From assembly GCA_050953045.1 (NCBI GenBank), contig JBMNLY010000003.1:42340-106339 (forward strand): DNA of 64,000 bases, written 5' to 3'. Below the pieces are notes generated by a model, which did not search any database, was not told the DNA's origin, and saw only the letters and a list, made by a program, of their open reading frames with translations. Source of the DNA: Bacilli bacterium (GTDB lineage: Bacteria; Bacillota_I; Bacilli_A; ML615J-28; CAG-698). A program made the translations under genes and the position numbers. Of the stretch, positions 1-64,000 are shown piece after piece. Within the stretch, counting starts at the first letter, position 1. Each line of letters opens with the position of its first letter.

Positions 1-1
1 A

Positions 2-1024
2 GACCCAAACCATGTTGAAGTAAACGGAGAAATCTTGGAAGCAAAAAACCTGATTCTTGCTACCGGTGCTTCTCCGATTGTTCCGCCTATTCCGGGAGTT
101 AAAGAAGCTTACGAAGCAGGTATTATTGTAACCAGCAAGGAATTGCTTTCTTTAGAAAACCTTCCAGAAAAATTAGTCATCATCGGCGGTGGCGTAATCG
201 GCGTTGAGTTTGCGACAATCTTCGGAACCTTCGGTACCCAAGTTACAATCATTGAAAAACTTGACCGAATACTGATGAATGTTGACGATGATGCTAGAAA
301 TTTAATTTTAAAAATTTTAAAAAGAAACAATATTGAAATTATTACCGAAGCGACAGTAACGGCCGTTAACGAAAGTGAAGTTAGTTACGAAAAAGATGGA
401 AAGACAATAAGCGTAAGTGCTCAAAAAATTCTCATGAGCGTCGGCATGCGGCCCAATACAAAAGCCTTTGAGCATCTGAATCTCTCGACCGAACGGGGCG
501 CAATCATAACCAATGAAAGATTGCAAACCAGCATTCCGAACGTCTATGCAATCGGCGACCTAAACGGTAAGATGATGCTTGCTCATGTCGCATCCCACGA
601 AGGAATCGTTGCGGTTGAAAACATCATGGGTAAAAACAGCACTGTTGATTATAGCAAGATGCCTTCCGGTATCTATGGTTTCCCGGAAATTGCCATGGTA
701 GGTTTAACAGAAACTCAAGCCCAAGAACAAGGTTATGATTATCAAGTCGGAAGATTTCCCTTTAGTGCTCTTGGTAAAGCCTTAGCGGACGGAGAGACCG
801 ATGGCTTTGTTAAAATCATAGCTGACAAGAAATACGGTGAAATCATCGGTGTTCATATAGTCGCAGAGAATGCGATGGAAATGATTAGCGAAGGTTCGAT
901 TACGATGGAACTCGAAGGCACAACTAGTGAGATTTCCAATACCGTTCATCCTCATCCTTCACTCTCAGAAGCATTTATGGAAGCCGCAATGGCTGCGTTA
1001 AATAAACCCATTCACACTCTTTAA
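2..1024 (+). CDS. lpdA: Dihydrolipoyl dehydrogenase (E3), C-terminal ~340 aa; 5' end lies outside the window
   Basis: The frame is open from nt 2, so the listed TTG at 35 is internal. It has the NAD Rossmann motif LVIIGGGVIGVEFA, YAIGD, and the C-terminal dimerisation motif HPHPSLSE of pyridine-nucleotide disulfide oxidoreductases. lplA is adjacent. Confidence 0.9.
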   Translation, partial: DPNHVEVNGEILEAKNLILATGASPIVPPIPGVKEAYEAGIIVTSKELLSLENLPEKLVIIGGGVIGVEFATIFGTFGTQVTIIEKLDRILMNVDDDARNLILKILKRNNIEIITEATVTAVNESEVSYEKDGKTISVSAQKILMSVGMRPNTKAFEHLNLSTERGAIITNERLQTSIPNVYAIGDLNGKMMLAHVASHEGIVAVENIMGKNSTVDYSKMPSGIYGFPEIAMVGLTETQAQEQGYDYQVGRFPFSALGKALADGETDGFVKIIADKKYGEIIGVHIVAENAMEMISEGSITMELEGTTSEISNTVHPHPSLSEAFMEAAMAALNKPIHTL

Positions 1025-1027
1025 CAT

Positions 1028-1056
1028 AAAACTTGCCGAACTTCGGCAAGTTTTAT
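1028..1056. terminator. Bidirectional rho-independent terminator between convergent lpdA and lplA
   Basis: Hairpin aaaCTTGCCGAAcTTCGGCAAGtttt, flanked by an A-run and a T-run. Confidence 0.75.
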
Positions 1057-1995
1057 TTATGTAAAGAGAGAAGCAAGTATCCGTTCGCTTATTCCCTCAT
1101 CTATCTTCATATTAGCTAGTGTTTTTTTAATTTCCGCTTCAAAATATCTTTTTCCAAGCAAAGCGTTACGAATAAGTAAATTTAATTTTTCTGGTAACCC
1201 CTTTAACCTTAGCTCAATAATCTTCCCCTCTTTTACAACCACTTCTGCTTCTTCGCTTCTTTTTATAAACTCCGGGGATTCCCCGTAATTCCATTCCCAG
1301 GTTAAATATTTCTCTCTTCTTAGTTTATTGACCGCTGCAATATCTTCTGCTCTCAGTTGAATTAAACTATCATTAAAGGCAATGCTTTCCATGAGTGCTT
1401 GATATAAATCAGAGATCTGAAAATGGTTTGCTGTATATTCCTTTATGTTGGCGGTCGCGCTTGGGTTAGAGCGAACACTTTTGGAAGAAATCTTTGAATT
1501 TCCTGTTAAAAAGAGGTTAAGGTTTTCCAGATTTGTATCAAAAAGCAAAGTTCCGTGATGTAACATCCGCTTCAAATAAAAACTTTGAGCGTTTCCGGAA
1601 ATCTTTTTGGTTCCGATTCTGATATCGCTTTTTCCGTAAAAAGAAGCAGGAATATTAAGTTCTCTTAAAACTTTGATAATCGGCTCCGTAAATTTGCGAT
1701 AATTATTCAAGTTTTCTTTGGAATAGGGGGCCAAAAACGTAAAGTTCAGGTTCCCCAAATCGTGGTAGACTGTTCCCCCTCCGGATATTCTTCTGACAAT
1801 CGGAATTCCCGCTTTTGTAGTTTCCCGCAAATTAATTTCTTCAAAAACATTTTGATTTCTTCCCACAATTATTGAAGGTTCATTCTGCCATAAATAGAAC
1901 AGTTTGTTTTCTTCAAGCGGAAAATATTTTAAAAGATATTCTTCAAAAGCAAGATTGTAATAAGGATCTGTATTATCATTAATAATTGTTTTCAT
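1057..1995 (-). CDS. lplA: Lipoate-protein ligase A
   Basis: LplA/BPL-family motifs are present (RRISGGGTVYHD, GNAQ). I prefer the start at ATG 1995 (MKTIIND) because GGAGAA lies 6 nt upstream. The listed start at 2028 lacks an RBS. Confidence 0.85.
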   Translation of the reverse strand: MKTIINDNTDPYYNLAFEEYLLKYFPLEENKLFYLWQNEPSIIVGRNQNVFEEINLRETTKAGIPIVRRISGGGTVYHDLGNLNFTFLAPYSKENLNNYRKFTEPIIKVLRELNIPASFYGKSDIRIGTKKISGNAQSFYLKRMLHHGTLLFDTNLENLNLFLTGNSKISSKSVRSNPSATANIKEYTANHFQISDLYQALMESIAFNDSLIQLRAEDIAAVNKLRREKYLTWEWNYGESPEFIKRSEEAEVVVKEGKIIELRLKGLPEKLNLLIRNALLGKRYFEAEIKKTLANMKIDEGISERILASLFT

Positions 1996-2118
1996 AATTT
2001 TCTCCTGAGAATAGTTTATTATAAGCAAACTAAAATCGCAAACAATCTGCTTTCTGCCTTGAAATAATTCCGAAAACGATGTATAATAATTAAGGAATAT
2101 CCATAAAGGAGAGATAAG

Positions 2119-2541
2119 ATGAATATTTTATTTATCATGATCCCGAAAGAAAAGGTTGCTTTTATTTATGATAATTATACAATCCGGCAAACATTGGAAA
2201 AAATGGAGTTTCACCGTTATTCGTCAATCCCGATAATTGATAAAGACGGGAAATATGTCGGTACCATGAGTGAAGGCGACTTGCTCTGGTATATTAAAAA
2301 TCACCAGGAACTAGATTTTAAGAAGGCGGAAGAAATTCCGATTACGGAAGTTCCGCGCAAACACGATAACTACGGGATTTATATCGATACTAAAATCGAT
2401 GATTTGATTATCGCTTCCACGCAACAAAACTTCATCCCCGTTCTGGATGACAGGGATACCTTTATCGGTATCGTTACTAGGAAGGACATCATTCAGTATC
2501 TGCTCAAAAAAATCGACCAAAACTTTCTAAACGATACATAA
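2119..2541 (+). CDS. CBS-domain pair protein
   Basis: 140 aa with two CBS-like repeats (PIIDKDGKYVGTMSEGDL; PVLDDRDTFIGIVTRKDI). The RBS is AAAGGAGAG. Confidence 0.75.
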   Translation: MNILFIMIPKEKVAFIYDNYTIRQTLEKMEFHRYSSIPIIDKDGKYVGTMSEGDLLWYIKNHQELDFKKAEEIPITEVPRKHDNYGIYIDTKIDDLIIASTQQNFIPVLDDRDTFIGIVTRKDIIQYLLKKIDQNFLNDT

Positions 2542-2547
2542 ATACAT

Positions 2548-2580
2548 AAATACGGCCGAGAATATCGGTCGTATTTTTTA
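2548..2580. terminator. Hairpin terminator between convergent CBS and MATE genes
   Basis: aaatACGGCCGAgaatatCGGTCGTatttttt; imperfect stem followed by a T-run. Confidence 0.55.
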
Positions 2581-4011
2581 TTCCTTACCAAAGTTATTTA
2601 ATGCAAGTTCATGTAATTTATTGTCTAAGATTTTATTGAATGAAATCTTAAAAGCTATTGCTGTCGTAATAACCGCTAAAATATCCGCCGCCGGTTCCGC
2701 ATAAAACACACCGTCGATTCCGTAATATTTCGGAAAGATGAATGCGAAAGGGACCAGCAAAATAACCTTTCTAAGTAAGGCCAGGAATAGAGAAATCATT
2801 GACTGACGCAAAGCCATAAAGATGTTCTGACAGGCAATTTGGATTCCGAAAATTGAAATACCGAGAAAGAAAATCCTAAATAGCCGTGGAGCTATTTTAA
2901 GTAATTTCGGATTGTCATTAAAGATAATAACAAAAAAATTCGGAAAGAGAAAAATCAAGAGATAAAACCCTAAGGAATAAAAGAAACAAACTTTGATTAA
3001 GAATTTTGCTGCTTTCTTAACTCGGTCCATATTGCCATAACCAAAGTTGTAAGAAATTAGCGGTGCTGCCCCTTGTGCTAAACCAGCCAAGGGAAGCGAA
3101 ATTATCGTCATTACGGATAACATAATTGTTATCAGATTGATATAGATTGTGTAATCTTCTCCTGCATATTTTCCGATTTGGTTATTAAAGACTATTTGGA
3201 CCAAGCTTTCGGTAGCATTCATTATAAAGGGCGAAACTCCGAGAAAGGTAATCGCAAGCACTGTTTTTCGGTTTAAACGAAATTTTCGAAAGCTGAGCCT
3301 AATTAAGGGTTTTTTTCCAGCAAGAAAAACGAGGACAAAAACCGCAGAAACTGCCTGCGAGATAACGGTCGCAAGCGCAGCTCCCGCAACACCCATCTCA
3401 AAGGTATATATGAAAAGAGGATCAAGGACAATGTTTAAGAAAGCTCCGATAGAAACCGTGAGCATCGCCACTTTCGAAAAGCCTTGAGCAGTGATATAAG
3501 CTGTCATACCGATAGAAATCAGCACGAAGACTGTTCCGATGGCATAAATATCCAAGTACTCTTTCGCATATTCCAAAACCGAAGCATCGGCTCCGAACAA
3601 ATACAAAAGTTCAACATCAAAAATTAAAATGACAGCAGTCAAAACAATTCCGATAATAATTAACATTACAAAACTATTCATCATAGTTTGTTGCGCCTTG
3701 TTTTTTTTGCCTTCGCCCATAAGAATGGAAGCAATCGGCGCCCCACCGGTACCGAACAAAGCAGCAAAAGCCGATACAATCATGATTGTAGGAAAAGCGA
3801 TACCGAGCCCTGCAAGAGCTTCATCACCGATTACAGGGATATTACCGACATAGATCCTGTCAACCAAATTATATAAAACATTAATAACCTGACTTATCAC
3901 TAATGGTATTGATAATTTTAAAATCGTTTTTGCTATTTTCCCTTCTCGGAATAATTTTTCGTTATCCAATTTATCATCTTCCTTACTTTTATTTTTAGAC
4001 TGTTTAATCAT
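2578..4011 (-). CDS. MATE-family multidrug/oligosaccharide efflux transporter
   Basis: 477 aa with about 12 hydrophobic segments. The N-terminal pattern (ILKLSIPLVISQVINVLYNLVDRIYVG) is typical of MatE proteins. Confidence 0.8.
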   Translation of the reverse strand: MIKQSKNKSKEDDKLDNEKLFREGKIAKTILKLSIPLVISQVINVLYNLVDRIYVGNIPVIGDEALAGLGIAFPTIMIVSAFAALFGTGGAPIASILMGEGKKNKAQQTMMNSFVMLIIIGIVLTAVILIFDVELLYLFGADASVLEYAKEYLDIYAIGTVFVLISIGMTAYITAQGFSKVAMLTVSIGAFLNIVLDPLFIYTFEMGVAGAALATVISQAVSAVFVLVFLAGKKPLIRLSFRKFRLNRKTVLAITFLGVSPFIMNATESLVQIVFNNQIGKYAGEDYTIYINLITIMLSVMTIISLPLAGLAQGAAPLISYNFGYGNMDRVKKAAKFLIKVCFFYSLGFYLLIFLFPNFFVIIFNDNPKLLKIAPRLFRIFFLGISIFGIQIACQNIFMALRQSMISLFLALLRKVILLVPFAFIFPKYYGIDGVFYAEPAADILAVITTAIAFKISFNKILDNKLHELALNNFGKE

Positions 4012-4069
4012 AATATGTATTTTGTTAGCATTTTACTGAGAGATTCCGATATAATATAAAGGTGTTACT

Positions 4070-4894
4070 ATGTTCGCCAATAAATTGATTCAACCTTTTT
4101 TTGAATATTTCCTTGATAAAGCAATCGATGACTTCATCAATGAGCCAAAGCAAGGCTTAACTCACCTTGAAAAAATCTCACAAGACTTTAATCAGTTGCA
4201 TTTAAAAGATATAATATTAAAACTAAAACAAAACAACTCTCTGCTTACACATCTTCAAAAAATATTAATAAAAACTAATAAAGCGGTAATACGCAGTTTT
4301 ATTTTAAACATCATGCAAGCGATAAACAAAAGGAAAACCGAGATCCTTCATTTCGACTTTAGAAAATCACCTCCGCTTCAGGTAAACCAGATAAAAAATT
4401 TACTTTCAAAAACAGAAAAAATAGCTTATGCCTGTTTTCTATTGAAAGATTATCCAGAACTAGAAGCATTGGTTAAACTACTTCAAAAAGAGCGCGATAC
4501 CATCTTCTTTATTTTCCTTGAACCAAGAGAATTAACCAGCAATGTAATTGAAGCTTTAAGCGAAACAGAAAATATTTCGCTCTTGCTTCAAGCCGATAAT
4601 CTAAACAACTTACATGAAGCAAACAAGCTCATTTCAAAATGCCATTGTTTAAGCGGTGCTTATGTTTTTGTTAACCAAGAAAATTTGAACATCTATCTAA
4701 ATCAAAAATACTTTAAATCTCTGCAAGAAACAGAAATAGCATTTTTAATTTATATCAGAACCGAAAAACTTCCGGACACAATAAAAATTGATTATCTTAA
4801 ATTTCTAAAGGAAAATCGTTTCCGATATTTTCCCGTGTTCGATTTTCACGAAGATCAAAAGTCCCTCATCAATATATTTTTCAAAAAAACTTAG
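4070..4894 (+). CDS. Hypothetical protein (no family recognised)
   Basis: Long ORF with a plausible position after a promoter-like AT-rich gap. I recognise no motif. Confidence 0.5.
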   Translation: MFANKLIQPFFEYFLDKAIDDFINEPKQGLTHLEKISQDFNQLHLKDIILKLKQNNSLLTHLQKILIKTNKAVIRSFILNIMQAINKRKTEILHFDFRKSPPLQVNQIKNLLSKTEKIAYACFLLKDYPELEALVKLLQKERDTIFFIFLEPRELTSNVIEALSETENISLLLQADNLNNLHEANKLISKCHCLSGAYVFVNQENLNIYLNQKYFKSLQETEIAFLIYIRTEKLPDTIKIDYLKFLKENRFRYFPVFDFHEDQKSLINIFFKKT

Positions 4895-5061
4895 TTCTTC
4901 TCTCTTTTGATCATACTATAAGAGATTTTTTATAATAAAAGCCCTTTTATCTAAGGACCTAATTTGCATAAACATATTTAAAGCAAAATTAAAACAGTAT
5001 ATTTATTTTAACATTTTTTTATTGTTTTTTCAACCATTCCCTTACTCCATAAACAGAACCT

Positions 5062-5087
5062 AAAAAAGGACCAGTTCAGGTCCTTTA
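5062..5087 (-). terminator. Rho-independent terminator after the serpin genes
   Basis: On the minus strand, AAAGGACCtgaacTGGTCCTTTTTT overlaps the stop codon. Confidence 0.7.
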
Positions 5088-6350
5088 TTCTGTTTTTGGA
5101 TTTTGTAATAAGCCCATAAAGAGCGGAATTCCGTAAGCATCTTTAATAATGTATATAAAGGGTCGATTCAAGATGAATTGCTGCTCGATAGAAGCCGACT
5201 CTTCAACAGCGATTCCGGTCACAGCAGCAGCTTTTACTCCGGATTCGCTTAGTTCAATTCCGGCATTTTGTTGAACCAGAGAGACAAAAAGTCCTCTGCC
5301 TTTACTCATTAAGTCCAAAGAATTACTTGATGAATCAAATACTTCTTGAACACCGAGATTCTTCAAATTATCATTTAAAATAAACTTTGAGAAATATTTA
5401 AATTTAGGAACCACAATATCTAATTTCAACGTTGATTTATCAGCAGGATTCAAAGCATTTGCTATAACCTCTGCGTTAAGCAAGTCAGAAACATCAATTT
5501 CCGCTTTCGGAAGTATATAAGTTATGCTTGCGTTGTTCTCAAAATAGTCTTCCGCAACCTGATAGTTATCGTATTCTTTATACTTAGAAGTTATGTTATG
5601 AATCATAAATTCTGCTGTAACATTTCCAGAAGAAGCATAAAATTCTCCTTCTCTGGTAGCTTTTTTATCAAAAGATTCTTTCCATTTATTATCAAAATAA
5701 ATCGTGTTTAATAAAAGGATTACTGTACTTGCCGAGACCGGGAATTTATCCTTCGTTAATTCTAAAAAGTCTTCTGTGTAATAATTAATCCAATCAATGA
5801 TGTTTTGATGGCCTTCTGAATCAAAATCGGTCTGATAACTTTCCGCATAATAATCCTTTGCTAGGATATCAAGAAAATCTTTTTCAACCGGATAATTATT
5901 CTTAAACCAAATCGAATTTGCAAGTCTTAAAATCCCTTTATTATTTTTATAGTAGTTGTTTTCATAGACTGTCTTCATCGAAAGCCGATTGGTTTCACGT
6001 TCTAAACCAAGTAAATTCTCTAATTCAAGTTTCGCTTCTTCCTTAGATACACCTTCTAACAACATCGAAAGAGCAATATAGAGACTCAAAGGTGAGTAGA
6101 TATAGTTTTTGTTTTCTTGTTTAAACAATTCCAAAGCTGTATTAATAGTAAAGTTTTTTAATGCTGTAACCGTCTCAGTTGAAATCTCTTTAGGACTTAC
6201 ACTAGATTTGGGATATTTAACCTCATTCAATGTTTGGAACGTTTCTGTTTGTTTGAAGCTAATCGGCTTTACTTGATTGGAGCAACCCGCAAACAGAAAA
6301 ATTCCGAGCACTAGCAGAAGCATAGCAAAAAGTTTTAGGAATCGCTTCAT
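5085..6350 (-). CDS. Serpin-family protease inhibitor, lipoprotein (copy 1)
   Basis: It has the serpin hinge/RCL ESGVKAAAVTGIAVEESASIEQQ followed by NRPFIYIIKD. The signal peptide carries lipobox LFAGC. The RBS is GAGGAGG. Confidence 0.85.
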   Translation of the reverse strand: MKRFLKLFAMLLLVLGIFLFAGCSNQVKPISFKQTETFQTLNEVKYPKSSVSPKEISTETVTALKNFTINTALELFKQENKNYIYSPLSLYIALSMLLEGVSKEEAKLELENLLGLERETNRLSMKTVYENNYYKNNKGILRLANSIWFKNNYPVEKDFLDILAKDYYAESYQTDFDSEGHQNIIDWINYYTEDFLELTKDKFPVSASTVILLLNTIYFDNKWKESFDKKATREGEFYASSGNVTAEFMIHNITSKYKEYDNYQVAEDYFENNASITYILPKAEIDVSDLLNAEVIANALNPADKSTLKLDIVVPKFKYFSKFILNDNLKNLGVQEVFDSSSNSLDLMSKGRGLFVSLVQQNAGIELSESGVKAAAVTGIAVEESASIEQQFILNRPFIYIIKDAYGIPLFMGLLQNPKTE

Positions 6351-6421
6351 TATTTACCTCCTCATAATTTATAACGTTTGAACCCTGTTTTTATTTTGAT
6401 TATGTGTTTTTTAAAAATGGT

Positions 6422-7684
6422 TTATTCTACCGGGGTTTGGAGTATGCCGATAAAAAGCGGTATTCCGAAAGCGTCTTTAATTATATAAAGAAAGGGACGA
6501 TTCAGAATTATTTGCAACTCCTCTTCAAGGGCTGATGTAGTTACGGCGATTCCGGACACAGCAGCAGCTTTTACGCCTGCTTCGCTTAATTGAATTCCTG
6601 CCTTTTGTTTAACTTCAGAAACAAAGAGTCCGCCATCTTTACTCATTAACTCTAGAGAATTGCTTGTAGGCTTAAAGACTTCCCGTACTCCTAAACTATT
6701 CAAGGGTTGATTTAAAGCAAAATTGGAATAGTATTTAAATTTCGGTACCGTTAGACTGATTTTTTTAATTGTTTTATCGGTAGAATTTAAGGCATTAGTA
6801 AAAACTTCTTCGTTAAGCAGATCAAGAACGTTAATTCCTTTATTCGGAAAGATATAAGTTATGCTTGCATTGTTTTCAAAATAGTCTTCCACAACCTGAT
6901 ATTTATCATATGCTTTATGCTTGGAACCAATACTATGAGTCATAAACTCAGTTTTCACTTTTCCGGAAGAAGCATAGAAATCATTTTCTATTGTAAACTC
7001 TTTATCAAAAGATGTTTTCCATTTGTTTTCAAAATAAACAGTATTTAATAAAAGGATGATTGTGCTTTCCGATACTGGGAATTTATCCTTAGTTAATTCT
7101 AAAAAGTTTTCCGTATAATAGTTAATCCAATCAATGATATTTTGATGACCTTCGGAATCAAAATCGGTCTGATAACTTTCCGCATAAAAATAATCCGCTA
7201 ATACCTGGAGATATTCTTGGTCAATCGGAAAGTTATTTTTAAACCAAATCGAGTTCGCCAGTCGTAAAATCCCATTTTCGTTTTTGTAGAAGTTGTTTTC
7301 ATAGACTGTCTTCATTGAAAGCCGATTGGTTTCGCGTTCTAAACCTAAAATGTTTTCCAGTTCCAGTTTCGCATCATTTTTAGACACACCTTCCAACAAC
7401 ATCGAAAGCGCAAAATATAAACTTAAAGGAGAATAGATATAATTCTTCTCTTCAGAAAAAAGTTCCTTACTTGTTTGAAAGGAAAAATTTCTTAATGCAG
7501 TAATCATCTCAGAAGAAACTTCTTCTGTTTTAGCTTCTCCATCAGGATATTCAACTTCCATTAAAGTTTTAAATGTCTCTGTTTGTTGGAAATCAATTTG
7601 TTTTGTTTTGTCGGAACAACCTGCCAGTAAAAAGATTCCGACTGTCAGTAAAAACATTGTTATAAGTTTAAGGAATAGCTTCAT
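6422..7684 (-). CDS. Serpin-family protease inhibitor, lipoprotein (copy 2, tandem paralog)
   Basis: It shares its architecture with copy 1 (hinge EAGVKAAAVSGIAVTTSALEEELQ, NRPFLYIIKD, lipobox LLAGC). I place the start at ATG 7684, preceded by GAGGAGG. The listed ATG at 7699 is part of that RBS. Confidence 0.85.
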   Translation of the reverse strand: MKLFLKLITMFLLTVGIFLLAGCSDKTKQIDFQQTETFKTLMEVEYPDGEAKTEEVSSEMITALRNFSFQTSKELFSEEKNYIYSPLSLYFALSMLLEGVSKNDAKLELENILGLERETNRLSMKTVYENNFYKNENGILRLANSIWFKNNFPIDQEYLQVLADYFYAESYQTDFDSEGHQNIIDWINYYTENFLELTKDKFPVSESTIILLLNTVYFENKWKTSFDKEFTIENDFYASSGKVKTEFMTHSIGSKHKAYDKYQVVEDYFENNASITYIFPNKGINVLDLLNEEVFTNALNSTDKTIKKISLTVPKFKYYSNFALNQPLNSLGVREVFKPTSNSLELMSKDGGLFVSEVKQKAGIQLSEAGVKAAAVSGIAVTTSALEEELQIILNRPFLYIIKDAFGIPLFIGILQTPVE

Positions 7685-7823
7685 AATATACCTCCTCATC
7701 TATTATAACGTTTGAAACTACACTTTTATTTGAATATATTTTATCTTTTTTTTTTATTAAAATTTACACTTATTATTTACATATTTCTTCTACTTTATTT
7801 TAAAACAAGGGCTTTTGATTAAA

Positions 7824-10178
7824 TCAAAAACCCTTTTTACTGATTACAATTTTTAACACCATAAATAATACTCCAAACACAAAGACGGTAGCGGAAGCAA
7901 TATAGATAATGACTTTGAAAAAGCTATTTGAATCCGTTTTTTCAGATTCTCCAGGTTCTTCTGGATCAACTGGATCCCCTGGTTCAATAGGACCTTCTGG
8001 ATTCTCTGGTTCAACAGGCTCTTCCGGATCCTCTGGTTCAACAGGCTCTTCCGGATCAATTGGTTCTTCACCACTATCGTCAATTATTAATTCCATATAA
8101 AACAAATTCATAACCTCATCTTTGGCAATCGTATGTTCGCCAGGAGCAAGCGTAAGATTAAGGATTCCAATATCAGTTGTTGTATAACTGATTCCATCCA
8201 CCTTTATTCTTTTTCCGGATTCTTTAAAAACTAATGTTAATTCAGACTCATTAGTTGTAGTAAAGGTAATTCGAGTAGAGGTTTCTATTTTTAAACATTG
8301 AGTTAATGTTAAACCTTTATAATTTACAGTCCCTTTGCTAGTGGATAATTTTCCTGCTATTGAAAAGAAATCATTAACTTTGCCGTCGGATGTAAAGTTG
8401 TGGACGATTGTACCCGATGCTGGATCAACAGGGTCAATCGGATCATCCGGATCGTTCGGATCCACTGGATCTTCGATTTGATTTCCGCCGATTGAAATAA
8501 TTGTTGAACTGTAATTTCTGATTTTATTCATTAAAGGTTGATTGATATCATAGGAACTGTCATCAACTTCATTATTAAATTCCCAAGTAAAGTCACCTTG
8601 ATTTAATCGACCGGCCTTAGTTGTAACTATTTCTACAACATCTTCTACCGGATCAATTTCTGTTTTTGAAACTCCTAAATCTACTGAAGTATCAAAATTA
8701 TTATAGGTTGTTCCGCCATCTAAAGTTTTATATGAGGAAGGAACAATTTCATTCCTTGAACTAGCCAGATAGGCATCAAACGAAGTCGGATTTCTTGGTA
8801 CTGTGCCTTCGTCAGAATTTGCATAGATTAGGCTTTTAGCACCGATAATTAAATTATCATATGCTTTAATAATTCCGCCTGGCTCTTTTGAAAAAGTACC
8901 ATCGCCTTTGGTATCTGTACCCTGTTTGGAACTCATCATCGGATATTTCGTATTTCTAAAATAATTCGCTTCTACAAAAGCACTAGAACCAGTTGTAACA
9001 CCGACACCGTATTTTGAAATTCCATCATAATAATTATTGTAGATGTGGATTGAGCCCGTTCTGATGCGGGGATGTCTTGAATCAGAATGGTCAAACCAAT
9101 TATGATGATAGGTAACAAAATACTCTTCAGTTTCGCCCAAACCGCAAAGTGATACTTTTCCTGAATCCCAGTAGTGATTATATGAAACTGTGATATATGT
9201 GGATGTTCCTTTTATATCAGTAGAACCATCACCTTTAGCTTGATCGGAATCGGATCCTGCTTTCCCATAAAATATATCATTATGATGTATCCAGATATTA
9301 CAATTATTTCCTTCAACAGATATAGCGTCGTCTGGAAATAAAGCGAGCCCTAAATTTCTTACTTCTACATTACCTGCACGCCGAAGCAATATCCCCCAAC
9401 CATAGGCGTAAGCATCTTGACCAATACCTTCGATGGTAATATTCATTTCTGAATAATCCGCATTCCCCTTTAATTCAATATAGCCATTTTTATTAATTTG
9501 TCCGCTCATATTTTCATCTGTCACTTTTCCGATTACCCGAAATGCAAGGGGAGTTTGATCATGGCCTTTTTCGCGCAATTTTAAAATCGCTGCAATGCCG
9601 ATGCCGGTTTCTTTTTTCCCTTTACTATCAACAATAACATCAAGTTGAACGGTTTTTGCGGTTGCAGGAGTTAGATATATTACTTTTGCGTCAGGTTTTA
9701 AGGTTCCGTCATCATTATAAGCACCAGAACCAGTCTTAAATTTGGATGCACTTGAAAAAGCAAACCCCGAACGGTCATGTGCTTCTACATTAATAATATC
9801 TGATACTCTGCTCACCGTTAGCTCATCATCAAGTATTGCTTCTACTTTCATCATGTAACTGCCAGATGCAAGACCAACGGCATCCGCTCGCCAATATGTT
9901 TCGTATTCTCGGATTAACTCTGCATCAATTTGTTGATACTCAGTATCCAAAGCTTGACTATGTTTTACAAAAACATTATAACCTAAAGCATCAGTATGAG
10001 GGGTCCACTCGATATAAGCAGTCTCGTACCAACCGCCACTTTCTATAATATTAAGGTTAGAAGAATTCGCTTTAGTCTTAGCAAAAGAACCTATTATAAA
10101 TAGGGTAAATAAATACACTAATGTAATACTAAGAATCTGTTTAATCCTTTTTATCATCTTCTTCCTTCCCGTTTTCAT
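7824..10178 (-). CDS. Pectate lyase (PL1-like right-handed beta-helix) with N-terminal signal/anchor, C-terminal beta-sandwich region, acidic Pro-rich linker and C-terminal TM anchor
   Basis: PL1-type motifs are present: NIWIHHNDIF, GDGSTDIKGTSTYITVSYNHYWDSGKVSLCG, SRHPRIRTG. The C-terminus is (PE/PV)-rich and ends in the hydrophobic helix FFKVIIYIASATVFVFGVLFMVL. An alternative start at ATG 10157 has the better RBS (GGAAGGAAG). Confidence 0.8.
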   Translation of the reverse strand: MKTGRKKMIKRIKQILSITLVYLFTLFIIGSFAKTKANSSNLNIIESGGWYETAYIEWTPHTDALGYNVFVKHSQALDTEYQQIDAELIREYETYWRADAVGLASGSYMMKVEAILDDELTVSRVSDIINVEAHDRSGFAFSSASKFKTGSGAYNDDGTLKPDAKVIYLTPATAKTVQLDVIVDSKGKKETGIGIAAILKLREKGHDQTPLAFRVIGKVTDENMSGQINKNGYIELKGNADYSEMNITIEGIGQDAYAYGWGILLRRAGNVEVRNLGLALFPDDAISVEGNNCNIWIHHNDIFYGKAGSDSDQAKGDGSTDIKGTSTYITVSYNHYWDSGKVSLCGLGETEEYFVTYHHNWFDHSDSRHPRIRTGSIHIYNNYYDGISKYGVGVTTGSSAFVEANYFRNTKYPMMSSKQGTDTKGDGTFSKEPGGIIKAYDNLIIGAKSLIYANSDEGTVPRNPTSFDAYLASSRNEIVPSSYKTLDGGTTYNNFDTSVDLGVSKTEIDPVEDVVEIVTTKAGRLNQGDFTWEFNNEVDDSSYDINQPLMNKIRNYSSTIISIGGNQIEDPVDPNDPDDPIDPVDPASGTIVHNFTSDGKVNDFFSIAGKLSTSKGTVNYKGLTLTQCLKIETSTRITFTTTNESELTLVFKESGKRIKVDGISYTTTDIGILNLTLAPGEHTIAKDEVMNLFYMELIIDDSGEEPIDPEEPVEPEDPEEPVEPENPEGPIEPGDPVDPEEPGESEKTDSNSFFKVIIYIASATVFVFGVLFMVLKIVISKKGF
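8004..8057 (-). repeat. Perfect 27-bp tandem duplication inside the Pro/Glu-rich linker of the pectate lyase
   Basis: ctctggttcaacaggctcttccggatc occurs twice back to back (8004-8030 and 8031-8057). It encodes DPEEPVEPE twice. Confidence 0.9.
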
Positions 10179-10375
10179 TATTCTGTTTAATAACTATAAT
10201 CTTACTAAAGAGTATTCGACTATAAATAATTCTATTATTTATTTTATTATACTATCCTTATAATGAAATTGTTATTAACTAAAACACAAAAAAGTTTAAA
10301 TATTCTTTTGTGCGTAATTACGAACATTGTTCGATTTTGTCAATTATATTTTACCATTTTAAAAAATTCATGTCA

Positions 10376-10404
10376 ATAAATATATAGTAAGTAAATAAAG
10401 ACTT
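10376..10404. repeat. Left copy of the 29-bp direct target-site duplication flanking the IS
   Basis: ataaatatatagtaagtaaataaagactt is identical to 12020-12048. Confidence 0.85.
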
Positions 10405-12019
10405 ATGAGTATATTATGATAATTTCATATTAAGTTATATTATGATTATTTCATTTCTAAATAAATCACTAATAACTATATAAGTAAGTACTTACTAAAT
10501 AAATATATCTATAAGGGCCGCCATTTTCCAAAATTTTCATTTTCCTACCTCTTTTGATATAATTCGTTATATCAGGAGGTAATATATGAGAAAGGTAGAG
10601 TTAAGAATGAACGAACAAATCAAGTACGATATTATTAAACGTGTCGCTAATAATGAAATTTCTGTAAGAAGAGCAGCCGTTAAACTAGGCGTTACCATTC
10701 GAACCGTTTATAACTTAATCAAAACCTACAGAACCAAAGGTAAAGCCGGATTCATCCACGGCAACCGTGGTAGAAAACCATCTACTACCATAAGTAAAGA
10801 GGTAACCGAAAAAATTCTATCGCTTTATAAGAACACTTATTATCAAGCTAACTTTAAACATTTTCTAGATCTTTTGAAAGAAAGAGAAAATATTGAAGTT
10901 TCATATTACTACCTGTATAAACTACTTAGTAAAGAACGTTTTATTTCCCCTAAATGTACTAAGAAGACCTTAAGAAGAATTAATAAAGAATTAAGCCAAA
11001 AATTAAAATCTAACGCTAAATTAACTCAAGCAGAAAAAGATTATATCGCTGCCACCAATCTTCAAGATCCATCTAAAGCACATCCCAGAAAACCTCGAGC
11101 TAAATATGCCGGAGAACTTATCCTAATGGATGCATCGGAGCATGTCTGGTTTGCCGATTATAAAACTCACCTGCATTTATGCTTAGATGATGCTTCAGGA
11201 CAGATTGTAGGGGCATATTTCGACTCACAAGAGACTTTGAAGGGCTATTACAACACTTTGTATCAAGTGTTAACCAAGTACGGTATACCGGCTATTATCT
11301 TAACCGATAATCGTAGTATTTTTAAAGGTAAGGGAATAAAAAATCCTTCTGCTGATGAGAAGGACATGCATACACAATTTGGTTATGCCTGCCATCAGCT
11401 AGGAATCGAACTTCGAACAACTTCCATACCCCAATCCAAAGGACGTATTGAAAGAATGTTTCAAACCCTTCAAAGTCGGTTGATCCTAGAACTGAAATTA
11501 GCAGGCATAACAAGTATACAGGAAGCTAACAAATTTCTTGAAGACTATATCAAGAAATTTAATCAGCAATTCGCTGTACAACTTGATTATACCAAATCCG
11601 TATATGATACGCAATTAACTTCAGAAAAAATCAATTACACTTTGGCGGTCATAAGCAAGCGTATTGTTGATAACGGAAGTTCGATAAAATATAAAAACAA
11701 ATATTATCAGTTTTACCTGTCAGGTAGTTTAGTAGCAATCAAACCTAAAACAAGATGCTACGTTTTAGAAGCATTTGATGGATCATTACTGGCCTCAATC
11801 GGCGAAGAAATTTATGAACTACATGAATTGGAATCCAATTATAAAGTATCCAAAATCTTCGATCTTGAAGAACCTAAAAAACCTAAATATAGAGGCCACA
11901 AACCTAAAGATTGTCATCCTTGGAAATACTTTAAATATAAGAGAAAGTCAAAACGTATTACTGCTTAAAACTGTAAGAATGTTTACAGTTTTTTAGTGAA
12001 AAAATCATTATATATTGAC
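10405..12019 (+). mobile_element. Intact insertion sequence, about 1.6 kb, IS1202-like (ISNCY family)
   Basis: It carries a single DDE transposase gene. The imperfect 24-bp terminal inverted repeats match at 17/24 positions (ATGAGTATATTATGATAATTTCAT versus the reverse complement of 11996-12019, GTCAATATATAATGATTTTTTCAC). A subterminal repeat of the IR core lies at about 10436-10454. The element is directly flanked by a 29-bp duplication. Confidence 0.8.
10586..11968 (+). CDS. DDE (rve-type) transposase with N-terminal HTH, IS1202-group-like
   Basis: 460 aa. It has an N-terminal HTH (ISVRRAAVKLGVTIRTVYNLI) and integrase-core-like DDE blocks (LMDASEH..., LTDNRSIFKG, KGRIERMFQTLQ). The RBS is AGGAGG. 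Confidence 0.85.
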   Translation: MRKVELRMNEQIKYDIIKRVANNEISVRRAAVKLGVTIRTVYNLIKTYRTKGKAGFIHGNRGRKPSTTISKEVTEKILSLYKNTYYQANFKHFLDLLKERENIEVSYYYLYKLLSKERFISPKCTKKTLRRINKELSQKLKSNAKLTQAEKDYIAATNLQDPSKAHPRKPRAKYAGELILMDASEHVWFADYKTHLHLCLDDASGQIVGAYFDSQETLKGYYNTLYQVLTKYGIPAIILTDNRSIFKGKGIKNPSADEKDMHTQFGYACHQLGIELRTTSIPQSKGRIERMFQTLQSRLILELKLAGITSIQEANKFLEDYIKKFNQQFAVQLDYTKSVYDTQLTSEKINYTLAVISKRIVDNGSSIKYKNKYYQFYLSGSLVAIKPKTRCYVLEAFDGSLLASIGEEIYELHELESNYKVSKIFDLEEPKKPKYRGHKPKDCHPWKYFKYKRKSKRITA

Positions 12020-12048
12020 ATAAATATATAGTAAGTAAATAAAGACTT
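12020..12048. repeat. Right copy of the 29-bp target-site duplication
   Basis: Identical to 10376-10404. Confidence 0.85.
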
Positions 12049-12125
12049 TCCTTTTTTATTGCTAATAAAAAATTAATTTAAAATAATCCATAACAAACCC
12101 CAATTACTACAATCACCATAAATTA

Positions 12126-12154
12126 TTGATTCATAGTATTAAGGATGATATAAT
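12126..12154 (+). promoter_or_regulatory. Sigma-70-type promoter of the downstream membrane-protein gene
   Basis: TTGATT, 17 nt, TATAAT. The -10 element ends 25 nt upstream of ATG 12180. Confidence 0.55.
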
Positions 12155-12179
12155 TTTATTATACAAGGGGGTATTCTTT

Positions 12180-12659
12180 ATGAAATTTGTTGTTTGTAAC
12201 AAAGAAACGTGCAATAATGAAATAATGGTGGAAAAAAGTGTATGGACTGGAAGGACTAGTTTGTATATTAATGGTAAACCAATGAACAAAATTGGAAAAA
12301 ATTTATTTTCTTACAATGATAGCGAGGGGAAAGAAAAAAAAGCAGCTTTTAAAGGGAGTGAAATATTAGGTATTGAGCTGTATATGGATGGCCGAACTAT
12401 TACTATTCTTCGCAAACTAAATACTTTTGAAATAGTTTTAGTGTTTATACCATTAATTTTAATCATTGGAGGAGCAAGTGGAGGAGTAATTGGAGGAGTA
12501 ATTGCTGGAGTATGTGCAGCTATCGGAATGACCATAACTGCGTCATTTTGCCGTAAGATAGACAATATTATACTTAAGTTATTATTTATTCTTGGTATCT
12601 ATGGAATAATTACATTAGTTTATTTTTTAATAGCTGGACTAATTTTAGAAATTATCTAG
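12180..12659 (+). CDS. Hypothetical membrane protein with Gly-zipper TM segment
   Basis: Start at ATG 12180 after AAGGGGG. The C-terminal half is hydrophobic (GGASGGVIGGVIAGVCAAIG). The listed TTG 12126 is the -35 box. Confidence 0.55.
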   Translation: MKFVVCNKETCNNEIMVEKSVWTGRTSLYINGKPMNKIGKNLFSYNDSEGKEKKAAFKGSEILGIELYMDGRTITILRKLNTFEIVLVFIPLILIIGGASGGVIGGVIAGVCAAIGMTITASFCRKIDNIILKLLFILGIYGIITLVYFLIAGLILEII

Positions 12660-12757
12660 TCTAATACAGATAAATTTGCATGTCAGTGATTAACACTTAA
12701 GTCGTTACGACTTTGCTTTACAAAAGATTTATTAATAAATAGAAAAAATAAGTTATG

Positions 12758-12817
12758 ATACTCCTAAATTAGATAGTGAAAAAGGCTATTCATTATCTGT
12801 TTAGGAGTATTTTATTT
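12758..12817 (+). terminator. Long compound hairpin terminator
   Basis: The outer stem is ATACTCCTAAA/TTTAGGAGTAT. The inner stem is GATAGTGAA/TTCATTATC. A tttatttt run follows. Confidence 0.6.
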
Positions 12818-13086
12818 TAAAAAAACTATATTCAGTTGGTGAATATAGTCATTTTTCTGAAATATGTTGTTAGTATTAAAGAAACCTTTCTACCCATAAA
12901 ACAAATAATTGTAACCCTATTATAAAAATAATTTACTAACTCCAAGCATTCTCTTATTTCATCTGCTTGACCTTTTGTTAATTTAAATTCCTGAATATCA
13001 GAAATCAAATCAAAAATATTAAGAAGGGATTTATTACTTAAATCAGAATATTCTACTTTTAATGTTTGCCTAATCTCTATTAATAG

Positions 13087-15066
13087 TTAAAACAAACAAC
13101 CAGCATTTTTATTATTTAGAACATTTAGATCTCTAGCTCCAAATTCTGAATGGAGTTTAAGTCCATTAACAGTACTTAATATAGGTGCTTCTTGGGAAAA
13201 GAAAATGCCATCTTTTAATTCAATTCCTAAACTTGCTCCACAATAATGTTCATTATCATATATAGGATTTACGAGAGTAATACCTTCAAATACAACTTCT
13301 TTATTTTCAGCAAATACTAAATTATTTCTAAATGTGATGTTTTCGGGTGCATGTGGATATTTACCTTCATAAACAAAACTGCGCTCGCAATCAATCAAAG
13401 TATTATTCTCAATTAATGTATTAAAAGCTGTCCACTGACCACTTTTGGAAGTGGTTTTACCAATGCTATTGTTTCCAGAATGAATGATAATTCCGCCTCT
13501 GAAACTAGCACTCGTCCTTACGCCTTCAATGTAATTATTCCTGATAATATGTTCACCATCAAAGAATCTAATCCCTCCGCCATCAGTGATTGAATTTGTT
13601 AGAAATACATTATCTTCAACAATATTTTTGATTCCATGTCTTAAGGTTACTAAACCTTCAACTTCAATGAATGTATTTCCTTTGATTAGATTTTCTCCGG
13701 CCTTTACAGAAATAACTTCAATCTCACCGTTAGTTCTTTCAAAGAGATTGTTTTCAACGACTGTAAAAGATGAAGACCTAGAAGTATCCGAAGTCCCGAT
13801 TCGAATAGTTTCCAATTCATTTTCTTCAAGACCTGAGGCAAAGTCCAAAAAATGGTTATGATGAATATAATGATAATTAGGCGAATCATCTTCACGCATA
13901 ATGTTGAGAAGAGGACCTTTATGACTTTTACCAGAAAAAGTTGAGTTATCTAATACATTATACTGTCCTTTTAGAGTAATCCAATTACTTTTAGTAAAGC
14001 TTCCGTTAAAATTAGTAACTTTGATATTGTTGATACGATTGTAACTACCTCTAATTACTATTATTCCAGAATCATATTTTGGAGATCCATTCGTAAACTC
14101 AATTCCAGAAATAATATTATAGTTTCCTTTAATTTCAATTCTTGCTTCTCCGGTGAATTTTACCTTTCCAGGGTTTTTAGCAATATAAAAAATCGGATTT
14201 TCTTTTGTTCCATTAGCTTCCGGGGATAAGACTACTCCATCATAAGTTCCGTCTTCGATTATTACTGCAGTTCCAGGTTCTAGGCCTTTTGCTTTACTTT
14301 GTAAAGCGCTCTTTGTTGAAACATAAACTTTATTAAGAATGCGGGGATTATTTTCATCTATCTGTTCTCTTAATCCACCTTTTGGGAACAATCCTTCTTT
14401 CAAACTCCATTTCGCATAAATAATGGTATTAGAAGTAATTTTATCAGTTTGAAAATTCCAAGGAATTGTTTTAGCAGCATCCTTAAACCAACCAACAAAA
14501 TCATAACCTTCTTTAGTTGGTGCAGGCGGTTCACTTACTAAAGAATTATATTCCACATTCCTACTTGCAATAGCAGAACCACCATCCGTGTCAAACGTAA
14601 CTAAATAGGCCTCACTCGCCCATTTCGCATAAATAATAGTATTAGCAGTAATTTTATCAGTTTGAAAATTCCAAGGAATTGTTTTAGCAGCATCCTTAAA
14701 CCAACCTACAAAATCATAACCTTCTTTTGTTGGTTTTGATGGTTCACATACAAGTGAATTATATTCAATTAATTGACCGTCAACTGGAGTGCCATCATCC
14801 GTGTCAAATGTAACATTAAATTTTTTTATCTCAAATTTAGCATAAATTGTTACATTTTCTCCAACCTTTTTACTAGCAAAATCCCATGTTTTAGTCTTAT
14901 CAGCATCTTCGTACCAATCGATAAAATCATAACCAGTTTTTACTGGGTCAGCGGGTCTAGTTACTAAAGAATTTTTTTCAACTTCAATACTTTCGCTGCC
15001 TTCTCCATCGACATCAAAAGTAACCGTAAAAGTTGTCTTAGAACATGCAACTAAAATTAATGTCAA
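13087..15066 (-). CDS. Polysaccharide lyase family 6-like (alginate/chondroitinase-B-type beta-helix) with three N-terminal Listeria-Bacteroides (Flg_new) repeats; signal peptide interrupted by an in-frame TAA
   Basis: The repeats are GYDF(I/V)(D/G)W(Y/F)... IYAK(F/W), three times. The PL6-like block is NNLFERTNGEIEVISVKAGENLIKGNTF...LVTLRHG. The true ATG with GGAGGG RBS is at 15111, but codon 5 is TAA (15097-15099). Confidence 0.75.
   Translation of the reverse strand: MTLILVACSKTTFTVTFDVDGEGSESIEVEKNSLVTRPADPVKTGYDFIDWYEDADKTKTWDFASKKVGENVTIYAKFEIKKFNVTFDTDDGTPVDGQLIEYNSLVCEPSKPTKEGYDFVGWFKDAAKTIPWNFQTDKITANTIIYAKWASEAYLVTFDTDGGSAIASRNVEYNSLVSEPPAPTKEGYDFVGWFKDAAKTIPWNFQTDKITSNTIIYAKWSLKEGLFPKGGLREQIDENNPRILNKVYVSTKSALQSKAKGLEPGTAVIIEDGTYDGVVLSPEANGTKENPIFYIAKNPGKVKFTGEARIEIKGNYNIISGIEFTNGSPKYDSGIIVIRGSYNRINNIKVTNFNGSFTKSNWITLKGQYNVLDNSTFSGKSHKGPLLNIMREDDSPNYHYIHHNHFLDFASGLEENELETIRIGTSDTSRSSSFTVVENNLFERTNGEIEVISVKAGENLIKGNTFIEVEGLVTLRHGIKNIVEDNVFLTNSITDGGGIRFFDGEHIIRNNYIEGVRTSASFRGGIIIHSGNNSIGKTTSKSGQWTAFNTLIENNTLIDCERSFVYEGKYPHAPENITFRNNLVFAENKEVVFEGITLVNPIYDNEHYCGASLGIELKDGIFFSQEAPILSTVNGLKLHSEFGARDLNVLNNKNAGCLF
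14407..14832 (-). repeat. 213-bp (71-aa) tandem units encoding the Flg_new repeats; two units are nearly identical at the DNA level
   Basis: ccatttcgcataaataat(g/a)gtattag(a/c)agtaattttatcagtttgaaaattccaaggaattgttttagcagcatccttaaaccaacc... recurs at 14407 and 14620. Confidence 0.8.
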
Positions 15067-15245
15067 GAAAACAAAAGATAAAAATAAAACTAGTTTTTAA
15101 ATATTTTCCATTGTCCCTCCGATGTTTAATTGAAAAGTTTAGTTCATATATGCGAACTGATTGCTTATATATGAACTGCTAATGTTATATTACTTTCAAT
15201 TAATACACTTGTCAAGACGATTTCAAATGTTTTTTTTGTAACGAA

Positions 15246-15279
15246 TAAAAAAACCCTAAGGAAAAACCTTAGGTTTTTT
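15246..15279. terminator. Bidirectional hairpin terminator
   Basis: aaaaaaaCCCTAAGGaaaaaCCTTAGGtttttt. Confidence 0.7.
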
Positions 15280-15354
15280 AAATACAAAGCTTACCCTAAA
15301 CGGATCAAGAATGAAGTCTTCCCTTTTATAGGGATAACTACTAAGCAGCCACAA

Positions 15355-15561
15355 TTAACAACTTTCCAGAAGAAATATTGCTCTTTTGTAAAGGGAATCA
15401 AATTCACATCCGCAGGAACCACATTCCCGATCAGCTTGAAGGATAGCCGCAATCAAACGCTTCTTACTACTTTTGTTTTCCAACCATTCTTTAGCAGGTA
15501 TTGATATCAAATCCCAACCCGATTCAACAAACTTACTCATAATCACTTCTAACTCGTTCAT
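15355..15561 (-). CDS. Small Cys-rich hypothetical protein
   Basis: Start at ATG 15561 (MNELEV) after AAGGGG. It contains CGSCGC. It is translationally adjacent to the upstream SRPBCC gene. Confidence 0.5.
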   Translation of the reverse strand: MNELEVIMSKFVESGWDLISIPAKEWLENKSSKKRLIAAILQADRECGSCGCEFDSLYKRAIFLLESC

Positions 15562-15562
15562 T

Positions 15563-15973
15563 TTAATTTTCCCCTTTTTCAATAAATTTCTTATATAAAT
15601 TCATTCCTAACAAAGTTTTTTCTTTAAAAATTTCAATTGGAATATTAGGATCTTTATCAAAAATAAATTCAACATCCATTACAAAACGGGTTTTGCCATT
15701 CTCTTCAAAAAATTGATTAACACAGCGATTCCAAGCACCCGGAACTTCATAAGTGACTACACCTCGATTGGGAAGATTGATTTCTTCAATGGTTTCCTTC
15801 ATCCTCATCTCTTCTTCTCCCCAGCGGTAATATAAATAATATTGATTGGGAGATTCTCCGGGTTCAACTCGCAATAATCCGGTATCCCATTTTTTTAAGA
15901 CATCATGATCAAAGTAAGATTTGCTGACAAGTTCTATATTAGCATCAATAAAGACTTCGCATTGATACTTCAT
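15563..15973 (-). CDS. SRPBCC-superfamily (AHSA1/START-like) protein
   Basis: 136 aa. Its size and pattern match small SRPBCC ligand-binding proteins. The assignment rests on general resemblance only. Confidence 0.45.
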   Translation of the reverse strand: MKYQCEVFIDANIELVSKSYFDHDVLKKWDTGLLRVEPGESPNQYYLYYRWGEEEMRMKETIEEINLPNRGVVTYEVPGAWNRCVNQFFEENGKTRFVMDVEFIFDKDPNIPIEIFKEKTLLGMNLYKKFIEKGEN

Positions 15974-16147
15974 AAGCCCTCCTTTGTTTGCTTCTATATA
16001 TAAATAAAGAATATTGTTTATTTTCCTAACTAAATAATACCACTTTATCGCGTACCTTACAACCCAAACTTGATAGATTTAAAAAGGCTTCTAGTGAAAC
16101 CCTTTATACTAGACAAAGAAATTATATTATTGTAATCTTATAATCTA

Positions 16148-16350
16148 TTAATTTGTTTTCTCTTTATGTGATTCTAAATATTCTATTAACGCTTCATCAT
16201 TTGTAATCGTAAATAAACTTCCGTCATCAGCAGTATAAACATCGGTATACATTCCGTTTTCCAAAATTACAATCGCTTCCCCATAGGGCTCCGGATGGGG
16301 TAATCTTTCAATTACTAACTTTTTGGAACAATAACTTTTTTTGAAGACAT
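16148..16350 (-). pseudogene. Small (about 67 aa) hypothetical gene broken by a 1-nt homopolymer indel
   Basis: AAGGAG lies 5 nt before ATG 16350. The frame stops after 11 codons. Adding one A to the A5 run (plus-strand T5, 16320-16324) restores MSSKKVIVPKKLVIERLPHPEPYGEAIVILENGMYTDVYTADDGSLFTITNDEALIEYLESHKEKTN. Confidence 0.5.
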
Positions 16351-16593
16351 AGCTACTCCTTATTTAGATCTATTTTTTATTTTTTTCTTATAAATGTATG
16401 CTTTTCTAAATAAAAATTTTACCTATGGTTTATATTATAAATGACTTTATGAATATATTCAATGTTTTGCTTAGCTAAATTTTCAATGTTCCTGAAGAAA
16501 TGATAATATCTACTCATATCACGATAAACACCCTTGCCTTTGGCTAGTGGTTCTTACTTCCAAGCCACCAAGATTTTACATATGAACAGCATA

Positions 16594-16622
16594 CAAAAAA
16601 GCATTTCAGATTCGAAATGCTT
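16594..16622 (-). terminator. Rho-independent terminator ending the long glycoside-hydrolase operon
   Basis: On the minus strand, AAGCATTTCgaatctGAAATGCTTTTTTG overlaps the Nudix stop codon. Confidence 0.8.
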
Positions 16623-17127
16623 ATTTCGTATGTAATAATAATTCTAAAACTTTTAAATCACGAATAATATTTGGCCAATTCATTTCCTTGCTTATTTTAA
16701 TGTTTGCCTGATAAGCTTTTTTTACTGTGACATATTCTAAACAATATCCCAATTCCATCTCATAATCTTCAAGATCTTGGGAAGAGAGGATGTCGCTTGT
16801 TTCCGCAAAATAATAATATGATCTATGATCAAAAATTCCATTTTCGTTATAACGACATTTCCTGATTTCGTGGACTTCACCAAATTCTTTGACTGATTCA
16901 GGAATGATGGAAAGTCCGGTTTCTTCTTTAGTTTCTCTGATTAAAGCCTGAAGATGGGTTTCGCCAGAATCAATGCCGCCCCCAGGAAATTTATAAAAAC
17001 CCAAGGTTTGGCTCTTCACCATTGCAAGGAGTCCCTTTTTAAAAATGATTGCTCGAACGGCTCTTCGCGGAACTCTTTCTGCTCTGTTTTGGTAATCTTT
17101 TTTGTCTAATTCAAATAATAACTTCAT
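16621..17127 (-). CDS. NUDIX hydrolase
   Basis: Nudix box GGGIDSGETHLQALIRETKEETGL. Confidence 0.85.
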   Translation of the reverse strand: MKLLFELDKKDYQNRAERVPRRAVRAIIFKKGLLAMVKSQTLGFYKFPGGGIDSGETHLQALIRETKEETGLSIIPESVKEFGEVHEIRKCRYNENGIFDHRSYYYFAETSDILSSQDLEDYEMELGYCLEYVTVKKAYQANIKISKEMNWPNIIRDLKVLELLLHTK

Positions 17128-17195
17128 TTTTCCCTTATCTTTCTACAAATACCTAAATACATTGTAGTCTAATTCGTTTCTAAAAGCAACAATAA

Positions 17196-18656
17196 TTAGT
17201 CAATAATAACTTTAAATACAAGCGGTTTATCGTACTTATGATTATTTATTTTAAGCTCTAAAGTTTCATTATTTTGTATAAAAGCTACTTCTTCTTTTGT
17301 TTCTAACAATAAGACTTTTTTGATATTGCTGAAAAGACCGGAATGGTCTTTAGTTGCTTTTCTTAAAGCTTTGATATTAAAGGAATTAGTTTTCTTTGGA
17401 TTTAAGGCAAACACATAAAGAGCGCCGTTATTTACCGTAAAGCGAAAGTCTTCGTTTGTATATTGGATCGCTTTTTCACTGAACATCCCTTCATCCGTGG
17501 CGGTCGGGCCTTCTCCAAAAGTATGATAAGGTTTAGCGTGATAAATAGCTTCACCGTTAATTTTTAACCAAGCACCAATTTCTTTTAAAACATTCACTTC
17601 ATACTCAGGAATGGTCCCATCAGCTTTGGGGCCGGTGTTTAAAAGTAAATTACCGTTTTTACTTACTACATCAATTAATAAACAAATAATTTCATAGGTT
17701 GACTTATAATCCAAATCATTGGTATAAGCCCAGGAATTATTGGCGATGGATGTTTCTGTTTGCCAGGAGAAATGTTTTAAGTTATTAAATTTGCCTCTTT
17801 CAATTTCAATCACTCCGGTTCCATAAGCAAAAGCATCATGTTTATAACAAATGATTCCTTCTTTACCTTGCCGGTAACAATGATTATAATAATAAGCGGC
17901 TACTTTTTTCAAATAGGGCTTAAAGGCTTGGTGTTGGACCCACCAATCAAAATAAAGAATTTCCGGATTTAGTTTATCGATAATTTCCACATTTCTTTGT
18001 AACCAATCTTCTAAGAATTCTTGACTTGGCGCGGGGACGCTTTCAAAATCATAGTGGTCTTGTTCCGGTTCGGAAGGCCAATAGAAATCGCCTTTTTTTA
18101 AATCATTGCCGATATCGCTTTCGAATTTTCTTCCATTGCTGAAGAAAAACCAATGTTCGGCGCGATGATTTGAAGCGCCAAACTTGATTCCTTCTTTTCT
18201 ACATTCGGCACTGATTTCTCCTAAAACATCACGTTTCGGTCCCATCTCAAAAGTATTCCATTTGGAGATTTCGCTTCTATACATTTGAAAGCCGTCATGA
18301 TGTTCCGCAACCTGCACTAAGTATCTGGCTCCGGATGCTTTGATTATTTCAATCCACTTCTTGGGATCAAAGTTTTTAGCTTTAAAAAGTGAGATAAAGT
18401 CTTTATAGCCAAAGTTTTTATGTTCTCCATAAGTTTTGATATGATGGCAATATTCTTCCGAGCCTTCAATATACATATTTCTCGAATACCATTCATTATT
18501 AAAAGCGGGAACACTATATAAACCCCAATGAATAAAAATCCCGAACCTAGCTTCCTGAAACCATTTGGGTAATTCCTTTTTTTGAAGTGATTCCCAAGTA
18601 GGGTAAAAGGGGCCGAGTTTAATTTTTTCTTCGATTTCTTTAATTGTCTTCGCCAT
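17196..18656 (-). CDS. Alpha-L-fucosidase, GH29 (cytosolic, no signal peptide)
   Basis: FGIFIHWGLYSVPAFNNEWYSRNMY and the overall GH29 layout with a C-terminal beta-sandwich. Confidence 0.85.
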   Translation of the reverse strand: MAKTIKEIEEKIKLGPFYPTWESLQKKELPKWFQEARFGIFIHWGLYSVPAFNNEWYSRNMYIEGSEEYCHHIKTYGEHKNFGYKDFISLFKAKNFDPKKWIEIIKASGARYLVQVAEHHDGFQMYRSEISKWNTFEMGPKRDVLGEISAECRKEGIKFGASNHRAEHWFFFSNGRKFESDIGNDLKKGDFYWPSEPEQDHYDFESVPAPSQEFLEDWLQRNVEIIDKLNPEILYFDWWVQHQAFKPYLKKVAAYYYNHCYRQGKEGIICYKHDAFAYGTGVIEIERGKFNNLKHFSWQTETSIANNSWAYTNDLDYKSTYEIICLLIDVVSKNGNLLLNTGPKADGTIPEYEVNVLKEIGAWLKINGEAIYHAKPYHTFGEGPTATDEGMFSEKAIQYTNEDFRFTVNNGALYVFALNPKKTNSFNIKALRKATKDHSGLFSNIKKVLLLETKEEVAFIQNNETLELKINNHKYDKPLVFKVIID

Positions 18657-18664
18657 AATTATCC

Positions 18665-20776
18665 TTATACAAAAAACTCAAATTGGTGAATTATGTTTTC
18701 TAAGGAAGTACCAATCGCTACTTGGTAAACTCCGTTTTTCACTGCAAATTGCTTTAATTCTTCATCATAATAACTAAAGGCTTCATTATCTAAAGTAATG
18801 GAAACTGCTTTTGTTTCACCTTTTTTCAGAAATACTTTTTCAAAACCTTTTAATATCATCGGTTCTTCAGCATTGATATTTCTGATATAAACTTGGATGG
18901 TTTCAGAGGCATCAAAATCACCTATGTTTTTAAGGGTTAAATTAATCCGGTATTCGTCATTTTCTCTATCCCAATTGAAGTTATCATAGGAAAACTTCGA
19001 ATAACTTAAACCATATCCAAATGGATATAGCGGTTTAATTTGTTTGGTTAGAAAATGCCGGTAGCCGACACTTTCTTCTTCATAATAGTGGACTTTGTCA
19101 TTACCCGGAAATTCGCCGATACTGTGCGAAGAATAATCACTTAACTTTTCCGCAAACGTCTGCGTTAGTTTTCCGGAAGGAGAAACATCTCCGAAGATGA
19201 TGCTCGCAAGCGCATGACCGGTTTCCATTCCGATATAACTTGACCAAAGGATTGCTTTAGCTTGCCCGTTCCATTGCGACATATCAACGGCCGAACCCGA
19301 TAAGACATGAATAACCGTATTCGGGTTTACTTTTAAGATTTCGCTGATCAGCCGGTCTTGTTCATAAGGAAGTTTAATGTCACTCCGGTCTTGACCTTCT
19401 AAATCAGACTCATGATTCAAGCCCGCAAAGATAATAATGTTTTCATATTCCTGCGCTAGTTTTACGGCTTCTTCCAAATATTCCTTTTGTTTTACCTTTA
19501 TTTCTTCAGAATATACTTTTTCCTGCTTGACTCTTTCTTCCAAGCTTAACTCTTGCCAGTGCACATCATCCTTTGCTTTCTCAGGGACATAATAACCCTT
19601 AACAAATTTCACATCAACATTTCCGCCTAATTTAGTCCTAAGTCCTAAGAGCGGTGAAATTTCATATAAAGCTTTGATTTCGGCACTGCCGCCTTTATTA
19701 GAATGATGACGGATTGCATTATCACCGATGACTAATAACTTATTTATTGTTTTATTTAAAGGTAATACATTATCTTTATTTTTAAGGAGAACAATTCCTT
19801 CTAAGGCGATTTCATAAGCAATATTCTGGTGCTCTTTGGTATTATAGGCACCGCTTTTTCGGTTTTCTGTTGCGCCTAACATTTTGATTTCATACATTGT
19901 TCTTAAAATATTTCTGATTTTATTATCGAGATGTTCGATTGCAACCTCACCGTTTTTAACTTTTTCAATTAAGGGGTTTGCAAGATTATAGTCATCAAAA
20001 TCATTGGTGACTGACATTTCGATATCAAGTGCGGCTTCGGCGGCTTCTTTGGTATCATGAACCGCACCCCAGTCAGAAATCACCAAATGTTTAAATTTCC
20101 AATCATCTCTTAAAACCTTATTTAAAAGCCATTTGCTATGGGAACAGAAATGTCCGTTTATTTTATTATAAGCACTCATAATGCCTAAGGCATTGGCTTT
20201 TTTTATAATATCCCGAAAAGCTTTAAAATAGATTTCCTCTAAAGTCTTTTCTTTTACAACAACATCAACGCTGAGACGATTCGTTTCTTGGTTATTAGCA
20301 GCAAAATGCTTTGCACAAGCGACAACATCGGACTCCTGAATTCCTTTTACCATTTCAACAGCAAGCCTGCTCGTAAGAAATGGATCTTCCGACAAATATT
20401 CAAAGTTTCTTCCACATAACGGGCTTCTGATAATATTGATACTCGGAGCCAAGATAACATCTTTGCCTCTTCCTCTAGCTTCTCTACCTAAAACTTGTCC
20501 GTATTTATAAGCTAAATTATTATTCCAGGTAGAAGCAATGGCACTTCCGCTCGGTAAATAGGTACTATAATCATCGGTTTGATTTAACGGCATCCAAGCA
20601 CCATTTTGAAAATCCTCGCGCACGCCCATCGGCCCGTCGGACATTTTTAAAGGTTTAATTCCTAGTCTTTCAACTCCTTTGGTTTGGAAAAGACCGTCTC
20701 CGTGAATCATTCCAACTTTTTCTTCTAAGGTTAGTTGTTTTAAAACTTCTTCAATTTGTTGTTCATAATTATTCAT
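18665..20776 (-). CDS. Beta-glucosidase/beta-xylosidase, GH3 (cytosolic)
   Basis: KMSDGPMGVR, KHFAANNQE, and VISDWGA holding the nucleophile Asp. Start at ATG 20776, 5 nt after GAGGTG. It is translationally coupled to the GH43 stop. Confidence 0.85.
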   Translation of the reverse strand: MNNYEQQIEEVLKQLTLEEKVGMIHGDGLFQTKGVERLGIKPLKMSDGPMGVREDFQNGAWMPLNQTDDYSTYLPSGSAIASTWNNNLAYKYGQVLGREARGRGKDVILAPSINIIRSPLCGRNFEYLSEDPFLTSRLAVEMVKGIQESDVVACAKHFAANNQETNRLSVDVVVKEKTLEEIYFKAFRDIIKKANALGIMSAYNKINGHFCSHSKWLLNKVLRDDWKFKHLVISDWGAVHDTKEAAEAALDIEMSVTNDFDDYNLANPLIEKVKNGEVAIEHLDNKIRNILRTMYEIKMLGATENRKSGAYNTKEHQNIAYEIALEGIVLLKNKDNVLPLNKTINKLLVIGDNAIRHHSNKGGSAEIKALYEISPLLGLRTKLGGNVDVKFVKGYYVPEKAKDDVHWQELSLEERVKQEKVYSEEIKVKQKEYLEEAVKLAQEYENIIIFAGLNHESDLEGQDRSDIKLPYEQDRLISEILKVNPNTVIHVLSGSAVDMSQWNGQAKAILWSSYIGMETGHALASIIFGDVSPSGKLTQTFAEKLSDYSSHSIGEFPGNDKVHYYEEESVGYRHFLTKQIKPLYPFGYGLSYSKFSYDNFNWDRENDEYRINLTLKNIGDFDASETIQVYIRNINAEEPMILKGFEKVFLKKGETKAVSITLDNEAFSYYDEELKQFAVKNGVYQVAIGTSLENIIHQFEFFV

Positions 20777-20778
20777 CG

Positions 20779-22293
20779 TCACACCTCATAATCTGGTTCT
20801 TTATTTAAAACGAGCGAGTCGATAAAGACACCTTTTGTTTTATCCCCTTTCGCATAAATCCCGTACATTACCCCGGTAAAGGGAGATGCAGTTACTTCGG
20901 TTGCGAGAAGTTCGTTTCTAATCTTTGTTAAGATTTTTGTAACTTCCCCTTCTTTAATCCCGAAATAATAGTAATCCTTATCACCGCTAATCATTAAGGT
21001 AATTGTTTCACTAGCATTTATTAGGTATACTTCGGTTTGAACAAGGTCATAACATTGTTTTCTAATCCGGATTTCCTTTTTCTCATTGATTAAGACGGTA
21101 ACATAGTTATGACTTCCGTTTAGGATTAAAAGGCCGTTTTCACCACTCGAATTAGCTAAATCAATTGTGGTCCTAAATTCAAAATAATATTCTTCTTGCC
21201 GGCGTAAAAGTAAAGTAGGCTGCCCTGAGTCGTTTATTCCCGTCTCTTTCGCATTTATTACTAAACCTAAATCACTAAACTTAGTAAAAGTATGATAATC
21301 GGCACGAATGGAACACCATTCATACGGTACTTCTTTTAATTCCTGCCAGCGATAATGGATCTCGTTTTCTCTCTTTTGTTTAATATTCATGCTTTCATAA
21401 GGATTGACAGTTTCACTCATCTTGGGCCAAAAATCATCCCAGTTAAATGGCTTGATAAAGACTTCGCGTCCCATATTATGGCGCAGGATCCCTTTCGGCC
21501 GCACACCTAAAACAAAGAGATACCACTCACCTTCTTTGCTTTGTACAAAATCAGCATGGCCGATATTTTGGAAGGGATGGTTTGCGAAATTGCGGTGGGT
21601 TAAGATTGGATTTTTTTCATAAGGAATAAAAGGTCCCCAAACAGAATCCGAGTAAAACATCGTCACCATATGGCCTTCTCTGGTTCCGCCTTCAGCCATC
21701 AATAGATAATAGCGACCGTCCTTTTTAAAAATGTGAGGAGCTTCGGGATCTCTACCACCGGAACCAAAACATAACTCTTTTGGCTGGGATGCTTCAAAAG
21801 TATTTAAATCAAATTCGATCTGCTTTACAACACTTCTTTCATCGTTCCAACTGGCATAATGGATATAACCGATATTATCTTCAATATAAATTGAGGGGTC
21901 GATACCGTCAATATCAAACAAGATCGGTTGCGACCAGGTAGCGAAGGGATCTTCGGTAAAAGTGAGGAAGTTTTGGGTAAATTTCTTTTTGTTAGTGTTA
22001 AACATCGTGCTTAAAACATAATATCTCTTTCCGTCATACCGAATAGTCGGTGCGAAAATGCCTTGTGAATCCGGCAAATCCTCTATCGATAAAGGGCTCA
22101 GATTTTTACTTGTTAAAGCAAAATTAATAATTTTCCAGTTGACCAAATCTTCGCTACGAAAAATCGGAATCAGAGGGTAATATTCAAAGGATGATACTAC
22201 TAAATAATAAGCATCATCATGACCCCGGCAGACGCTGGGGTCGGGAAAGAACCCTCTGATGATTGGATTTTTAACTTTATAATTCTTAATCAT
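20779..22293 (-). CDS. GH43 beta-xylosidase/alpha-L-arabinofuranosidase with C-terminal GH43_C2-like domain
   Basis: The N-terminus NPIIRGFFPDPSVCR and the five-bladed propeller pattern are present. There is no signal peptide. The gene ends in TGA. Confidence 0.8.
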   Translation of the reverse strand: MIKNYKVKNPIIRGFFPDPSVCRGHDDAYYLVVSSFEYYPLIPIFRSEDLVNWKIINFALTSKNLSPLSIEDLPDSQGIFAPTIRYDGKRYYVLSTMFNTNKKKFTQNFLTFTEDPFATWSQPILFDIDGIDPSIYIEDNIGYIHYASWNDERSVVKQIEFDLNTFEASQPKELCFGSGGRDPEAPHIFKKDGRYYLLMAEGGTREGHMVTMFYSDSVWGPFIPYEKNPILTHRNFANHPFQNIGHADFVQSKEGEWYLFVLGVRPKGILRHNMGREVFIKPFNWDDFWPKMSETVNPYESMNIKQKRENEIHYRWQELKEVPYEWCSIRADYHTFTKFSDLGLVINAKETGINDSGQPTLLLRRQEEYYFEFRTTIDLANSSGENGLLILNGSHNYVTVLINEKKEIRIRKQCYDLVQTEVYLINASETITLMISGDKDYYYFGIKEGEVTKILTKIRNELLATEVTASPFTGVMYGIYAKGDKTKGVFIDSLVLNKEPDYEV

Positions 22294-22304
22294 AACCTTG
22301 TCCT

Positions 22305-24650
22305 TTAAACTAGCTTAAAAGCAATTTCTTTTACTTTTCTGACTTCTTCGATTCTCACAAGGGAATCACGCTTTAAATTTTGAACCTCAAACTCCTTTGA
22401 CTCTACTTTCAAATTAATAAATCTAAATGCAAGCGGCTTGGTAGCGTTTAAGGAAACTTTGATCTGATCCCCCTGCTTAAGCATGGAGACCTTAACCGCT
22501 TCTTTTCTATCTTTAGTGTAGATTGTACGTGTCGCTTCTTTGTTTTCAACAAGATTATAAACTTCTAAGGTAAGATTATCTTCGTAGTCATAATCACAAT
22601 CATTGTCGACTGCTCCGATTGGTAAAATGGTGTTTTCTCTTACCATTAACGGTAAACCGAAATAATCATATTGTTTTTGATACCATAAATTACCGTCATA
22701 TTCTTCTTTTGTTTGTAAATCCGTCCATTTGCCTTGCGGTAAATAAAATTCACCGAGACCGTGGTCGTTAAAGATCGGAGCGACTAAGATGGCATCACCG
22801 AACATATATTGTCTGTCTAAATAATGAGTGTTTTTATCTTCCGTAAATTCCAAAACCATACTTCTGAGAGTCGGGATTCCCATATTGCTTGCTTCGTTGG
22901 CAATTGTATAAACATAGGGCATTAATTTGGCTTTTAGTTTGGTAAAGTGTCTTAAGACATCAACAGCTTCTTCATCATAAGCCCAAGGCACACGGTAACT
23001 GGTGCTGCCATGGAGTCTTGAATGTGATGAAAGCAAGCCGAATGCACACCATCTTTTGTAAACATCGGCTGTCGAGGCACTTTCAAAACCACCGATATCA
23101 TGGCTCCAGAAACCAAATCCCGATAATGATAACGAGAGTCCGCCTCTTAATGATTCAGCCATCGACTCATAGTCGCTCCAGCAATCTCCGCCCCAATGAA
23201 CCGGGTATTTTTGACTGCCAGCAGTACCAGACCTTGCAAAGAGGAAAGCTTCGCCCTTGCCCTTTTTTTCTTCCAACAATTCGTAAACTAGCTTGTTATA
23301 TAAATAAGAATAATAATTATGCATCTTCTGCGGATCAGCACCGTTGTAATAAACAACATCTAAAGGAATCCGTTCGCCGAAATCGGTCTTAAAGGAATCA
23401 ACGCCCATATCAACTAAACTAGCCAGCTTTGACTGATACCATTTCACGGCTTCAGGATTGGTAAAGTCAACAATCGCCATTCCCGGTTGCCACATATCCC
23501 ATTGCCAGATGTCGCCGTTTTGACGTTTTAAGAAATAACCTTTTTCCATCCCTTCATCAAAGAGATGCGACTCTTGTGCAATATAAGGATTAATCCATAC
23601 ACAAACCTTTAAACCTAAGTCTTTGATTTTCTTAAGCATTGCCTTTGGGTCACTAAAGACCCGCTCATCCCATAAGAGATTACTCCAATGGAAGTCTTTC
23701 ATCCAAAAACAATCGAAATGGAAAACCTTTAAAGGAATGTCTCTTTCAAGCATCCCATTGATAAAACTTAAGACGGTCTCTTCGTCGTAATTGGTTGTAA
23801 AAGAGGTGGAAAGCCATAAACCAAAAGTCCAAGGTTTCGGCATCCCGGGTTTTCCGGTTAAACCGGTGTATCTTACCAATACTTCTTTTAATGTCGGTCC
23901 GTTAAAGAAAAAGTAATCTAGGGCTTCGCCGTGAACTGCAAAACCAACTTTTTTCACGTTTTCGGAGCCAATTTCAAAAGAAACCCGTTCCGGCTGATTG
24001 ACAAATACACCATACCCTTTATTGGAAAGATAAAAAGGAACATTAATATAGGTTTGGTCGCTTGAGGTTCCGGCATCTTCGTTCCAGATTTCAACCGTTT
24101 GCCCGTTCTTTACAAAATGAGTAAAGCGTTCCCCAAGCCCGTAAATACACTCTCCAACACCCAAAGATAATCTTTGTTGCATATAGCTATTATCATAAGT
24201 CGGTTTGTCATAGGCAAGACCCAGCCAATCCGTTTTTACATAGCCCAAATCACGATTCGTAGATTTGCTTAAAAGCTCATCACCGCGATAATAGCTCATT
24301 TTCCAATCTTGTTTATTGATTACTAGTTTGAGCGATCCGCTTCTCACAACAATTTCTTCTGAGGTCGATTCATAATCAAGCCGTCTCTCTGGAAGGTTTA
24401 ATTCAAAATCAACTTTACCATCTTGGACGCCTTTAAAATGATAGGTTCTCACTCTGATTACTTCATCATAGGGGGTTGAGATTTCGATTGTTAAAAGGAC
24501 GCCACCAAGGGTATCGCCGCGATGTCTGATATACTGCGTCGGAGTAGTCAAAATTAATTTATTATCGACCACTTTTTCAAAATAAACTTCTTTCGGATTA
24601 AAAATTTGGACACCTTTTTGATATAACCATTCACCGTTTGTAAATTTCAT
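22305..24650 (-). CDS. GH31 alpha-xylosidase (YicI-like)
   Basis: 781 aa. It has KTDFGE and HWGGDC blocks and YicI-like length and order. There is no signal peptide. Confidence 0.8.
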   Translation of the reverse strand: MKFTNGEWLYQKGVQIFNPKEVYFEKVVDNKLILTTPTQYIRHRGDTLGGVLLTIEISTPYDEVIRVRTYHFKGVQDGKVDFELNLPERRLDYESTSEEIVVRSGSLKLVINKQDWKMSYYRGDELLSKSTNRDLGYVKTDWLGLAYDKPTYDNSYMQQRLSLGVGECIYGLGERFTHFVKNGQTVEIWNEDAGTSSDQTYINVPFYLSNKGYGVFVNQPERVSFEIGSENVKKVGFAVHGEALDYFFFNGPTLKEVLVRYTGLTGKPGMPKPWTFGLWLSTSFTTNYDEETVLSFINGMLERDIPLKVFHFDCFWMKDFHWSNLLWDERVFSDPKAMLKKIKDLGLKVCVWINPYIAQESHLFDEGMEKGYFLKRQNGDIWQWDMWQPGMAIVDFTNPEAVKWYQSKLASLVDMGVDSFKTDFGERIPLDVVYYNGADPQKMHNYYSYLYNKLVYELLEEKKGKGEAFLFARSGTAGSQKYPVHWGGDCWSDYESMAESLRGGLSLSLSGFGFWSHDIGGFESASTADVYKRWCAFGLLSSHSRLHGSTSYRVPWAYDEEAVDVLRHFTKLKAKLMPYVYTIANEASNMGIPTLRSMVLEFTEDKNTHYLDRQYMFGDAILVAPIFNDHGLGEFYLPQGKWTDLQTKEEYDGNLWYQKQYDYFGLPLMVRENTILPIGAVDNDCDYDYEDNLTLEVYNLVENKEATRTIYTKDRKEAVKVSMLKQGDQIKVSLNATKPLAFRFINLKVESKEFEVQNLKRDSLVRIEEVRKVKEIAFKLV

Positions 24651-24689
24651 AATCTCATTTAGTAGATTACTCTACGTCCTCCTTTTGCT

Positions 24690-27600
24690 TTAACTAAATT
24701 CAAATGTTTTAAAATTAAAATTACTGCCGGGAAGAAAAATAAATTCAACCCGATAATTACCTTTTAGGGGCTTAATCTTAAAACATTGTTTTGAAAATTC
24801 TGATTTTTGTAAGAATTCAACTTGATAAGTTTCGCAATTGCCAGTACGATCGGTCACTTGAATTCTGATTGAATTGTCTTGAACGTTCGCCTTACCTTCA
24901 ATCGTAATTTCATCAACTTCTTGATCAAAATATAATTCATTAAAGATAAAGGTAGTATTGTTGCCAATCTCAGAAAAACCCCAATCTTGGCGAGTATAAT
25001 AATCACCATAATAAGTGTCAGCATCAAGGATCGAAATAAGTTGCCCGCGATGACTTTTGCGTTCAAAGTAAAAGCCTTTGAAATGAACCGCCCTTCCAAA
25101 GACAAGCTTTAAAGCAACAATTCCCGTTAATTCCTTGGGTAATAAATAAGATTCTTCTTGATAAAGATTCCAGATTGTTTCTTTTTGATAAGTAAGTTTA
25201 TCTAAATAATGATAAGCCTTTGCTTCAGAATCTTGATAATAAACTTCAATTTCTAAGGGCTCGCTTGTAAAGGAGAAAATAGAAAGAGTTATTTTTTTGC
25301 TATTATGCTTATCGAAATTAAGGTTCTGATAAATTACTGTGGTTAGCTCTTGATCGCTCGTTGCAATTCCGAATTCATTTCCAGGCTTAATTTCGCCGCT
25401 GAAATCGTCATAAAGACCCGCCGAGATGAAAATAAAAGGATTTTTGTAAGCAGGTGAAATCCCCGAAACAGCAAACCCTAGTTCCGAAATAACCGCTGCT
25501 TGCTGTTTTTGATTGCACACGGCTCCTCTTAATACAAACTCACCGTCTTTAACTCCTTCCAAAATAATACCGTTCTCAGCTTTTTTAATGATTGCATTGT
25601 CGGTCGGAATTCCTTTTTTGGTCACAATACTCCACTTCATATCAGCAACCGCACAATTAGGAAGGGTTTTTGCTTGAATGAAGGCTTGTTTGTGATCTTG
25701 ATTTAAAACCTTCGTGAATGTACGGAGTTTGATTTTTCGAACCGGGATCTGGTTCATTAACTCATTATCTGTTAAATCATTATCTATTATTGATGATCTC
25801 AGATAATGATTTTTCTTTTTTGCTAGCTCTTGTTCAAAGTTCAACGGAACTTCGACTGCTACAAGCGTAAATTCTTTTGCTTTTATAAACTGTGATTTAA
25901 TTGTAACATGAATTGTTCCCGGATGGTATAATGATCCGATAAAAGCTTTTAATTTTCCCGAAAAAAGCGGTTTTATTCGACCTTTAAAAGGAGAATAATC
26001 GGTGCTGTCGCCGTTGTCTAAACCGAGCAACTTTCCGGCGCCGGTAACGATGACTTCTAGGATTTGATTGTCATCTTCAACCAAATTCCCCTCAGAGTCA
26101 ATGGTTTCGATAACCACTTCCGAAACATCGACACCGTCAGCTTTTAAAACCTGATCTAAGACCGTGATTTTAAAGTCAACCGGGTTTGAAAAGGTTTTTT
26201 TACTGACCCTAGCAACTTCCTCACCGGCTTTATTGTAAGCGATTGCTTTTAGTTCGCCTTTTTCAAAAGGAACTTGCCAGGTCGGTATTATCTTTTGATC
26301 CGTTTCAACATTTATACATTTACTGCCAACGAGTTTATCATTCAGGAATAATTCAATCTTTTCTAGATTCGTCGCGACTCTGACATCAATTAACTCCCCT
26401 TCGTTAAAATTCCAATAAGGAAAAATATGTAAAACGGGCAGGTCTTTCCGCCAGCTCGCTTGACGAACAAAATATGCGTCTTTTGGAAACCCGGCGGTAT
26501 CAATTTGGCCAAAATAAGAATTCTTCGTATCATATGGTGTCGGTTCACCAAGATAATCATGGCCGGTCCAGATAAACTGACCGAGCGAAAACTTAAGATC
26601 GCGGTCAATGGTCAGAGAGGATTCTAATGATTTTGCGCCCCAACTTGTGATACTGTTACCGAGCGAAGAACATTGCTTGTCTTCATGATAATAGATTTGT
26701 TCCGCAAGGGGGAAATGATAGATGCCGCGACTTTGAACAATCGAAGCAGTTTCGCTTCCGAAAATAACCCAATCAGGATACTTCTTGTGATGCTTTTCGT
26801 AGAGATGTTCTAAGTAATTATAACCGACAAGCTTTAATTCGTCTGCTGCTTGTTGGGTGTTTTCACCCATTAAAAAGTTTGAACAAATCGTAATTTTACC
26901 GTTTTCGTAAGGGTCATGTTTTAAGATTAAATCCCGAAGCATCTTTGTTAATTCTAGGCCTCTTTTTGAAGCGTGGGTGTCATAAATCTCATTGCCGATG
27001 CTCCACATCAATAAGGAGACGTGGTTTCGGTCCCGTTTAATCCAACTTTCAACATCCTTTTCGACCCATTCGTTAAAGAATCTTGCATAATCATAGGGGT
27101 TTTTTGAAAGTTCCCACATATCAAAAGCTTCCGAAACGATTAAAAAGCCCATTTCATCGGCTAATTCCATAAGTTCCGGAGCGGGCACCGAATGAGCGCA
27201 TCTGATCGCATTTACGCCCATTTCCTTTAACATCTTCAATCTCTTCTTTAAAGTAATTTTAGAAAAGGCGGCTCCGAACGCTCCTAAATCATGATGCTCG
27301 CAGACTCCGTTTAGTTTCTGCTTTTCACCATTGAGGATGAAACCTAAATTAGGATCCATAAGTACATCTTTAAATCCAAAGTATGTTCTTAAACCATCAA
27401 TAATTTCATTATCGAGATAAAGGTTTGTGATTAATTTATATAATACAGGATTAGCGGGCGACCAGTTGACTTTATCTTCAACTTTCATTTTTACTTTATT
27501 AAAGTTCTTTGACACGCTAACCCGAGTTGAAGCAATTAAATAATCTTCCCTAAGAATATTGTGCTCCAACACAACATTCTTAGAGAGATTCATTTCTGTT

Positions 27601-28127
27601 TCAATTATTACTTCTCCCGTTTTCGGATTGGTATGAAGATAAATCCCGTTAGATAGGAGATGATTTTCCTGCTTTTTCAGAATATAAACATTTCGGTAAA
27701 TACCGGCACCCGAATACCATCTAGAATTCGGGTGCTCGTGTAATACCCTCACAACCATAATGTTTTCGCCGTCTCGGCAAAAATCAGTTATTTCAAATTC
27801 GAAGGATGTATAACCATTTTTCCATTCGCCGACTTTTTGGTAATTGAGATAAACGGTCGAATCCATATAAACGCCGTCAAAGCGGATAAAATATCTACAA
27901 GTAGCTTCTTTGTTTAAAAGGAACTTTTTATAATACCAACCGCTCGAACTTTCATATAAATCATCGACTTGATAGATTAACCAGTCATGCGGCAAAACAA
28001 CATCTTGAAAGCTTTCTAAAGAATTAAGCGCTTCTTCATAACTGCAATCAAGGTGTTTTTTGGAAAACTTCCAAAAATGATTAAATCCAACGATTTCGAA
28101 TTTTTTTTGGTTGTGGAAAAGTTTCAT
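24690..28127 (-). CDS. GH2 beta-galactosidase-type enzyme with long C-terminal accessory (Ig-like/CBM-like) domains
   Basis: WYSGAGIYRNVYI, NAIRCAHSVP, LMWSIGNE. It is 1145 aa with no signal peptide. Confidence 0.8.
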   Translation of the reverse strand: MKLFHNQKKFEIVGFNHFWKFSKKHLDCSYEEALNSLESFQDVVLPHDWLIYQVDDLYESSSGWYYKKFLLNKEATCRYFIRFDGVYMDSTVYLNYQKVGEWKNGYTSFEFEITDFCRDGENIMVVRVLHEHPNSRWYSGAGIYRNVYILKKQENHLLSNGIYLHTNPKTGEVIIETEMNLSKNVVLEHNILREDYLIASTRVSVSKNFNKVKMKVEDKVNWSPANPVLYKLITNLYLDNEIIDGLRTYFGFKDVLMDPNLGFILNGEKQKLNGVCEHHDLGAFGAAFSKITLKKRLKMLKEMGVNAIRCAHSVPAPELMELADEMGFLIVSEAFDMWELSKNPYDYARFFNEWVEKDVESWIKRDRNHVSLLMWSIGNEIYDTHASKRGLELTKMLRDLILKHDPYENGKITICSNFLMGENTQQAADELKLVGYNYLEHLYEKHHKKYPDWVIFGSETASIVQSRGIYHFPLAEQIYYHEDKQCSSLGNSITSWGAKSLESSLTIDRDLKFSLGQFIWTGHDYLGEPTPYDTKNSYFGQIDTAGFPKDAYFVRQASWRKDLPVLHIFPYWNFNEGELIDVRVATNLEKIELFLNDKLVGSKCINVETDQKIIPTWQVPFEKGELKAIAYNKAGEEVARVSKKTFSNPVDFKITVLDQVLKADGVDVSEVVIETIDSEGNLVEDDNQILEVIVTGAGKLLGLDNGDSTDYSPFKGRIKPLFSGKLKAFIGSLYHPGTIHVTIKSQFIKAKEFTLVAVEVPLNFEQELAKKKNHYLRSSIIDNDLTDNELMNQIPVRKIKLRTFTKVLNQDHKQAFIQAKTLPNCAVADMKWSIVTKKGIPTDNAIIKKAENGIILEGVKDGEFVLRGAVCNQKQQAAVISELGFAVSGISPAYKNPFIFISAGLYDDFSGEIKPGNEFGIATSDQELTTVIYQNLNFDKHNSKKITLSIFSFTSEPLEIEVYYQDSEAKAYHYLDKLTYQKETIWNLYQEESYLLPKELTGIVALKLVFGRAVHFKGFYFERKSHRGQLISILDADTYYGDYYTRQDWGFSEIGNNTTFIFNELYFDQEVDEITIEGKANVQDNSIRIQVTDRTGNCETYQVEFLQKSEFSKQCFKIKPLKGNYRVEFIFLPGSNFNFKTFEFS

Positions 28128-28138
28128 AATTACTCCTT

Positions 28139-29887
28139 TTAGCGGGCTTTAAAAACAAATGTTATTTCAACGGTTCTGATTTCCGATAATTTTTCCGGAT
28201 CAATGATGACTGGCGTTGCATAGTTTTGTAAGCGTGGATTAAGAACTCTGGCATCTTCCGGAACTTTTGTAACCCAAACGTTATAAATATTTACTCTGGT
28301 TGTGTTTTGATCATCGCTTGTTGTGTAATAGATTTTGTTTTTAATGTCATAGATTTCATCATTGAATTTCAATTCTTTAATTTCAATAATGTGATCGGGG
28401 TAAAATTTTTCACCGTTATAAATTGCGAGTGCCATAAAGCCGACTGAATTGGCAGAGCCGGCACCGCTTCCGGTGAAATCTAAGGCTACTGTAAACTCAC
28501 CAACTGCTTCAATAGTCACATCTGTTCCAGTAACTCCGTCGGTTCGGCTTCTCGGTTTATATTCGTCGCCGACGCTATAATTAATACCCCAGTCTGAGCT
28601 TGCGAACATAATCCAAGCGATTGCTTTGTTTTTAAAATCTGCATAACCGGAATCGATATCTCTTTGCTGGGCTGCTGCGAGTGCTTCGTCAAGTGAAGCT
28701 TGAGCCGCATTTTTCACTTCTTCTTTGCTTATATCTTTTTGGACCGCATAACTTCTCGAAGCAAACAGTTCCGCAAATTCTTCGTCATACATTTCTAAAT
28801 CTTTTCTGATAAAGAAAGTGCTGGTATCCCATAAAACCGGGACATAACCGTATAAATCACAGTTATCGAGTAAGTTTTTAGTATAATCGATAATATTGCT
28901 TTTTATTTTATCGTCAGGTGTCGGTAAGACACCATATTCACCGATGATTATACCATATCCTGCTTCAATAAATTTCTCTAATGAGGCAAATTTTTCATTT
29001 TGGTAAACAAAATCATCTTCTGTTCCCCAGGTCGAAACACTTTGGAGTGTATAATCAGAGGGGTCATAATAATGAACTGATAAGAGGAGTTTAGCTTCGG
29101 CCGTATCTGTCGGCATTTGGAAACGTTCGTCTAAAGTTCTATTGATATCCGTATTGTATCCGGCAATCAGTAAGAATCTGTCCGAGTTTTTGCTGCCGAG
29201 ATTTCTGATGGTGTCAACAAATAATTGATTAATCCGATTGGTTTCCGAATAGGTTTCATCATCGGTTAAAACCCCGGGCACGCCGTCGATTTCATCGTTA
29301 AGTCTTAAGCCTAATTCTTCGTTCGCAGATTCAAAAATTAACCGATAGGAATAATCTTTAAAATGATTACCGATTTGAGTCCACATTGAGATATATAAGT
29401 CATTCGCAACTTTGCGGAGGTTTTGGTCGCTCGAACCAAACATTCCCCACCAACCGCCCGACCAATGTTCGTTGATAATAACAAACATATCTTCTTCTAA
29501 GGCATAATCGGTTATTTCCGCAACTCTCTTTAAATAAGCGGGATTAATATCATAGTTTCCGTTTTTATAATCGATGGTATTAGTCCAAGCAACGGGGATT
29601 CTCAAAGTATCAAAACCCGCTTCTTTCATTCCTTTGATCATTTCTTTTGTTGTAACAGGTTGTCCCCAAGCCGTCTCATACTGAGAAACATCGCCGGTGA
29701 TTCCGACGGTAGCGCGGCCGTATGCTTCCATCGTGTTTCCTAAATTTATACCGTTACCCATTAATTCGGTAACTTCAAGTGAAGTCATTTCTTTTAAAGT
29801 TTTTTCAATATCATCTTCTTTTTCGATACAACCGACAAAGAAAATCGAAAATAAGAATACTAACAAAAAACTTGTTATTTTTTTCAT
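28139..29887 (-). CDS. Secreted lipoprotein GH5 endo-beta-1,4-glucanase (candidate xyloglucanase) with a C-terminal ~165-aa module shared with the 763-aa surface protein
   Basis: Lipobox FFVGC is present, with GH5 motifs GINLGNTMEA, LRIPVAW, IFESANEE and GEYG. The C-terminal ~165 aa match the repeats of ORF 34741-37032. Confidence 0.8.
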   Translation of the reverse strand: MKKITSFLLVFLFSIFFVGCIEKEDDIEKTLKEMTSLEVTELMGNGINLGNTMEAYGRATVGITGDVSQYETAWGQPVTTKEMIKGMKEAGFDTLRIPVAWTNTIDYKNGNYDINPAYLKRVAEITDYALEEDMFVIINEHWSGGWWGMFGSSDQNLRKVANDLYISMWTQIGNHFKDYSYRLIFESANEELGLRLNDEIDGVPGVLTDDETYSETNRINQLFVDTIRNLGSKNSDRFLLIAGYNTDINRTLDERFQMPTDTAEAKLLLSVHYYDPSDYTLQSVSTWGTEDDFVYQNEKFASLEKFIEAGYGIIIGEYGVLPTPDDKIKSNIIDYTKNLLDNCDLYGYVPVLWDTSTFFIRKDLEMYDEEFAELFASRSYAVQKDISKEEVKNAAQASLDEALAAAQQRDIDSGYADFKNKAIAWIMFASSDWGINYSVGDEYKPRSRTDGVTGTDVTIEAVGEFTVALDFTGSGAGSANSVGFMALAIYNGEKFYPDHIIEIKELKFNDEIYDIKNKIYYTTSDDQNTTRVNIYNVWVTKVPEDARVLNPRLQNYATPVIIDPEKLSEIRTVEITFVFKAR

Positions 29888-29949
29888 ACTAAGTCCTTCC
29901 TCAAATTATTTTTAAAAAGGCAGTATAAATACTACCTTATTATAATTGT

Positions 29950-30570
29950 CTATCCTGACAAGTTCTCCTTTTCAATTTCATTAAAGATTCTTCTGGAAAA
30001 ACCGCTGATGGTATAGAAGATCGTTGCCGGCCCGATTAAAAGGCCGACAAAGTATAAGGTTTCAGTGAAAAGGAACAAAACATTTATGAAGGCAACCAAA
30101 ATCCAGAGGAGGATTGTCCGCAAGAAATACTTATAAGTAATTTCTCTCGAAAGCTTAAAGCTCCGCATAATCGAGTTATCATATCTGGCAAGCAAAGGAT
30201 AGACATAAGTAAAATTAGCCAAGCCGATAAATAGAATCACGATTCCTGCGATTAAAAAGATGATCGGGTTGCCTTCCAGTTTATTAAAAAATTCAAAATT
30301 CAGATAGCAGGAATAAGCCACTGCAAGCGTTATTAACCCTATAATTAGACCTTGTTTAAAGTTTTGTTTAAAAGATTTAAAAAATTGACTGAAGATTTTG
30401 CCTTCTTCATTCGCGGCCATTTTTAAAGTTACGCTGAAAGCAGCAATAGTTGAAGGGCCGATGGTAACAATCGGCAAACTAAAAATTACCCAAATAAAAT
30501 TAAGCTTCAGAACAGTCCAAAGGGTATCCATAAATTTATATAATCTACTATTGATACCAAAAAACTTCAT
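29950..30570 (-). CDS. DUF624/YesL-family membrane protein
   Basis: 206 aa with multiple TM segments. The N-terminus (YKFMDTLWTVLKLNFIWVIFSLPIVTIGPS) is typical of YesL proteins found in sugar ABC operons. Confidence 0.7.
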   Translation of the reverse strand: MKFFGINSRLYKFMDTLWTVLKLNFIWVIFSLPIVTIGPSTIAAFSVTLKMAANEEGKIFSQFFKSFKQNFKQGLIIGLITLAVAYSCYLNFEFFNKLEGNPIIFLIAGIVILFIGLANFTYVYPLLARYDNSIMRSFKLSREITYKYFLRTILLWILVAFINVLFLFTETLYFVGLLIGPATIFYTISGFSRRIFNEIEKENLSG

Positions 30571-30610
30571 TAATTCCTCCTGCTAAATTTATTTGGGTAA
30601 TGCTTTTAAA

Positions 30611-32278
30611 TTAGTTTTCCTTAACTGCTTGTTCTAAGGAATATCTAAGTTGCGCTTGTTCTTGAGCCCAAGCCAAACATTCATCATAACCATAATCCCG
30701 AGCATTATTCCGCATCTGACGGACGAGAATATTGTATTCCCCGGCAGTTTTCGCATACATTGCTCGCCAAGAAAGAGTTTTGATTGTTTCAGTTACTTGT
30801 TCCCACTTGACTTTCAGTTCAGAACTTCTGATACCAATCGAATAACTTGATCCCGGTGAAACTCGGTAATTAGTTTTCTCCATATAATCTTGGGGATTGA
30901 TGCTGTCAGTAAATTCGCGCCATTTTGCTTCCGTATCATTCCGTGGATCGATTTGGTTGCTCTTCCAAAAATCCCAATGGAATCTTTCGCCGTTAGAATC
31001 GGGGTTAATCGCATCTAAGGACCAAGTTGTATTGTTGATTTGGAAAGCACCATCTCTAAATGTTCCGTAAAATCCGGTTTCTTCCGGGAAAGTAGTGTCT
31101 TGGTTATCGCGCATAGTTCTTCCTAATTCGGTGAAGTGCGTGTTGCGTTCTTCGTCATAATCCCAAGTAATGCCTTTGGGGCCATATTCTGAGATCATTC
31201 TGCCTTCAGGCGTACATAACCAGTTAATTATTTCCATGCATAATTCCGGATATTGGGTTTTGGCACCGATGGACCAAATCCGATTGCCGCCTAAGACATT
31301 CATCCCATAAACGATCGGCCGGGCAGCTTGCGGAGTTAAGGGGAGCATCATTTTGCCTTGTTCAATATTTTCCGGAGTATTGAAAGCAATTGAGCCGGCA
31401 TAGTTGAATATCGAGAAGAAGGTTCCGCCGTTTTTCACCTTCGAAATCATATTATCAAAGGTATTGCTCATTGAGTCGGGGTCTAATAAGTTCGCCCGAT
31501 ATAATTTATTAAAGAAAGCGAGCATTTCCAGATAAGGACTGTTTTCATCCAAAGCTCCGTAATAATTGCCTGTATCGGGATCATATAAACCGATTCCCAA
31601 TTCATCATAACCATAGTATGCCGTCGCCATCGCTTTTACATACATTACCATATCTCCGTCCCAATCGGGCCATAAGGAAACAGCATAGGTTGGATTGCCG
31701 ATGTCATCGACGGGCTCGATTTCTTTCATCGCGACCAAGAGATTGTAATAATCATCTAAGTTATTTATTTCAGGACGACCAAGCTCATCATATAAATCCC
31801 ATCTGATATCCCAAGTATAGAAAAAGGATTCATGGTCTTCGGATGACATGGCGACATTATGACCGAACCCATAGACGGTGCCGCCTGAGAGGTTCCGATT
31901 TTTTTCCAGTGCCAAAGCCATATTTTCTTTAATATAGGGGCCGAATTCATCCAACAATCCGTCTTCTTCCCAATCGAATAATAATCCGGCCTTGACGGCA
32001 TTCAAATATTGTTCACCGTCTCCGCCCCAAACAACGATGTCACCTAAGTTCCCGGATTCCATTCGGGTATCATAGACACCTTCCGTATCCGGAATAATCG
32101 TCATTTCAACATTAAATTTTTCTTTCATGATTTGTGCAAACCAACCGGTCATTTTTCCGGAATAGTTAGCTAATTGGCTATAAACAGTCAGCTGAATGGT
32201 GTCATCACCATTACATCCGACTAATCCGAAAAACATTGATGCCAATAAAACTAAGATCAGCATTTTTCTGTATTTCAT
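30611..32278 (-). CDS. Extracellular solute-binding lipoprotein, LplA-type large SBP of a carbohydrate ABC importer
   Basis: Start at ATG 32278 after AAAGGAGAG. It has lipobox LVGC and is about 555 aa, as in LplA/YtcQ-type oligosaccharide binders. Confidence 0.8.
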   Translation of the reverse strand: MKYRKMLILVLLASMFFGLVGCNGDDTIQLTVYSQLANYSGKMTGWFAQIMKEKFNVEMTIIPDTEGVYDTRMESGNLGDIVVWGGDGEQYLNAVKAGLLFDWEEDGLLDEFGPYIKENMALALEKNRNLSGGTVYGFGHNVAMSSEDHESFFYTWDIRWDLYDELGRPEINNLDDYYNLLVAMKEIEPVDDIGNPTYAVSLWPDWDGDMVMYVKAMATAYYGYDELGIGLYDPDTGNYYGALDENSPYLEMLAFFNKLYRANLLDPDSMSNTFDNMISKVKNGGTFFSIFNYAGSIAFNTPENIEQGKMMLPLTPQAARPIVYGMNVLGGNRIWSIGAKTQYPELCMEIINWLCTPEGRMISEYGPKGITWDYDEERNTHFTELGRTMRDNQDTTFPEETGFYGTFRDGAFQINNTTWSLDAINPDSNGERFHWDFWKSNQIDPRNDTEAKWREFTDSINPQDYMEKTNYRVSPGSSYSIGIRSSELKVKWEQVTETIKTLSWRAMYAKTAGEYNILVRQMRNNARDYGYDECLAWAQEQAQLRYSLEQAVKEN

Positions 32279-32303
32279 TTTGTTCTCTCCTTTCGGAATT
32301 AAA

Positions 32304-33209
32304 TTATCCTTTAACCGCACCTAGCATTATCCCTTTTTGGAAATATTTCTGCATAAAGGGGTAAACTGCTAAAATGGGTATTATTGTTACCATCGAAATA
32401 GTATATTTTAACACTTTGCTGTTCAAGGCATGTTGAACGGCAGAAGCTGGTGATGACTGAATGATTTGTTCCAAATTGCTTGCGGTGGTTAAATAAACAT
32501 ATAACCGGTGTTGCAAGGTATATAAATTTGGAGCATTTTGCATTAAAATTATCGAATCAATAAAGGAATTCCAATGACCAACCGCTCCGAAGATGGCAAT
32601 TGTTGCTAAGATAGGTTTACTTAAAGGTAAAATGATTGAGGTAAATACCTTAAAGTAACCGGCGCCATCAATAAAGGCACTTTCTTCCAATTCTGAAGGA
32701 ATTGATTCAATATAGGTTTTAACTAAAATGATATTAAACGGAGCAATAATGCTGGGAATAATATAACCTAAGAAATTATTGGTTAACCCGAGCATTGAGA
32801 TATTTAAATACCAGGGAATTAAACCGGCATTAAAGTACATCGTAATGATTAAAAATCTGTACATAAACTTGCGGCTTTTCATTTCTTTCTTAGTAACTAA
32901 GTAACCGATGAAAGCCGAGGCAAGCACCATTAAGGCTGTTCCAAGCACTGATCTTGCAGTTGTTACAACAAATGATTTGGTTAAATCATTGACTGTTCTT
33001 AAGGCAATATAGTTTTTTACATGAATCCCCTGCGGTAAGAAGTTAATAACCCCGCGGGCAACCAATTCATTATCCGAGATTGTATTGATGAATAGATAAT
33101 AAAACGGGAAAATACAGGCCAAAGTAAACAAGATAAATCCGAAATGATTAAAGATATCAAATATGGAACCGAATACAGATATTTCTTTATAAACTTTCTT
33201 TCTTGCCAT
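32304..33209 (-). CDS. Carbohydrate ABC transporter permease (LplC-type)
   Basis: It has six TM segments and the EAA-like loop IESIPSELEESAFIDGAGYFKVF. Confidence 0.85.
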   Translation of the reverse strand: MARKKVYKEISVFGSIFDIFNHFGFILFTLACIFPFYYLFINTISDNELVARGVINFLPQGIHVKNYIALRTVNDLTKSFVVTTARSVLGTALMVLASAFIGYLVTKKEMKSRKFMYRFLIITMYFNAGLIPWYLNISMLGLTNNFLGYIIPSIIAPFNIILVKTYIESIPSELEESAFIDGAGYFKVFTSIILPLSKPILATIAIFGAVGHWNSFIDSIILMQNAPNLYTLQHRLYVYLTTASNLEQIIQSSPASAVQHALNSKVLKYTISMVTIIPILAVYPFMQKYFQKGIMLGAVKG

Positions 33210-33217
33210 GTTTCCCC

Positions 33218-34660
33218 CTAGAAGATACTCTCTTTCCGAACAACTTTGGATAATTTGTTAACAGAAAACAGCAGGGTAATACTGATTAATGATTTCGCCA
33301 TTCCCACAACTGTTGAAAGAGGTATGTTTCCGGAATCTAAACCTAATTTATATACATATAAATCTAGAACAGTAATTTTCAATGTGTTTGTTGCATTTTC
33401 GAAAACCAGATACTGTTCCATTCCGTTGCTTAAGATTGATGCAACCGATAAAGTTAACAAAACAAAATAAGTCGGCAGTAAGGATGGGATCGTAATATAA
33501 AGCATTTTTTGGAAACGATTTGCACCATCAATGTCTGCGGCTTCATACATTACGGGGTCAATGCTGGAGATTGCAGCAACATAAATAATTGCGCTCCAAC
33601 CTAAACCTTTCCAGGTTCCGACAGCCCACATCTTCAACCAAATTAGTTTATCGCTGTTCAAATAATTGATTGCAAGTTCTACCCCAAATGTATTTGAGAT
33701 AAACTTATTGATGAAACCGTCGGTTGAAAAGATTGCTAAGGCTAGAGAATAAACCATAACCCAACTGATAAAATTAGGGATCGTTGTAAATGATTGTACA
33801 AAACGCTTAACCTTATTGCTGGTGATTTCCGCCAAAAAGATTGCAAAGATCATCGGGAGCCAACTGGTAATCAAACCGAGTCCGCTCATTACCAAGGTAT
33901 TTCTTAAGACCCGGATAATATCGTTGCGGGTGGCAGGATTTCTGAATAAGAATGTAAACCATTTAAAACCGACAAAATTATCCATACTTAAGGTTTCGCC
34001 GGGACTGTAATCAAAGAAGGCATAACGCCAACCCCATAATGGTAAATATGAAAACACAAAAATTAATGCTGCAAATGGTAAATACATTAACAACAATTGG
34101 TAGGGCCGTTCCATTTCATAACCTTCTTCTTTTGCTGCTTTGGGGGTTATGATTAATAAGACAATCGATAAGATTAAACAAATAACTCCAAAAGCTAAAA
34201 AGAAATAAATCGAAGAAGGCAAGCTCGGCTCGACTCTAACCGGATGATTGGTTTTACTAATCCCATTATAAGCAATAAAAATTCCGCTTAATCCTAATAT
34301 AGCTACGCCGCTACCTAATAAAGTTAATCTATTAGAAAGATTCTTAAATTTATTATTACCGATTAAGAAGCTAGCACCGACCACGGTTGTTAAGATACCG
34401 AGGACACTTACTAAGCTTGAAATATAGAGGATAACAAAATCGCCTTTGCTGACCCAAGAATTTCGAATCGCTCTGATTGCTTCACTGGTTAACCTGGAAT
34501 AAGAAACTGCCGAAGTGAAAAACGACATTGTTTTATTAATTAAAATTGTGACTCGAGCAGGATTAATCGTCGGAACAAATAATAATACTGTAAGTGTCGC
34601 AGCCACAATAATAATTATTATTTCAAGTGTATTAAGTTTTCTTTGCTTTGCTTTTGTCAT
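33218..34660 (-). CDS. Carbohydrate ABC transporter permease (LplB-type) with a ~190-aa N-terminal membrane extension
   Basis: The canonical permease begins near ERPYQLLLMYLPFAALIFVFSYLPLWGW. The EAA loop is YEAADIDGANRFQKM. The preceding ~190 aa contain about four additional hydrophobic helices. Confidence 0.8.
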   Translation of the reverse strand: MTKAKQRKLNTLEIIIIIVAATLTVLLFVPTINPARVTILINKTMSFFTSAVSYSRLTSEAIRAIRNSWVSKGDFVILYISSLVSVLGILTTVVGASFLIGNNKFKNLSNRLTLLGSGVAILGLSGIFIAYNGISKTNHPVRVEPSLPSSIYFFLAFGVICLILSIVLLIITPKAAKEEGYEMERPYQLLLMYLPFAALIFVFSYLPLWGWRYAFFDYSPGETLSMDNFVGFKWFTFLFRNPATRNDIIRVLRNTLVMSGLGLITSWLPMIFAIFLAEITSNKVKRFVQSFTTIPNFISWVMVYSLALAIFSTDGFINKFISNTFGVELAINYLNSDKLIWLKMWAVGTWKGLGWSAIIYVAAISSIDPVMYEAADIDGANRFQKMLYITIPSLLPTYFVLLTLSVASILSNGMEQYLVFENATNTLKITVLDLYVYKLGLDSGNIPLSTVVGMAKSLISITLLFSVNKLSKVVRKESIF

Positions 34661-34673
34661 TTTTTACTCCTTC

Positions 34674-34739
34674 AAAAAACTTGTGAGCAGTATGAGAAGG
34701 AAGTCCTTCTCATACTACTACCTATTATACAAGTTTTTT
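34674..34739 (-). promoter_or_regulatory. Nested intercistronic stem-loop between the surface-protein gene and the permease genes
   Basis: The outer stem is AAAAAACTTGT/ACAAGTTTTTT (11 bp). It encloses the inner hairpin GTATGAGAAGG-aagt-CCTTCTCATAC (11 bp). Confidence 0.65.
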
Positions 34740-34740
34740 A

Positions 34741-37032
34741 TTATTTTTTCTTGATAACTATAAAGTAAACAACCGCACCGACACCAACTAGAGCAACTAC
34801 GCCTAAAGAAATCCAGAGCCAGAGCCAATCTTTATCATCAACATCACTCGGATCTTCGCCGTTCGGATCTTCACCGTTCGGATCTTCACCATTCGGGTCT
34901 TCGCCGTTCGGGTCTTCACCGTTCGGATCTTCGCTGTCAATGCCTGTACCTTCTAAAGTAAATTCAACTTTAATTTCACTTTCAGGTTCCAGTAATTCCG
35001 GATTAACAACCGGTTTATCGGCTGTACCTGATCCCCAAATATTATAGAGTTCTAAGCGGAGACGACCATTTCCTTCAATGTCGCCAACAATAATATTGGA
35101 ATTATTAACTTGAACTTCAACACCGTCTACAAATACTTTTACAGTAACTTTCAAATCAGTATCAGTTAAGCCACCAGCAGCTGCTTCTTTTAAAGTTCCA
35201 AGATGGACCATTGCTTCGCCCAAATCAACAATATCAATTAAGAATACTTGAGCGGTTTTGGCTTTTTCTGTCCAACCGAAATCTGCGGCTTTGATATAAA
35301 CTGTATAAGTTCCATCACCGGTAACAAGAGCATCGCCCGCATATTCGCCGTCGGTTGTATATCTTTCCCAACCACCTTCTTCTGACGAATACATCATGAA
35401 CGCGCGGAATGATTCCGGCATTTCATAAGGAGGCACAATTATCGGTGCTCCGACTGTAATTGTAAAGGTAATTTCAATTGTCTCGATATTTTCAAATGCT
35501 GGAGTGTCTTCACTCTTATAGAGAGGTTTTGCTGAAGCTTGAGCAAGAGTTTGATGTGCTGCTACGCGGCCTTCACTAATTTCTTCAACCCAAATGTTGT
35601 AAAAATTCAGTCTTGTTTGTTTACCTTCAGCATTAACATAGTGTACGCCTAAATCAACTTCCACACCGTTGATCTTGAAGGAATCAATACGAATATAGCT
35701 ATAGGGGAAGTAATCTTCACCTTTACCAATTTCTAAACCTAAGAAGCCAACATTCGGTAAAACGCCGCCTTCAACGCCTGTGAAGTCAATTGCGGCTGTA
35801 TATTGACCATAGCCTTTAATGACAGGATTAGTAACAACAATTCCTGCAGTATTAGCGTCATCGCCTTCGCCCCAATATTGAACTTCAAAATCCTCATCAG
35901 CTGCAACAAAGTAACCTTTAGTGCCTTCTTCCGGTAATTCAACAGATTCTTCAGGAATCGGATTGATCGGTGCACCATGTTCGAGACTGAATGTTACTTC
36001 AATTGTTTCGATTTGTTCTGTTTCATCATATTGGCCAACCGGAATCGCCGTGATTTCTTCTGTTAAGAGTCCTTCGAAAGTACGACCTTCGTTAATTTCA
36101 GCAACCCACTCATTATAGAGGTTAACTCTGGAATCATTTTTATTATCAGAGGTTGTATAGTGTTCGCCTAATTCAACTTCTTCACCATTAATCAAGACTT
36201 CTTTTACAACCATTAAGTTTGTCGGGAATTTATGTTCGCCGTTTAAAATTTCCACATCTAGGAAAGCAATTCCGGCTCCAAACCCATTTTCGGTTCCTGT
36301 GAAGTCTAAGGAAACAGTGTAATCAGTGAAATATTGACTTACGTCTACTGTTTCAACAACAACACCTTCAAATTCACTGCCGTTATACCAATATTGAACT
36401 CCCCAATCTTTAGAAGCATATTGGAGATAAGCTTTCGAAACCAAAGATGCCGGATCTTTTAAATCAAATTTAATACCCGCACCAATTGTAAATGTGATTT
36501 CAATTGTTTCAATATCAGTCATTTCAGCAACATTTACCGGATTAGGTGTAACTGCTGCAGTACCAGTAAGTGATCTACCACTTTCAGCAACCTTAGCCCA
36601 AGGATTTGTTAAGTTAACTCTGGTATCATTGTTTTCAGCAGTAGTATAAGTTGCACCCACATTATTTAATGTTTCGCCATTAACTTTGATTTCGTTAATA
36701 ATGATGTGGTCTTCGGAAAACTCTTGTTCGCCGTTTTTAATATCCACAGCCCAGAAGAAAATGTCAGATAAGACACCTGCTTCAGTGCCGGTAAAATCTA
36801 AGCCGACAGTATACTGTCCGCGACCTGTAACTTCAGCGGTTGTTGAAACAACACCTTCGGTATTGTTATCTGCGCCATAGAAATATTGGACGCTCCAATC
36901 TTCATTGCTAATACCGATAAAAGCAACCATGTCTTCGTCTGCTGCTTTTACATTAGCACTGAAAACACAAATACTAAATACCGCAACTAAAACAAACATT
37001 ACGGTGTTTAATAGTTTTTTGTAAAGTCTCAT
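34741..37032 (-). CDS. Cell-surface protein with four ~165-170-aa repeats of an unassigned (candidate carbohydrate-binding) module, a (DPNGE)n linker and a C-terminal TM anchor
   Basis: It has a signal peptide (VFSANVKA). Recurring blocks are YTV.LDFTG..G, NGE..F., (I/V)NGEEV, YTT..N..RVNLYN.WV and IETIE(I/V)TF. The tail is DPNGE x5 followed by WLWLWISLGVVALVGVGAVVYFIVIKKK. Confidence 0.75.
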   Translation of the reverse strand: MRLYKKLLNTVMFVLVAVFSICVFSANVKAADEDMVAFIGISNEDWSVQYFYGADNNTEGVVSTTAEVTGRGQYTVGLDFTGTEAGVLSDIFFWAVDIKNGEQEFSEDHIIINEIKVNGETLNNVGATYTTAENNDTRVNLTNPWAKVAESGRSLTGTAAVTPNPVNVAEMTDIETIEITFTIGAGIKFDLKDPASLVSKAYLQYASKDWGVQYWYNGSEFEGVVVETVDVSQYFTDYTVSLDFTGTENGFGAGIAFLDVEILNGEHKFPTNLMVVKEVLINGEEVELGEHYTTSDNKNDSRVNLYNEWVAEINEGRTFEGLLTEEITAIPVGQYDETEQIETIEVTFSLEHGAPINPIPEESVELPEEGTKGYFVAADEDFEVQYWGEGDDANTAGIVVTNPVIKGYGQYTAAIDFTGVEGGVLPNVGFLGLEIGKGEDYFPYSYIRIDSFKINGVEVDLGVHYVNAEGKQTRLNFYNIWVEEISEGRVAAHQTLAQASAKPLYKSEDTPAFENIETIEITFTITVGAPIIVPPYEMPESFRAFMMYSSEEGGWERYTTDGEYAGDALVTGDGTYTVYIKAADFGWTEKAKTAQVFLIDIVDLGEAMVHLGTLKEAAAGGLTDTDLKVTVKVFVDGVEVQVNNSNIIVGDIEGNGRLRLELYNIWGSGTADKPVVNPELLEPESEIKVEFTLEGTGIDSEDPNGEDPNGEDPNGEDPNGEDPNGEDPSDVDDKDWLWLWISLGVVALVGVGAVVYFIVIKKK
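34848..34934 (-). repeat. 15-bp tandem coding repeat (about 5.5 units) encoding (DPNGE)n
   Basis: Units of tcggatcttc(g/a)ccgt repeat head to tail. Confidence 0.9.
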
Positions 37033-37107
37033 AACTCCTCCTATTTATTTATGTTTATATCTTTTTAGTAAACGTTTTCTTGATATTTTTTAAAAAATAA
37101 TAATCAT

Positions 37108-37157
37108 TGTGCTCGTGCACAAGCTTCTATATTATCACTAAAACAGAGGGCTGTCAA
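37108..37157 (-). promoter_or_regulatory. Promoter-operator module P1 of the polysaccharide-utilisation operon
   Basis: The minus strand reads TTGACA-17 nt-TAATAT-7 nt-TGTGCACGAGCACA. The last element is a 14-bp LacI-type palindrome with a central CG. Confidence 0.75.
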
Positions 37158-37196
37158 TTGTTAATATTTAGCGTTTTCATGACTATTTTTATAGTC

Positions 37197-37246
37197 TGTG
37201 CTCGTGCACACCCGCTTATGATAACATTAAAATGCTATGCTGTCAA
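37197..37246 (-). promoter_or_regulatory. Promoter-operator module P2 (tandem, 89 bp upstream of P1)
   Basis: The minus strand reads TTGACA-17 nt-TATCAT-7 nt-TGTGCACGAGCACA, with the same geometry as P1. Confidence 0.7.
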
Positions 37247-37275
37247 TAGCAAATAATTTCAGGAAATAAGGAATC

Positions 37276-38280
37276 CTATTTTTCAACCGGAAACTTCATA
37301 TTTTTAAGATGAACGCGATTTCCGGTCATATTTTGGACATCTAAGGGTTTGCTATTATAAACCAAATAATCTCTGACAATCTGAAGCGAACGGCTTCCCT
37401 GTTTATAAGGTTGTTGAGTGATTGTTGCAAGGATCTTTCCTTCCGCCAAAGCTTTTCGGACAGCTTTAGTTTCGTCAACCGTAATAACTTTAATCTTTGA
37501 ACCAGTTTCCGCAATTGCTTTCAGTCCGCCGGAGATTCCCGCTGCCGCATAATAAATTAAGTCATAACCATTGCTGAGGATGATATCTTTGGTTAATAGA
37601 TAAGATTGTTCATCATCGTCTTGGTTTTCAAAAGTTTGGACTTGTTTACCTTTACTTTTAAAAGCATCTTTAAAGCCTTCGATTCGCTCAACATGACCTC
37701 TGATTTTATAGGAACCAACAATGATTGCGACATTTCCGCCACTAGGGAGAGCAATATTGGCAATATCGCCGCTTAATTGCCCGCTGTTGTAATAATCACA
37801 ACCAACAAAAGCTAACTTTTCGATATCAATGTCATTATTCATTAAAACAATCGGAATTTTAATCTGACTTAGTTTCTCGATAACCTTCTTTGTATTAAAA
37901 GGGTTGATAATTAAAGCTTGGATATTTTCCTTCATTATACTGTCGATTGCTTCGATTTGTTTTTCTTCATCATAACCTTTAAAATTCTTAATGATTAAAT
38001 TGATATTGCTGCTTTTATTGGCCTCATACATTAAGCCTTCCAAAACATAGTCAAAAAATTCATTGCCGATATTATTAATAACGACTCCGACCCGAAAAGT
38101 TTTCTTGGAATTCACTAAACCCTGGGCGTGGCGATTGGATTTATAATTATACTTTTTAATGATATACTCAATCTTTTTCCTGTTTTCTTCGCTCACACCC
38201 CCACGGTTGTGAATAACACGATCGACTGTCCCTCTTGATACATTGGATAATTCAGCAATTTTCTTGATTGTTATTGACAT
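37276..38280 (-). CDS. LacI-family transcriptional regulator (candidate repressor of the TGTGCACGAGCACA operators)
   Basis: N-terminal HTH ITIKKIAELSNVSRGTVDRVIHNRGGVS, followed by a periplasmic-binding-protein-like sugar-binding core. Confidence 0.85.
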   Translation of the reverse strand: MSITIKKIAELSNVSRGTVDRVIHNRGGVSEENRKKIEYIIKKYNYKSNRHAQGLVNSKKTFRVGVVINNIGNEFFDYVLEGLMYEANKSSNINLIIKNFKGYDEEKQIEAIDSIMKENIQALIINPFNTKKVIEKLSQIKIPIVLMNNDIDIEKLAFVGCDYYNSGQLSGDIANIALPSGGNVAIIVGSYKIRGHVERIEGFKDAFKSKGKQVQTFENQDDDEQSYLLTKDIILSNGYDLIYYAAAGISGGLKAIAETGSKIKVITVDETKAVRKALAEGKILATITQQPYKQGSRSLQIVRDYLVYNSKPLDVQNMTGNRVHLKNMKFPVEK

Positions 38281-38301
38281 ATTGCCTCCTCCTCCTGAAA
38301 T

Positions 38302-39768
38302 CTATTTGAATTTCTCAAAGAAAGGTTTTACGCTTTCTGCTAACAGTAAATAAGTTTGATATTTTTTTTGGTAAATCTGAACATTATCCAACTTTGGGAC
38401 AAATTCCTTTTCAACCTTGATGATGTTTGCACAGGCAGTAAAGACATCAGGAAATAGGCCGTCCCCGACCATGGCCATGATTGCGGCACCCAAAGACGAA
38501 CCTTCGGTCACCACTGGTTTTTGGACCGGGATATTAAAGACATCGGCAACCATTTGACACCAATGGTCGTTTTTAGCGCCTCCGCCTGTGATTCTGATTT
38601 GTTTTGAATTAACATTTAAACTTTTAATCACATCATAACAATGACGCAGTGAAAAGACAATGCCTTCAATTACCGCGCGACTGAAGTTTTCAGGTTTATG
38701 ATTTGCTGTAAAACCGCTGAATGTTCCTTTCGCAAACGGATTATTTAGAGGCGATCTTTCCCCGGAAATATAAGGCAAATAATAAAGCGTATCATCGCTA
38801 TTCGTTTTGACTAAATCATTAAAGATTTCATCATAAGATTTATGAGGAAAAAACGATTCTTTCCACCACTTGAACGAACCTGCGGCCGCAAGGGTGACCC
38901 CCATTAAATGATACTTATGATTTGCATGTGCAAAGGAGTGTAGGAATGATTTTTTGTCAACCGAATAATTATCAGAAGCAACAAAGACAACACCGCTTGT
39001 GCCTAAGGAAATATTAATATCGCCGTCGTTAACGGTTCCGGTTCCAATCGCACCGATTGCTTGGTCGCCGCCACCAACGATCACTTTTACGCTTTGGGGA
39101 AGATTTAGTTCTTTTGCTGCTTCATGAACTAACTCTCCCACGACTTCACTGCTTTCCAAAACCAGAGGAAATTGCTTTATATCAAGTCCTAAAAAAGCTA
39201 ACATTGCTTTACTATAGGTTTTGGCTTTAACATTAAACAACAAAGAGCCGGAAATATCGGATACATCGGTTACAAATTTTTTTGTAAATTTGTAAACCAA
39301 GTAATCCTTCGGTAACATTATTTTTTTGATCTTTTGAAAATTTTCGGGTTCATTATTTTTAACCCATAAGATTTTCGGGGCCGTAAAACCCGTTAAGGCA
39401 ACATTTCCCGTCTCAGCTAGCAACTTCTCGACGGTAAAATGCTGATTTAGATAATCAGTTTCTACAATTGTTCTTTGATCGTTCCATAAAATCGCCGGTC
39501 TGATCACTTGATCATTTTCATCTAAGATTACCAAACCGTGCATTTGACCGGAAAAGGAAAGAGCTTTAATCTTTTCTTCATTGCTTTGAATACATTTTTT
39601 AAGGGCTCTTAATGTACTTTGATACCAATCATCAGGGTTTTGTTCGGTCCATAACGGCCTCGGCGTTAACAACTCATAATTTTCGGTAACGGAGTTAATC
39701 ATCTTTCCGTTTTTGTCAACCAAAATTACCTTAACGCCTGTTGTTCCTAAATCAATACCTATATACAT
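38302..39768 (-). CDS. xylB: Xylulokinase (FGGY family)
   Basis: MYIGIDLGTTGVKV and the GGGAKN motif are present. The gene lies directly downstream of xylA. Confidence 0.85.
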   Translation of the reverse strand: MYIGIDLGTTGVKVILVDKNGKMINSVTENYELLTPRPLWTEQNPDDWYQSTLRALKKCIQSNEEKIKALSFSGQMHGLVILDENDQVIRPAILWNDQRTIVETDYLNQHFTVEKLLAETGNVALTGFTAPKILWVKNNEPENFQKIKKIMLPKDYLVYKFTKKFVTDVSDISGSLLFNVKAKTYSKAMLAFLGLDIKQFPLVLESSEVVGELVHEAAKELNLPQSVKVIVGGGDQAIGAIGTGTVNDGDINISLGTSGVVFVASDNYSVDKKSFLHSFAHANHKYHLMGVTLAAAGSFKWWKESFFPHKSYDEIFNDLVKTNSDDTLYYLPYISGERSPLNNPFAKGTFSGFTANHKPENFSRAVIEGIVFSLRHCYDVIKSLNVNSKQIRITGGGAKNDHWCQMVADVFNIPVQKPVVTEGSSLGAAIMAMVGDGLFPDVFTACANIIKVEKEFVPKLDNVQIYQKKYQTYLLLAESVKPFFEKFK

Positions 39769-39793
39769 AATTAGCTCGCTTTCTTTTTATTCT

Positions 39794-41110
39794 TTATGAG
39801 AACATTATTTGATTGATGATGCTTTCCAAATACTCCTGACGGCCGCTTTCTACTTCTAAATCCTCAATCGAAAGTGCATACTCATAAAGTTCTTCTAAAG
39901 TCACTTCTTTTTCAGAGATTCTTTTACCGATGCCATGATTATAAGAATCGTATCTCTCTTTCACAAACTCATCCAATCTGCCGTCTTCAATCAAGGCTAC
40001 CGCTTTTCTTAAACCGAGGGCATATGTATCCATCCCCATGATATAAGCAAGGACTAAATCCTCAACGGTGTTCGATGCTCTCCTTGTTCTCGCATCAAAG
40101 TTAATACCTCCGTTTTTAAAGCCGCCGGCTTTTAAGATTTCATACATTGCGAGTGTCGAGCCATAAACATCTTTGGGGAAATGATCCGTATCCCAACCGA
40201 GGAGGACATCGCCTTCGTTGGCATCGATTGAACCTAGCATATTATCAATCGCGGCGGTCCTTAGTTCATGTTCGAAAGTATGACCGGCAAGTGTAGCATG
40301 GTTCGCTTCGATATTGATTTTAAAATCAGCTAAGAGATTATGTTTTCTTAAGAAGCCGATTGCGGTTGCGGTATCAAAATCATATTGATGTTTGGTCGGT
40401 TCCATTGGTTTCGGCTCAATCAGAAAATCGCCTTTAAAGCCATTTTCCCTGCCATAATCTCGAGCCAGTTTTAAGAAAGTTGCAAGATTGTCTAATTCCT
40501 TTTCCATATCGGTATTAAGAAGTGTTTCATAGCCTTCTCTTCCACCCCAAAAGACATAGCCGGATCCTCCCAGTTTTATGGTTGCATCAATGGTCTTTTT
40601 CACTTTTGCTGCGGCGATGGTATAAACATCGGCATTTGGTGAGGTTGCGGCACCGACCATAAATTTCTTTGCGGAAAAATTATTTGCTGTAGCCCAAAGA
40701 AGCTTTTTATTGTATTTCTTCTGTAAGGAAGCTAAGTAGTCAACCATTTGGTCAAAGAAAGCAAAGGTTTCCTTTAAGTCTTTTCCTTCGGGAGCAATAT
40801 CGACATCATGGAAGCAATAATAATCAATCCCTAAGATATCCATTAATTTAAAACAAAATTCTGCTTTTGCTTTATACTTTTCTAAGGGATCATTTTGACC
40901 AAAACTTTTGTCCATGGTTGCATCGCCAAACATATCAATCCCTTCCGCAACCAAGGTATGCCAATAACTGAGGGCAAATTTTAAATGGTCTTTCATTTTT
41001 TTACCAAAGATTACTTCTTCGGGATTATAATATTTAAAGCTAAATTTCTCTTTGTTTTTAGATCCTTTATACTCAATTTTCCCTATTCTTTTTAGGTCAT
41101 CAAATTTCAT
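39794..41110 (-). CDS. xylA: Xylose isomerase
   Basis: 438 aa with [31 protein letters not shown] and [14 protein letters not shown]. Confidence 0.95.
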
Positions 41111-41145
41111 CTCATTCTCTCCATTCAGATCTCAATATTTCGTCT

Positions 41146-41195
41146 TGTGCTCGTGCACACACCCTTATATTATCATTCTCTTTTTTATTTGTCAA
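41146..41195 (-). promoter_or_regulatory. xylA promoter-operator module
   Basis: The minus strand reads TTGACA-17 nt-TAATAT-7 nt-TGTGCACGAGCACA. The operator is identical to those at 37108 and 37197. Confidence 0.75.
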
Positions 41196-41224
41196 GAAAA
41201 AAATAAAACGTTTTCGTGATTTTT

Positions 41225-41583
41225 TTAATACTTCCCTCTTTCCCAAACTTCAATTAAATTACCGTCCGGATCCTTTAACCAAACAATTTGCCAAAATCGC
41301 CATTTTCCGGTTCCTTAACCGGTTCAATTTTTAATGTTTCTAGATGTTTTAAAAATTCTTCCATATTCTCAATTTGAAAATTCAACATTACTTGTTGTTC
41401 TTTTGGAAAATAGTCGTTTGTTTCAGAGAAAAACGAAAAAATTGTACAAGACTTAGGTGTACCAAGAAAAACCGCACCATGCCAATCCTGAAATTCAATC
41501 TTTAAGACTTCGTGATACCAAGCTTGCATTTTCTCTAAATCCTTGACGCGAATAAATGCGCCCCCAATTCCTAATGTTTTCAT
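41225..41583 (-). pseudogene. Glyoxalase/VOC-family protein, 3' end displaced by a 1-nt homopolymer indel
   Basis: The listed ORF ends prematurely at ...GDFGKLFG*. The neighbouring frame reads IVWLKDPDGNLIEVWERGKY*, the canonical VOC C-terminus. Adding one A to the A3 run (plus-strand T3, 41287-41289) fuses them. Confidence 0.7.
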
Positions 41584-41647
41584 AAGTTCCTCCTTATATT
41601 TGTTTATGCTTCTATTTTAACAGATTTCTTTTTCTTTTAAAAGAAAT

Positions 41648-41676
41648 GAAAAAACCGTGGTTTTACACGGTTTTCT
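41648..41676 (-). terminator. Rho-independent terminator after the GLUG-repeat gene
   Basis: Minus strand: AAAACCGTGtaaaacCACGGTTTTTT. Confidence 0.7.
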
Positions 41677-44600
41677 TAGCTAGGGATTTTGATACAATTT
41701 TGTTCAAGGTTAATTAGTTTCGGAAAAAAACCGGCTTCGACTAAAGAATAGTCCCAGACATTAGTTGAAAAGCCGATTCCGAGATACCAATCCTCGCTTT
41801 TTAATTCAGTATATGTTACTGGTATTCCAAAACTGTTTTCATCTCCTTGAATTATTTGGTTTTCATAATAAAAAATATTAAAGGTTTTCCCAGAGTTCAG
41901 ATGACCAATAAAACGGCCGACCTTTACCTCTCCGGTTACATTTCCGGAAGCAAAAGAATTTTTAACTTCTTCGCCTGTTTGGAGACCAAGAAAGCCCCCA
42001 ACATTTGTTACTCCTACTACATTTGCTAAGGAGAAAGAACATTCAATTATACCGGCATTAACACCGACTAAACCACCGACATTTTCATTTCCTTGAATTG
42101 TACCACTCGAATAACTATTTTCAATATGGCTGAGAAAATCCTTAAAATGCAAATTGACTCCAACCAAGCCCCCGACATTTGTTGCGCCTGCAACATTTCC
42201 GGAAAAATAACAATATTTCAAATAACCGTTTTCGTTTCTTCCAACTATGCCCCCGGTATCACTTCCGCCAACTATATCAGCATTTGCATAGGAATAAAAA
42301 ATATTTACCTTCCCATACTCATTAACAACATGACCGATTAGACCACCGATCCCAGTTCCGCTTCCTTCTACTCTTCCGAGGAAATAAGAATAACTAACGG
42401 ATAATGAACATTTGCCGACCAAGCCCCCGACAAAATCCTTTCCATAAACTTCCGCAAGAGCAGAGGAGTTTCTTATTTTTCCGCCGGTACCAACCAAACC
42501 GCCAACCCTAGAATCACCGGTAATCGTTCCCGAAGCAAATGAAGAATCTATCGTCCCAAAATTAGCACCGGTCAATCCTCCAACCGTTTCTTTCCCGCTT
42601 ACTTGAACATTTGCTTCTGATGAATATATTAGGCCGTCCGAATTTATTCCGATTAAACCACCGATTTTATAAGTGCCGCTAACTTTAACTTCTCCAAAAC
42701 AATTGTTGACGCTGCCGTAGTTGATTCCAACTAAACTGCCGACATTGCTGTAACCAAAAAATTCGCCGTAAACAGAAACATTTTCAATTGTTCCCGAATT
42801 GTATACTGATAAGCCTCCAATATAATTCAAACCTTTTAAATAAAAATCTTCTAGCACCAGGTTTTTAACAATTCCCTTGCTACCGATACGAAAGAATAAG
42901 CCAAAACGCTCAACTCCTTCGTCTTCAAGATATAAGCCGGAAATTTTATTGCCGTTTCCGTTGAAGATTCCGCCAAAGCTTTGGTCTTCTCCGAGCGGCT
43001 GCCAATCAGATTCTGATAAATCAAGGTCACTGACTAATTCATAACAACCATTTAAATGGTTCCGGATGGCATCTAAGCCGTTAAGATCAGAAATCTTTTT
43101 GTAAACCTCGGCCTGAAATTTGGGCTTTTGGATAACAACCGGAAGCTTACTCTTAAAGAAAATGTCCTCTATTTTATATTCCACAATTCCGGATTCAACT
43201 GGGTTATGTTCGATTTTAATAATTATCCTCTCAGTGGTTGATTCTTCCTCAAATAGAGAATATTCTTCTCCGTTGATAATTACCGAATCAACTGCTAGTC
43301 CGCCCGTATTACCAAGCTCAACGCAGATAATAAAATAATTAAAAGATTCATCCAAATAAAGATGATTTTGGGCGCTTGCTTCAACTGAGATTAATCTAAT
43401 ATCTTCTTGCGTTAATGTGCTATCCTTAATCTTTACTTTAGGTAAGCAATTATTTTCCAAAGGGCTTAAATCCCAATATCTGCTTAACTTAAACCTCTTA
43501 AAAATGATCAGATCTTGGTAGTTCCAGTTTGTTCCATTAAAGCCAAGTTCTTCTTTCGGCGCTTCTAAACGTCCAAAAAAGTAAGTCCCGTGATAAAGCG
43601 CGCCTATAAAATTGCCGACAATCCCACCGACAGCAGTTAAGCCGCTTACTTTACCGAAGGAAAAAATATATTCGAGATTTGTATAAATTATATCATCGGG
43701 AGGAAGATAGAAAGAAGCAATTGAAGAACCGACAATTCCGCCGACATTATTTTTTCCTGTTACATTAACCGTGGAGGAAAGATCAAAAACAATCCCGCCT
43801 TCTACCTTGCCCGCGACTCCTCCGACATTGTTTTCGCCCCAAACATTACCGGTTATGTAAAGACGATTAAGAGCAGGATTTTCTTTAATATATCCCGCAA
43901 CCGCACCGACATAGTCTTTACCAATAATTGAGACATCCCCTAAAACCAAATCATAGACTTCACCGCTCAAATATCCAAACAAACCTAGATAGTCTCTACT
44001 GGGTTGATTGATTTTAATATTCCTAATTGTATAACCGTTTCCGTTTAAACTGCCACTGAAAGGAGTGTTTTCATCTCCCAAGGGTTCCCAATTACCGTCT
44101 GCTTCAAATTCATTTGCATCATATAGAGTAAAGTCCAAATCATTCATCAGAATATAATGCGCGCTTAATTCATTCCTGATCTGATCAAATTCTTCACAAG
44201 TGAATATTTTATAAGGATTTTCCTTTGTGCCGTCACCAGGATCAAACACATCAATGGTAATGCTACTATTTATTCTTAAATATCTGATTTCCTGTTTTAC
44301 TTTATACTGTAATTCCGTTAACTCAAAGTTTAAGAGTCCGCCTTCAGCCATTGAAAGATCAATCAGGATTTTATTTGGACTGGACTCTTCCTTAAACTCA
44401 CTGTATTTAAAAGAATTAATTTTTACACTCACAATCTCATAAGCTTGAGGATTATCTAAAATGATTCTAAATGTAACAAGATCATATCTATTTGCATTTT
44501 GAACATCGCACTCAAAGCTTAAAAATTTCATTATAATTTCTTCTTTGGGTTCACTCACGACTATTTTTAATGTCTTGGTTAGGAAATGATTATTTCCGAG

Positions 44601-44876
44601 GTCAAATTTAAAAATCACTTCATAAGTTCCGGCAATTTTCAGATTGACATCAGAATCATCAACCAATATTCCAAACTTTTCAATTTCTTGACCTCCCCTT
44701 TTAAAAATCACCGCATCCAGCCAATTGGGCTTAGCATCGCCCACTTCATAATTTGTTTGAAAACTACTATCTATAGAGAGTTCATATTCTTCTTTTTCTT
44801 CTTCGTTTGGCTTTGAAGGAAAACAGCCAGCAAAGACAAACAATAAAACCACAAATAAAAACCCGATTTTTTTCAC
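41676..44876 (-). CDS. Large surface lipoprotein with many GLUG-motif repeats
   Basis: It has lipobox VFAGC and more than 20 copies of N/K-VGG(L/I)(V/A)G spaced about 20 aa apart. This pattern is the GLUG motif of IgA-protease-like and adhesin proteins. Two similar halves are each preceded by Ig-like segments. Confidence 0.7.
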   Translation of the reverse strand: MKKIGFLFVVLLFVFAGCFPSKPNEEEKEEYELSIDSSFQTNYEVGDAKPNWLDAVIFKRGGQEIEKFGILVDDSDVNLKIAGTYEVIFKFDLGNNHFLTKTLKIVVSEPKEEIIMKFLSFECDVQNANRYDLVTFRIILDNPQAYEIVSVKINSFKYSEFKEESSPNKILIDLSMAEGGLLNFELTELQYKVKQEIRYLRINSSITIDVFDPGDGTKENPYKIFTCEEFDQIRNELSAHYILMNDLDFTLYDANEFEADGNWEPLGDENTPFSGSLNGNGYTIRNIKINQPSRDYLGLFGYLSGEVYDLVLGDVSIIGKDYVGAVAGYIKENPALNRLYITGNVWGENNVGGVAGKVEGGIVFDLSSTVNVTGKNNVGGIVGSSIASFYLPPDDIIYTNLEYIFSFGKVSGLTAVGGIVGNFIGALYHGTYFFGRLEAPKEELGFNGTNWNYQDLIIFKRFKLSRYWDLSPLENNCLPKVKIKDSTLTQEDIRLISVEASAQNHLYLDESFNYFIICVELGNTGGLAVDSVIINGEEYSLFEEESTTERIIIKIEHNPVESGIVEYKIEDIFFKSKLPVVIQKPKFQAEVYKKISDLNGLDAIRNHLNGCYELVSDLDLSESDWQPLGEDQSFGGIFNGNGNKISGLYLEDEGVERFGLFFRIGSKGIVKNLVLEDFYLKGLNYIGGLSVYNSGTIENVSVYGEFFGYSNVGSLVGINYGSVNNCFGEVKVSGTYKIGGLIGINSDGLIYSSEANVQVSGKETVGGLTGANFGTIDSSFASGTITGDSRVGGLVGTGGKIRNSSALAEVYGKDFVGGLVGKCSLSVSYSYFLGRVEGSGTGIGGLIGHVVNEYGKVNIFYSYANADIVGGSDTGGIVGRNENGYLKYCYFSGNVAGATNVGGLVGVNLHFKDFLSHIENSYSSGTIQGNENVGGLVGVNAGIIECSFSLANVVGVTNVGGFLGLQTGEEVKNSFASGNVTGEVKVGRFIGHLNSGKTFNIFYYENQIIQGDENSFGIPVTYTELKSEDWYLGIGFSTNVWDYSLVEAGFFPKLINLEQNCIKIPS

Positions 44877-44927
44877 CTTATCCTCCTTAATCCTCTAATT
44901 CTTTACTTAAATATGCATAACGCTGCT

Positions 44928-44962
44928 AAAAAAGCAAGATTTCTTTCCGGAAATTCTTGCTT
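44928..44962 (-). terminator. Rho-independent terminator after DUF3307 gene
   Basis: Minus strand: AAGCAAGAATTTCcggaaaGAAATCTTGCTTTTTT. Confidence 0.7.
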
Positions 44963-44972
44963 ATGATTATCT

Positions 44973-45710
44973 CTACATTCTTACAAAAATTATACCTAAT
45001 GCTGCAATAAATAAACTGAGCAAAGTGCCGATTAAATACCTTTCCGCAAACTCCTTTTCTTCTAACTGTTTATAGCGAGCAATTGATTTGGCTGTAAAAA
45101 CCAAAGCAACCGCAGTATATAAACCCATGATTCCAAGGGTAAGGATTACTAATCTTTCCAGTTTACCGATAATTGAACCGGCTTTGTTTTCGCCCTCGTC
45201 GCATAAATCTTTTTTAAAGAATAGATTAAAAAAGTGTTTTATAAAAACTGAGGAAGGCGAAAGGATGATTAAATATGCTATCACTAACTTCAAGAAATAA
45301 TTTAAACTAAGCGGCGCAATCATCTTAACAAACCAATCATAAACCGCAACACCGAAACTGCTTGTATTTTTTTGGTCAAGCCCCTGAACTAAGAGCAAGA
45401 AAATCAAAATATGTAAGGCTTGGTCAAAGATAAAACTAATGAATTGGGCTTTAACACCGGGATGTTTGCGGTCAAACTTAATTCTCAAAAAATCAATTAC
45501 TAAGTGGCTGGTAAAGATAATCACCGGAAACATTATTTTAACGATTGTGCCTTTAATCATTAAGACGACAAGAAAGGAGAGCGCCGTATAAATCAGACTA
45601 TGTAAAAGGACATAATTAATTTTTTCTTTTTTCTTTTCGGAAAAATAGTAGGGTTGAAAAACATAATCTCCCAGTAAATGAGCAATTACAAAAAGAATAA
45701 AAAATTCCAT
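44973..45710 (-). CDS. DUF3307-family integral membrane protein
   Basis: It has the N-terminal motif AHLLGDYVFQ and a second His-containing helix (TSHLVIDF). It has multiple TM segments and partners with a SatD-like gene. Confidence 0.6.
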   Translation of the reverse strand: MEFFILFVIAHLLGDYVFQPYYFSEKKKEKINYVLLHSLIYTALSFLVVLMIKGTIVKIMFPVIIFTSHLVIDFLRIKFDRKHPGVKAQFISFIFDQALHILIFLLLVQGLDQKNTSSFGVAVYDWFVKMIAPLSLNYFLKLVIAYLIILSPSSVFIKHFFNLFFKKDLCDEGENKAGSIIGKLERLVILTLGIMGLYTAVALVFTAKSIARYKQLEEKEFAERYLIGTLLSLFIAALGIIFVRM

Positions 45711-45724
45711 CGTTCTCCCTCCTC

Positions 45725-46576
45725 TTAATTGGAATTTAATAAAGCTAGAATTTCTAATCTGCGAATTTCATTCATTAAGCCGCTTTCAACCGTTTGGCGA
45801 ACACTTTCACGGGTAATTCCTAAAATTTCACTGATTTGTAAATGAACACTTGGGTTAATTGGTTCTTTCAAAAAAATCCTTTTTTCATTAAAGACATTAT
45901 CTAAACCAAATCCTTTATTTGTTAGATCTAAAAAATTAATATTATCAATCGATTCAGAAGTTATCTTATAACTGGAAATATTTTTTTGAAGCAACAACTT
46001 AATTAAATCGCGATATTCATTATACTTGTCTTCTTGAAGAAATGATTCAAATAATGCTGGAGCTAAAATATTAATCATGATATTTATTTCTCGTTGCTTT
46101 TTGGTTTGTTTTTTTTCGAGGACAGCAATTGAGTGAAACAATTGATTTAGTAAAACATCATTTTTAAGATTATCAGATTTTATTATAAGAGATAAATCTT
46201 CTGCTTTGCTTATTTCTAAAGCAAAATCAGCTTGATGATAAGCATCCCCATCCATGTAATTAGAATCATTTTCGTTTTCAAGGTTAGGAGTAAGATTATA
46301 AATCGAACCAAGTCCAATCCCAGAGCGAATCTCATAAGGATAAAGGAAATTCTTTATTAAATAATAACAATAAATTGCATCTTTTAAATTATAAAACAAG
46401 CCTTGAATGCTGTCCCCGGCAGAGAAAACAAGTTTTTTAAATAAAGAATTATTTAAAATTAGATTTAACTTATTAATAATTGTATACAACTTCTCTTGAC
46501 ATTCAATCCTTGCTTTTTCAGTTAGTTCCCGTGAGTCTTTTAAATCCGCAATTAACGCAACATATTTTTCCATCAT
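45725..46576 (-). CDS. SatD-family protein (cyclase-like N-domain plus C-terminal HTH)
   Basis: VALIADLKDSRELT and FSAGDSIQGLF blocks are present, with the C-terminal HTH ISEILGITRESVRQTV. I prefer the start at ATG 46576 after GGGAG. Confidence 0.55.
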   Translation of the reverse strand: MMEKYVALIADLKDSRELTEKARIECQEKLYTIINKLNLILNNSLFKKLVFSAGDSIQGLFYNLKDAIYCYYLIKNFLYPYEIRSGIGLGSIYNLTPNLENENDSNYMDGDAYHQADFALEISKAEDLSLIIKSDNLKNDVLLNQLFHSIAVLEKKQTKKQREINIMINILAPALFESFLQEDKYNEYRDLIKLLLQKNISSYKITSESIDNINFLDLTNKGFGLDNVFNEKRIFLKEPINPSVHLQISEILGITRESVRQTVESGLMNEIRRLEILALLNSN

Positions 46577-46819
46577 CTCAACTCCCACAAGCATTTTTGC
46601 TTGATTATGCATTTTTCAAGTGAATTCAATTGATTTTACTATATTATACCATATTTAACTTGTATTTCCTATCCCAAAAAGCTAAAAAATTCTAATTAAT
46701 GGTAATAATTTAAACTTGATTCTAATCTAAATTCGAGATATATCTAGAGGAATAAGATTCAGTATGGTATAATAAGTATACTAAACTTTGATTATTAGAA
46801 TTTAGGAAAGGAATTAGTT

Positions 46820-49802
46820 ATGCTTGAAATAAAAAACCTCACTAAAACTTATGTTCCCAAAAAAGGGGTACCGGTTGTTGCTTTAAACAGGGTCAATTTA
46901 AAAATTGAAGACAAGGGCTTAGTTTTTATTCTCGGTAAGTCTGGGAGTGGAAAGTCAACGCTTCTGAATCTCCTCGGAGGTTTGGATAAGTACGATGAAG
47001 GCGACATTATTATTAAAGGAAAATCAACAAAAGATTTTACTCAGGGTAATTTTGACTCCTATCGGAATACTTATGTCGGTTTTATTTTTCAAGAATATAA
47101 TATTCTTGAAGAATTTACTGTCGGCGCCAACATTGCGCTTGCAATTGAACTTCAGGGAAGAAAAGCTAGCAATGAAGAAGTAAGCAAAATTTTAGACACT
47201 CTTGATCTTGCCGGCTACGGAAACAGGAGACCCAATGAACTCTCAGGCGGGCAAAGACAAAGAGTCGCGATTGCAAGAGCGCTTGTAAAAAACCCGGATA
47301 TTATCCTTGCGGATGAACCGACTGGGGCTCTAGACAGCAAAACAGGACTTCAGATTTTTGATATCTTAAAGAAATTATCCCAAGAAAAACTTGTTCTGGT
47401 TGTCTCCCATGATCGGGAGTTTGCGGAAACATATGGTGACAGAGTCATTGAATTAGCTGACGGTAAGATTATCAGCGATATTTCAAAAAAAACCCTTAGC
47501 AATGGGGCAACTGATTCTCCAAATATTCAATTTGTTGAAAATGAAGGTTTGGTTGTTAGAGAGGGCTATAAATTAACCCCAAGAGATCTGGAAATGATTA
47601 ACAACTATCTCGAAAAAGAAAAACAACTTAACATCATCAGTAAAAATGAAGTTGAATTTCAAACGCGCGAGGTCTTTGTGGAGACGGAAAATATTGATTT
47701 AAAATCATATGCCGGCGCGTTTACAATGATTAAATCCCGCCTTCCTTCCAAAATGGCTTTCAGAATGGGAGCAAGCGGACTAAAACACAAAAAATTCCGG
47801 CTTTTCTTCACCATTCTATTATCTTTAGTAGCTTTTACTCTTTTCGGAGTTGCGGATTCTCTTGCTGCTTATAATAAAATTGACGCGACGGTCAACTCAA
47901 TCATTGACGGCGAAATTGATGCAATTGCATTTTCAAAATCGAAAACAATGGAAATTGATAATTATAAACGAACTATTGATTTAACTTTATCAAAAGAAGA
48001 TATTGATGGCTTGAATGAAAGCATCGGCAAAGAACTCGGACTTAATTTTAAACCCGTCTACACCGGTGGCTCAGAGGATTATTCAGGCGCCTTCAGAATT
48101 GATACTAATTTTTCGCAGTCAATTATCAGAGATTATGATATGTATTATTTAGATTCAATCTCGGGATTTGCGGAGTTTACGAAGCAAGAACTTGAGGAAC
48201 TTGGTTTTACTGTCCATGGAAAAATGCCGAATGCAGATGATGAGATTGCCGTAACCGATTATATTTTTGAACACTTTACAAAAAAAGGTTATAGTTATTA
48301 TGATGATAAAAATGAGTTGAAAGATTTCAAGCCAGATAGCTTTAAAACTTATACTGATTTAATCGGAAAAACTCTTATCTTAAGAAACTATAGTACATCC
48401 CAAGAATTAACCTTTAAAGTGACTGGAATCATTGACACAAACTTTGTTTCCACTCGCTATGAAAGCTTAAAAACATCCTTTGGAGACAATTATTTCTTAA
48501 TTCAAGAATTTAGAACCGTAATCCAATATGGATACCATGCCTTGGGTTTTGTAAACATTGGCTTAATTGACAAGCTTATCGAAAACTTAAACGCAAAATG
48601 TAGTTATCCGCAATAATGCTCACCTTGGTTATTACAATCAACAGGTTGGATATTATGCAGAATATGTTGACAAATTAGATAATTTTGAAAAAGAAAATAT
48701 TATCTTCTTCAACAAAAACAAAACTGCTCTTGCGGAGAATGAAATTATCGTTGATGCTGATTCTTTCCGCTGGTCCTATCAAAACGAAATAACTTATGGT
48801 GGTTTTACCGGCAGGATTGATGACCACTTATATAGAATTTCCGAGCAGATCATCCGCGAATATGCTGAGGAAAACTATCTGGAAGCAGAAGCCAAAGGCT
48901 TCTTCCTTAAAAGATTTGGTGAAGATGGTAACGATTATCCGGAAGAAAATAAAATTAATGAATATGCGCTTTATCTAATTAGCGAAGGTTATATTGAAAA
49001 CATCTACGGAGAAAAAACCGGATTTGAACTTGAAATGGAATCCTATTCCCATCTTGCTCCGGTTTTCCAACAAATTGAAGATATTGAAGTTCAAAAAGAA
49101 TACCACAACTACATTATCGGAGATAGTGATTATTCCCTAGCCAAAGTTGTCGGAGTCTTTTTAACTACAAATTTTGATACTCCAAGCCTCATTATTGTTG
49201 ACGATGAGTTTTATGCAGAACTGGAAACGCTTGGAAGACAAGAGCCTTATAAATTTGCGATTGCAAAAATGCCTGACCAAAGAAACAAAATCCATAAGAT
49301 TGCGGAGTTCAGCTATCAAATGGAAGATTCAATTTCCTATCCTTTGAAAAATTCCGCCACACCGATGTTGGAAATGGCAAATGATTTAGTTGAAAATGTT
49401 GCTCATGTATTTGTCTATATCGGAATGGCTTTTGCGGTGTTTTCAGCTCTAATGTTGAGTAATTTTATTGCAAGCAGCGTCAACCTAAAAAGACGCGAAA
49501 TTGGAATTTTAAGGGCTATCGGCGCAAGAAGCAATGATGTTTTCCAAATATTCTTTAACGAAGCAATCATCATAGCTATAATAAACTTCTTCTTAGCTTC
49601 TATTTCTACCTTTATTGTGGTAAGACTTATCAATAACTCGCTAAGATCGGATGTAGGATTGACGGTAACAGTCTTTAACTTATCAATCAGACAAATAGTC
49701 ATCCTCCTCTTTATCAGTATCTTTGTTGCCCTAGCTGCAAGCTTTTTACCTGTCTATCGGATTGCAAGGAAAAAACCGGTTGATGCAATCAGCAATAAAT
49801 AA
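46820..49802 (+). pseudogene. Fused ABC ATPase / FtsX-type (MacB-like) permease, split by a +1 frameshift at 48595-48598
   Basis: The N-terminal part has Walker A GKSGSGKST, signature LSGGQRQR and Walker B ILADEPTG. The large extracytoplasmic region continues without stops in the next frame from 48591 and ends in the FtsX helices (REIGILRAIGA). Removing one A from the A4 run joins everything into a protein of about 993 aa. Confidence 0.8.
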
Positions 49803-49844
49803 AAAGAATATTTAAGTTTATCTGAAACAACTCTCAAACAAAGA

Positions 49845-49888
49845 AAAAGCTAAGGAATTTGTAAGATTTTTTTCCTTAGCTTTTTTCT
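49845..49888 (+). terminator. Rho-independent terminator after the ABC gene
   Basis: aaaAGCTAAGGAatttgtaagattttttTCCTTAGCTtttttc. Confidence 0.75.
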
Positions 49889-50296
49889 TAAATAAATCAT
49901 ATTTATATATACTCAATAGGTAAAACAACTAAACCTTCAAATTTCATAATAATAAAACCTTTAGAAAAATAATGTCGAAATAAAAAATCAAATGATAAAT
50001 AAAGAATCAGCCAGGATTTCAAATTCATTAGAATACTATTTCAAATATTCTGAGATTTTAGATAATTGTCTAGACATTAATTAAGATTTTTCAATAAATG
50101 AATACCTGTTAAATCTATAAAAAACTTTTTCATGGTAACCACCCAGCTTATGAACCAATACTATTTGAAATTAATAATGCGTTACAGCAAGCTCTGATTC
50201 ATCAATCATTATAAAGTCAAATTAATTAATACCAAGAAATTAATATTTTTTGATGAATAGTATTAAAATGTCTAAATATACAGCATTATTAAAATT

Positions 50297-50614
50297 TTAA
50301 TCATCAAACACACTGCTTTTATTAAAGATTATTTTATCTTTCAATGCTTTTGGTATTTTTTCTATTTCTTCAGGTTTTAATCGAATTGCATAGGCTTTTT
50401 GAAAACCTTTGTGACTTTTTGAAAGATTAATCATTAACCAACCCGGAAGAATACCTCCTACACGATTTAACATTATAGAAAATGTGGATTTTGTAGTGCG
50501 ATACGTATACCAGCATTTTTCGATTTCATTATAATTAATTACTATTTTTTTTCTTTTATTTATTATTAATTTGTCTTCTTCAAAAATAACTTTTTTACTA
50601 TTCCATATAAGCAT
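50297..50614 (-). CDS. Hypothetical small protein (possibly bacterial PH-like)
   Basis: ORF in a very AT-rich island. The motif KLIINKRKKIVINYNEIEKCWY weakly resembles membrane-associated bPH proteins. Confidence 0.4.
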   Translation of the reverse strand: MLIWNSKKVIFEEDKLIINKRKKIVINYNEIEKCWYTYRTTKSTFSIMLNRVGGILPGWLMINLSKSHKGFQKAYAIRLKPEEIEKIPKALKDKIIFNKSSVFDD

Positions 50615-50698
50615 CTCAAACCTCCTAGAATAGTAACCATAATCCCTTTTCTTATAAAATGGATGATTACAATCCCCTTTATCCTAGATATTTTAAAC

Positions 50699-51235
50699 TT
50701 AAGATTTTGAAATGAAAATATTAAAATTTATTAAAACTTCCTCGAATTGAGTTATTGTAAAAAGTTGCATGGCAATAGCTTCTTCAACTGTATAAAAAGA
50801 ATCAGTGGTAGAGCGATAAACTAAAAATTTTACTTCGTGTTCAAAACTAAAGGTTGTCTCTTCTAGTGTTATCTGCCAACTTCCAGTATCTTCATATACT
50901 TCCCAGGCAAACAAATACACATAACGATTTCCGTCGGGAAATCTTCTTAAGAATTGATGATAATCAATTTCTTCCAAGCGAGCATTAGGATCATTCGGCA
51001 GCATAAACTGATTTAAATATGCTTTTCGGATTGTCATCGACATATGAGTAGAAATTTCTGATAAATCAATGACACAACCGGAAAGATTAAAAGATGCAAA
51101 TATTAGAAAACTTAAAAGAAAAAATTTAAGTAATAAATTATTTTTATCAAATCTAAAAAATTGAATATTCATTTTAAGCATCCCCATATGCTTTGACCAT
51201 ATTTTATCAAATATCTTTTTTGCAGTCAATGACAC
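50699..51235 (-). CDS. Hypothetical lipoprotein
   Basis: A hydrophobic leader ends in lipobox NLSGC. The start is uncertain: GTG 51235 or the internal ATGs (MGMLKMNIQ). Confidence 0.45.
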   Translation of the reverse strand: MSLTAKKIFDKIWSKHMGMLKMNIQFFRFDKNNLLLKFFLLSFLIFASFNLSGCVIDLSEISTHMSMTIRKAYLNQFMLPNDPNARLEEIDYHQFLRRFPDGNRYVYLFAWEVYEDTGSWQITLEETTFSFEHEVKFLVYRSTTDSFYTVEEAIAMQLFTITQFEEVLINFNIFISKS

Positions 51236-51373
51236 TTAAATTGTTTTGCTTAACCATTACTACATTAAAAGAACTATTAAAGGTACTTCATTAATATAAC
51301 AGGGTTATCACTTTATGTAAAAGAGTTGGCAGCAGAAGATTATCAGCTAAACCCCAAAACAATGTATTTATAT

Positions 51374-51407
51374 AAAAAGCATTCAGCTAAGATTAAACTG
51401 AATGCTC
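51374..51407 (-). terminator. Hairpin terminator about 190 nt downstream of the dGTPase-like gene
   Basis: Minus strand: AGCATTCAGtttaatcttagCTGAATGCTTTTTAT. Confidence 0.6.
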
Positions 51408-51592
51408 TTAAAGATGGAAAGTATTTAAATAGAAAAATTATGGGTTACCAGTTTTATCTTAAAAAGAACCTTAATTAATGAAAATAGTAAATATTCCCTA
51501 AGTGTTTTTCATAATTTAACCTAAAATTTTTAATACAATACAGATCTGTCATCGAAGCTATATGGTTACATATGGTTCTATAATATAAAGAT

Positions 51593-52879
51593 TTAAATTT
51601 TTCTACTGTTGTTAGACTTTTTACTTATCTCATAATTCATTAAAAAATCGTCTCTAAGTTCATAAGTATAAAAATCAATAGGTTGATTAATTCCGAATGT
51701 AAAGTCTACATAGAAATGTTTTATTACATTATCCGGTAATTCCTCCGGATGCTCTAGATATAGGTTAAATAATTTCTTAATAGTATTGCTTCCTTTTTGG
51801 TTCATATCTTTTACTTTATCTGAGTTATGAATTAAATCTTTTAAGATCCTTTTGAAATTTTGGTCATCTTCATATAATATTTCACTTTGTCTAACTATAT
51901 TGTTAATATCTACTTCTTTAAAATCTGTTATTTTTTTATAAGGATATTTTTCTAAATTATAAATAATATTTAATATTAGGTCGGTTGTTAAAATATTGAC
52001 AATAATCTTACCATAAATCTTTTTAAATAAAAAACCTTTTTTCCTTACTGTGAGTATTGAATTACGAATATCTTTAAAAAAGTATTCTATGCTTTTATGA
52101 AACTTTGGAAATCTTTCATAATACGCTTTTTCTAATTGGTTTATCCTTCTTTCCGATAATTCTCTCATTAGTATATCTTTAGAAATTAAATTATATTCAA
52201 TTCCATCTTCTATATCATGATGTCTTTGAGCAATTTCATCTGCCATATTGACAATTGCTGCTTCTAGGCTGTGTTTCCCGGAAAGAAACTCCAAAGCGTT
52301 AACTTTAATAATTTCATTATTCTCATCTTTTTTACCTCTTTGAATCTCATAGTTAAAATAATAATCTAGACTATCTTTTGTATATTTTTCATCTTTAGCT
52401 AAATTAGTATGATTTAATATGCCATATAATGTATAATTTGTGAGATTCATTTCCCATTCAAGTAAAGTCGGAATTATCAAAGATTGCCAATTATGTTTAA
52501 AGCCTTTTCCAAAGCTAATATTATCACAACACATAATATCATGCAAAGCAGCTTCACTAACATGTCCAAATGGTGTATGTCCAATATCATGGCCCAAAGC
52601 AATAGCTTCAGTTAAATCTACGTCCAGATTTAAGAACTTGGCGATTGTTCTCGCAATTTGATCAACTTCTAGGGTATGAGTTAATCTTGTTCGAGCATAA
52701 TCATTATCGCCTGCTAAAAAGATTTGTGTTTTATTATACATACGTCTGAACGCGCGCGAATGAATTATTCTGTCACGATCTCTTTGAAATGGAGAACGAT
52801 ATAAATGCTCGTCCGTGTCCATATTCAATAATGGTCGCTCAATTATCTTCGCTTCTTGGCGAAAGATAGGAAAAATCAA
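51593..52879 (-). CDS. dGTP triphosphohydrolase-like HD-domain protein (Dgt family)
   Basis: RSPFQRDRDRIIHSRAFRRM, RTRLTHTLEV, GHDIGHTPFGH and the later DIED block are present. The listed TTG start has no usable RBS. A strong AAAGGAGGAG-ATG at 52895 is out of frame by one T in a T5 run (plus-strand A5, 52871-52875). Confidence 0.8.
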   Translation of the reverse strand: MIFPIFRQEAKIIERPLLNMDTDEHLYRSPFQRDRDRIIHSRAFRRMYNKTQIFLAGDNDYARTRLTHTLEVDQIARTIAKFLNLDVDLTEAIALGHDIGHTPFGHVSEAALHDIMCCDNISFGKGFKHNWQSLIIPTLLEWEMNLTNYTLYGILNHTNLAKDEKYTKDSLDYYFNYEIQRGKKDENNEIIKVNALEFLSGKHSLEAAIVNMADEIAQRHHDIEDGIEYNLISKDILMRELSERRINQLEKAYYERFPKFHKSIEYFFKDIRNSILTVRKKGFLFKKIYGKIIVNILTTDLILNIIYNLEKYPYKKITDFKEVDINNIVRQSEILYEDDQNFKRILKDLIHNSDKVKDMNQKGSNTIKKLFNLYLEHPEELPDNVIKHFYVDFTFGINQPIDFYTYELRDDFLMNYEISKKSNNSRKI

Positions 52880-53162
52880 CCTTCCTTAAGTGCATATTCT
52901 CCTCCTTTATATATAGTTATAAATATTATAATCTGTTATCATTACGAAGGTTGTCAAATTATGTTGATTAGGCTAAAAACAATACTTTTTACAAAATAAT
53001 TTGTTATTTTTGTTATTAAAATACCTAAAATTCGAAAAGTAGGAATTTTATAACTGGGTTATTCCTAGATTATGCCAGCTTCACTTTCGTTATCTTATCT
53101 TCTGTTTTTTATCCTGGAGCATTTTAAGTATTTTTGTATCTACTTCCAGTATTATTCGATAA

Positions 53163-53215
53163 TAAAAAGCTGTAAACTTAAGTAAACAAACGATTCCTTA
53201 AGTTTACAGCTTTTT
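53163..53215 (-). terminator. Strong 17-bp-stem terminator ending the three-gene operon 54448-53244
   Basis: Minus strand: AAAGCTGTAAACTTAAGgaatcgtttgtttaCTTAAGTTTACAGCTTTTTAT. Confidence 0.8.
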
Positions 53216-53243
53216 CAGTTTTTCTACTTTATTACTTAGTTTT

Positions 53244-53459
53244 TTAATCTCTTTTCTCATTTATGAAAAGAAAAATTATTCCGCTAACAACTGCTAACAA
53301 TACCAGAGAGAAACAAACTAGTGTAACAATTGCTGTTTCGAGTTTCATAAATGAATACCATATTTCAAAAGTACTGATATAGGATGCCATTAAAACAATG
53401 AAAAAGATTGAAATAATACCGATAAGAATTAAAAATGCTAATAATATTTTTTTCTTCAT
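53244..53459 (-). CDS. Small two-TM membrane protein
   Basis: 71 aa, almost entirely hydrophobic. It is the last gene of the operon. Confidence 0.5.
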   Translation of the reverse strand: MKKKILLAFLILIGIISIFFIVLMASYISTFEIWYSFMKLETAIVTLVCFSLVLLAVVSGIIFLFINEKRD

Positions 53460-53525
53460 TTGAAAACTCCTTTAAAGTTAAAAAAACCAGCGTCTATAAA
53501 CAATCAGATCCAAAGCAATTATCTT

Positions 53526-54065
53526 CTATTTATCAACTATTCCGTCAAGAAGCTTCTCTGTTTCATTAATCGCAGCATAATTACCAACAGCTTTCATTCT
53601 CTTTTTAATTTCATTAATTATCTTAATTCGTTGTTTTTTTGTAAAATAAAGAATGAAGATGCGCTTGTAAGAACCATCACTACATTTAAACTCTAAAAAG
53701 GTAAGTGGGATAATAGGTGCTCTCTTTATTCTTTTGCCTGATGAGTTTGTATGTGTTTTAACTAAATTTATATCAGTAATTTCATCGTAGTAAATAGTGA
53801 CTTTATATTGTATCTTCTCTTTCCAAGACAACCAATCGTCAGGCATAAAAATATATTTTTCATTTAATACAATTCTGTTATGCTCAAATCTAATAAAAGT
53901 ATATAAGCAAAATAGCACCGGAAACAACAACATGAAAACAACTACAAAATCACTTTCAATAAAAGCACAGATTAAGATATATAATCCAATTATTGATAAA
54001 ACTAAAAATAAGAAAGTAAGCATTTGCCAAACAAAATTTAAAGGAAAAAACCTTTTCTTTTTCAT
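53526..54065 (-). CDS. Membrane protein: two N-terminal TM helices plus a cytoplasmic PH-like domain
   Basis: 179 aa. Its ATG overlaps the upstream stop (ATGA-type coupling at 54062-54065). No family is assigned with confidence. Confidence 0.5.
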   Translation of the reverse strand: MKKKRFFPLNFVWQMLTFLFLVLSIIGLYILICAFIESDFVVVFMLLFPVLFCLYTFIRFEHNRIVLNEKYIFMPDDWLSWKEKIQYKVTIYYDEITDINLVKTHTNSSGKRIKRAPIIPLTFLEFKCSDGSYKRIFILYFTKKQRIKIINEIKKRMKAVGNYAAINETEKLLDGIVDK

Positions 54066-54448
54066 ACCCTTTCTCCATTACTAATAGTTTTTTCTTTATA
54101 AATGGTGAATCTATAAATTATATGCCAGTGGACAGATAAATCTTCAGCTTCATAGCCTTCAATACAAGATTTTGCTTTAAATTGTTTTGTGAGGATTGGC
54201 GTTTCTGCTTGGGTTTCATTTTTCTGTGCATTTTCCTTTTGGAAAGGAACCGATTCTGAGTTAATAATCTCAATTTCAGTCTGAGTTAATCGCACAATTT
54301 TATTACAAGCAGGATACCCCGAACAACCCCAAAAATATGAGCCGGCATATTTGCCTTTGGTTGCCTTTCTAATTCGCATAAGTTTTCCGCAAGCAGGGCA
54401 AGTTCTTTTTACACTGTTTAAATTAGCCCCTTCTCTTAAAACAATCAT
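54062..54448 (-). CDS. Topoisomerase-type C4 zinc-ribbon (zf-C4_Topoisom) protein
   Basis: CPACGKLM...GSYFWGCSGYPACNKIV matches the topo IA C-terminal zinc ribbon. The C-terminal ~70 aa are unassigned. Confidence 0.65.
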   Translation of the reverse strand: MIVLREGANLNSVKRTCPACGKLMRIRKATKGKYAGSYFWGCSGYPACNKIVRLTQTEIEIINSESVPFQKENAQKNETQAETPILTKQFKAKSCIEGYEAEDLSVHWHIIYRFTIYKEKTISNGERV

Positions 54449-54700
54449 AGAAATCCACCACTTCTTTTCTTATTTGATTAATCTTTATATGAAAACCTAA
54501 TTACCAACAACTACCAATTTATAAATAAATTATAACATTATTTCATAAATTTTTAAATAACAACATAGATTATTAAGATTATTATGTAGATTTTTATCTA
54601 AAGATTATGATCATTCTTGGTAAGGAAAAATTCATAATTTTAGTATTATTAATTAACTGACTATGGTATAATTTAATAAGAAAAGTGGAGGAGATTTTTA

Positions 54701-55327
54701 ATGGATTTTAAACAAATTAAACAAGAAGCCAAAGATGTATTGGTCGGCAATCGTCTAATACTATTACTGGTAATGATAATCCTTGGTGCCATTTCAACAG
54801 CCTTGGGAGCAATAATCATAGGTTTTGTTTTAATACCTATTGTAAATGTAGCCTTGTATTATTTATTAAAACATTTAATCCTTTCAAAAAAATTAGTTGT
54901 AGAAAAACTATATGATCAATTTAAAGATTTTGAACATGCAATCAAAATGGTTGCCGTAGGATTATTAGTCCAAGTTATTACAGCATTAGGGTTTATCTTG
55001 TTCATAGTTCCGGGGATTATTTTAGGTTTACGATATTCACAGGCTCTAAGGATAATGGCTGAAAATAAAGATCTGGAAATATTGGAAGCCCTAAGAAAAA
55101 GCAAAGAAATGATGGATGGTCATAAATGGGAATTGTTCTTATTTTATTTATCGTTTTTCGGTCATTTCTTACTCGTAATAATAACAATCGGACTTTATGG
55201 TTTGTATTTCATGCCTTATTTTCTAACCTGTGATGCTAATTACTATCTGCATTTATCCGAGCAAAACAAAATATTTAAACAATATCTTAGTCCTGAATAT
55301 GAAATAAAAGACGAAGACTACAACTAA
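54701..55327 (+). CDS. DUF975-family membrane protein
   Basis: The N-terminus MDFKQIKQEAKDVLVGNRL and the multi-TM layout are typical of DUF975. The RBS is GGAGGAG. Confidence 0.7.
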   Translation: MDFKQIKQEAKDVLVGNRLILLLVMIILGAISTALGAIIIGFVLIPIVNVALYYLLKHLILSKKLVVEKLYDQFKDFEHAIKMVAVGLLVQVITALGFILFIVPGIILGLRYSQALRIMAENKDLEILEALRKSKEMMDGHKWELFLFYLSFFGHFLLVIITIGLYGLYFMPYFLTCDANYYLHLSEQNKIFKQYLSPEYEIKDEDYN

Positions 55328-55585
55328 GAAAAAACTCACTAACTTAATGTTGGTGAGTTTTTTACTAGATTAGATTTTAGATAAAAAAGCTGAAATGAAA
55401 ATCTCAGTTAATTATTTTGTTCTTCTTTTCTTAAAGACCCTTCCTCATCAAACCTGATTTCCGTTTTAAATCAATATAACCTAAGATACTAATAAAGGCT
55501 GCACCGATTGTATTTTTAAAAAAATTCTTTCATTGTATCTTTGAGAGCTGCTCTGCCTAACCATAATTCGCCTGTTATTGAATCC

Positions 55586-55981
55586 TTAAATCTTTGCATG
55601 TTGCTGTTGGTTAAACCGAAGTTCTCTGCTAGTTACATCTAAACCATATTCACCTAATGCTTCAATACCTGCAAGGGCTAAGTAGATATCATCTTGATTA
55701 AAGCCTTCGTTGATCATATCTTTACGCCACACAGGTAAAGAGAAATCCGGTATCCAAGTTTTATACCAAAATTCAACTGGACGACCGTACGATACCCCGA
55801 TCATTTGCCCAATCAGTGCGCCTTTTACTTTGTTACGATATTCTTCGACCGTAATGACGCTGGTAGTTTCAGGCAAACTGCCGGAATCAAGTTTTGGATA
55901 ATCATTATCCGGAGTGTTGCAACCAACCATCATAATACTTCCTACCACCAAGAATAAAATAATAGTCCAGATTTTTTTCAT
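55586..55981 (-). pseudogene. Truncated ADP-ribosylglycohydrolase-family lipoprotein (N-terminal ~130 aa only)
   Basis: It has lipobox MVGC and the ARH N-terminal pattern KVKGALIGQMIGVSYGRPVEF. The ORF stops after 131 aa, whereas the family is about 300 aa. Remnant-like sequence follows. Confidence 0.55.
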
Positions 55982-55982
55982 T

Positions 55983-58031
55983 CTATTCTCCTCTTTGATT
56001 TATTTTAAAGCCTCTAAATGTAGCTTGAGAATTTTCGCTGAGATAAGCTCCAAAACATCCTTCTAGATAAGGTTTTTCATCAAGATAATCTATCATTTTC
56101 GTTCCGTTTGCGAAGACGAGTATTCTGTTTGCTTCTAAAATTACTTCGATTTCCACCTTATCACCAAAGGCTATTGGTAAAGAGACTTGCTTTAGAACTT
56201 GATAACCATAGTTGTTTTTTTCTAACGTAAGGTTCTTACCGTCGATAAAAGCTCCATAGCTTCTGGAAGCCCCTTGAACCCGGAATAACACACCTGCTTT
56301 TCCTTTTTCGAGGCTAAATTCTGATTTTAAAGTAAAGTCCTTCATCTTAATTCCGGCATAGATTTCAGCATGCATGTCCTCACTAATACAAGTAAGGTTT
56401 CCGTTTTCAAGTCCCCATTTGCCGTTCCAAATCTTTGTGCCTCTTACTTCATAATGAGTAGGACTATAATCTTCAATAATTTCTTTTTGAAAATCTAAGA
56501 CATAGCTTGGGCTACCAACTATTTCAAAATGTTCAATTTCAAAATCAGTTGTTCCACTTTCGAAATAAATTCCTACCTCACTGATTAAAGCATCGACTAC
56601 TTTGTCCATTTTAAAGCTTAGTTCTGCTTTACCTTTGATTTCTTTAGGAGAAAAGTAAATTCTTTCGCTAGTATGAATATCTTTATAAAACAAAGCTACC
56701 TTTGTTTCTTTTTCCGCGTTACATCTAACCTTTATTGTTTGTCCGGGTAATACAACTGGTGCAATCGCAGTATCATAACGATTGTCATATAAATCTTCTT
56801 TCGCATAATAGCTCTTATAGAAGATATGAGTTTTATCATTTATGTTTGAAAGATGTAATTTTCCATCTTTGTTTTCCATCTTTACCGAAGGGTTAGATGA
56901 TCTAAAACCATGCGTTGAACCCAGTAAAAGAAAATCAAAGGAAAGATGCTCTTTTTGAAGACTTTTTGAATATTTGCCTGTATACTCTTCTCCAAATAGT
57001 TTAAGTGCAAGTCTAGCCGTCCGGTAAACAAGACTCGGAATATCAACGATATTCTCATGCACTATTGTTGAAGAGCAGAGAATAATATCATTAATAGGCT
57101 TAATCCATTTTTCATAGTCTATTGCTTCAAGTCCACAATAAACACCCATAATAGTACCGATATTACCGACATTGCAATCTGTATCAAAACCGCTATAATT
57201 AGTTATTTTCAGCGTCTTTTCAAAATCACCTTCACCATATAAGAGAGAATAAACTATAATAGCTGCATTAGGGATAATATGACAATGTCCCGGATATTTA
57301 TCAATCCAATAGTTACTGCGAATATAGTTAAAGCAGCCTTCCGGATCATTGCTGTTATTTTTATAGTAATCGATAATATCAACAGCCATTTTGTAGTATT
57401 CGGAATTTTCCGAAAGCACTGAAAGTCCATCATTAATAATTTCCTTGACTGATTTTGCTTTAAATGCGGAACTAACGCATGCAGCAATAAACATTCCGCC
57501 ATTAACACCTTCACCGTCATGTGAGACTTGTGAAGCCATTTTTGCTAAGGAAGCGGCTTTTTTAAAATCATTAGGACATACCAGTCCCCAAACATCGCTG
57601 AATATTTGCCCTCCAATTTGTTCAGCAACAACTTTGGTATTTACGTTTATGCTTCCGCTTTCCGGTGCTTTGATTCCTTTTCTTAAATTAATGTAAGCGG
57701 TATGTTCTGTGGAAACCCTGTAACCTCCCCACCAAAAAAAGCCATGCAAATAGGGAACATAATTAAGCCAGGTATTTCCGAAATCTTCAGGTGTCAAGTT
57801 ATTCACATCTTCAATGTCATCTAAAGTTTTTAAAAAGAAGATTGGTCCGTTGCTATCGTCATCTGCACCAAAAATGGGGTAATCAACAAAATAACCGTCC
57901 GTATCCGGATATTTTTCTTTGATCTGTTCGCTGGTCCACATTTCAACTGGTGCACCATAGCGAATGCCGATAAGCATGCCTAACCAACCAGCATATAATT
58001 TTACAAAATAATCATCATTAATAATCTTCAT
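55983..58031 (-). CDS. ADP-ribosylglycohydrolase-family domain fused to a C-terminal LamG/DUF1080-like beta-sandwich
   Basis: The N-terminal ~330 aa are ARH-like (GWLGMLIGIRYGAPVE, GADDDSNG, FDTDCNVGNIGTIMG). The C-terminal ~180 aa are GKAGVLFRVQG...FANG...CFGAY...ATFRGFKI. There is no signal peptide. Confidence 0.65.
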   Translation of the reverse strand: MKIINDDYFVKLYAGWLGMLIGIRYGAPVEMWTSEQIKEKYPDTDGYFVDYPIFGADDDSNGPIFFLKTLDDIEDVNNLTPEDFGNTWLNYVPYLHGFFWWGGYRVSTEHTAYINLRKGIKAPESGSINVNTKVVAEQIGGQIFSDVWGLVCPNDFKKAASLAKMASQVSHDGEGVNGGMFIAACVSSAFKAKSVKEIINDGLSVLSENSEYYKMAVDIIDYYKNNSNDPEGCFNYIRSNYWIDKYPGHCHIIPNAAIIVYSLLYGEGDFEKTLKITNYSGFDTDCNVGNIGTIMGVYCGLEAIDYEKWIKPINDIILCSSTIVHENIVDIPSLVYRTARLALKLFGEEYTGKYSKSLQKEHLSFDFLLLGSTHGFRSSNPSVKMENKDGKLHLSNINDKTHIFYKSYYAKEDLYDNRYDTAIAPVVLPGQTIKVRCNAEKETKVALFYKDIHTSERIYFSPKEIKGKAELSFKMDKVVDALISEVGIYFESGTTDFEIEHFEIVGSPSYVLDFQKEIIEDYSPTHYEVRGTKIWNGKWGLENGNLTCISEDMHAEIYAGIKMKDFTLKSEFSLEKGKAGVLFRVQGASRSYGAFIDGKNLTLEKNNYGYQVLKQVSLPIAFGDKVEIEVILEANRILVFANGTKMIDYLDEKPYLEGCFGAYLSENSQATFRGFKINQRGE

Positions 58032-58049
58032 TATATCTTCCTATTCTTC

Positions 58050-58398
58050 TTATTTTAGTCCTGATATTTTAATTCCCTGAATCAAATACTTTTGGAAAAC
58101 AAACAAAATAATAATCATTGGAATTGTTGCTAATTATCGAAACACCGAATGTCACAAACAAAGACCGAAAAAACGACGCATCTCTTGGAAATAAATATGT
58201 ATCGACTTGATTAACAAATAATTTTAGGTAATTATCAAAAGTCCAAACTTTAGGAAAGAAACGGAAAGGGGTTGTGAGAATATCTGCTTTTGTTTTAAAT
58301 CCTGAAATAACCATCCAGAGGAAAGGAAAGACACAAACAAAAGAAAGAATTAATGCACAAATATAAACTGCTATGGCTTTAGTTTTTTTCATCTTCAC
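58050..58398 (-). pseudogene. Remnant of a carbohydrate ABC permease (MalG/LplC-like) with an internal deletion
   Basis: The N-terminal ~75 aa are normal (FPFLWMVISGFKTKADIL). The canonical C-terminus TIPMIIILFVFQKYLIQGIKISGLK* then follows in another frame. The total is about 350 bp against about 830 bp expected. Confidence 0.7.
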
Positions 58399-58401
58399 AA
58401 C

Positions 58402-59322
58402 CTACTCTCCTGATTTTTCACTAGAAATCAGCTTAAATACAATTGCTGAAAGACTAGTTATCACTATCGTAATTAATACCGAAGCTGCATAGGTATAACC
58501 TAAAGTATTATCCCAAGTAAAATGATAATATAGGAAACCTACAGGACCCAAAGTTGAATCCAAAGGTCCACCACCGGTTATAATGAATGGCAGTTCAAAA
58601 ATTTGGAATGAAGCAACAAAACATGAGACTAACAAGTAGATACCAATATTTTTTAAACATGGGATTGTAATATAAATCATTCTTTGAAAGCCGTTAGCTC
58701 CATCAATTTTTGCTGCCTCATAGTAATCCTTTGGTATATCAAGCAAACCGCCCATCATCACCAGTGTTACATAACCTAAACCGTTCCAGATGGCAGCAAG
58801 AGAAACAGCAATGATTGCCCACTTTGGATCATTAACCCAAGCTACCTTTTCAATCGAAAACCAGCTTAAAATCCAATTTAACAAACCACCATCATAGGCA
58901 TAAATATAAGAGAAAATCGCACCGACAACAATTCCCGATAAAAGACACGGCATATAAATTGCTACCTTAGCAATTCTTGCGATTCTTCCTTTCAGTTTTA
59001 AAACAAAATGAGCGATAATGAAAGCCAAAATAATTTGGGCCGGTACAATCAGCGCAACAAATTTCAAACCGACAAATAATGATTTTAAAAAGGCTTTGTC
59101 CGCAAGAATTGTAATGTAATTCTGAAGACCAACGTATTTTGGCGCCATATATTTATTGGAATCATAAAAGCTATTTTTAATTGAAAATAATAAAGGGAAA
59201 ATTACGAATATCGTCAAGATGATAAAAGAAGGTAACAATAAAATTAATGCCGATCTAACTTCTTCCTTATGGTATTTTCTCTTTTCTTTTTTGCTCTTTT
59301 TGTTAGTTAAACTTAGATTCAT
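58402..59322 (-). CDS. Carbohydrate ABC transporter permease (MalF/UgpA-like), apparently intact
   Basis: 306 aa with six TM segments and the EAA loop YEAAKIDGANGFQRM. Confidence 0.8.
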   Translation of the reverse strand: MNLSLTNKKSKKEKRKYHKEEVRSALILLLPSFIILTIFVIFPLLFSIKNSFYDSNKYMAPKYVGLQNYITILADKAFLKSLFVGLKFVALIVPAQIILAFIIAHFVLKLKGRIARIAKVAIYMPCLLSGIVVGAIFSYIYAYDGGLLNWILSWFSIEKVAWVNDPKWAIIAVSLAAIWNGLGYVTLVMMGGLLDIPKDYYEAAKIDGANGFQRMIYITIPCLKNIGIYLLVSCFVASFQIFELPFIITGGGPLDSTLGPVGFLYYHFTWDNTLGYTYAASVLITIVITSLSAIVFKLISSEKSGE

Positions 59323-59331
59323 AAATCATTC

Positions 59332-60169
59332 CTACTTTGGCATTCTCGGATTTGTTCCAGCTAAATGTTGGGATTCGATTAAGCTGTTTAAGTAATTTTC
59401 CAAATCTGCTAAAGCTGTTGAAATCGGAGTATTAAGTAAAGTCACACTATCGATTGCATCAGCATATCTTTTACTAATATCCCAGATATAGCAAGGTTCA
59501 GCTTTCGCATATGGTAATACCTTTTCTGAAACAAAATCCCTAAATGCATTATTCTTAGCGTCTTCATCACTTGCGATTACTTCTTCGACGCTTTTACGGC
59601 CGGAGAATTTTGAAAAAGCTAAACTCTTGATAAATTCATAGAGATTTAGGAGGTTTGTTAGGATCCAAACCTGCTGCACTAAAAGCGCTTTTACTATAGA
59701 ATAAAATTGAGTAAGGTTCTACGAAAGCAGGATAAATATAATGCTTACCTGTGCCAAGCGTGACCATTTCTTTTACATTATCATGTAAATCATCCCATAC
59801 ACTTGCACTCATATAATCATCAAGAGCAAGATACATCCCAAGTTCAGCTTTAAGTGGTATTTCTGCATAATTTACAAACACAATTTGGGGTGCAGTTCCT
59901 GCCTCCTGTGCACCTTTTAAAGTCTGTTCCCATGCATCTTCTGCTATAAAATGTAAATCAATAAACACATTATCAGTATTTTCATCATTATACTTATCGG
60001 TATATTTTGTTAACCAATTCCTTGTTTCCACTTCCGCAAACGGTGGACTCCAAAAGACAACTACTGTTTTTCCCTCATGGGGATTTGAGTTATCACAACC
60101 AACCAACACAAGGAACAATGTAAAACACATGAGCACAACATAAAACAATTTTTTCATTGCATTTTTCAC
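59332..60169 (-). pseudogene. Sugar ABC solute-binding lipoprotein, frameshifted and shortened
   Basis: The N-terminal fragment (177 aa, lipobox LVGC) ends at ...GLDPNKPPKSL*. The frame switches near 59640-59650 to a ~105-aa C-terminal fragment. The combined length is far below the 400-450 aa typical of this family. Confidence 0.7.
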
Positions 60170-60193
60170 TTCTACTCCTCCTCTAATCTTAAA

Positions 60194-60221
60194 TGTATAC
60201 GTTTACTTGTATACGTTTACA
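60194..60221 (-). promoter_or_regulatory. Two abutting 14-bp LacI-type operators between the -10 box and the RBS of the degraded ABC operon
   Basis: The plus strand reads TGTATACGTTTACt followed by TGTATACGTTTACA. The consensus is TGTAAACG/CGTTTACA with a central CG. A TATAAT (minus strand) lies just upstream. Confidence 0.65.
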
Positions 60222-60248
60222 TTTTTTGGTAAATTATAAAATTTAGAT

Positions 60249-61247
60249 CTATATACTCAAACGTTTGACTGTTTGTCTGACTATTAACTTTCTTTCGCAC
60301 ACTTCTTCTCGCGGCGGACCGATATATTCGCCGGCCATTCTACTTAATAATAAATGCATTGCTTTAGTAGCAAATTCTGAACTATCGTTCGATACTGTAG
60401 TAATCGTAGGTTTAAAAAATTCGGTAAATTCAATATTATCCATTCCCACTATCGAAACATCATCTGGAACAGAAATCCCTACACGATTAAAATGTTGAAT
60501 GATTCCAATTGCGATCATGTCGTTAGCACAAGCGATAGCTGTCGGCCTTTCATTCAATCCCGCAAAGTATTCACCAGCCACAGTACCACCATGAATATCA
60601 AATGAAGAAGAAAAGATTAATTCTTCATCAATGGGAATGCCGTGTTCTTGTAATGCTTCTTTATAGCCGGATTCTCTTCGTACATTTAAGATTGAATCCG
60701 GATTTCCACCGGCATATCCAATTCTCTTATGTCCATATTCAAGTAAATGGCAAGTTCCGATATAAACCCCTTGTCCTCTTCTGATACCATGAACTGTATC
60801 AAAAATTAATTTATCAAAAGTATTAGAAGTAACAATCGGTATATCCAAGTTTTTCAATTCCGCTAAAACTTTTTCATCATCATAAATTGAACAAAAAATT
60901 AACCCATCACAGCCTAATTCTTTAACCAAGTTGATAGCTTCTATTTCTTTGTTTGTTTCTTGATCAGTGCTAAAAAGGATAACACTATAATTATGTTTGT
61001 ATGCTATCTTTTGAATTGTCTTATACATATCGGCATAATACAAGTTTTTGATGTCGGGAACGATCATCATAATTTGCATTGCGCGATTAGTCTTAAGGCT
61101 TCTTGCAGTACGATTCGGGCGATAATTAAGCATTTTAATAGCTGCTTCGATCTTTTTCCCTGTCTTTTTTGTAACACAAGACTGGTTATTTATATATCTA
61201 GAAACAGTTGCATTAGATACCCCTGCTACCCTAGCAACATCATTCAT
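60249..61247 (-). CDS. LacI-family transcriptional regulator
   Basis: HTH MNDVARVAGVSNATVSRYIN plus a sugar-binding core. I place the start at ATG 61247. The longer listed ORF would run through its own operator at 61286. Confidence 0.85.
   Translation of the reverse strand: MNDVARVAGVSNATVSRYINNQSCVTKKTGKKIEAAIKMLNYRPNRTARSLKTNRAMQIMMIVPDIKNLYYADMYKTIQKIAYKHNYSVILFSTDQETNKEIEAINLVKELGCDGLIFCSIYDDEKVLAELKNLDIPIVTSNTFDKLIFDTVHGIRRGQGVYIGTCHLLEYGHKRIGYAGGNPDSILNVRRESGYKEALQEHGIPIDEELIFSSSFDIHGGTVAGEYFAGLNERPTAIACANDMIAIGIIQHFNRVGISVPDDVSIVGMDNIEFTEFFKPTITTVSNDSSEFATKAMHLLLSRMAGEYIGPPREEVCERKLIVRQTVKRLSI
60257..60268. promoter_or_regulatory. Perfect palindrome TCAAACGTTTGA sharing the AAACGTTT operator core
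   Basis: The 12-bp perfect palindrome lies in the last codons of the LacI gene, about 45 bp upstream of the tandem operators. Confidence 0.4.
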
Positions 61248-61285
61248 TGTTAAACTTTTTTTCTTCTTCACAATATCACCGTACA

Positions 61286-61299
61286 TGTAGACGTTTACA
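61286..61299 (-). promoter_or_regulatory. Operator upstream of the LacI gene (probable autoregulation)
   Basis: TGTAGACGTTTACA has the same half-sites as 60194-60221. It lies 39 nt upstream of ATG 61247. Confidence 0.6.
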
Positions 61300-61368
61300 T
61301 ATCCCGACAAAATATTAACATATATTATTTTCTTTGTCAATAAGTAAATAGGAAAAATGTAGAAAATT

Positions 61369-61542
61369 ATGAGTATATTATGATAATTTCATATTAAGTT
61401 ATATTATGATTATTTCATTTCTAAATAAATCACTAATAACTATATAAGTAAGTACTTACTAAATAAATATATCTATAAGGGCCGCCATTTTCCAAAATTT
61501 TCATTTTCATACCTCTTTTGATATAATTCGTTATATCAGGAG
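61369..61542 (+). mobile_element. Solo left-end fragment (174 bp) of the same IS1202-like element
   Basis: 173 of 174 nt are identical to 10405-10578. Identity stops exactly at the transposase Shine-Dalgarno (caggag), and no transposase gene follows. Confidence 0.9.
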
Positions 61543-61577
61543 TTTGGGGGCTTGTTCCATTCTTGCATAGTAACACC

Positions 61578-62354
61578 TCAGTTTGTTTTTTTCATAAGAA
61601 TGCTTGCACCATCTACATCTGTAAACATAACAGCATTTTTGTGTCGGCGCATGATTGTAGCTGGAACAATTTCGTTGATTTCGTCCGTCATTGTTCGGTA
61701 AACAGCAGCTGCCTTTAGTTGCGTTGGAACTGTACAGAACAAATATTTTGCTGAAATCAATGCCGGGATAGTCAATGTAATAGCATACTTTGGTACTTCG
61801 TCGATGGTATCGAACGTTTTGTCATTTACTTGTTGAAGACGGCACTCTTCACACAGATCTACAACTTTAACTAATTTGCTATCATTAAAATCCGCAACGT
61901 GCGGATCATTGAAAGCAATATGACCATTTTCACCAATGCCCAGACATACAATGTCGATTGGATGATCTTTAAGCAGTTGTTCATAACGCTTACACAATTC
62001 TTCAGAAGACCCTTCTGATCCAATATAGTAAACTGTTTTTATATTTACATGTTTGAATATTGCATTTTCAAGATAGTGTCCAAATAATTTTGATGAATCT
62101 TTTTCCAGACCAATATATTCATCCATGTGAAACGCATTAACACGTAACCAATCAATATCGTTTTCCTGCACCAAATAAGATAAAACCTCATTTTGCGATG
62201 GAGCAGCAGCAAAAACCATGTTGATTTCCCGTTGACTTCTAAGCAATTTTCGCATAGTTTCCGCAATTTGTCTACCGGCATATTTTCCCATAGAATCCCT
62301 ATCGGAAAAAACCTTACATACTAAATAATCTTTCTCGTACTCTTTAATAAACAT
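61578..62354 (-). CDS. nagB: Glucosamine-6-phosphate deaminase/isomerase family protein
   Basis: GIGENGHIAFNDP and HMDEY motifs are present. Start at ATG 62354 after AGGAG. Confidence 0.8.
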   Translation of the reverse strand: MFIKEYEKDYLVCKVFSDRDSMGKYAGRQIAETMRKLLRSQREINMVFAAAPSQNEVLSYLVQENDIDWLRVNAFHMDEYIGLEKDSSKLFGHYLENAIFKHVNIKTVYYIGSEGSSEELCKRYEQLLKDHPIDIVCLGIGENGHIAFNDPHVADFNDSKLVKVVDLCEECRLQQVNDKTFDTIDEVPKYAITLTIPALISAKYLFCTVPTQLKAAAVYRTMTDEINEIVPATIMRRHKNAVMFTDVDGASILMKKTN

Positions 62355-62380
62355 AATAACTCCTAAAAACAATATTTCTA

Positions 62381-63337
62381 ATGTCATTATATCACAGGAA
62401 AACCAACAATCCTTTTGATATATTGCCTAAAAGCTTAAATATATTGACATTCAAAAAATACTATGTTAAACTACCAAAGAAAGGAGAGTGGACCAGCATA
62501 CGAGAAATAAAAGTATTTCCATCCAAAGTTAAAAATGTTGAAGTAATACACAAACATGGAAGCAATAGCGAAATTTATTTCATGCACATCCATAGCCATT
62601 ACGAAATTTATTTTAGTCAAAGTGACAACAACAAATTTTTTGTAGATAATAAAATCTATGATGTGCAGAAAAACGATTTGTTTTTATTCAATAACACTGA
62701 CGCACACAAAATCGCCACTTCATCCATCGAGGATTATGACCGATATTTGGTCAATTTTTCTCCAAAAGTTATAACAAAGTACGATCAATCTATGTCGTTT
62801 TTGCTTAATTGCTTTACTAACCCAAAACCATCAAGAAGGCATAAACTATCTCTTTCCGATACCGAAGCTCAAAATTTTTTGTCCATTGTTAACAAAATGA
62901 TTGATTTAAACAACAAGGATACACCACACAAAAATATCAAAATGGAATTGTTCTTGTTACAATTGCTTTTATTTATCAACGACAGCATCGACAATAAACA
63001 ATACTATAACACCGAAACAGACGAAGACCCAAGGCTAAACGAAATAATGAAGTTTATTCAAGAAAACTACAGTAATCCTATTTCGCTAGATATGCTAAGC
63101 AGCAAGTTTTCGTACAACAAATATTATCTTTGTCGTCTTTTCAAAGAAAAGATGGGATTTGGAATCAGCGATTATATCAAATCGTGCAGATTGTCTAAAG
63201 CAATACTGCTCTTACAAGAAGGTATGTCCGTTTCTGACGTTGCACTAAAAACAGGATTTGGAAGTGATACCTATTTTATTTCCACATTTAAAAAGAACTT
63301 TGGAACTTCACCAAAACAATATCTCAAGAAAATGTAA
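62381..63337 (+). CDS. AraC-family transcriptional regulator (cupin N-domain plus two HTH); true start uncertain
   Basis: It has the cupin HIHSHYEIYF and the C-terminal AraC HTH pair (LDMLSSKFSYNKYYLCRLFKE...SDVALKTGFGSDTYFISTFKKNFGTSP). The listed ATG lies only 26 bp from the divergent nagB start. A TTGACA-17-TAAACT promoter and an AAGGAGAG RBS lie inside the ORF at 62444-62488. Confidence 0.75.
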   Translation: MSLYHRKTNNPFDILPKSLNILTFKKYYVKLPKKGEWTSIREIKVFPSKVKNVEVIHKHGSNSEIYFMHIHSHYEIYFSQSDNNKFFVDNKIYDVQKNDLFLFNNTDAHKIATSSIEDYDRYLVNFSPKVITKYDQSMSFLLNCFTNPKPSRRHKLSLSDTEAQNFLSIVNKMIDLNNKDTPHKNIKMELFLLQLLLFINDSIDNKQYYNTETDEDPRLNEIMKFIQENYSNPISLDMLSSKFSYNKYYLCRLFKEKMGFGISDYIKSCRLSKAILLLQEGMSVSDVALKTGFGSDTYFISTFKKNFGTSPKQYLKKM

Positions 63338-63352
63338 AATAAAGGAGTAACA

Positions 63353-64000
63353 ATGAACGATTTTGTTAAATTATGCGAAGAACTAGATATTCCTGCACCG
63401 GTCGTAGAAATACTGTTAAAAACACAAATACCTTTTGATGAAACACAAACAAATTTTCTTATTAACCAATTGACAAATAAAGATCAATATAAAACTGCAT
63501 ATGAATGGCTAAAAGAATTTGATGGGTTTGTTCAACTGAAAGTTATGCTTATGGCTGGCACTAACCACAAAAAAACAATATGAACTTTTAGGAATCGAAC
63601 ACCATATTTTTGTTGACACCTTTAAATGCTTTTCAAGATTTATCAACGAACACAAAATTAGTTATGGCGAATATGGTTTTGATCGCGGTTTTTGGGTAGG
63701 GCGCCAACTTTCTTGTTTGATCTTCCGTCTAGGCGAACTGGAATATGAACTCAGTACCTTGGAAGATCAACCTGCAATTTCCATTCATATTCCATCAGAC
63801 TGTAACCTATCTCCAAGCAAGCTGGACGAATCCTTTGCTCTTGCTAAAACCTTTTTTTCAAAAATATTCAAAGAATATTCCAACGTACCATATTTTTGCT
63901 ATTGTTGGCTTCTCTCGCCAAATTTAAAACTTGTTTTACCTGCAACATCAAAAATCATTTTGTTCCAAAACAGATTTGATATAGTAAAATTAAACGAGGA
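63353..64000 (+). pseudogene. Acyltransferase-like (NAT_N/GNAT_C, DUF5596-type) protein, frameshifted in an A7 run; 3' end outside the window
   Basis: The 76-aa ORF stops at 63581. The neighbouring frame continues without stops to the window end (QYELLGIEHHIFVDTFKCFSRFINEHKISYGEYGFDRGFWVGRQLSCLIFRLGELEYE...). Deleting one A from 63569-63575 joins them. Confidence 0.6.

Follow-up and report, generated by a model that had tools for sequence, protein, structure and literature searches.

The window, the whole stretch of 64,000 nucleotides that was analysed, belongs to a wall-less Acholeplasmataceae bacterium. An operon on its reverse strand begins with the gene of a 763-amino acid protein for which the Pfam and NCBIfam searches returned no match. 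The open reading frame and its signal peptide agree with the first-pass annotation, which had described a secreted protein encoded by the first gene of the operon. This gene precedes that of a long permease and the remainder of an importer cassette, which spans 29950..33209 on the reverse strand. Xylose catabolic genes (xylose isomerase/xylulokinase) are located upstream of the operon. The features of the locus are the following:

37276-38280, LacI-family regulator gene, adjoining the control region (Pfam)
37107..37246, reverse strand, putative upstream control region (consensus scan)
37246-37218 and 37157-37129, reverse strand, two promoter-like sites, both with an extended -10 TG (consensus scan)
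37107-37122, palindrome TTGTGC-N4-GCACAA (consensus scan)
34741..37032, reverse strand, four-module surface protein gene (763-amino acid open reading frame)
36943..37032, reverse strand, signal peptide, residues 1-30 (...SANVKA/ADED, cleavage at the slash; sequence)
36469..36939, reverse strand, module M1, residues 32-188, canonical (HMM i-E 6.9e-53)
35968..36444, reverse strand, module M2, residues 197-355, canonical (HMM i-E 2.6e-58)
35443..35931, reverse strand, module M3, residues 368-530, canonical (HMM i-E 2e-52)
34942..35418, reverse strand, module M4, residues 539-697, divergent 'C-terminal' subtype (HMM i-E 1.1e-18)
34848..34932, reverse strand, (EDPNG)5-6 low-complexity linker (15-bp tandem repeat, 5.7 copies by TRF; translation)
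34753..34827, reverse strand, C-terminal transmembrane (TM) helix, residues 736-760, then a KKK tail (sequence)
33218..34660, reverse strand, long CUT1 permease, 480 amino acids (BPD_transp_1 at residues 271-468; NCBIfam MalF/UgpA-like from residue ~193)
34076..34660, reverse strand, unannotated 4-TM N-terminal domain of the long permease, residues 1-195 (conserved alignment)
32304-33209, reverse strand, second permease (BPD_transp_1; the two permeases are MalF/MalG/UgpAE-like by NCBIfam)
30611-32320, reverse strand, binding protein (SBP), 569 amino acids (weak SBP_bac_1 and SBP_bac_8 matches only)
29950-30570, reverse strand, DUF624/MusI-family membrane protein (domain search)
28139..29887, reverse strand, GH5 lipoprotein, 582 amino acids, catalytic domain at residues ~30-400 (PF00150, E 1.8e-41)
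28142..28633, reverse strand, fifth module copy, the C-terminal 164 amino acids (residues 419-582) of the GH5 lipoprotein (sequence comparison)

By its domain matches, the importer is assigned to the CUT1 (MalFGK2-type) carbohydrate ABC importers. No ATPase gene was found within the operon; the ATPase of CUT1 importers is often encoded elsewhere. The operon is presumably controlled by the neighbouring LacI-family regulator, for which the palindrome is a candidate operator.

Module copies in the surface protein and the GH5 lipoprotein

Module boundaries in the 763-amino acid protein were set with a family HMM made of 62 module instances, which produced four full-length matches of about 160 amino acids each where the first-pass annotation had seen four consecutive modules. 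M1 to M3 share 40-42% identity in pairwise BLASTP comparisons (E 1e-30 to 1e-34), a repeat that together with M4 is far above chance level, and the repeat architecture is established. The conserved blocks that had been quoted were found in the alignment as DWGVQYWY, YTVSLDFTG, NGE..FP, INGEEV, YTTSD..RVNLYNEWV and IETIEVTF. The protein ends in the TM helix and KKK tail, as expected from the TM anchoring attributed to it earlier.

The fourth copy had been called divergent, and it is indeed only 25-31% identical to M1-M3 (best BLASTP E 2e-5). This description is better refined to that of a conserved subtype: M4 shares 44-57% identity with the final modules of other family proteins, and the comparison of the M4-type and canonical profiles by hhalign gave a probability of 99.5% (E 2.4e-22). 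Judging from these comparisons, M4 is a conserved paralogous subtype with motifs of its own and not a decaying copy.

The module at the C-terminus of the GH5 lipoprotein, also reported in the first reading, has 32-37% of its residues in common with M1-M3 (E 1e-20 to 1e-26). It is a discrete contiguous domain within an enzyme, which is one of the CAZy criteria for a carbohydrate-binding module (CBM), the other being demonstrated carbohydrate binding by at least one member. The best PDB sequence matches of this GH5 were 3zmr (9e-50), the endo-xyloglucanase of XyGUL, and 2jep, a 'xyloglucanase' (2e-45), followed by 6xsu ('GH5-4') and 4w85 ('xyloglucan-specific'). By these matches, the domain is of the GH5_4 type, nearest to characterised GH5_4 endo-xyloglucanases and endoglucanases. 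The arrangement is not confined to this locus. GH5 followed by a C-terminal module recurs in 19 further cluster representatives (50% identity), with GH5 domains 30-56% identical to that of the window, and Pfam GH5 was found in 12 of the 13 enzyme-length single-module proteins scanned. The copies appended to GH5, including the one in the window, form a separate clade, so a recent duplication of one of the surface-protein modules did not give rise to the window copy.

Distribution of the family and linkage to the importer

The module family comprises 522 cluster representatives among 1.84 billion proteins and is also present in 501 metagenome stretches; the metagenomes concerned are from digesters, from rumen or termite-type settings and from the human gut. 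A profile search of genome contigs identified three module loci, and the query used to search for related loci was a subset alignment of the family. Signal-peptide-like hydrophobic N-termini were present in 146 of 199 family proteins, a C-terminal TM segment with a Lys tail in 47, and sortase-type motifs in nine. Anchoring by TM tail or sortase-type motif is found in walled Firmicutes relatives, an N-terminal lipid anchor in an Izemoplasmatales relative, and a lipobox-type module protein in lineage L093; these anchors are established features of the family. Multi-copy anchored proteins beside an importer, together with GH5 fusions, make up the distribution that would be expected of a CBM or of a glycan-binding protein at the surface, in line with the first-pass annotation.

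The context survey covered 92 loci (31 clusters at 70% identity), from which 16 de-replicated surface-protein lineages were obtained. In 12 of them, or 13 with L010, the module gene, the long permease, permC and the SBP (often with DUF624) follow one another directly. The slot before the long permease is filled by the GH5+module gene itself in L031, L040, L046 and L065. Among the reference glycoside hydrolase (GH) families surveyed, GH31, GH95, GH29, GH2, GH3 and GH5 were recurrent near module loci. An abundant human-gut lineage consists of a four-gene cassette within 10 kb of which no member of the reference GH families searched was detected, and another lineage lies within a rhamnose/GH106 locus. 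The tightest linkage of the module is thus to the importer with the 4-TM permease domain, tighter than to any glycoside hydrolase. The location beside an ABC importer proposed at the outset was upheld; GH5 or xyloglucan as such is not the tightest partner, as the human-gut cassette illustrates. The strength of the importer linkage and the rhamnose/GH106 lineage imply that the ligand may vary by lineage, or that the partner may be a protein. The N-terminal domain of the permease is itself well conserved: across 20 de-replicated lineages it has four hydrophobic segments and the motifs FFPxxNPxRI...SLFT..SYS...GWV and SLGNxRMK.

A tentative and rather unlikely reading of this linkage is that a separate Gram-positive/Mollicute class of ABC importers has the module protein as its own extracytoplasmic subunit; the class would be composed of the module protein or enzyme, a MalF-like permease with the 4-TM domain, an unusually large SBP and a MusI-like protein. 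The anchored module protein would stay at the transporter, where its TM helix or its variant C-terminal module would possibly contact the extra domain of the permease. This would physically join the capture of the polymer to its cleavage and uptake, in an ABC counterpart of the SusCD-SGBP complexes of Bacteroidetes built on a beta fold for which no relative of known structure was detected.

The module could instead serve protein-protein assembly, docking the surface protein and the GH5 to the importer and not binding glycan at all. Its targets would be the large SBP, the 4-TM domain of the permease or other modules, and the product would be a membrane enzyme-transporter complex. Docking would account for a module gene that adjoins the long permease in 12-13 of the 16 lineages, for the GH5+module genes in the same slot, for a human-gut cassette with no detected GH and for a conserved, unexplained N-terminal domain of the permease; the conserved variant C-terminal module could have a distinct partner. 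We nonetheless consider assembly an unlikely function. Single-module sortase-anchored proteins and fusions to LRR and Ig/Big_2 surface domains occur without enzymes, and multivalent, near-equivalent copies are typical of glycan binding. The GH5 of the window needs no docking because it is membrane-anchored by its own lipobox. In a permease-first look-up (n=2), one long permease had a GH94 gene upstream in place of a module gene.

Sequence and structure searches with the module

The module had been left outside all CBM families in the initial description, and the Pfam, NCBIfam and PDB sequence searches likewise found no match for it. Pfam returned nothing at E<=1 for whole proteins, none of the 62 module instances reached a gathering cut-off, and no CBM or Ig-like model was matched. 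NCBIfam gave nothing above cut-off for whole proteins, and the best E values in PDB profile searches with the module (0.08-1.2) amounted to noise. The only public names of the family are 'hypothetical protein', 'endoglucanase' and 'glycoside hydrolase family 5 protein', and the literature search found no description of the module; the family is unannotated. AF2 produced a confident all-beta model of isolated M2 (pLDDT 96.6, pTM 0.91), from which the fold is taken, and a model of the M4 type (pLDDT 96.1) in which the strands follow one another as in M2. The comparison of both models with the PDB by Foldseek yielded 0 matches at E<=1e-3 (TM<=0.38), and that of M2 with BFVD (viral predicted structures) yielded nothing. 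The top Foldseek lists contained, among the matches listed, generic beta-sandwiches only.

Several candidate relatives were considered and rejected. The AmyP starch-binding domain (5x5s) appeared at E 1.8 with a five-sequence profile, disappeared with the 62-sequence profile and was missing from the best 50 Foldseek matches listed; the initial hit was regarded as noise. The Ig_NUP210_5th model (PF26182) was reported together with a Big_2 hit that maps to a separate C-terminal Ig tail outside the module (proteins P0194 and P0197). The Shr-like HID domain/DUF1533 (PF07550) was detected below threshold in 11 of the 62 instances, with a best E of 0.0056 and a gathering threshold of 22.3 bits. The alignments shown cover part of the 82-position profile, at the 'IKINGEEV..YT' hairpin, and indicate a motif-level likeness. 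No significant sequence or structure similarity was found to the CBM families for which a Pfam model or a solved structure exists, among them CBM4, 6, 11, 17/28, 22, 29, 30, 35, 44, 46, 65, 77, 78 or 80.

There is a small chance that the module is already catalogued in an existing CAZy family with no Pfam model and no solved structure, for example CBM75 or CBM76 of Ruminococcus flavefaciens, in which case its function would be the one proposed here. CBM76 is about 160 amino acids long, a size that favours this possibility. So do reviews in which CBM75, CBM76, CBM78 and CBM80 bind beta-glucans and xyloglucan. However, CBM76 has been reported on GH44-dockerin enzymes, exclusively in ruminococci, and CBM75 on GH43, and Pfam detected no GH44, GH43 or dockerin domain in the family proteins scanned. 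The generic public names and the outcome of the literature search also count against an existing entry.

Residues W15, Y19, W20, E71, Y97, T98, D101, R107, N109, N112, W114 and R122 are 60-100% conserved in the canonical and GH5-appended copies. In the secondary structure of the model, the conserved polar and aromatic residues map to loops and to a single face of strand 106-112, in which the hydrophobic V108 and L110 are interleaved with R107, N109 and Y111. The M4 subtype has selectively lost the majority of these positions, a pattern expected of a ligand site more than of a fold core. It is very improbable that the modules are inert stalk units of beta-sandwich fold whose role would be to build a surface layer or to keep other components away from the membrane, even if tethered arrays of beta-rich modules look like the Ig-like stalks that many surface proteins have, the listed Foldseek matches are generic and the module is fused in some proteins to surface domains of the Big_2 and LRR types: multi-module proteins have nothing else to project, the predicted-exposed polar and aromatic residues are strongly conserved, specific fusion to one GH5 lineage would be unexpected, and neither the Pfam Ig, Fn3 and Big models nor Foldseek provided a significant match to the module.

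Proposed glycan capture and comparison with known systems

On balance, we lean towards the reading that the module founds an undescribed family of non-catalytic, all-beta domains that bind carbohydrate, and that its anchored multi-copy protein captures glycan; CBM75 and CBM76 would be kept apart from it by their published descriptions, and its novelty is to be read with that limit. We infer carbohydrate binding, the ligand and the hand-off to the importer from sequence and context. The ligand would most probably be xyloglucan, a plant beta-glucan-type polymer. A flexible acidic linker and a single TM tether would present three canonical modules and one variant module at the cell exterior, an anchor that suits a wall-less host. 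This multivalent surface protein would capture the polymer at the membrane, and the GH5_4-type lipoprotein, targeted to the same polymer by its own module copy, would cut it to oligosaccharides. The large SBP and the CUT1 permeases encoded directly downstream would import these products, and cytoplasmic GH31, GH2, GH29, GH3 and GH43 enzymes with xylose isomerase and xylulokinase would complete the breakdown.

The type B CBMs of GH5, GH9 and GH44 enzymes, whose ligands are xyloglucan or beta-glucan (CBM65, CBM46, CBM44, CBM78, CBM80 and CBM76), are also all-beta, non-catalytic domains of about 100-170 amino acids. Like the module, they are found at the C-terminus of GH5_4-type endoglucanases or xyloglucanases, sometimes in tandem, and they have conserved Trp/Tyr and polar residues. 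The module differs in having no similarity to any Pfam CBM model, PDB chain or PDB structural neighbour. The SusE/F-like SGBP-B of the Bacteroides ovatus xyloglucan locus is likewise a non-catalytic, membrane-tethered protein of tandem beta domains, encoded beside a transporter and a GH5_4 endo-xyloglucanase, and polymer capture at the surface is proposed for both. However, SGBP-B is an outer-membrane lipoprotein that works with a SusC/D TonB-dependent transporter, whereas the module protein, which belongs to Firmicutes or Mollicutes, has a cytoplasmic-membrane anchor (TM, sortase or lipobox), an ABC importer as partner and unrelated domains. No SusC/D neighbours were found at the module loci, where the neighbours are CUT1 ABC components. 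The module protein is thus not a SusE/F-type SGBP, although it may work in an SGBP-like manner.

Surface proteins made of binding modules only are also known among the starch adherence proteins of Ruminococcus bromii and in the gpPUL of Roseburia and Eubacterium, where the surface protein has the same type of module as its cognate enzyme and its gene accompanies those of an ABC importer. Those systems are anchored to the wall and draw on established families such as CBM26 and CBM74, in contrast to the unassigned module, the distinctive N-terminal domain of the permease and the MusI-like subunit described here. The xyloglucan-oligosaccharide ABC importer loci of Ruminiclostridium cellulolyticum and Anaerocellum bescii share the Gram-positive strategy that runs from extracellular cleavage through CUT1 import of the oligosaccharides to cytoplasmic GH31, GH2/42 and GH3 (PMC4780118, PMC12710961). 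The extracellular enzymes of these systems are cellulosomal or multi-CBM3, and a keyword search of the two papers found no mention of a module-bearing surface protein or of a long permease.

If the module does bind carbohydrate, it would represent a new CBM family of hundreds of sequence clusters, for which no structural relative was detected, and hundreds of 'hypothetical proteins' as well as many GH5_4 tails would become annotatable. Gram-positive and wall-less bacteria would also gain a defined component for binding glycans at the surface, a function so far worked out mainly in the Sus-like systems of Bacteroidetes. The pairing of the module gene with the long permease would be a genetic marker of a widespread class of polysaccharide importers, and the N-terminal domain of the permease and the variant module would be handles on the coupling of capture to transport. 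The Acholeplasmataceae bacterium would then carry a complete plant-hemicellulose utilisation system suited to a wall-less cell.

Module proteins and their operon

The first-pass annotation had described a secreted protein made of four consecutive modules with common motif blocks, the fourth copy being divergent, together with one more copy at the C-terminus of a GH5 lipoprotein and an ABC importer next door. All of these points held. The ORF at 34741..37032 (minus strand) encodes 763 amino acids, and a family HMM built from 62 module instances gave four full-length matches in the product (M1 to M4). Every motif block quoted was found in the modules. M1, M2 and M3 share 40-42% pairwise identity, and M4 is 25-31% identical to them. 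The copy on the GH5 lipoprotein is 32-37% identical to M1-M3 (E 1e-20 to 1e-26).

Features of the module-bearing proteins
aa 1-30 of the 763-aa protein, minus strand: signal peptide
aa 32-188: M1 (family HMM i-E 7e-53)
aa 197-355: M2 (i-E 3e-58)
aa 368-530: M3 (i-E 2e-52)
aa 539-697: M4 (i-E 1e-18)
34848-34932: 15-bp tandem repeat coding for the (EDPNG)5-6 linker
aa 736-760: C-terminal TM helix, with KKK directly after
28139..29887, minus strand: GH5 lipoprotein, module at its C-terminal end
nt 28142..28633: fifth module copy, last 164 residues of the GH5 lipoprotein

The gene for the 763-aa protein heads an operon. It is followed by a long permease, which carries an extra N-terminal membrane domain, and then by a second permease, a binding protein, a DUF624/MusI-family protein, the GH5 with its module, GH2, GH31, GH43, GH3 and GH29. 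The MalF/UgpA-like core of the long permease begins at about aa 193. Its extension, for which there is no Pfam annotation, is kept in 20 de-replicated lineages with the motifs FFPxxNPxRI...SLFT..SYS...GWV and SLGNxRMK. The binding protein had weak, below cut-off matches to SBP_bac_1 and SBP_bac_8 and none in NCBIfam; from its sequence, it appears to represent a divergent SBP subfamily. MusI proteins are accessory membrane proteins of ABC importers, and the DUF624 protein belongs to the conserved cassette in many lineages.

Importer components
33218-34660, minus strand: long permease, about 480-520 aa across lineages
34076-34660, minus strand, aa 1-195: N-terminal extension of the long permease, four hydrophobic segments over about 190 aa
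30611-32320, minus strand: importer binding protein, 569 aa (orthologues 560-690 aa)
29950-30570, minus strand: DUF624 protein, NCBIfam MusI match below cut-off

A LacI-family regulator gene precedes the module gene, with a gap of 243 bp between them. The region 37107-37246 contains two strong promoter-like sites (sigma-70-like, extended -10 TG) and the palindrome TTGTGC-N4-GCACAA, a candidate LacI-type operator that comes after the proximal -10 and before the ATG of the module gene. Xylulokinase and xylose isomerase genes (38302-41110) lie upstream of the operon. The PDB sequences nearest to the GH5 catalytic domain are 3zmr and 2jep ('xyloglucanase'), the former of which we take to be the endo-xyloglucanase of the Bacteroides ovatus xyloglucan utilisation locus. 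Breakdown of fucogalacto-xyloglucan by the established pathway requires an enzyme set of the kind found in the operon (see PMC4780118).

The source of the window appears to have a rich plant-polysaccharide repertoire, examples being the GH2/31/43/3/29 set, the xylose isomerase and xylulokinase genes, and the first two genes listed here.

Other genes in the window
7824-10178: pectate lyase with CBM77
13087-15066: Chondroitinase-B-like protein with Listeria-Bacteroides repeats
41676-44876, minus strand: protein of 1066 aa, immediately upstream of the sugar genes, with GLUG motifs and a region like the N-terminus of M26 IgA1-peptidase

Relatives and subtypes of the module

The module had been left without a CBM family, and the profile and structure searches agree. 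Pfam-A and NCBIfam gave zero matches on it in either window protein, and not one of 62 diverse instances reached a Pfam cut-off, the sole recurrent signal being a subthreshold one to Shr-like_HID on the 'IKINGEEV..YT' hairpin. A profile search of all PDB sequences returned noise only. An AlphaFold2 model from the 62-sequence alignment was very confident (pLDDT 96.6, pTM 0.91) and all-beta, with roughly eight strands plus a single short helix. Foldseek found no PDB chain at E<=1e-3 (best E 0.07, TM <=0.38), with generic beta-sandwiches at the top of the list, and no match among viral models. In each comparison run, the module fell outside the known CBM, Ig-like and surface glycan-binding protein (SGBP) families. 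Its members are publicly named 'hypothetical protein', 'endoglucanase' or 'glycoside hydrolase family 5 protein', and a full-text literature search found the family nowhere described.

The divergence of the fourth copy proved to be systematic. M4 shares 44-57% identity with the modules that come last in other proteins. In anchored multi-module proteins the last module has a median HMM score of 19 versus 150-170 at other positions, and 45 of 56 M4-type domains are the C-terminal-most module. Profile comparison clearly shows homology between the subtype and the canonical modules (M1-M3 type) (hhalign 99.5%, E 2.4e-22); the subtype's model (pLDDT 96.1) has the same strand order and likewise no structural relative by Foldseek. 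An Izemoplasmatales orthologue (L093, 1346-3589) keeps the 3+1 order, with an N-terminal lipobox and (TTAP/TTVAP)n linker replacing the C-terminal TM helix. Since its variant module is therefore membrane-distal, the conserved property is 'C-terminal' and not 'membrane-proximal'.

Conserved positions by type (M2 numbering)
Common to all types: A6, G41, Y43, G88, R107, Y111, N112, W/Y114
Kept in canonical as well as GH5-appended copies and for the most part lost in M4-type: W15, Y19, W20, F62, E71, F74, P75, Y97, T98, N109 (to E), R122 (deleted)
GH5-appended only: Y7 to W; W20 to S

GH5-appended copies have other such copies or fragments as nearest neighbours. In the secondary structure of the model, the canonical-specific residues are found in loops and along a single face of strand 106-112, on which the hydrophobic V108 and L110 are interleaved with R107, N109 and Y111. 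Such a placement suggests a putative ligand site absent from the M4 subtype.

Distribution and gene context

Searched exhaustively with the HMM, 1.84 billion representative proteins gave 522 clusters at E<=1e-3, of which 112 also passed E<=1e-30, and 501 metagenome stretches were confirmed, from bioreactor/digester, fermentation, human-gut and other samples. Named carriers are Acholeplasmataceae, Izemoplasmatales, Vallitaleaceae, Hungateiclostridiaceae, Ruminiclostridium, Anaerosporobacter, Lachnospiraceae, Clostridiaceae, Limnochordia and Treponema. A signal-peptide-like N-terminus is present in 146 of 199 family proteins. In 47 proteins, two to five tandem modules are combined with a low-complexity linker and, at the C-terminus, a TM helix with a tail rich in Lys; nine short single-module proteins end in the sortase-type motifs PKTG, PDTG or PETG. 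A C-terminal module follows GH5 in 19 further cluster representatives, whose GH5 domains share 30-56% identity with that of the window, and fusions to BspA-type LRR, Big_2 or InlB-B-repeat surface domains are occasional. For one giant protein (P0113, 3806 aa), a local HMM scan gave 15 or more partial matches and the exhaustive search 31 matched stretches; a shortened version of the domain may here have been built up into a large adhesin. HHX80109.1 (Acholeplasmataceae) sits in the ≥90%-identity cluster of the window's protein, and the source appears to be a member of this family of wall-less Mollicutes; the lack of a wall would explain the use of a TM helix and a lipobox instead of wall anchors.

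Gene context was surveyed in 92 loci and the window: ORFs were called, searched with the module HMM and compared with reference proteins by homology. The 105 module ORFs formed 31 clusters at 70% identity. Sixteen clusters of non-GH5 surface proteins had at least 1.5 kb of sequence 3' of the module gene. In 12 of them the long permease follows directly, then the second permease, a binding protein of 560-690 aa and often DUF624; in a thirteenth (L010) a second module gene lies between the first and the permease. Three clusters depart from this order: L003; L009, which adjoins a GH5; and L007, in a rhamnose/GH106 locus. At L031, L040, L046 and L065 a GH5-module gene holds the slot ahead of the permease. 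The extension of the long permease nearly always has a module gene adjacent. A reverse look-up from the extension (n=2 lineages) found a four-module protein with an N-terminal lipobox and a Pro/Thr linker upstream in an Izemoplasmatales MAG, and GH94 upstream in the other lineage, where the contig ends within the permease. The linkage is tighter to the importer (12-13 of 16 clusters) than to any glycoside hydrolase; GH31, GH95, GH29, GH2, GH3 and GH5 are recurrent in about half of the lineages.

The most sampled lineage (43 loci, mostly human-gut metagenomes) has a four-gene cassette alone amid housekeeping genes: a 694-aa four-module protein, the long permease, the second permease and a 611-aa binding protein. 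It is seen at L088 (9863-16587) and at some 40 loci like it (L043-L092). Its neighbours are pyruvate:ferredoxin oxidoreductase and a metal ABC transporter, and no glycoside hydrolase was detected within 10 kb. Because this cassette stands alone, the minimal conserved unit is the module protein plus this importer.

Proposed role

On balance, we favor the view that the module is a new CBM family and the 763-aa protein a multivalent, membrane-tethered SGBP. Through several modules it would capture a xyloglucan-type polymer, which would pass to the co-encoded, module-bearing GH5_4 enzyme and the adjacent ABC importer. It would work like a Bacteroidetes SGBP, yet it is not a member by the tests run, and like a Gram-positive CBM-only adherence protein. 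At L007/L008 (8226-10753), in a rhamnose/GH106 locus with ordinary-length permeases, a 557-aa gene that has no Pfam match and resembles importer binding proteins is followed by a sortase-anchored single-module protein; the ligand or partner may therefore differ from xyloglucan in some lineages.

The boldest reading, in which a new class of importer includes the module protein as an integral subunit, is unlikely. A docking unit, assembling enzyme and importer by protein-protein contacts, is quite unlikely. Membership in a CAZy family that has neither a Pfam model nor a structure is very unlikely. CBM75 and CBM76, the latter about 160 aa long, are not known to have either. Both are described as binding xyloglucan or beta-glucan and as belonging to GH43 and GH44 enzymes of Ruminococcus flavefaciens, and CBM76 is called exclusive to ruminococci. 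GH44, GH43 and dockerin Pfam matches were absent from the family proteins scanned, and this, with the reported restriction of CBM76, is indirect evidence against identity. Were the module to belong there, its novelty would change and its function would be unaffected. An inert stalk or coat domain, given the conserved canonical-specific residues, is very unlikely too.

New CBM families turn up regularly. We rate the present one as an unannotated binding-module family, with no structural relative detected, that would form the surface-capture part of a distinctive ABC importer; its close link to a permease that bears an additional conserved membrane domain, together with its conserved variant module, gives it added interest.
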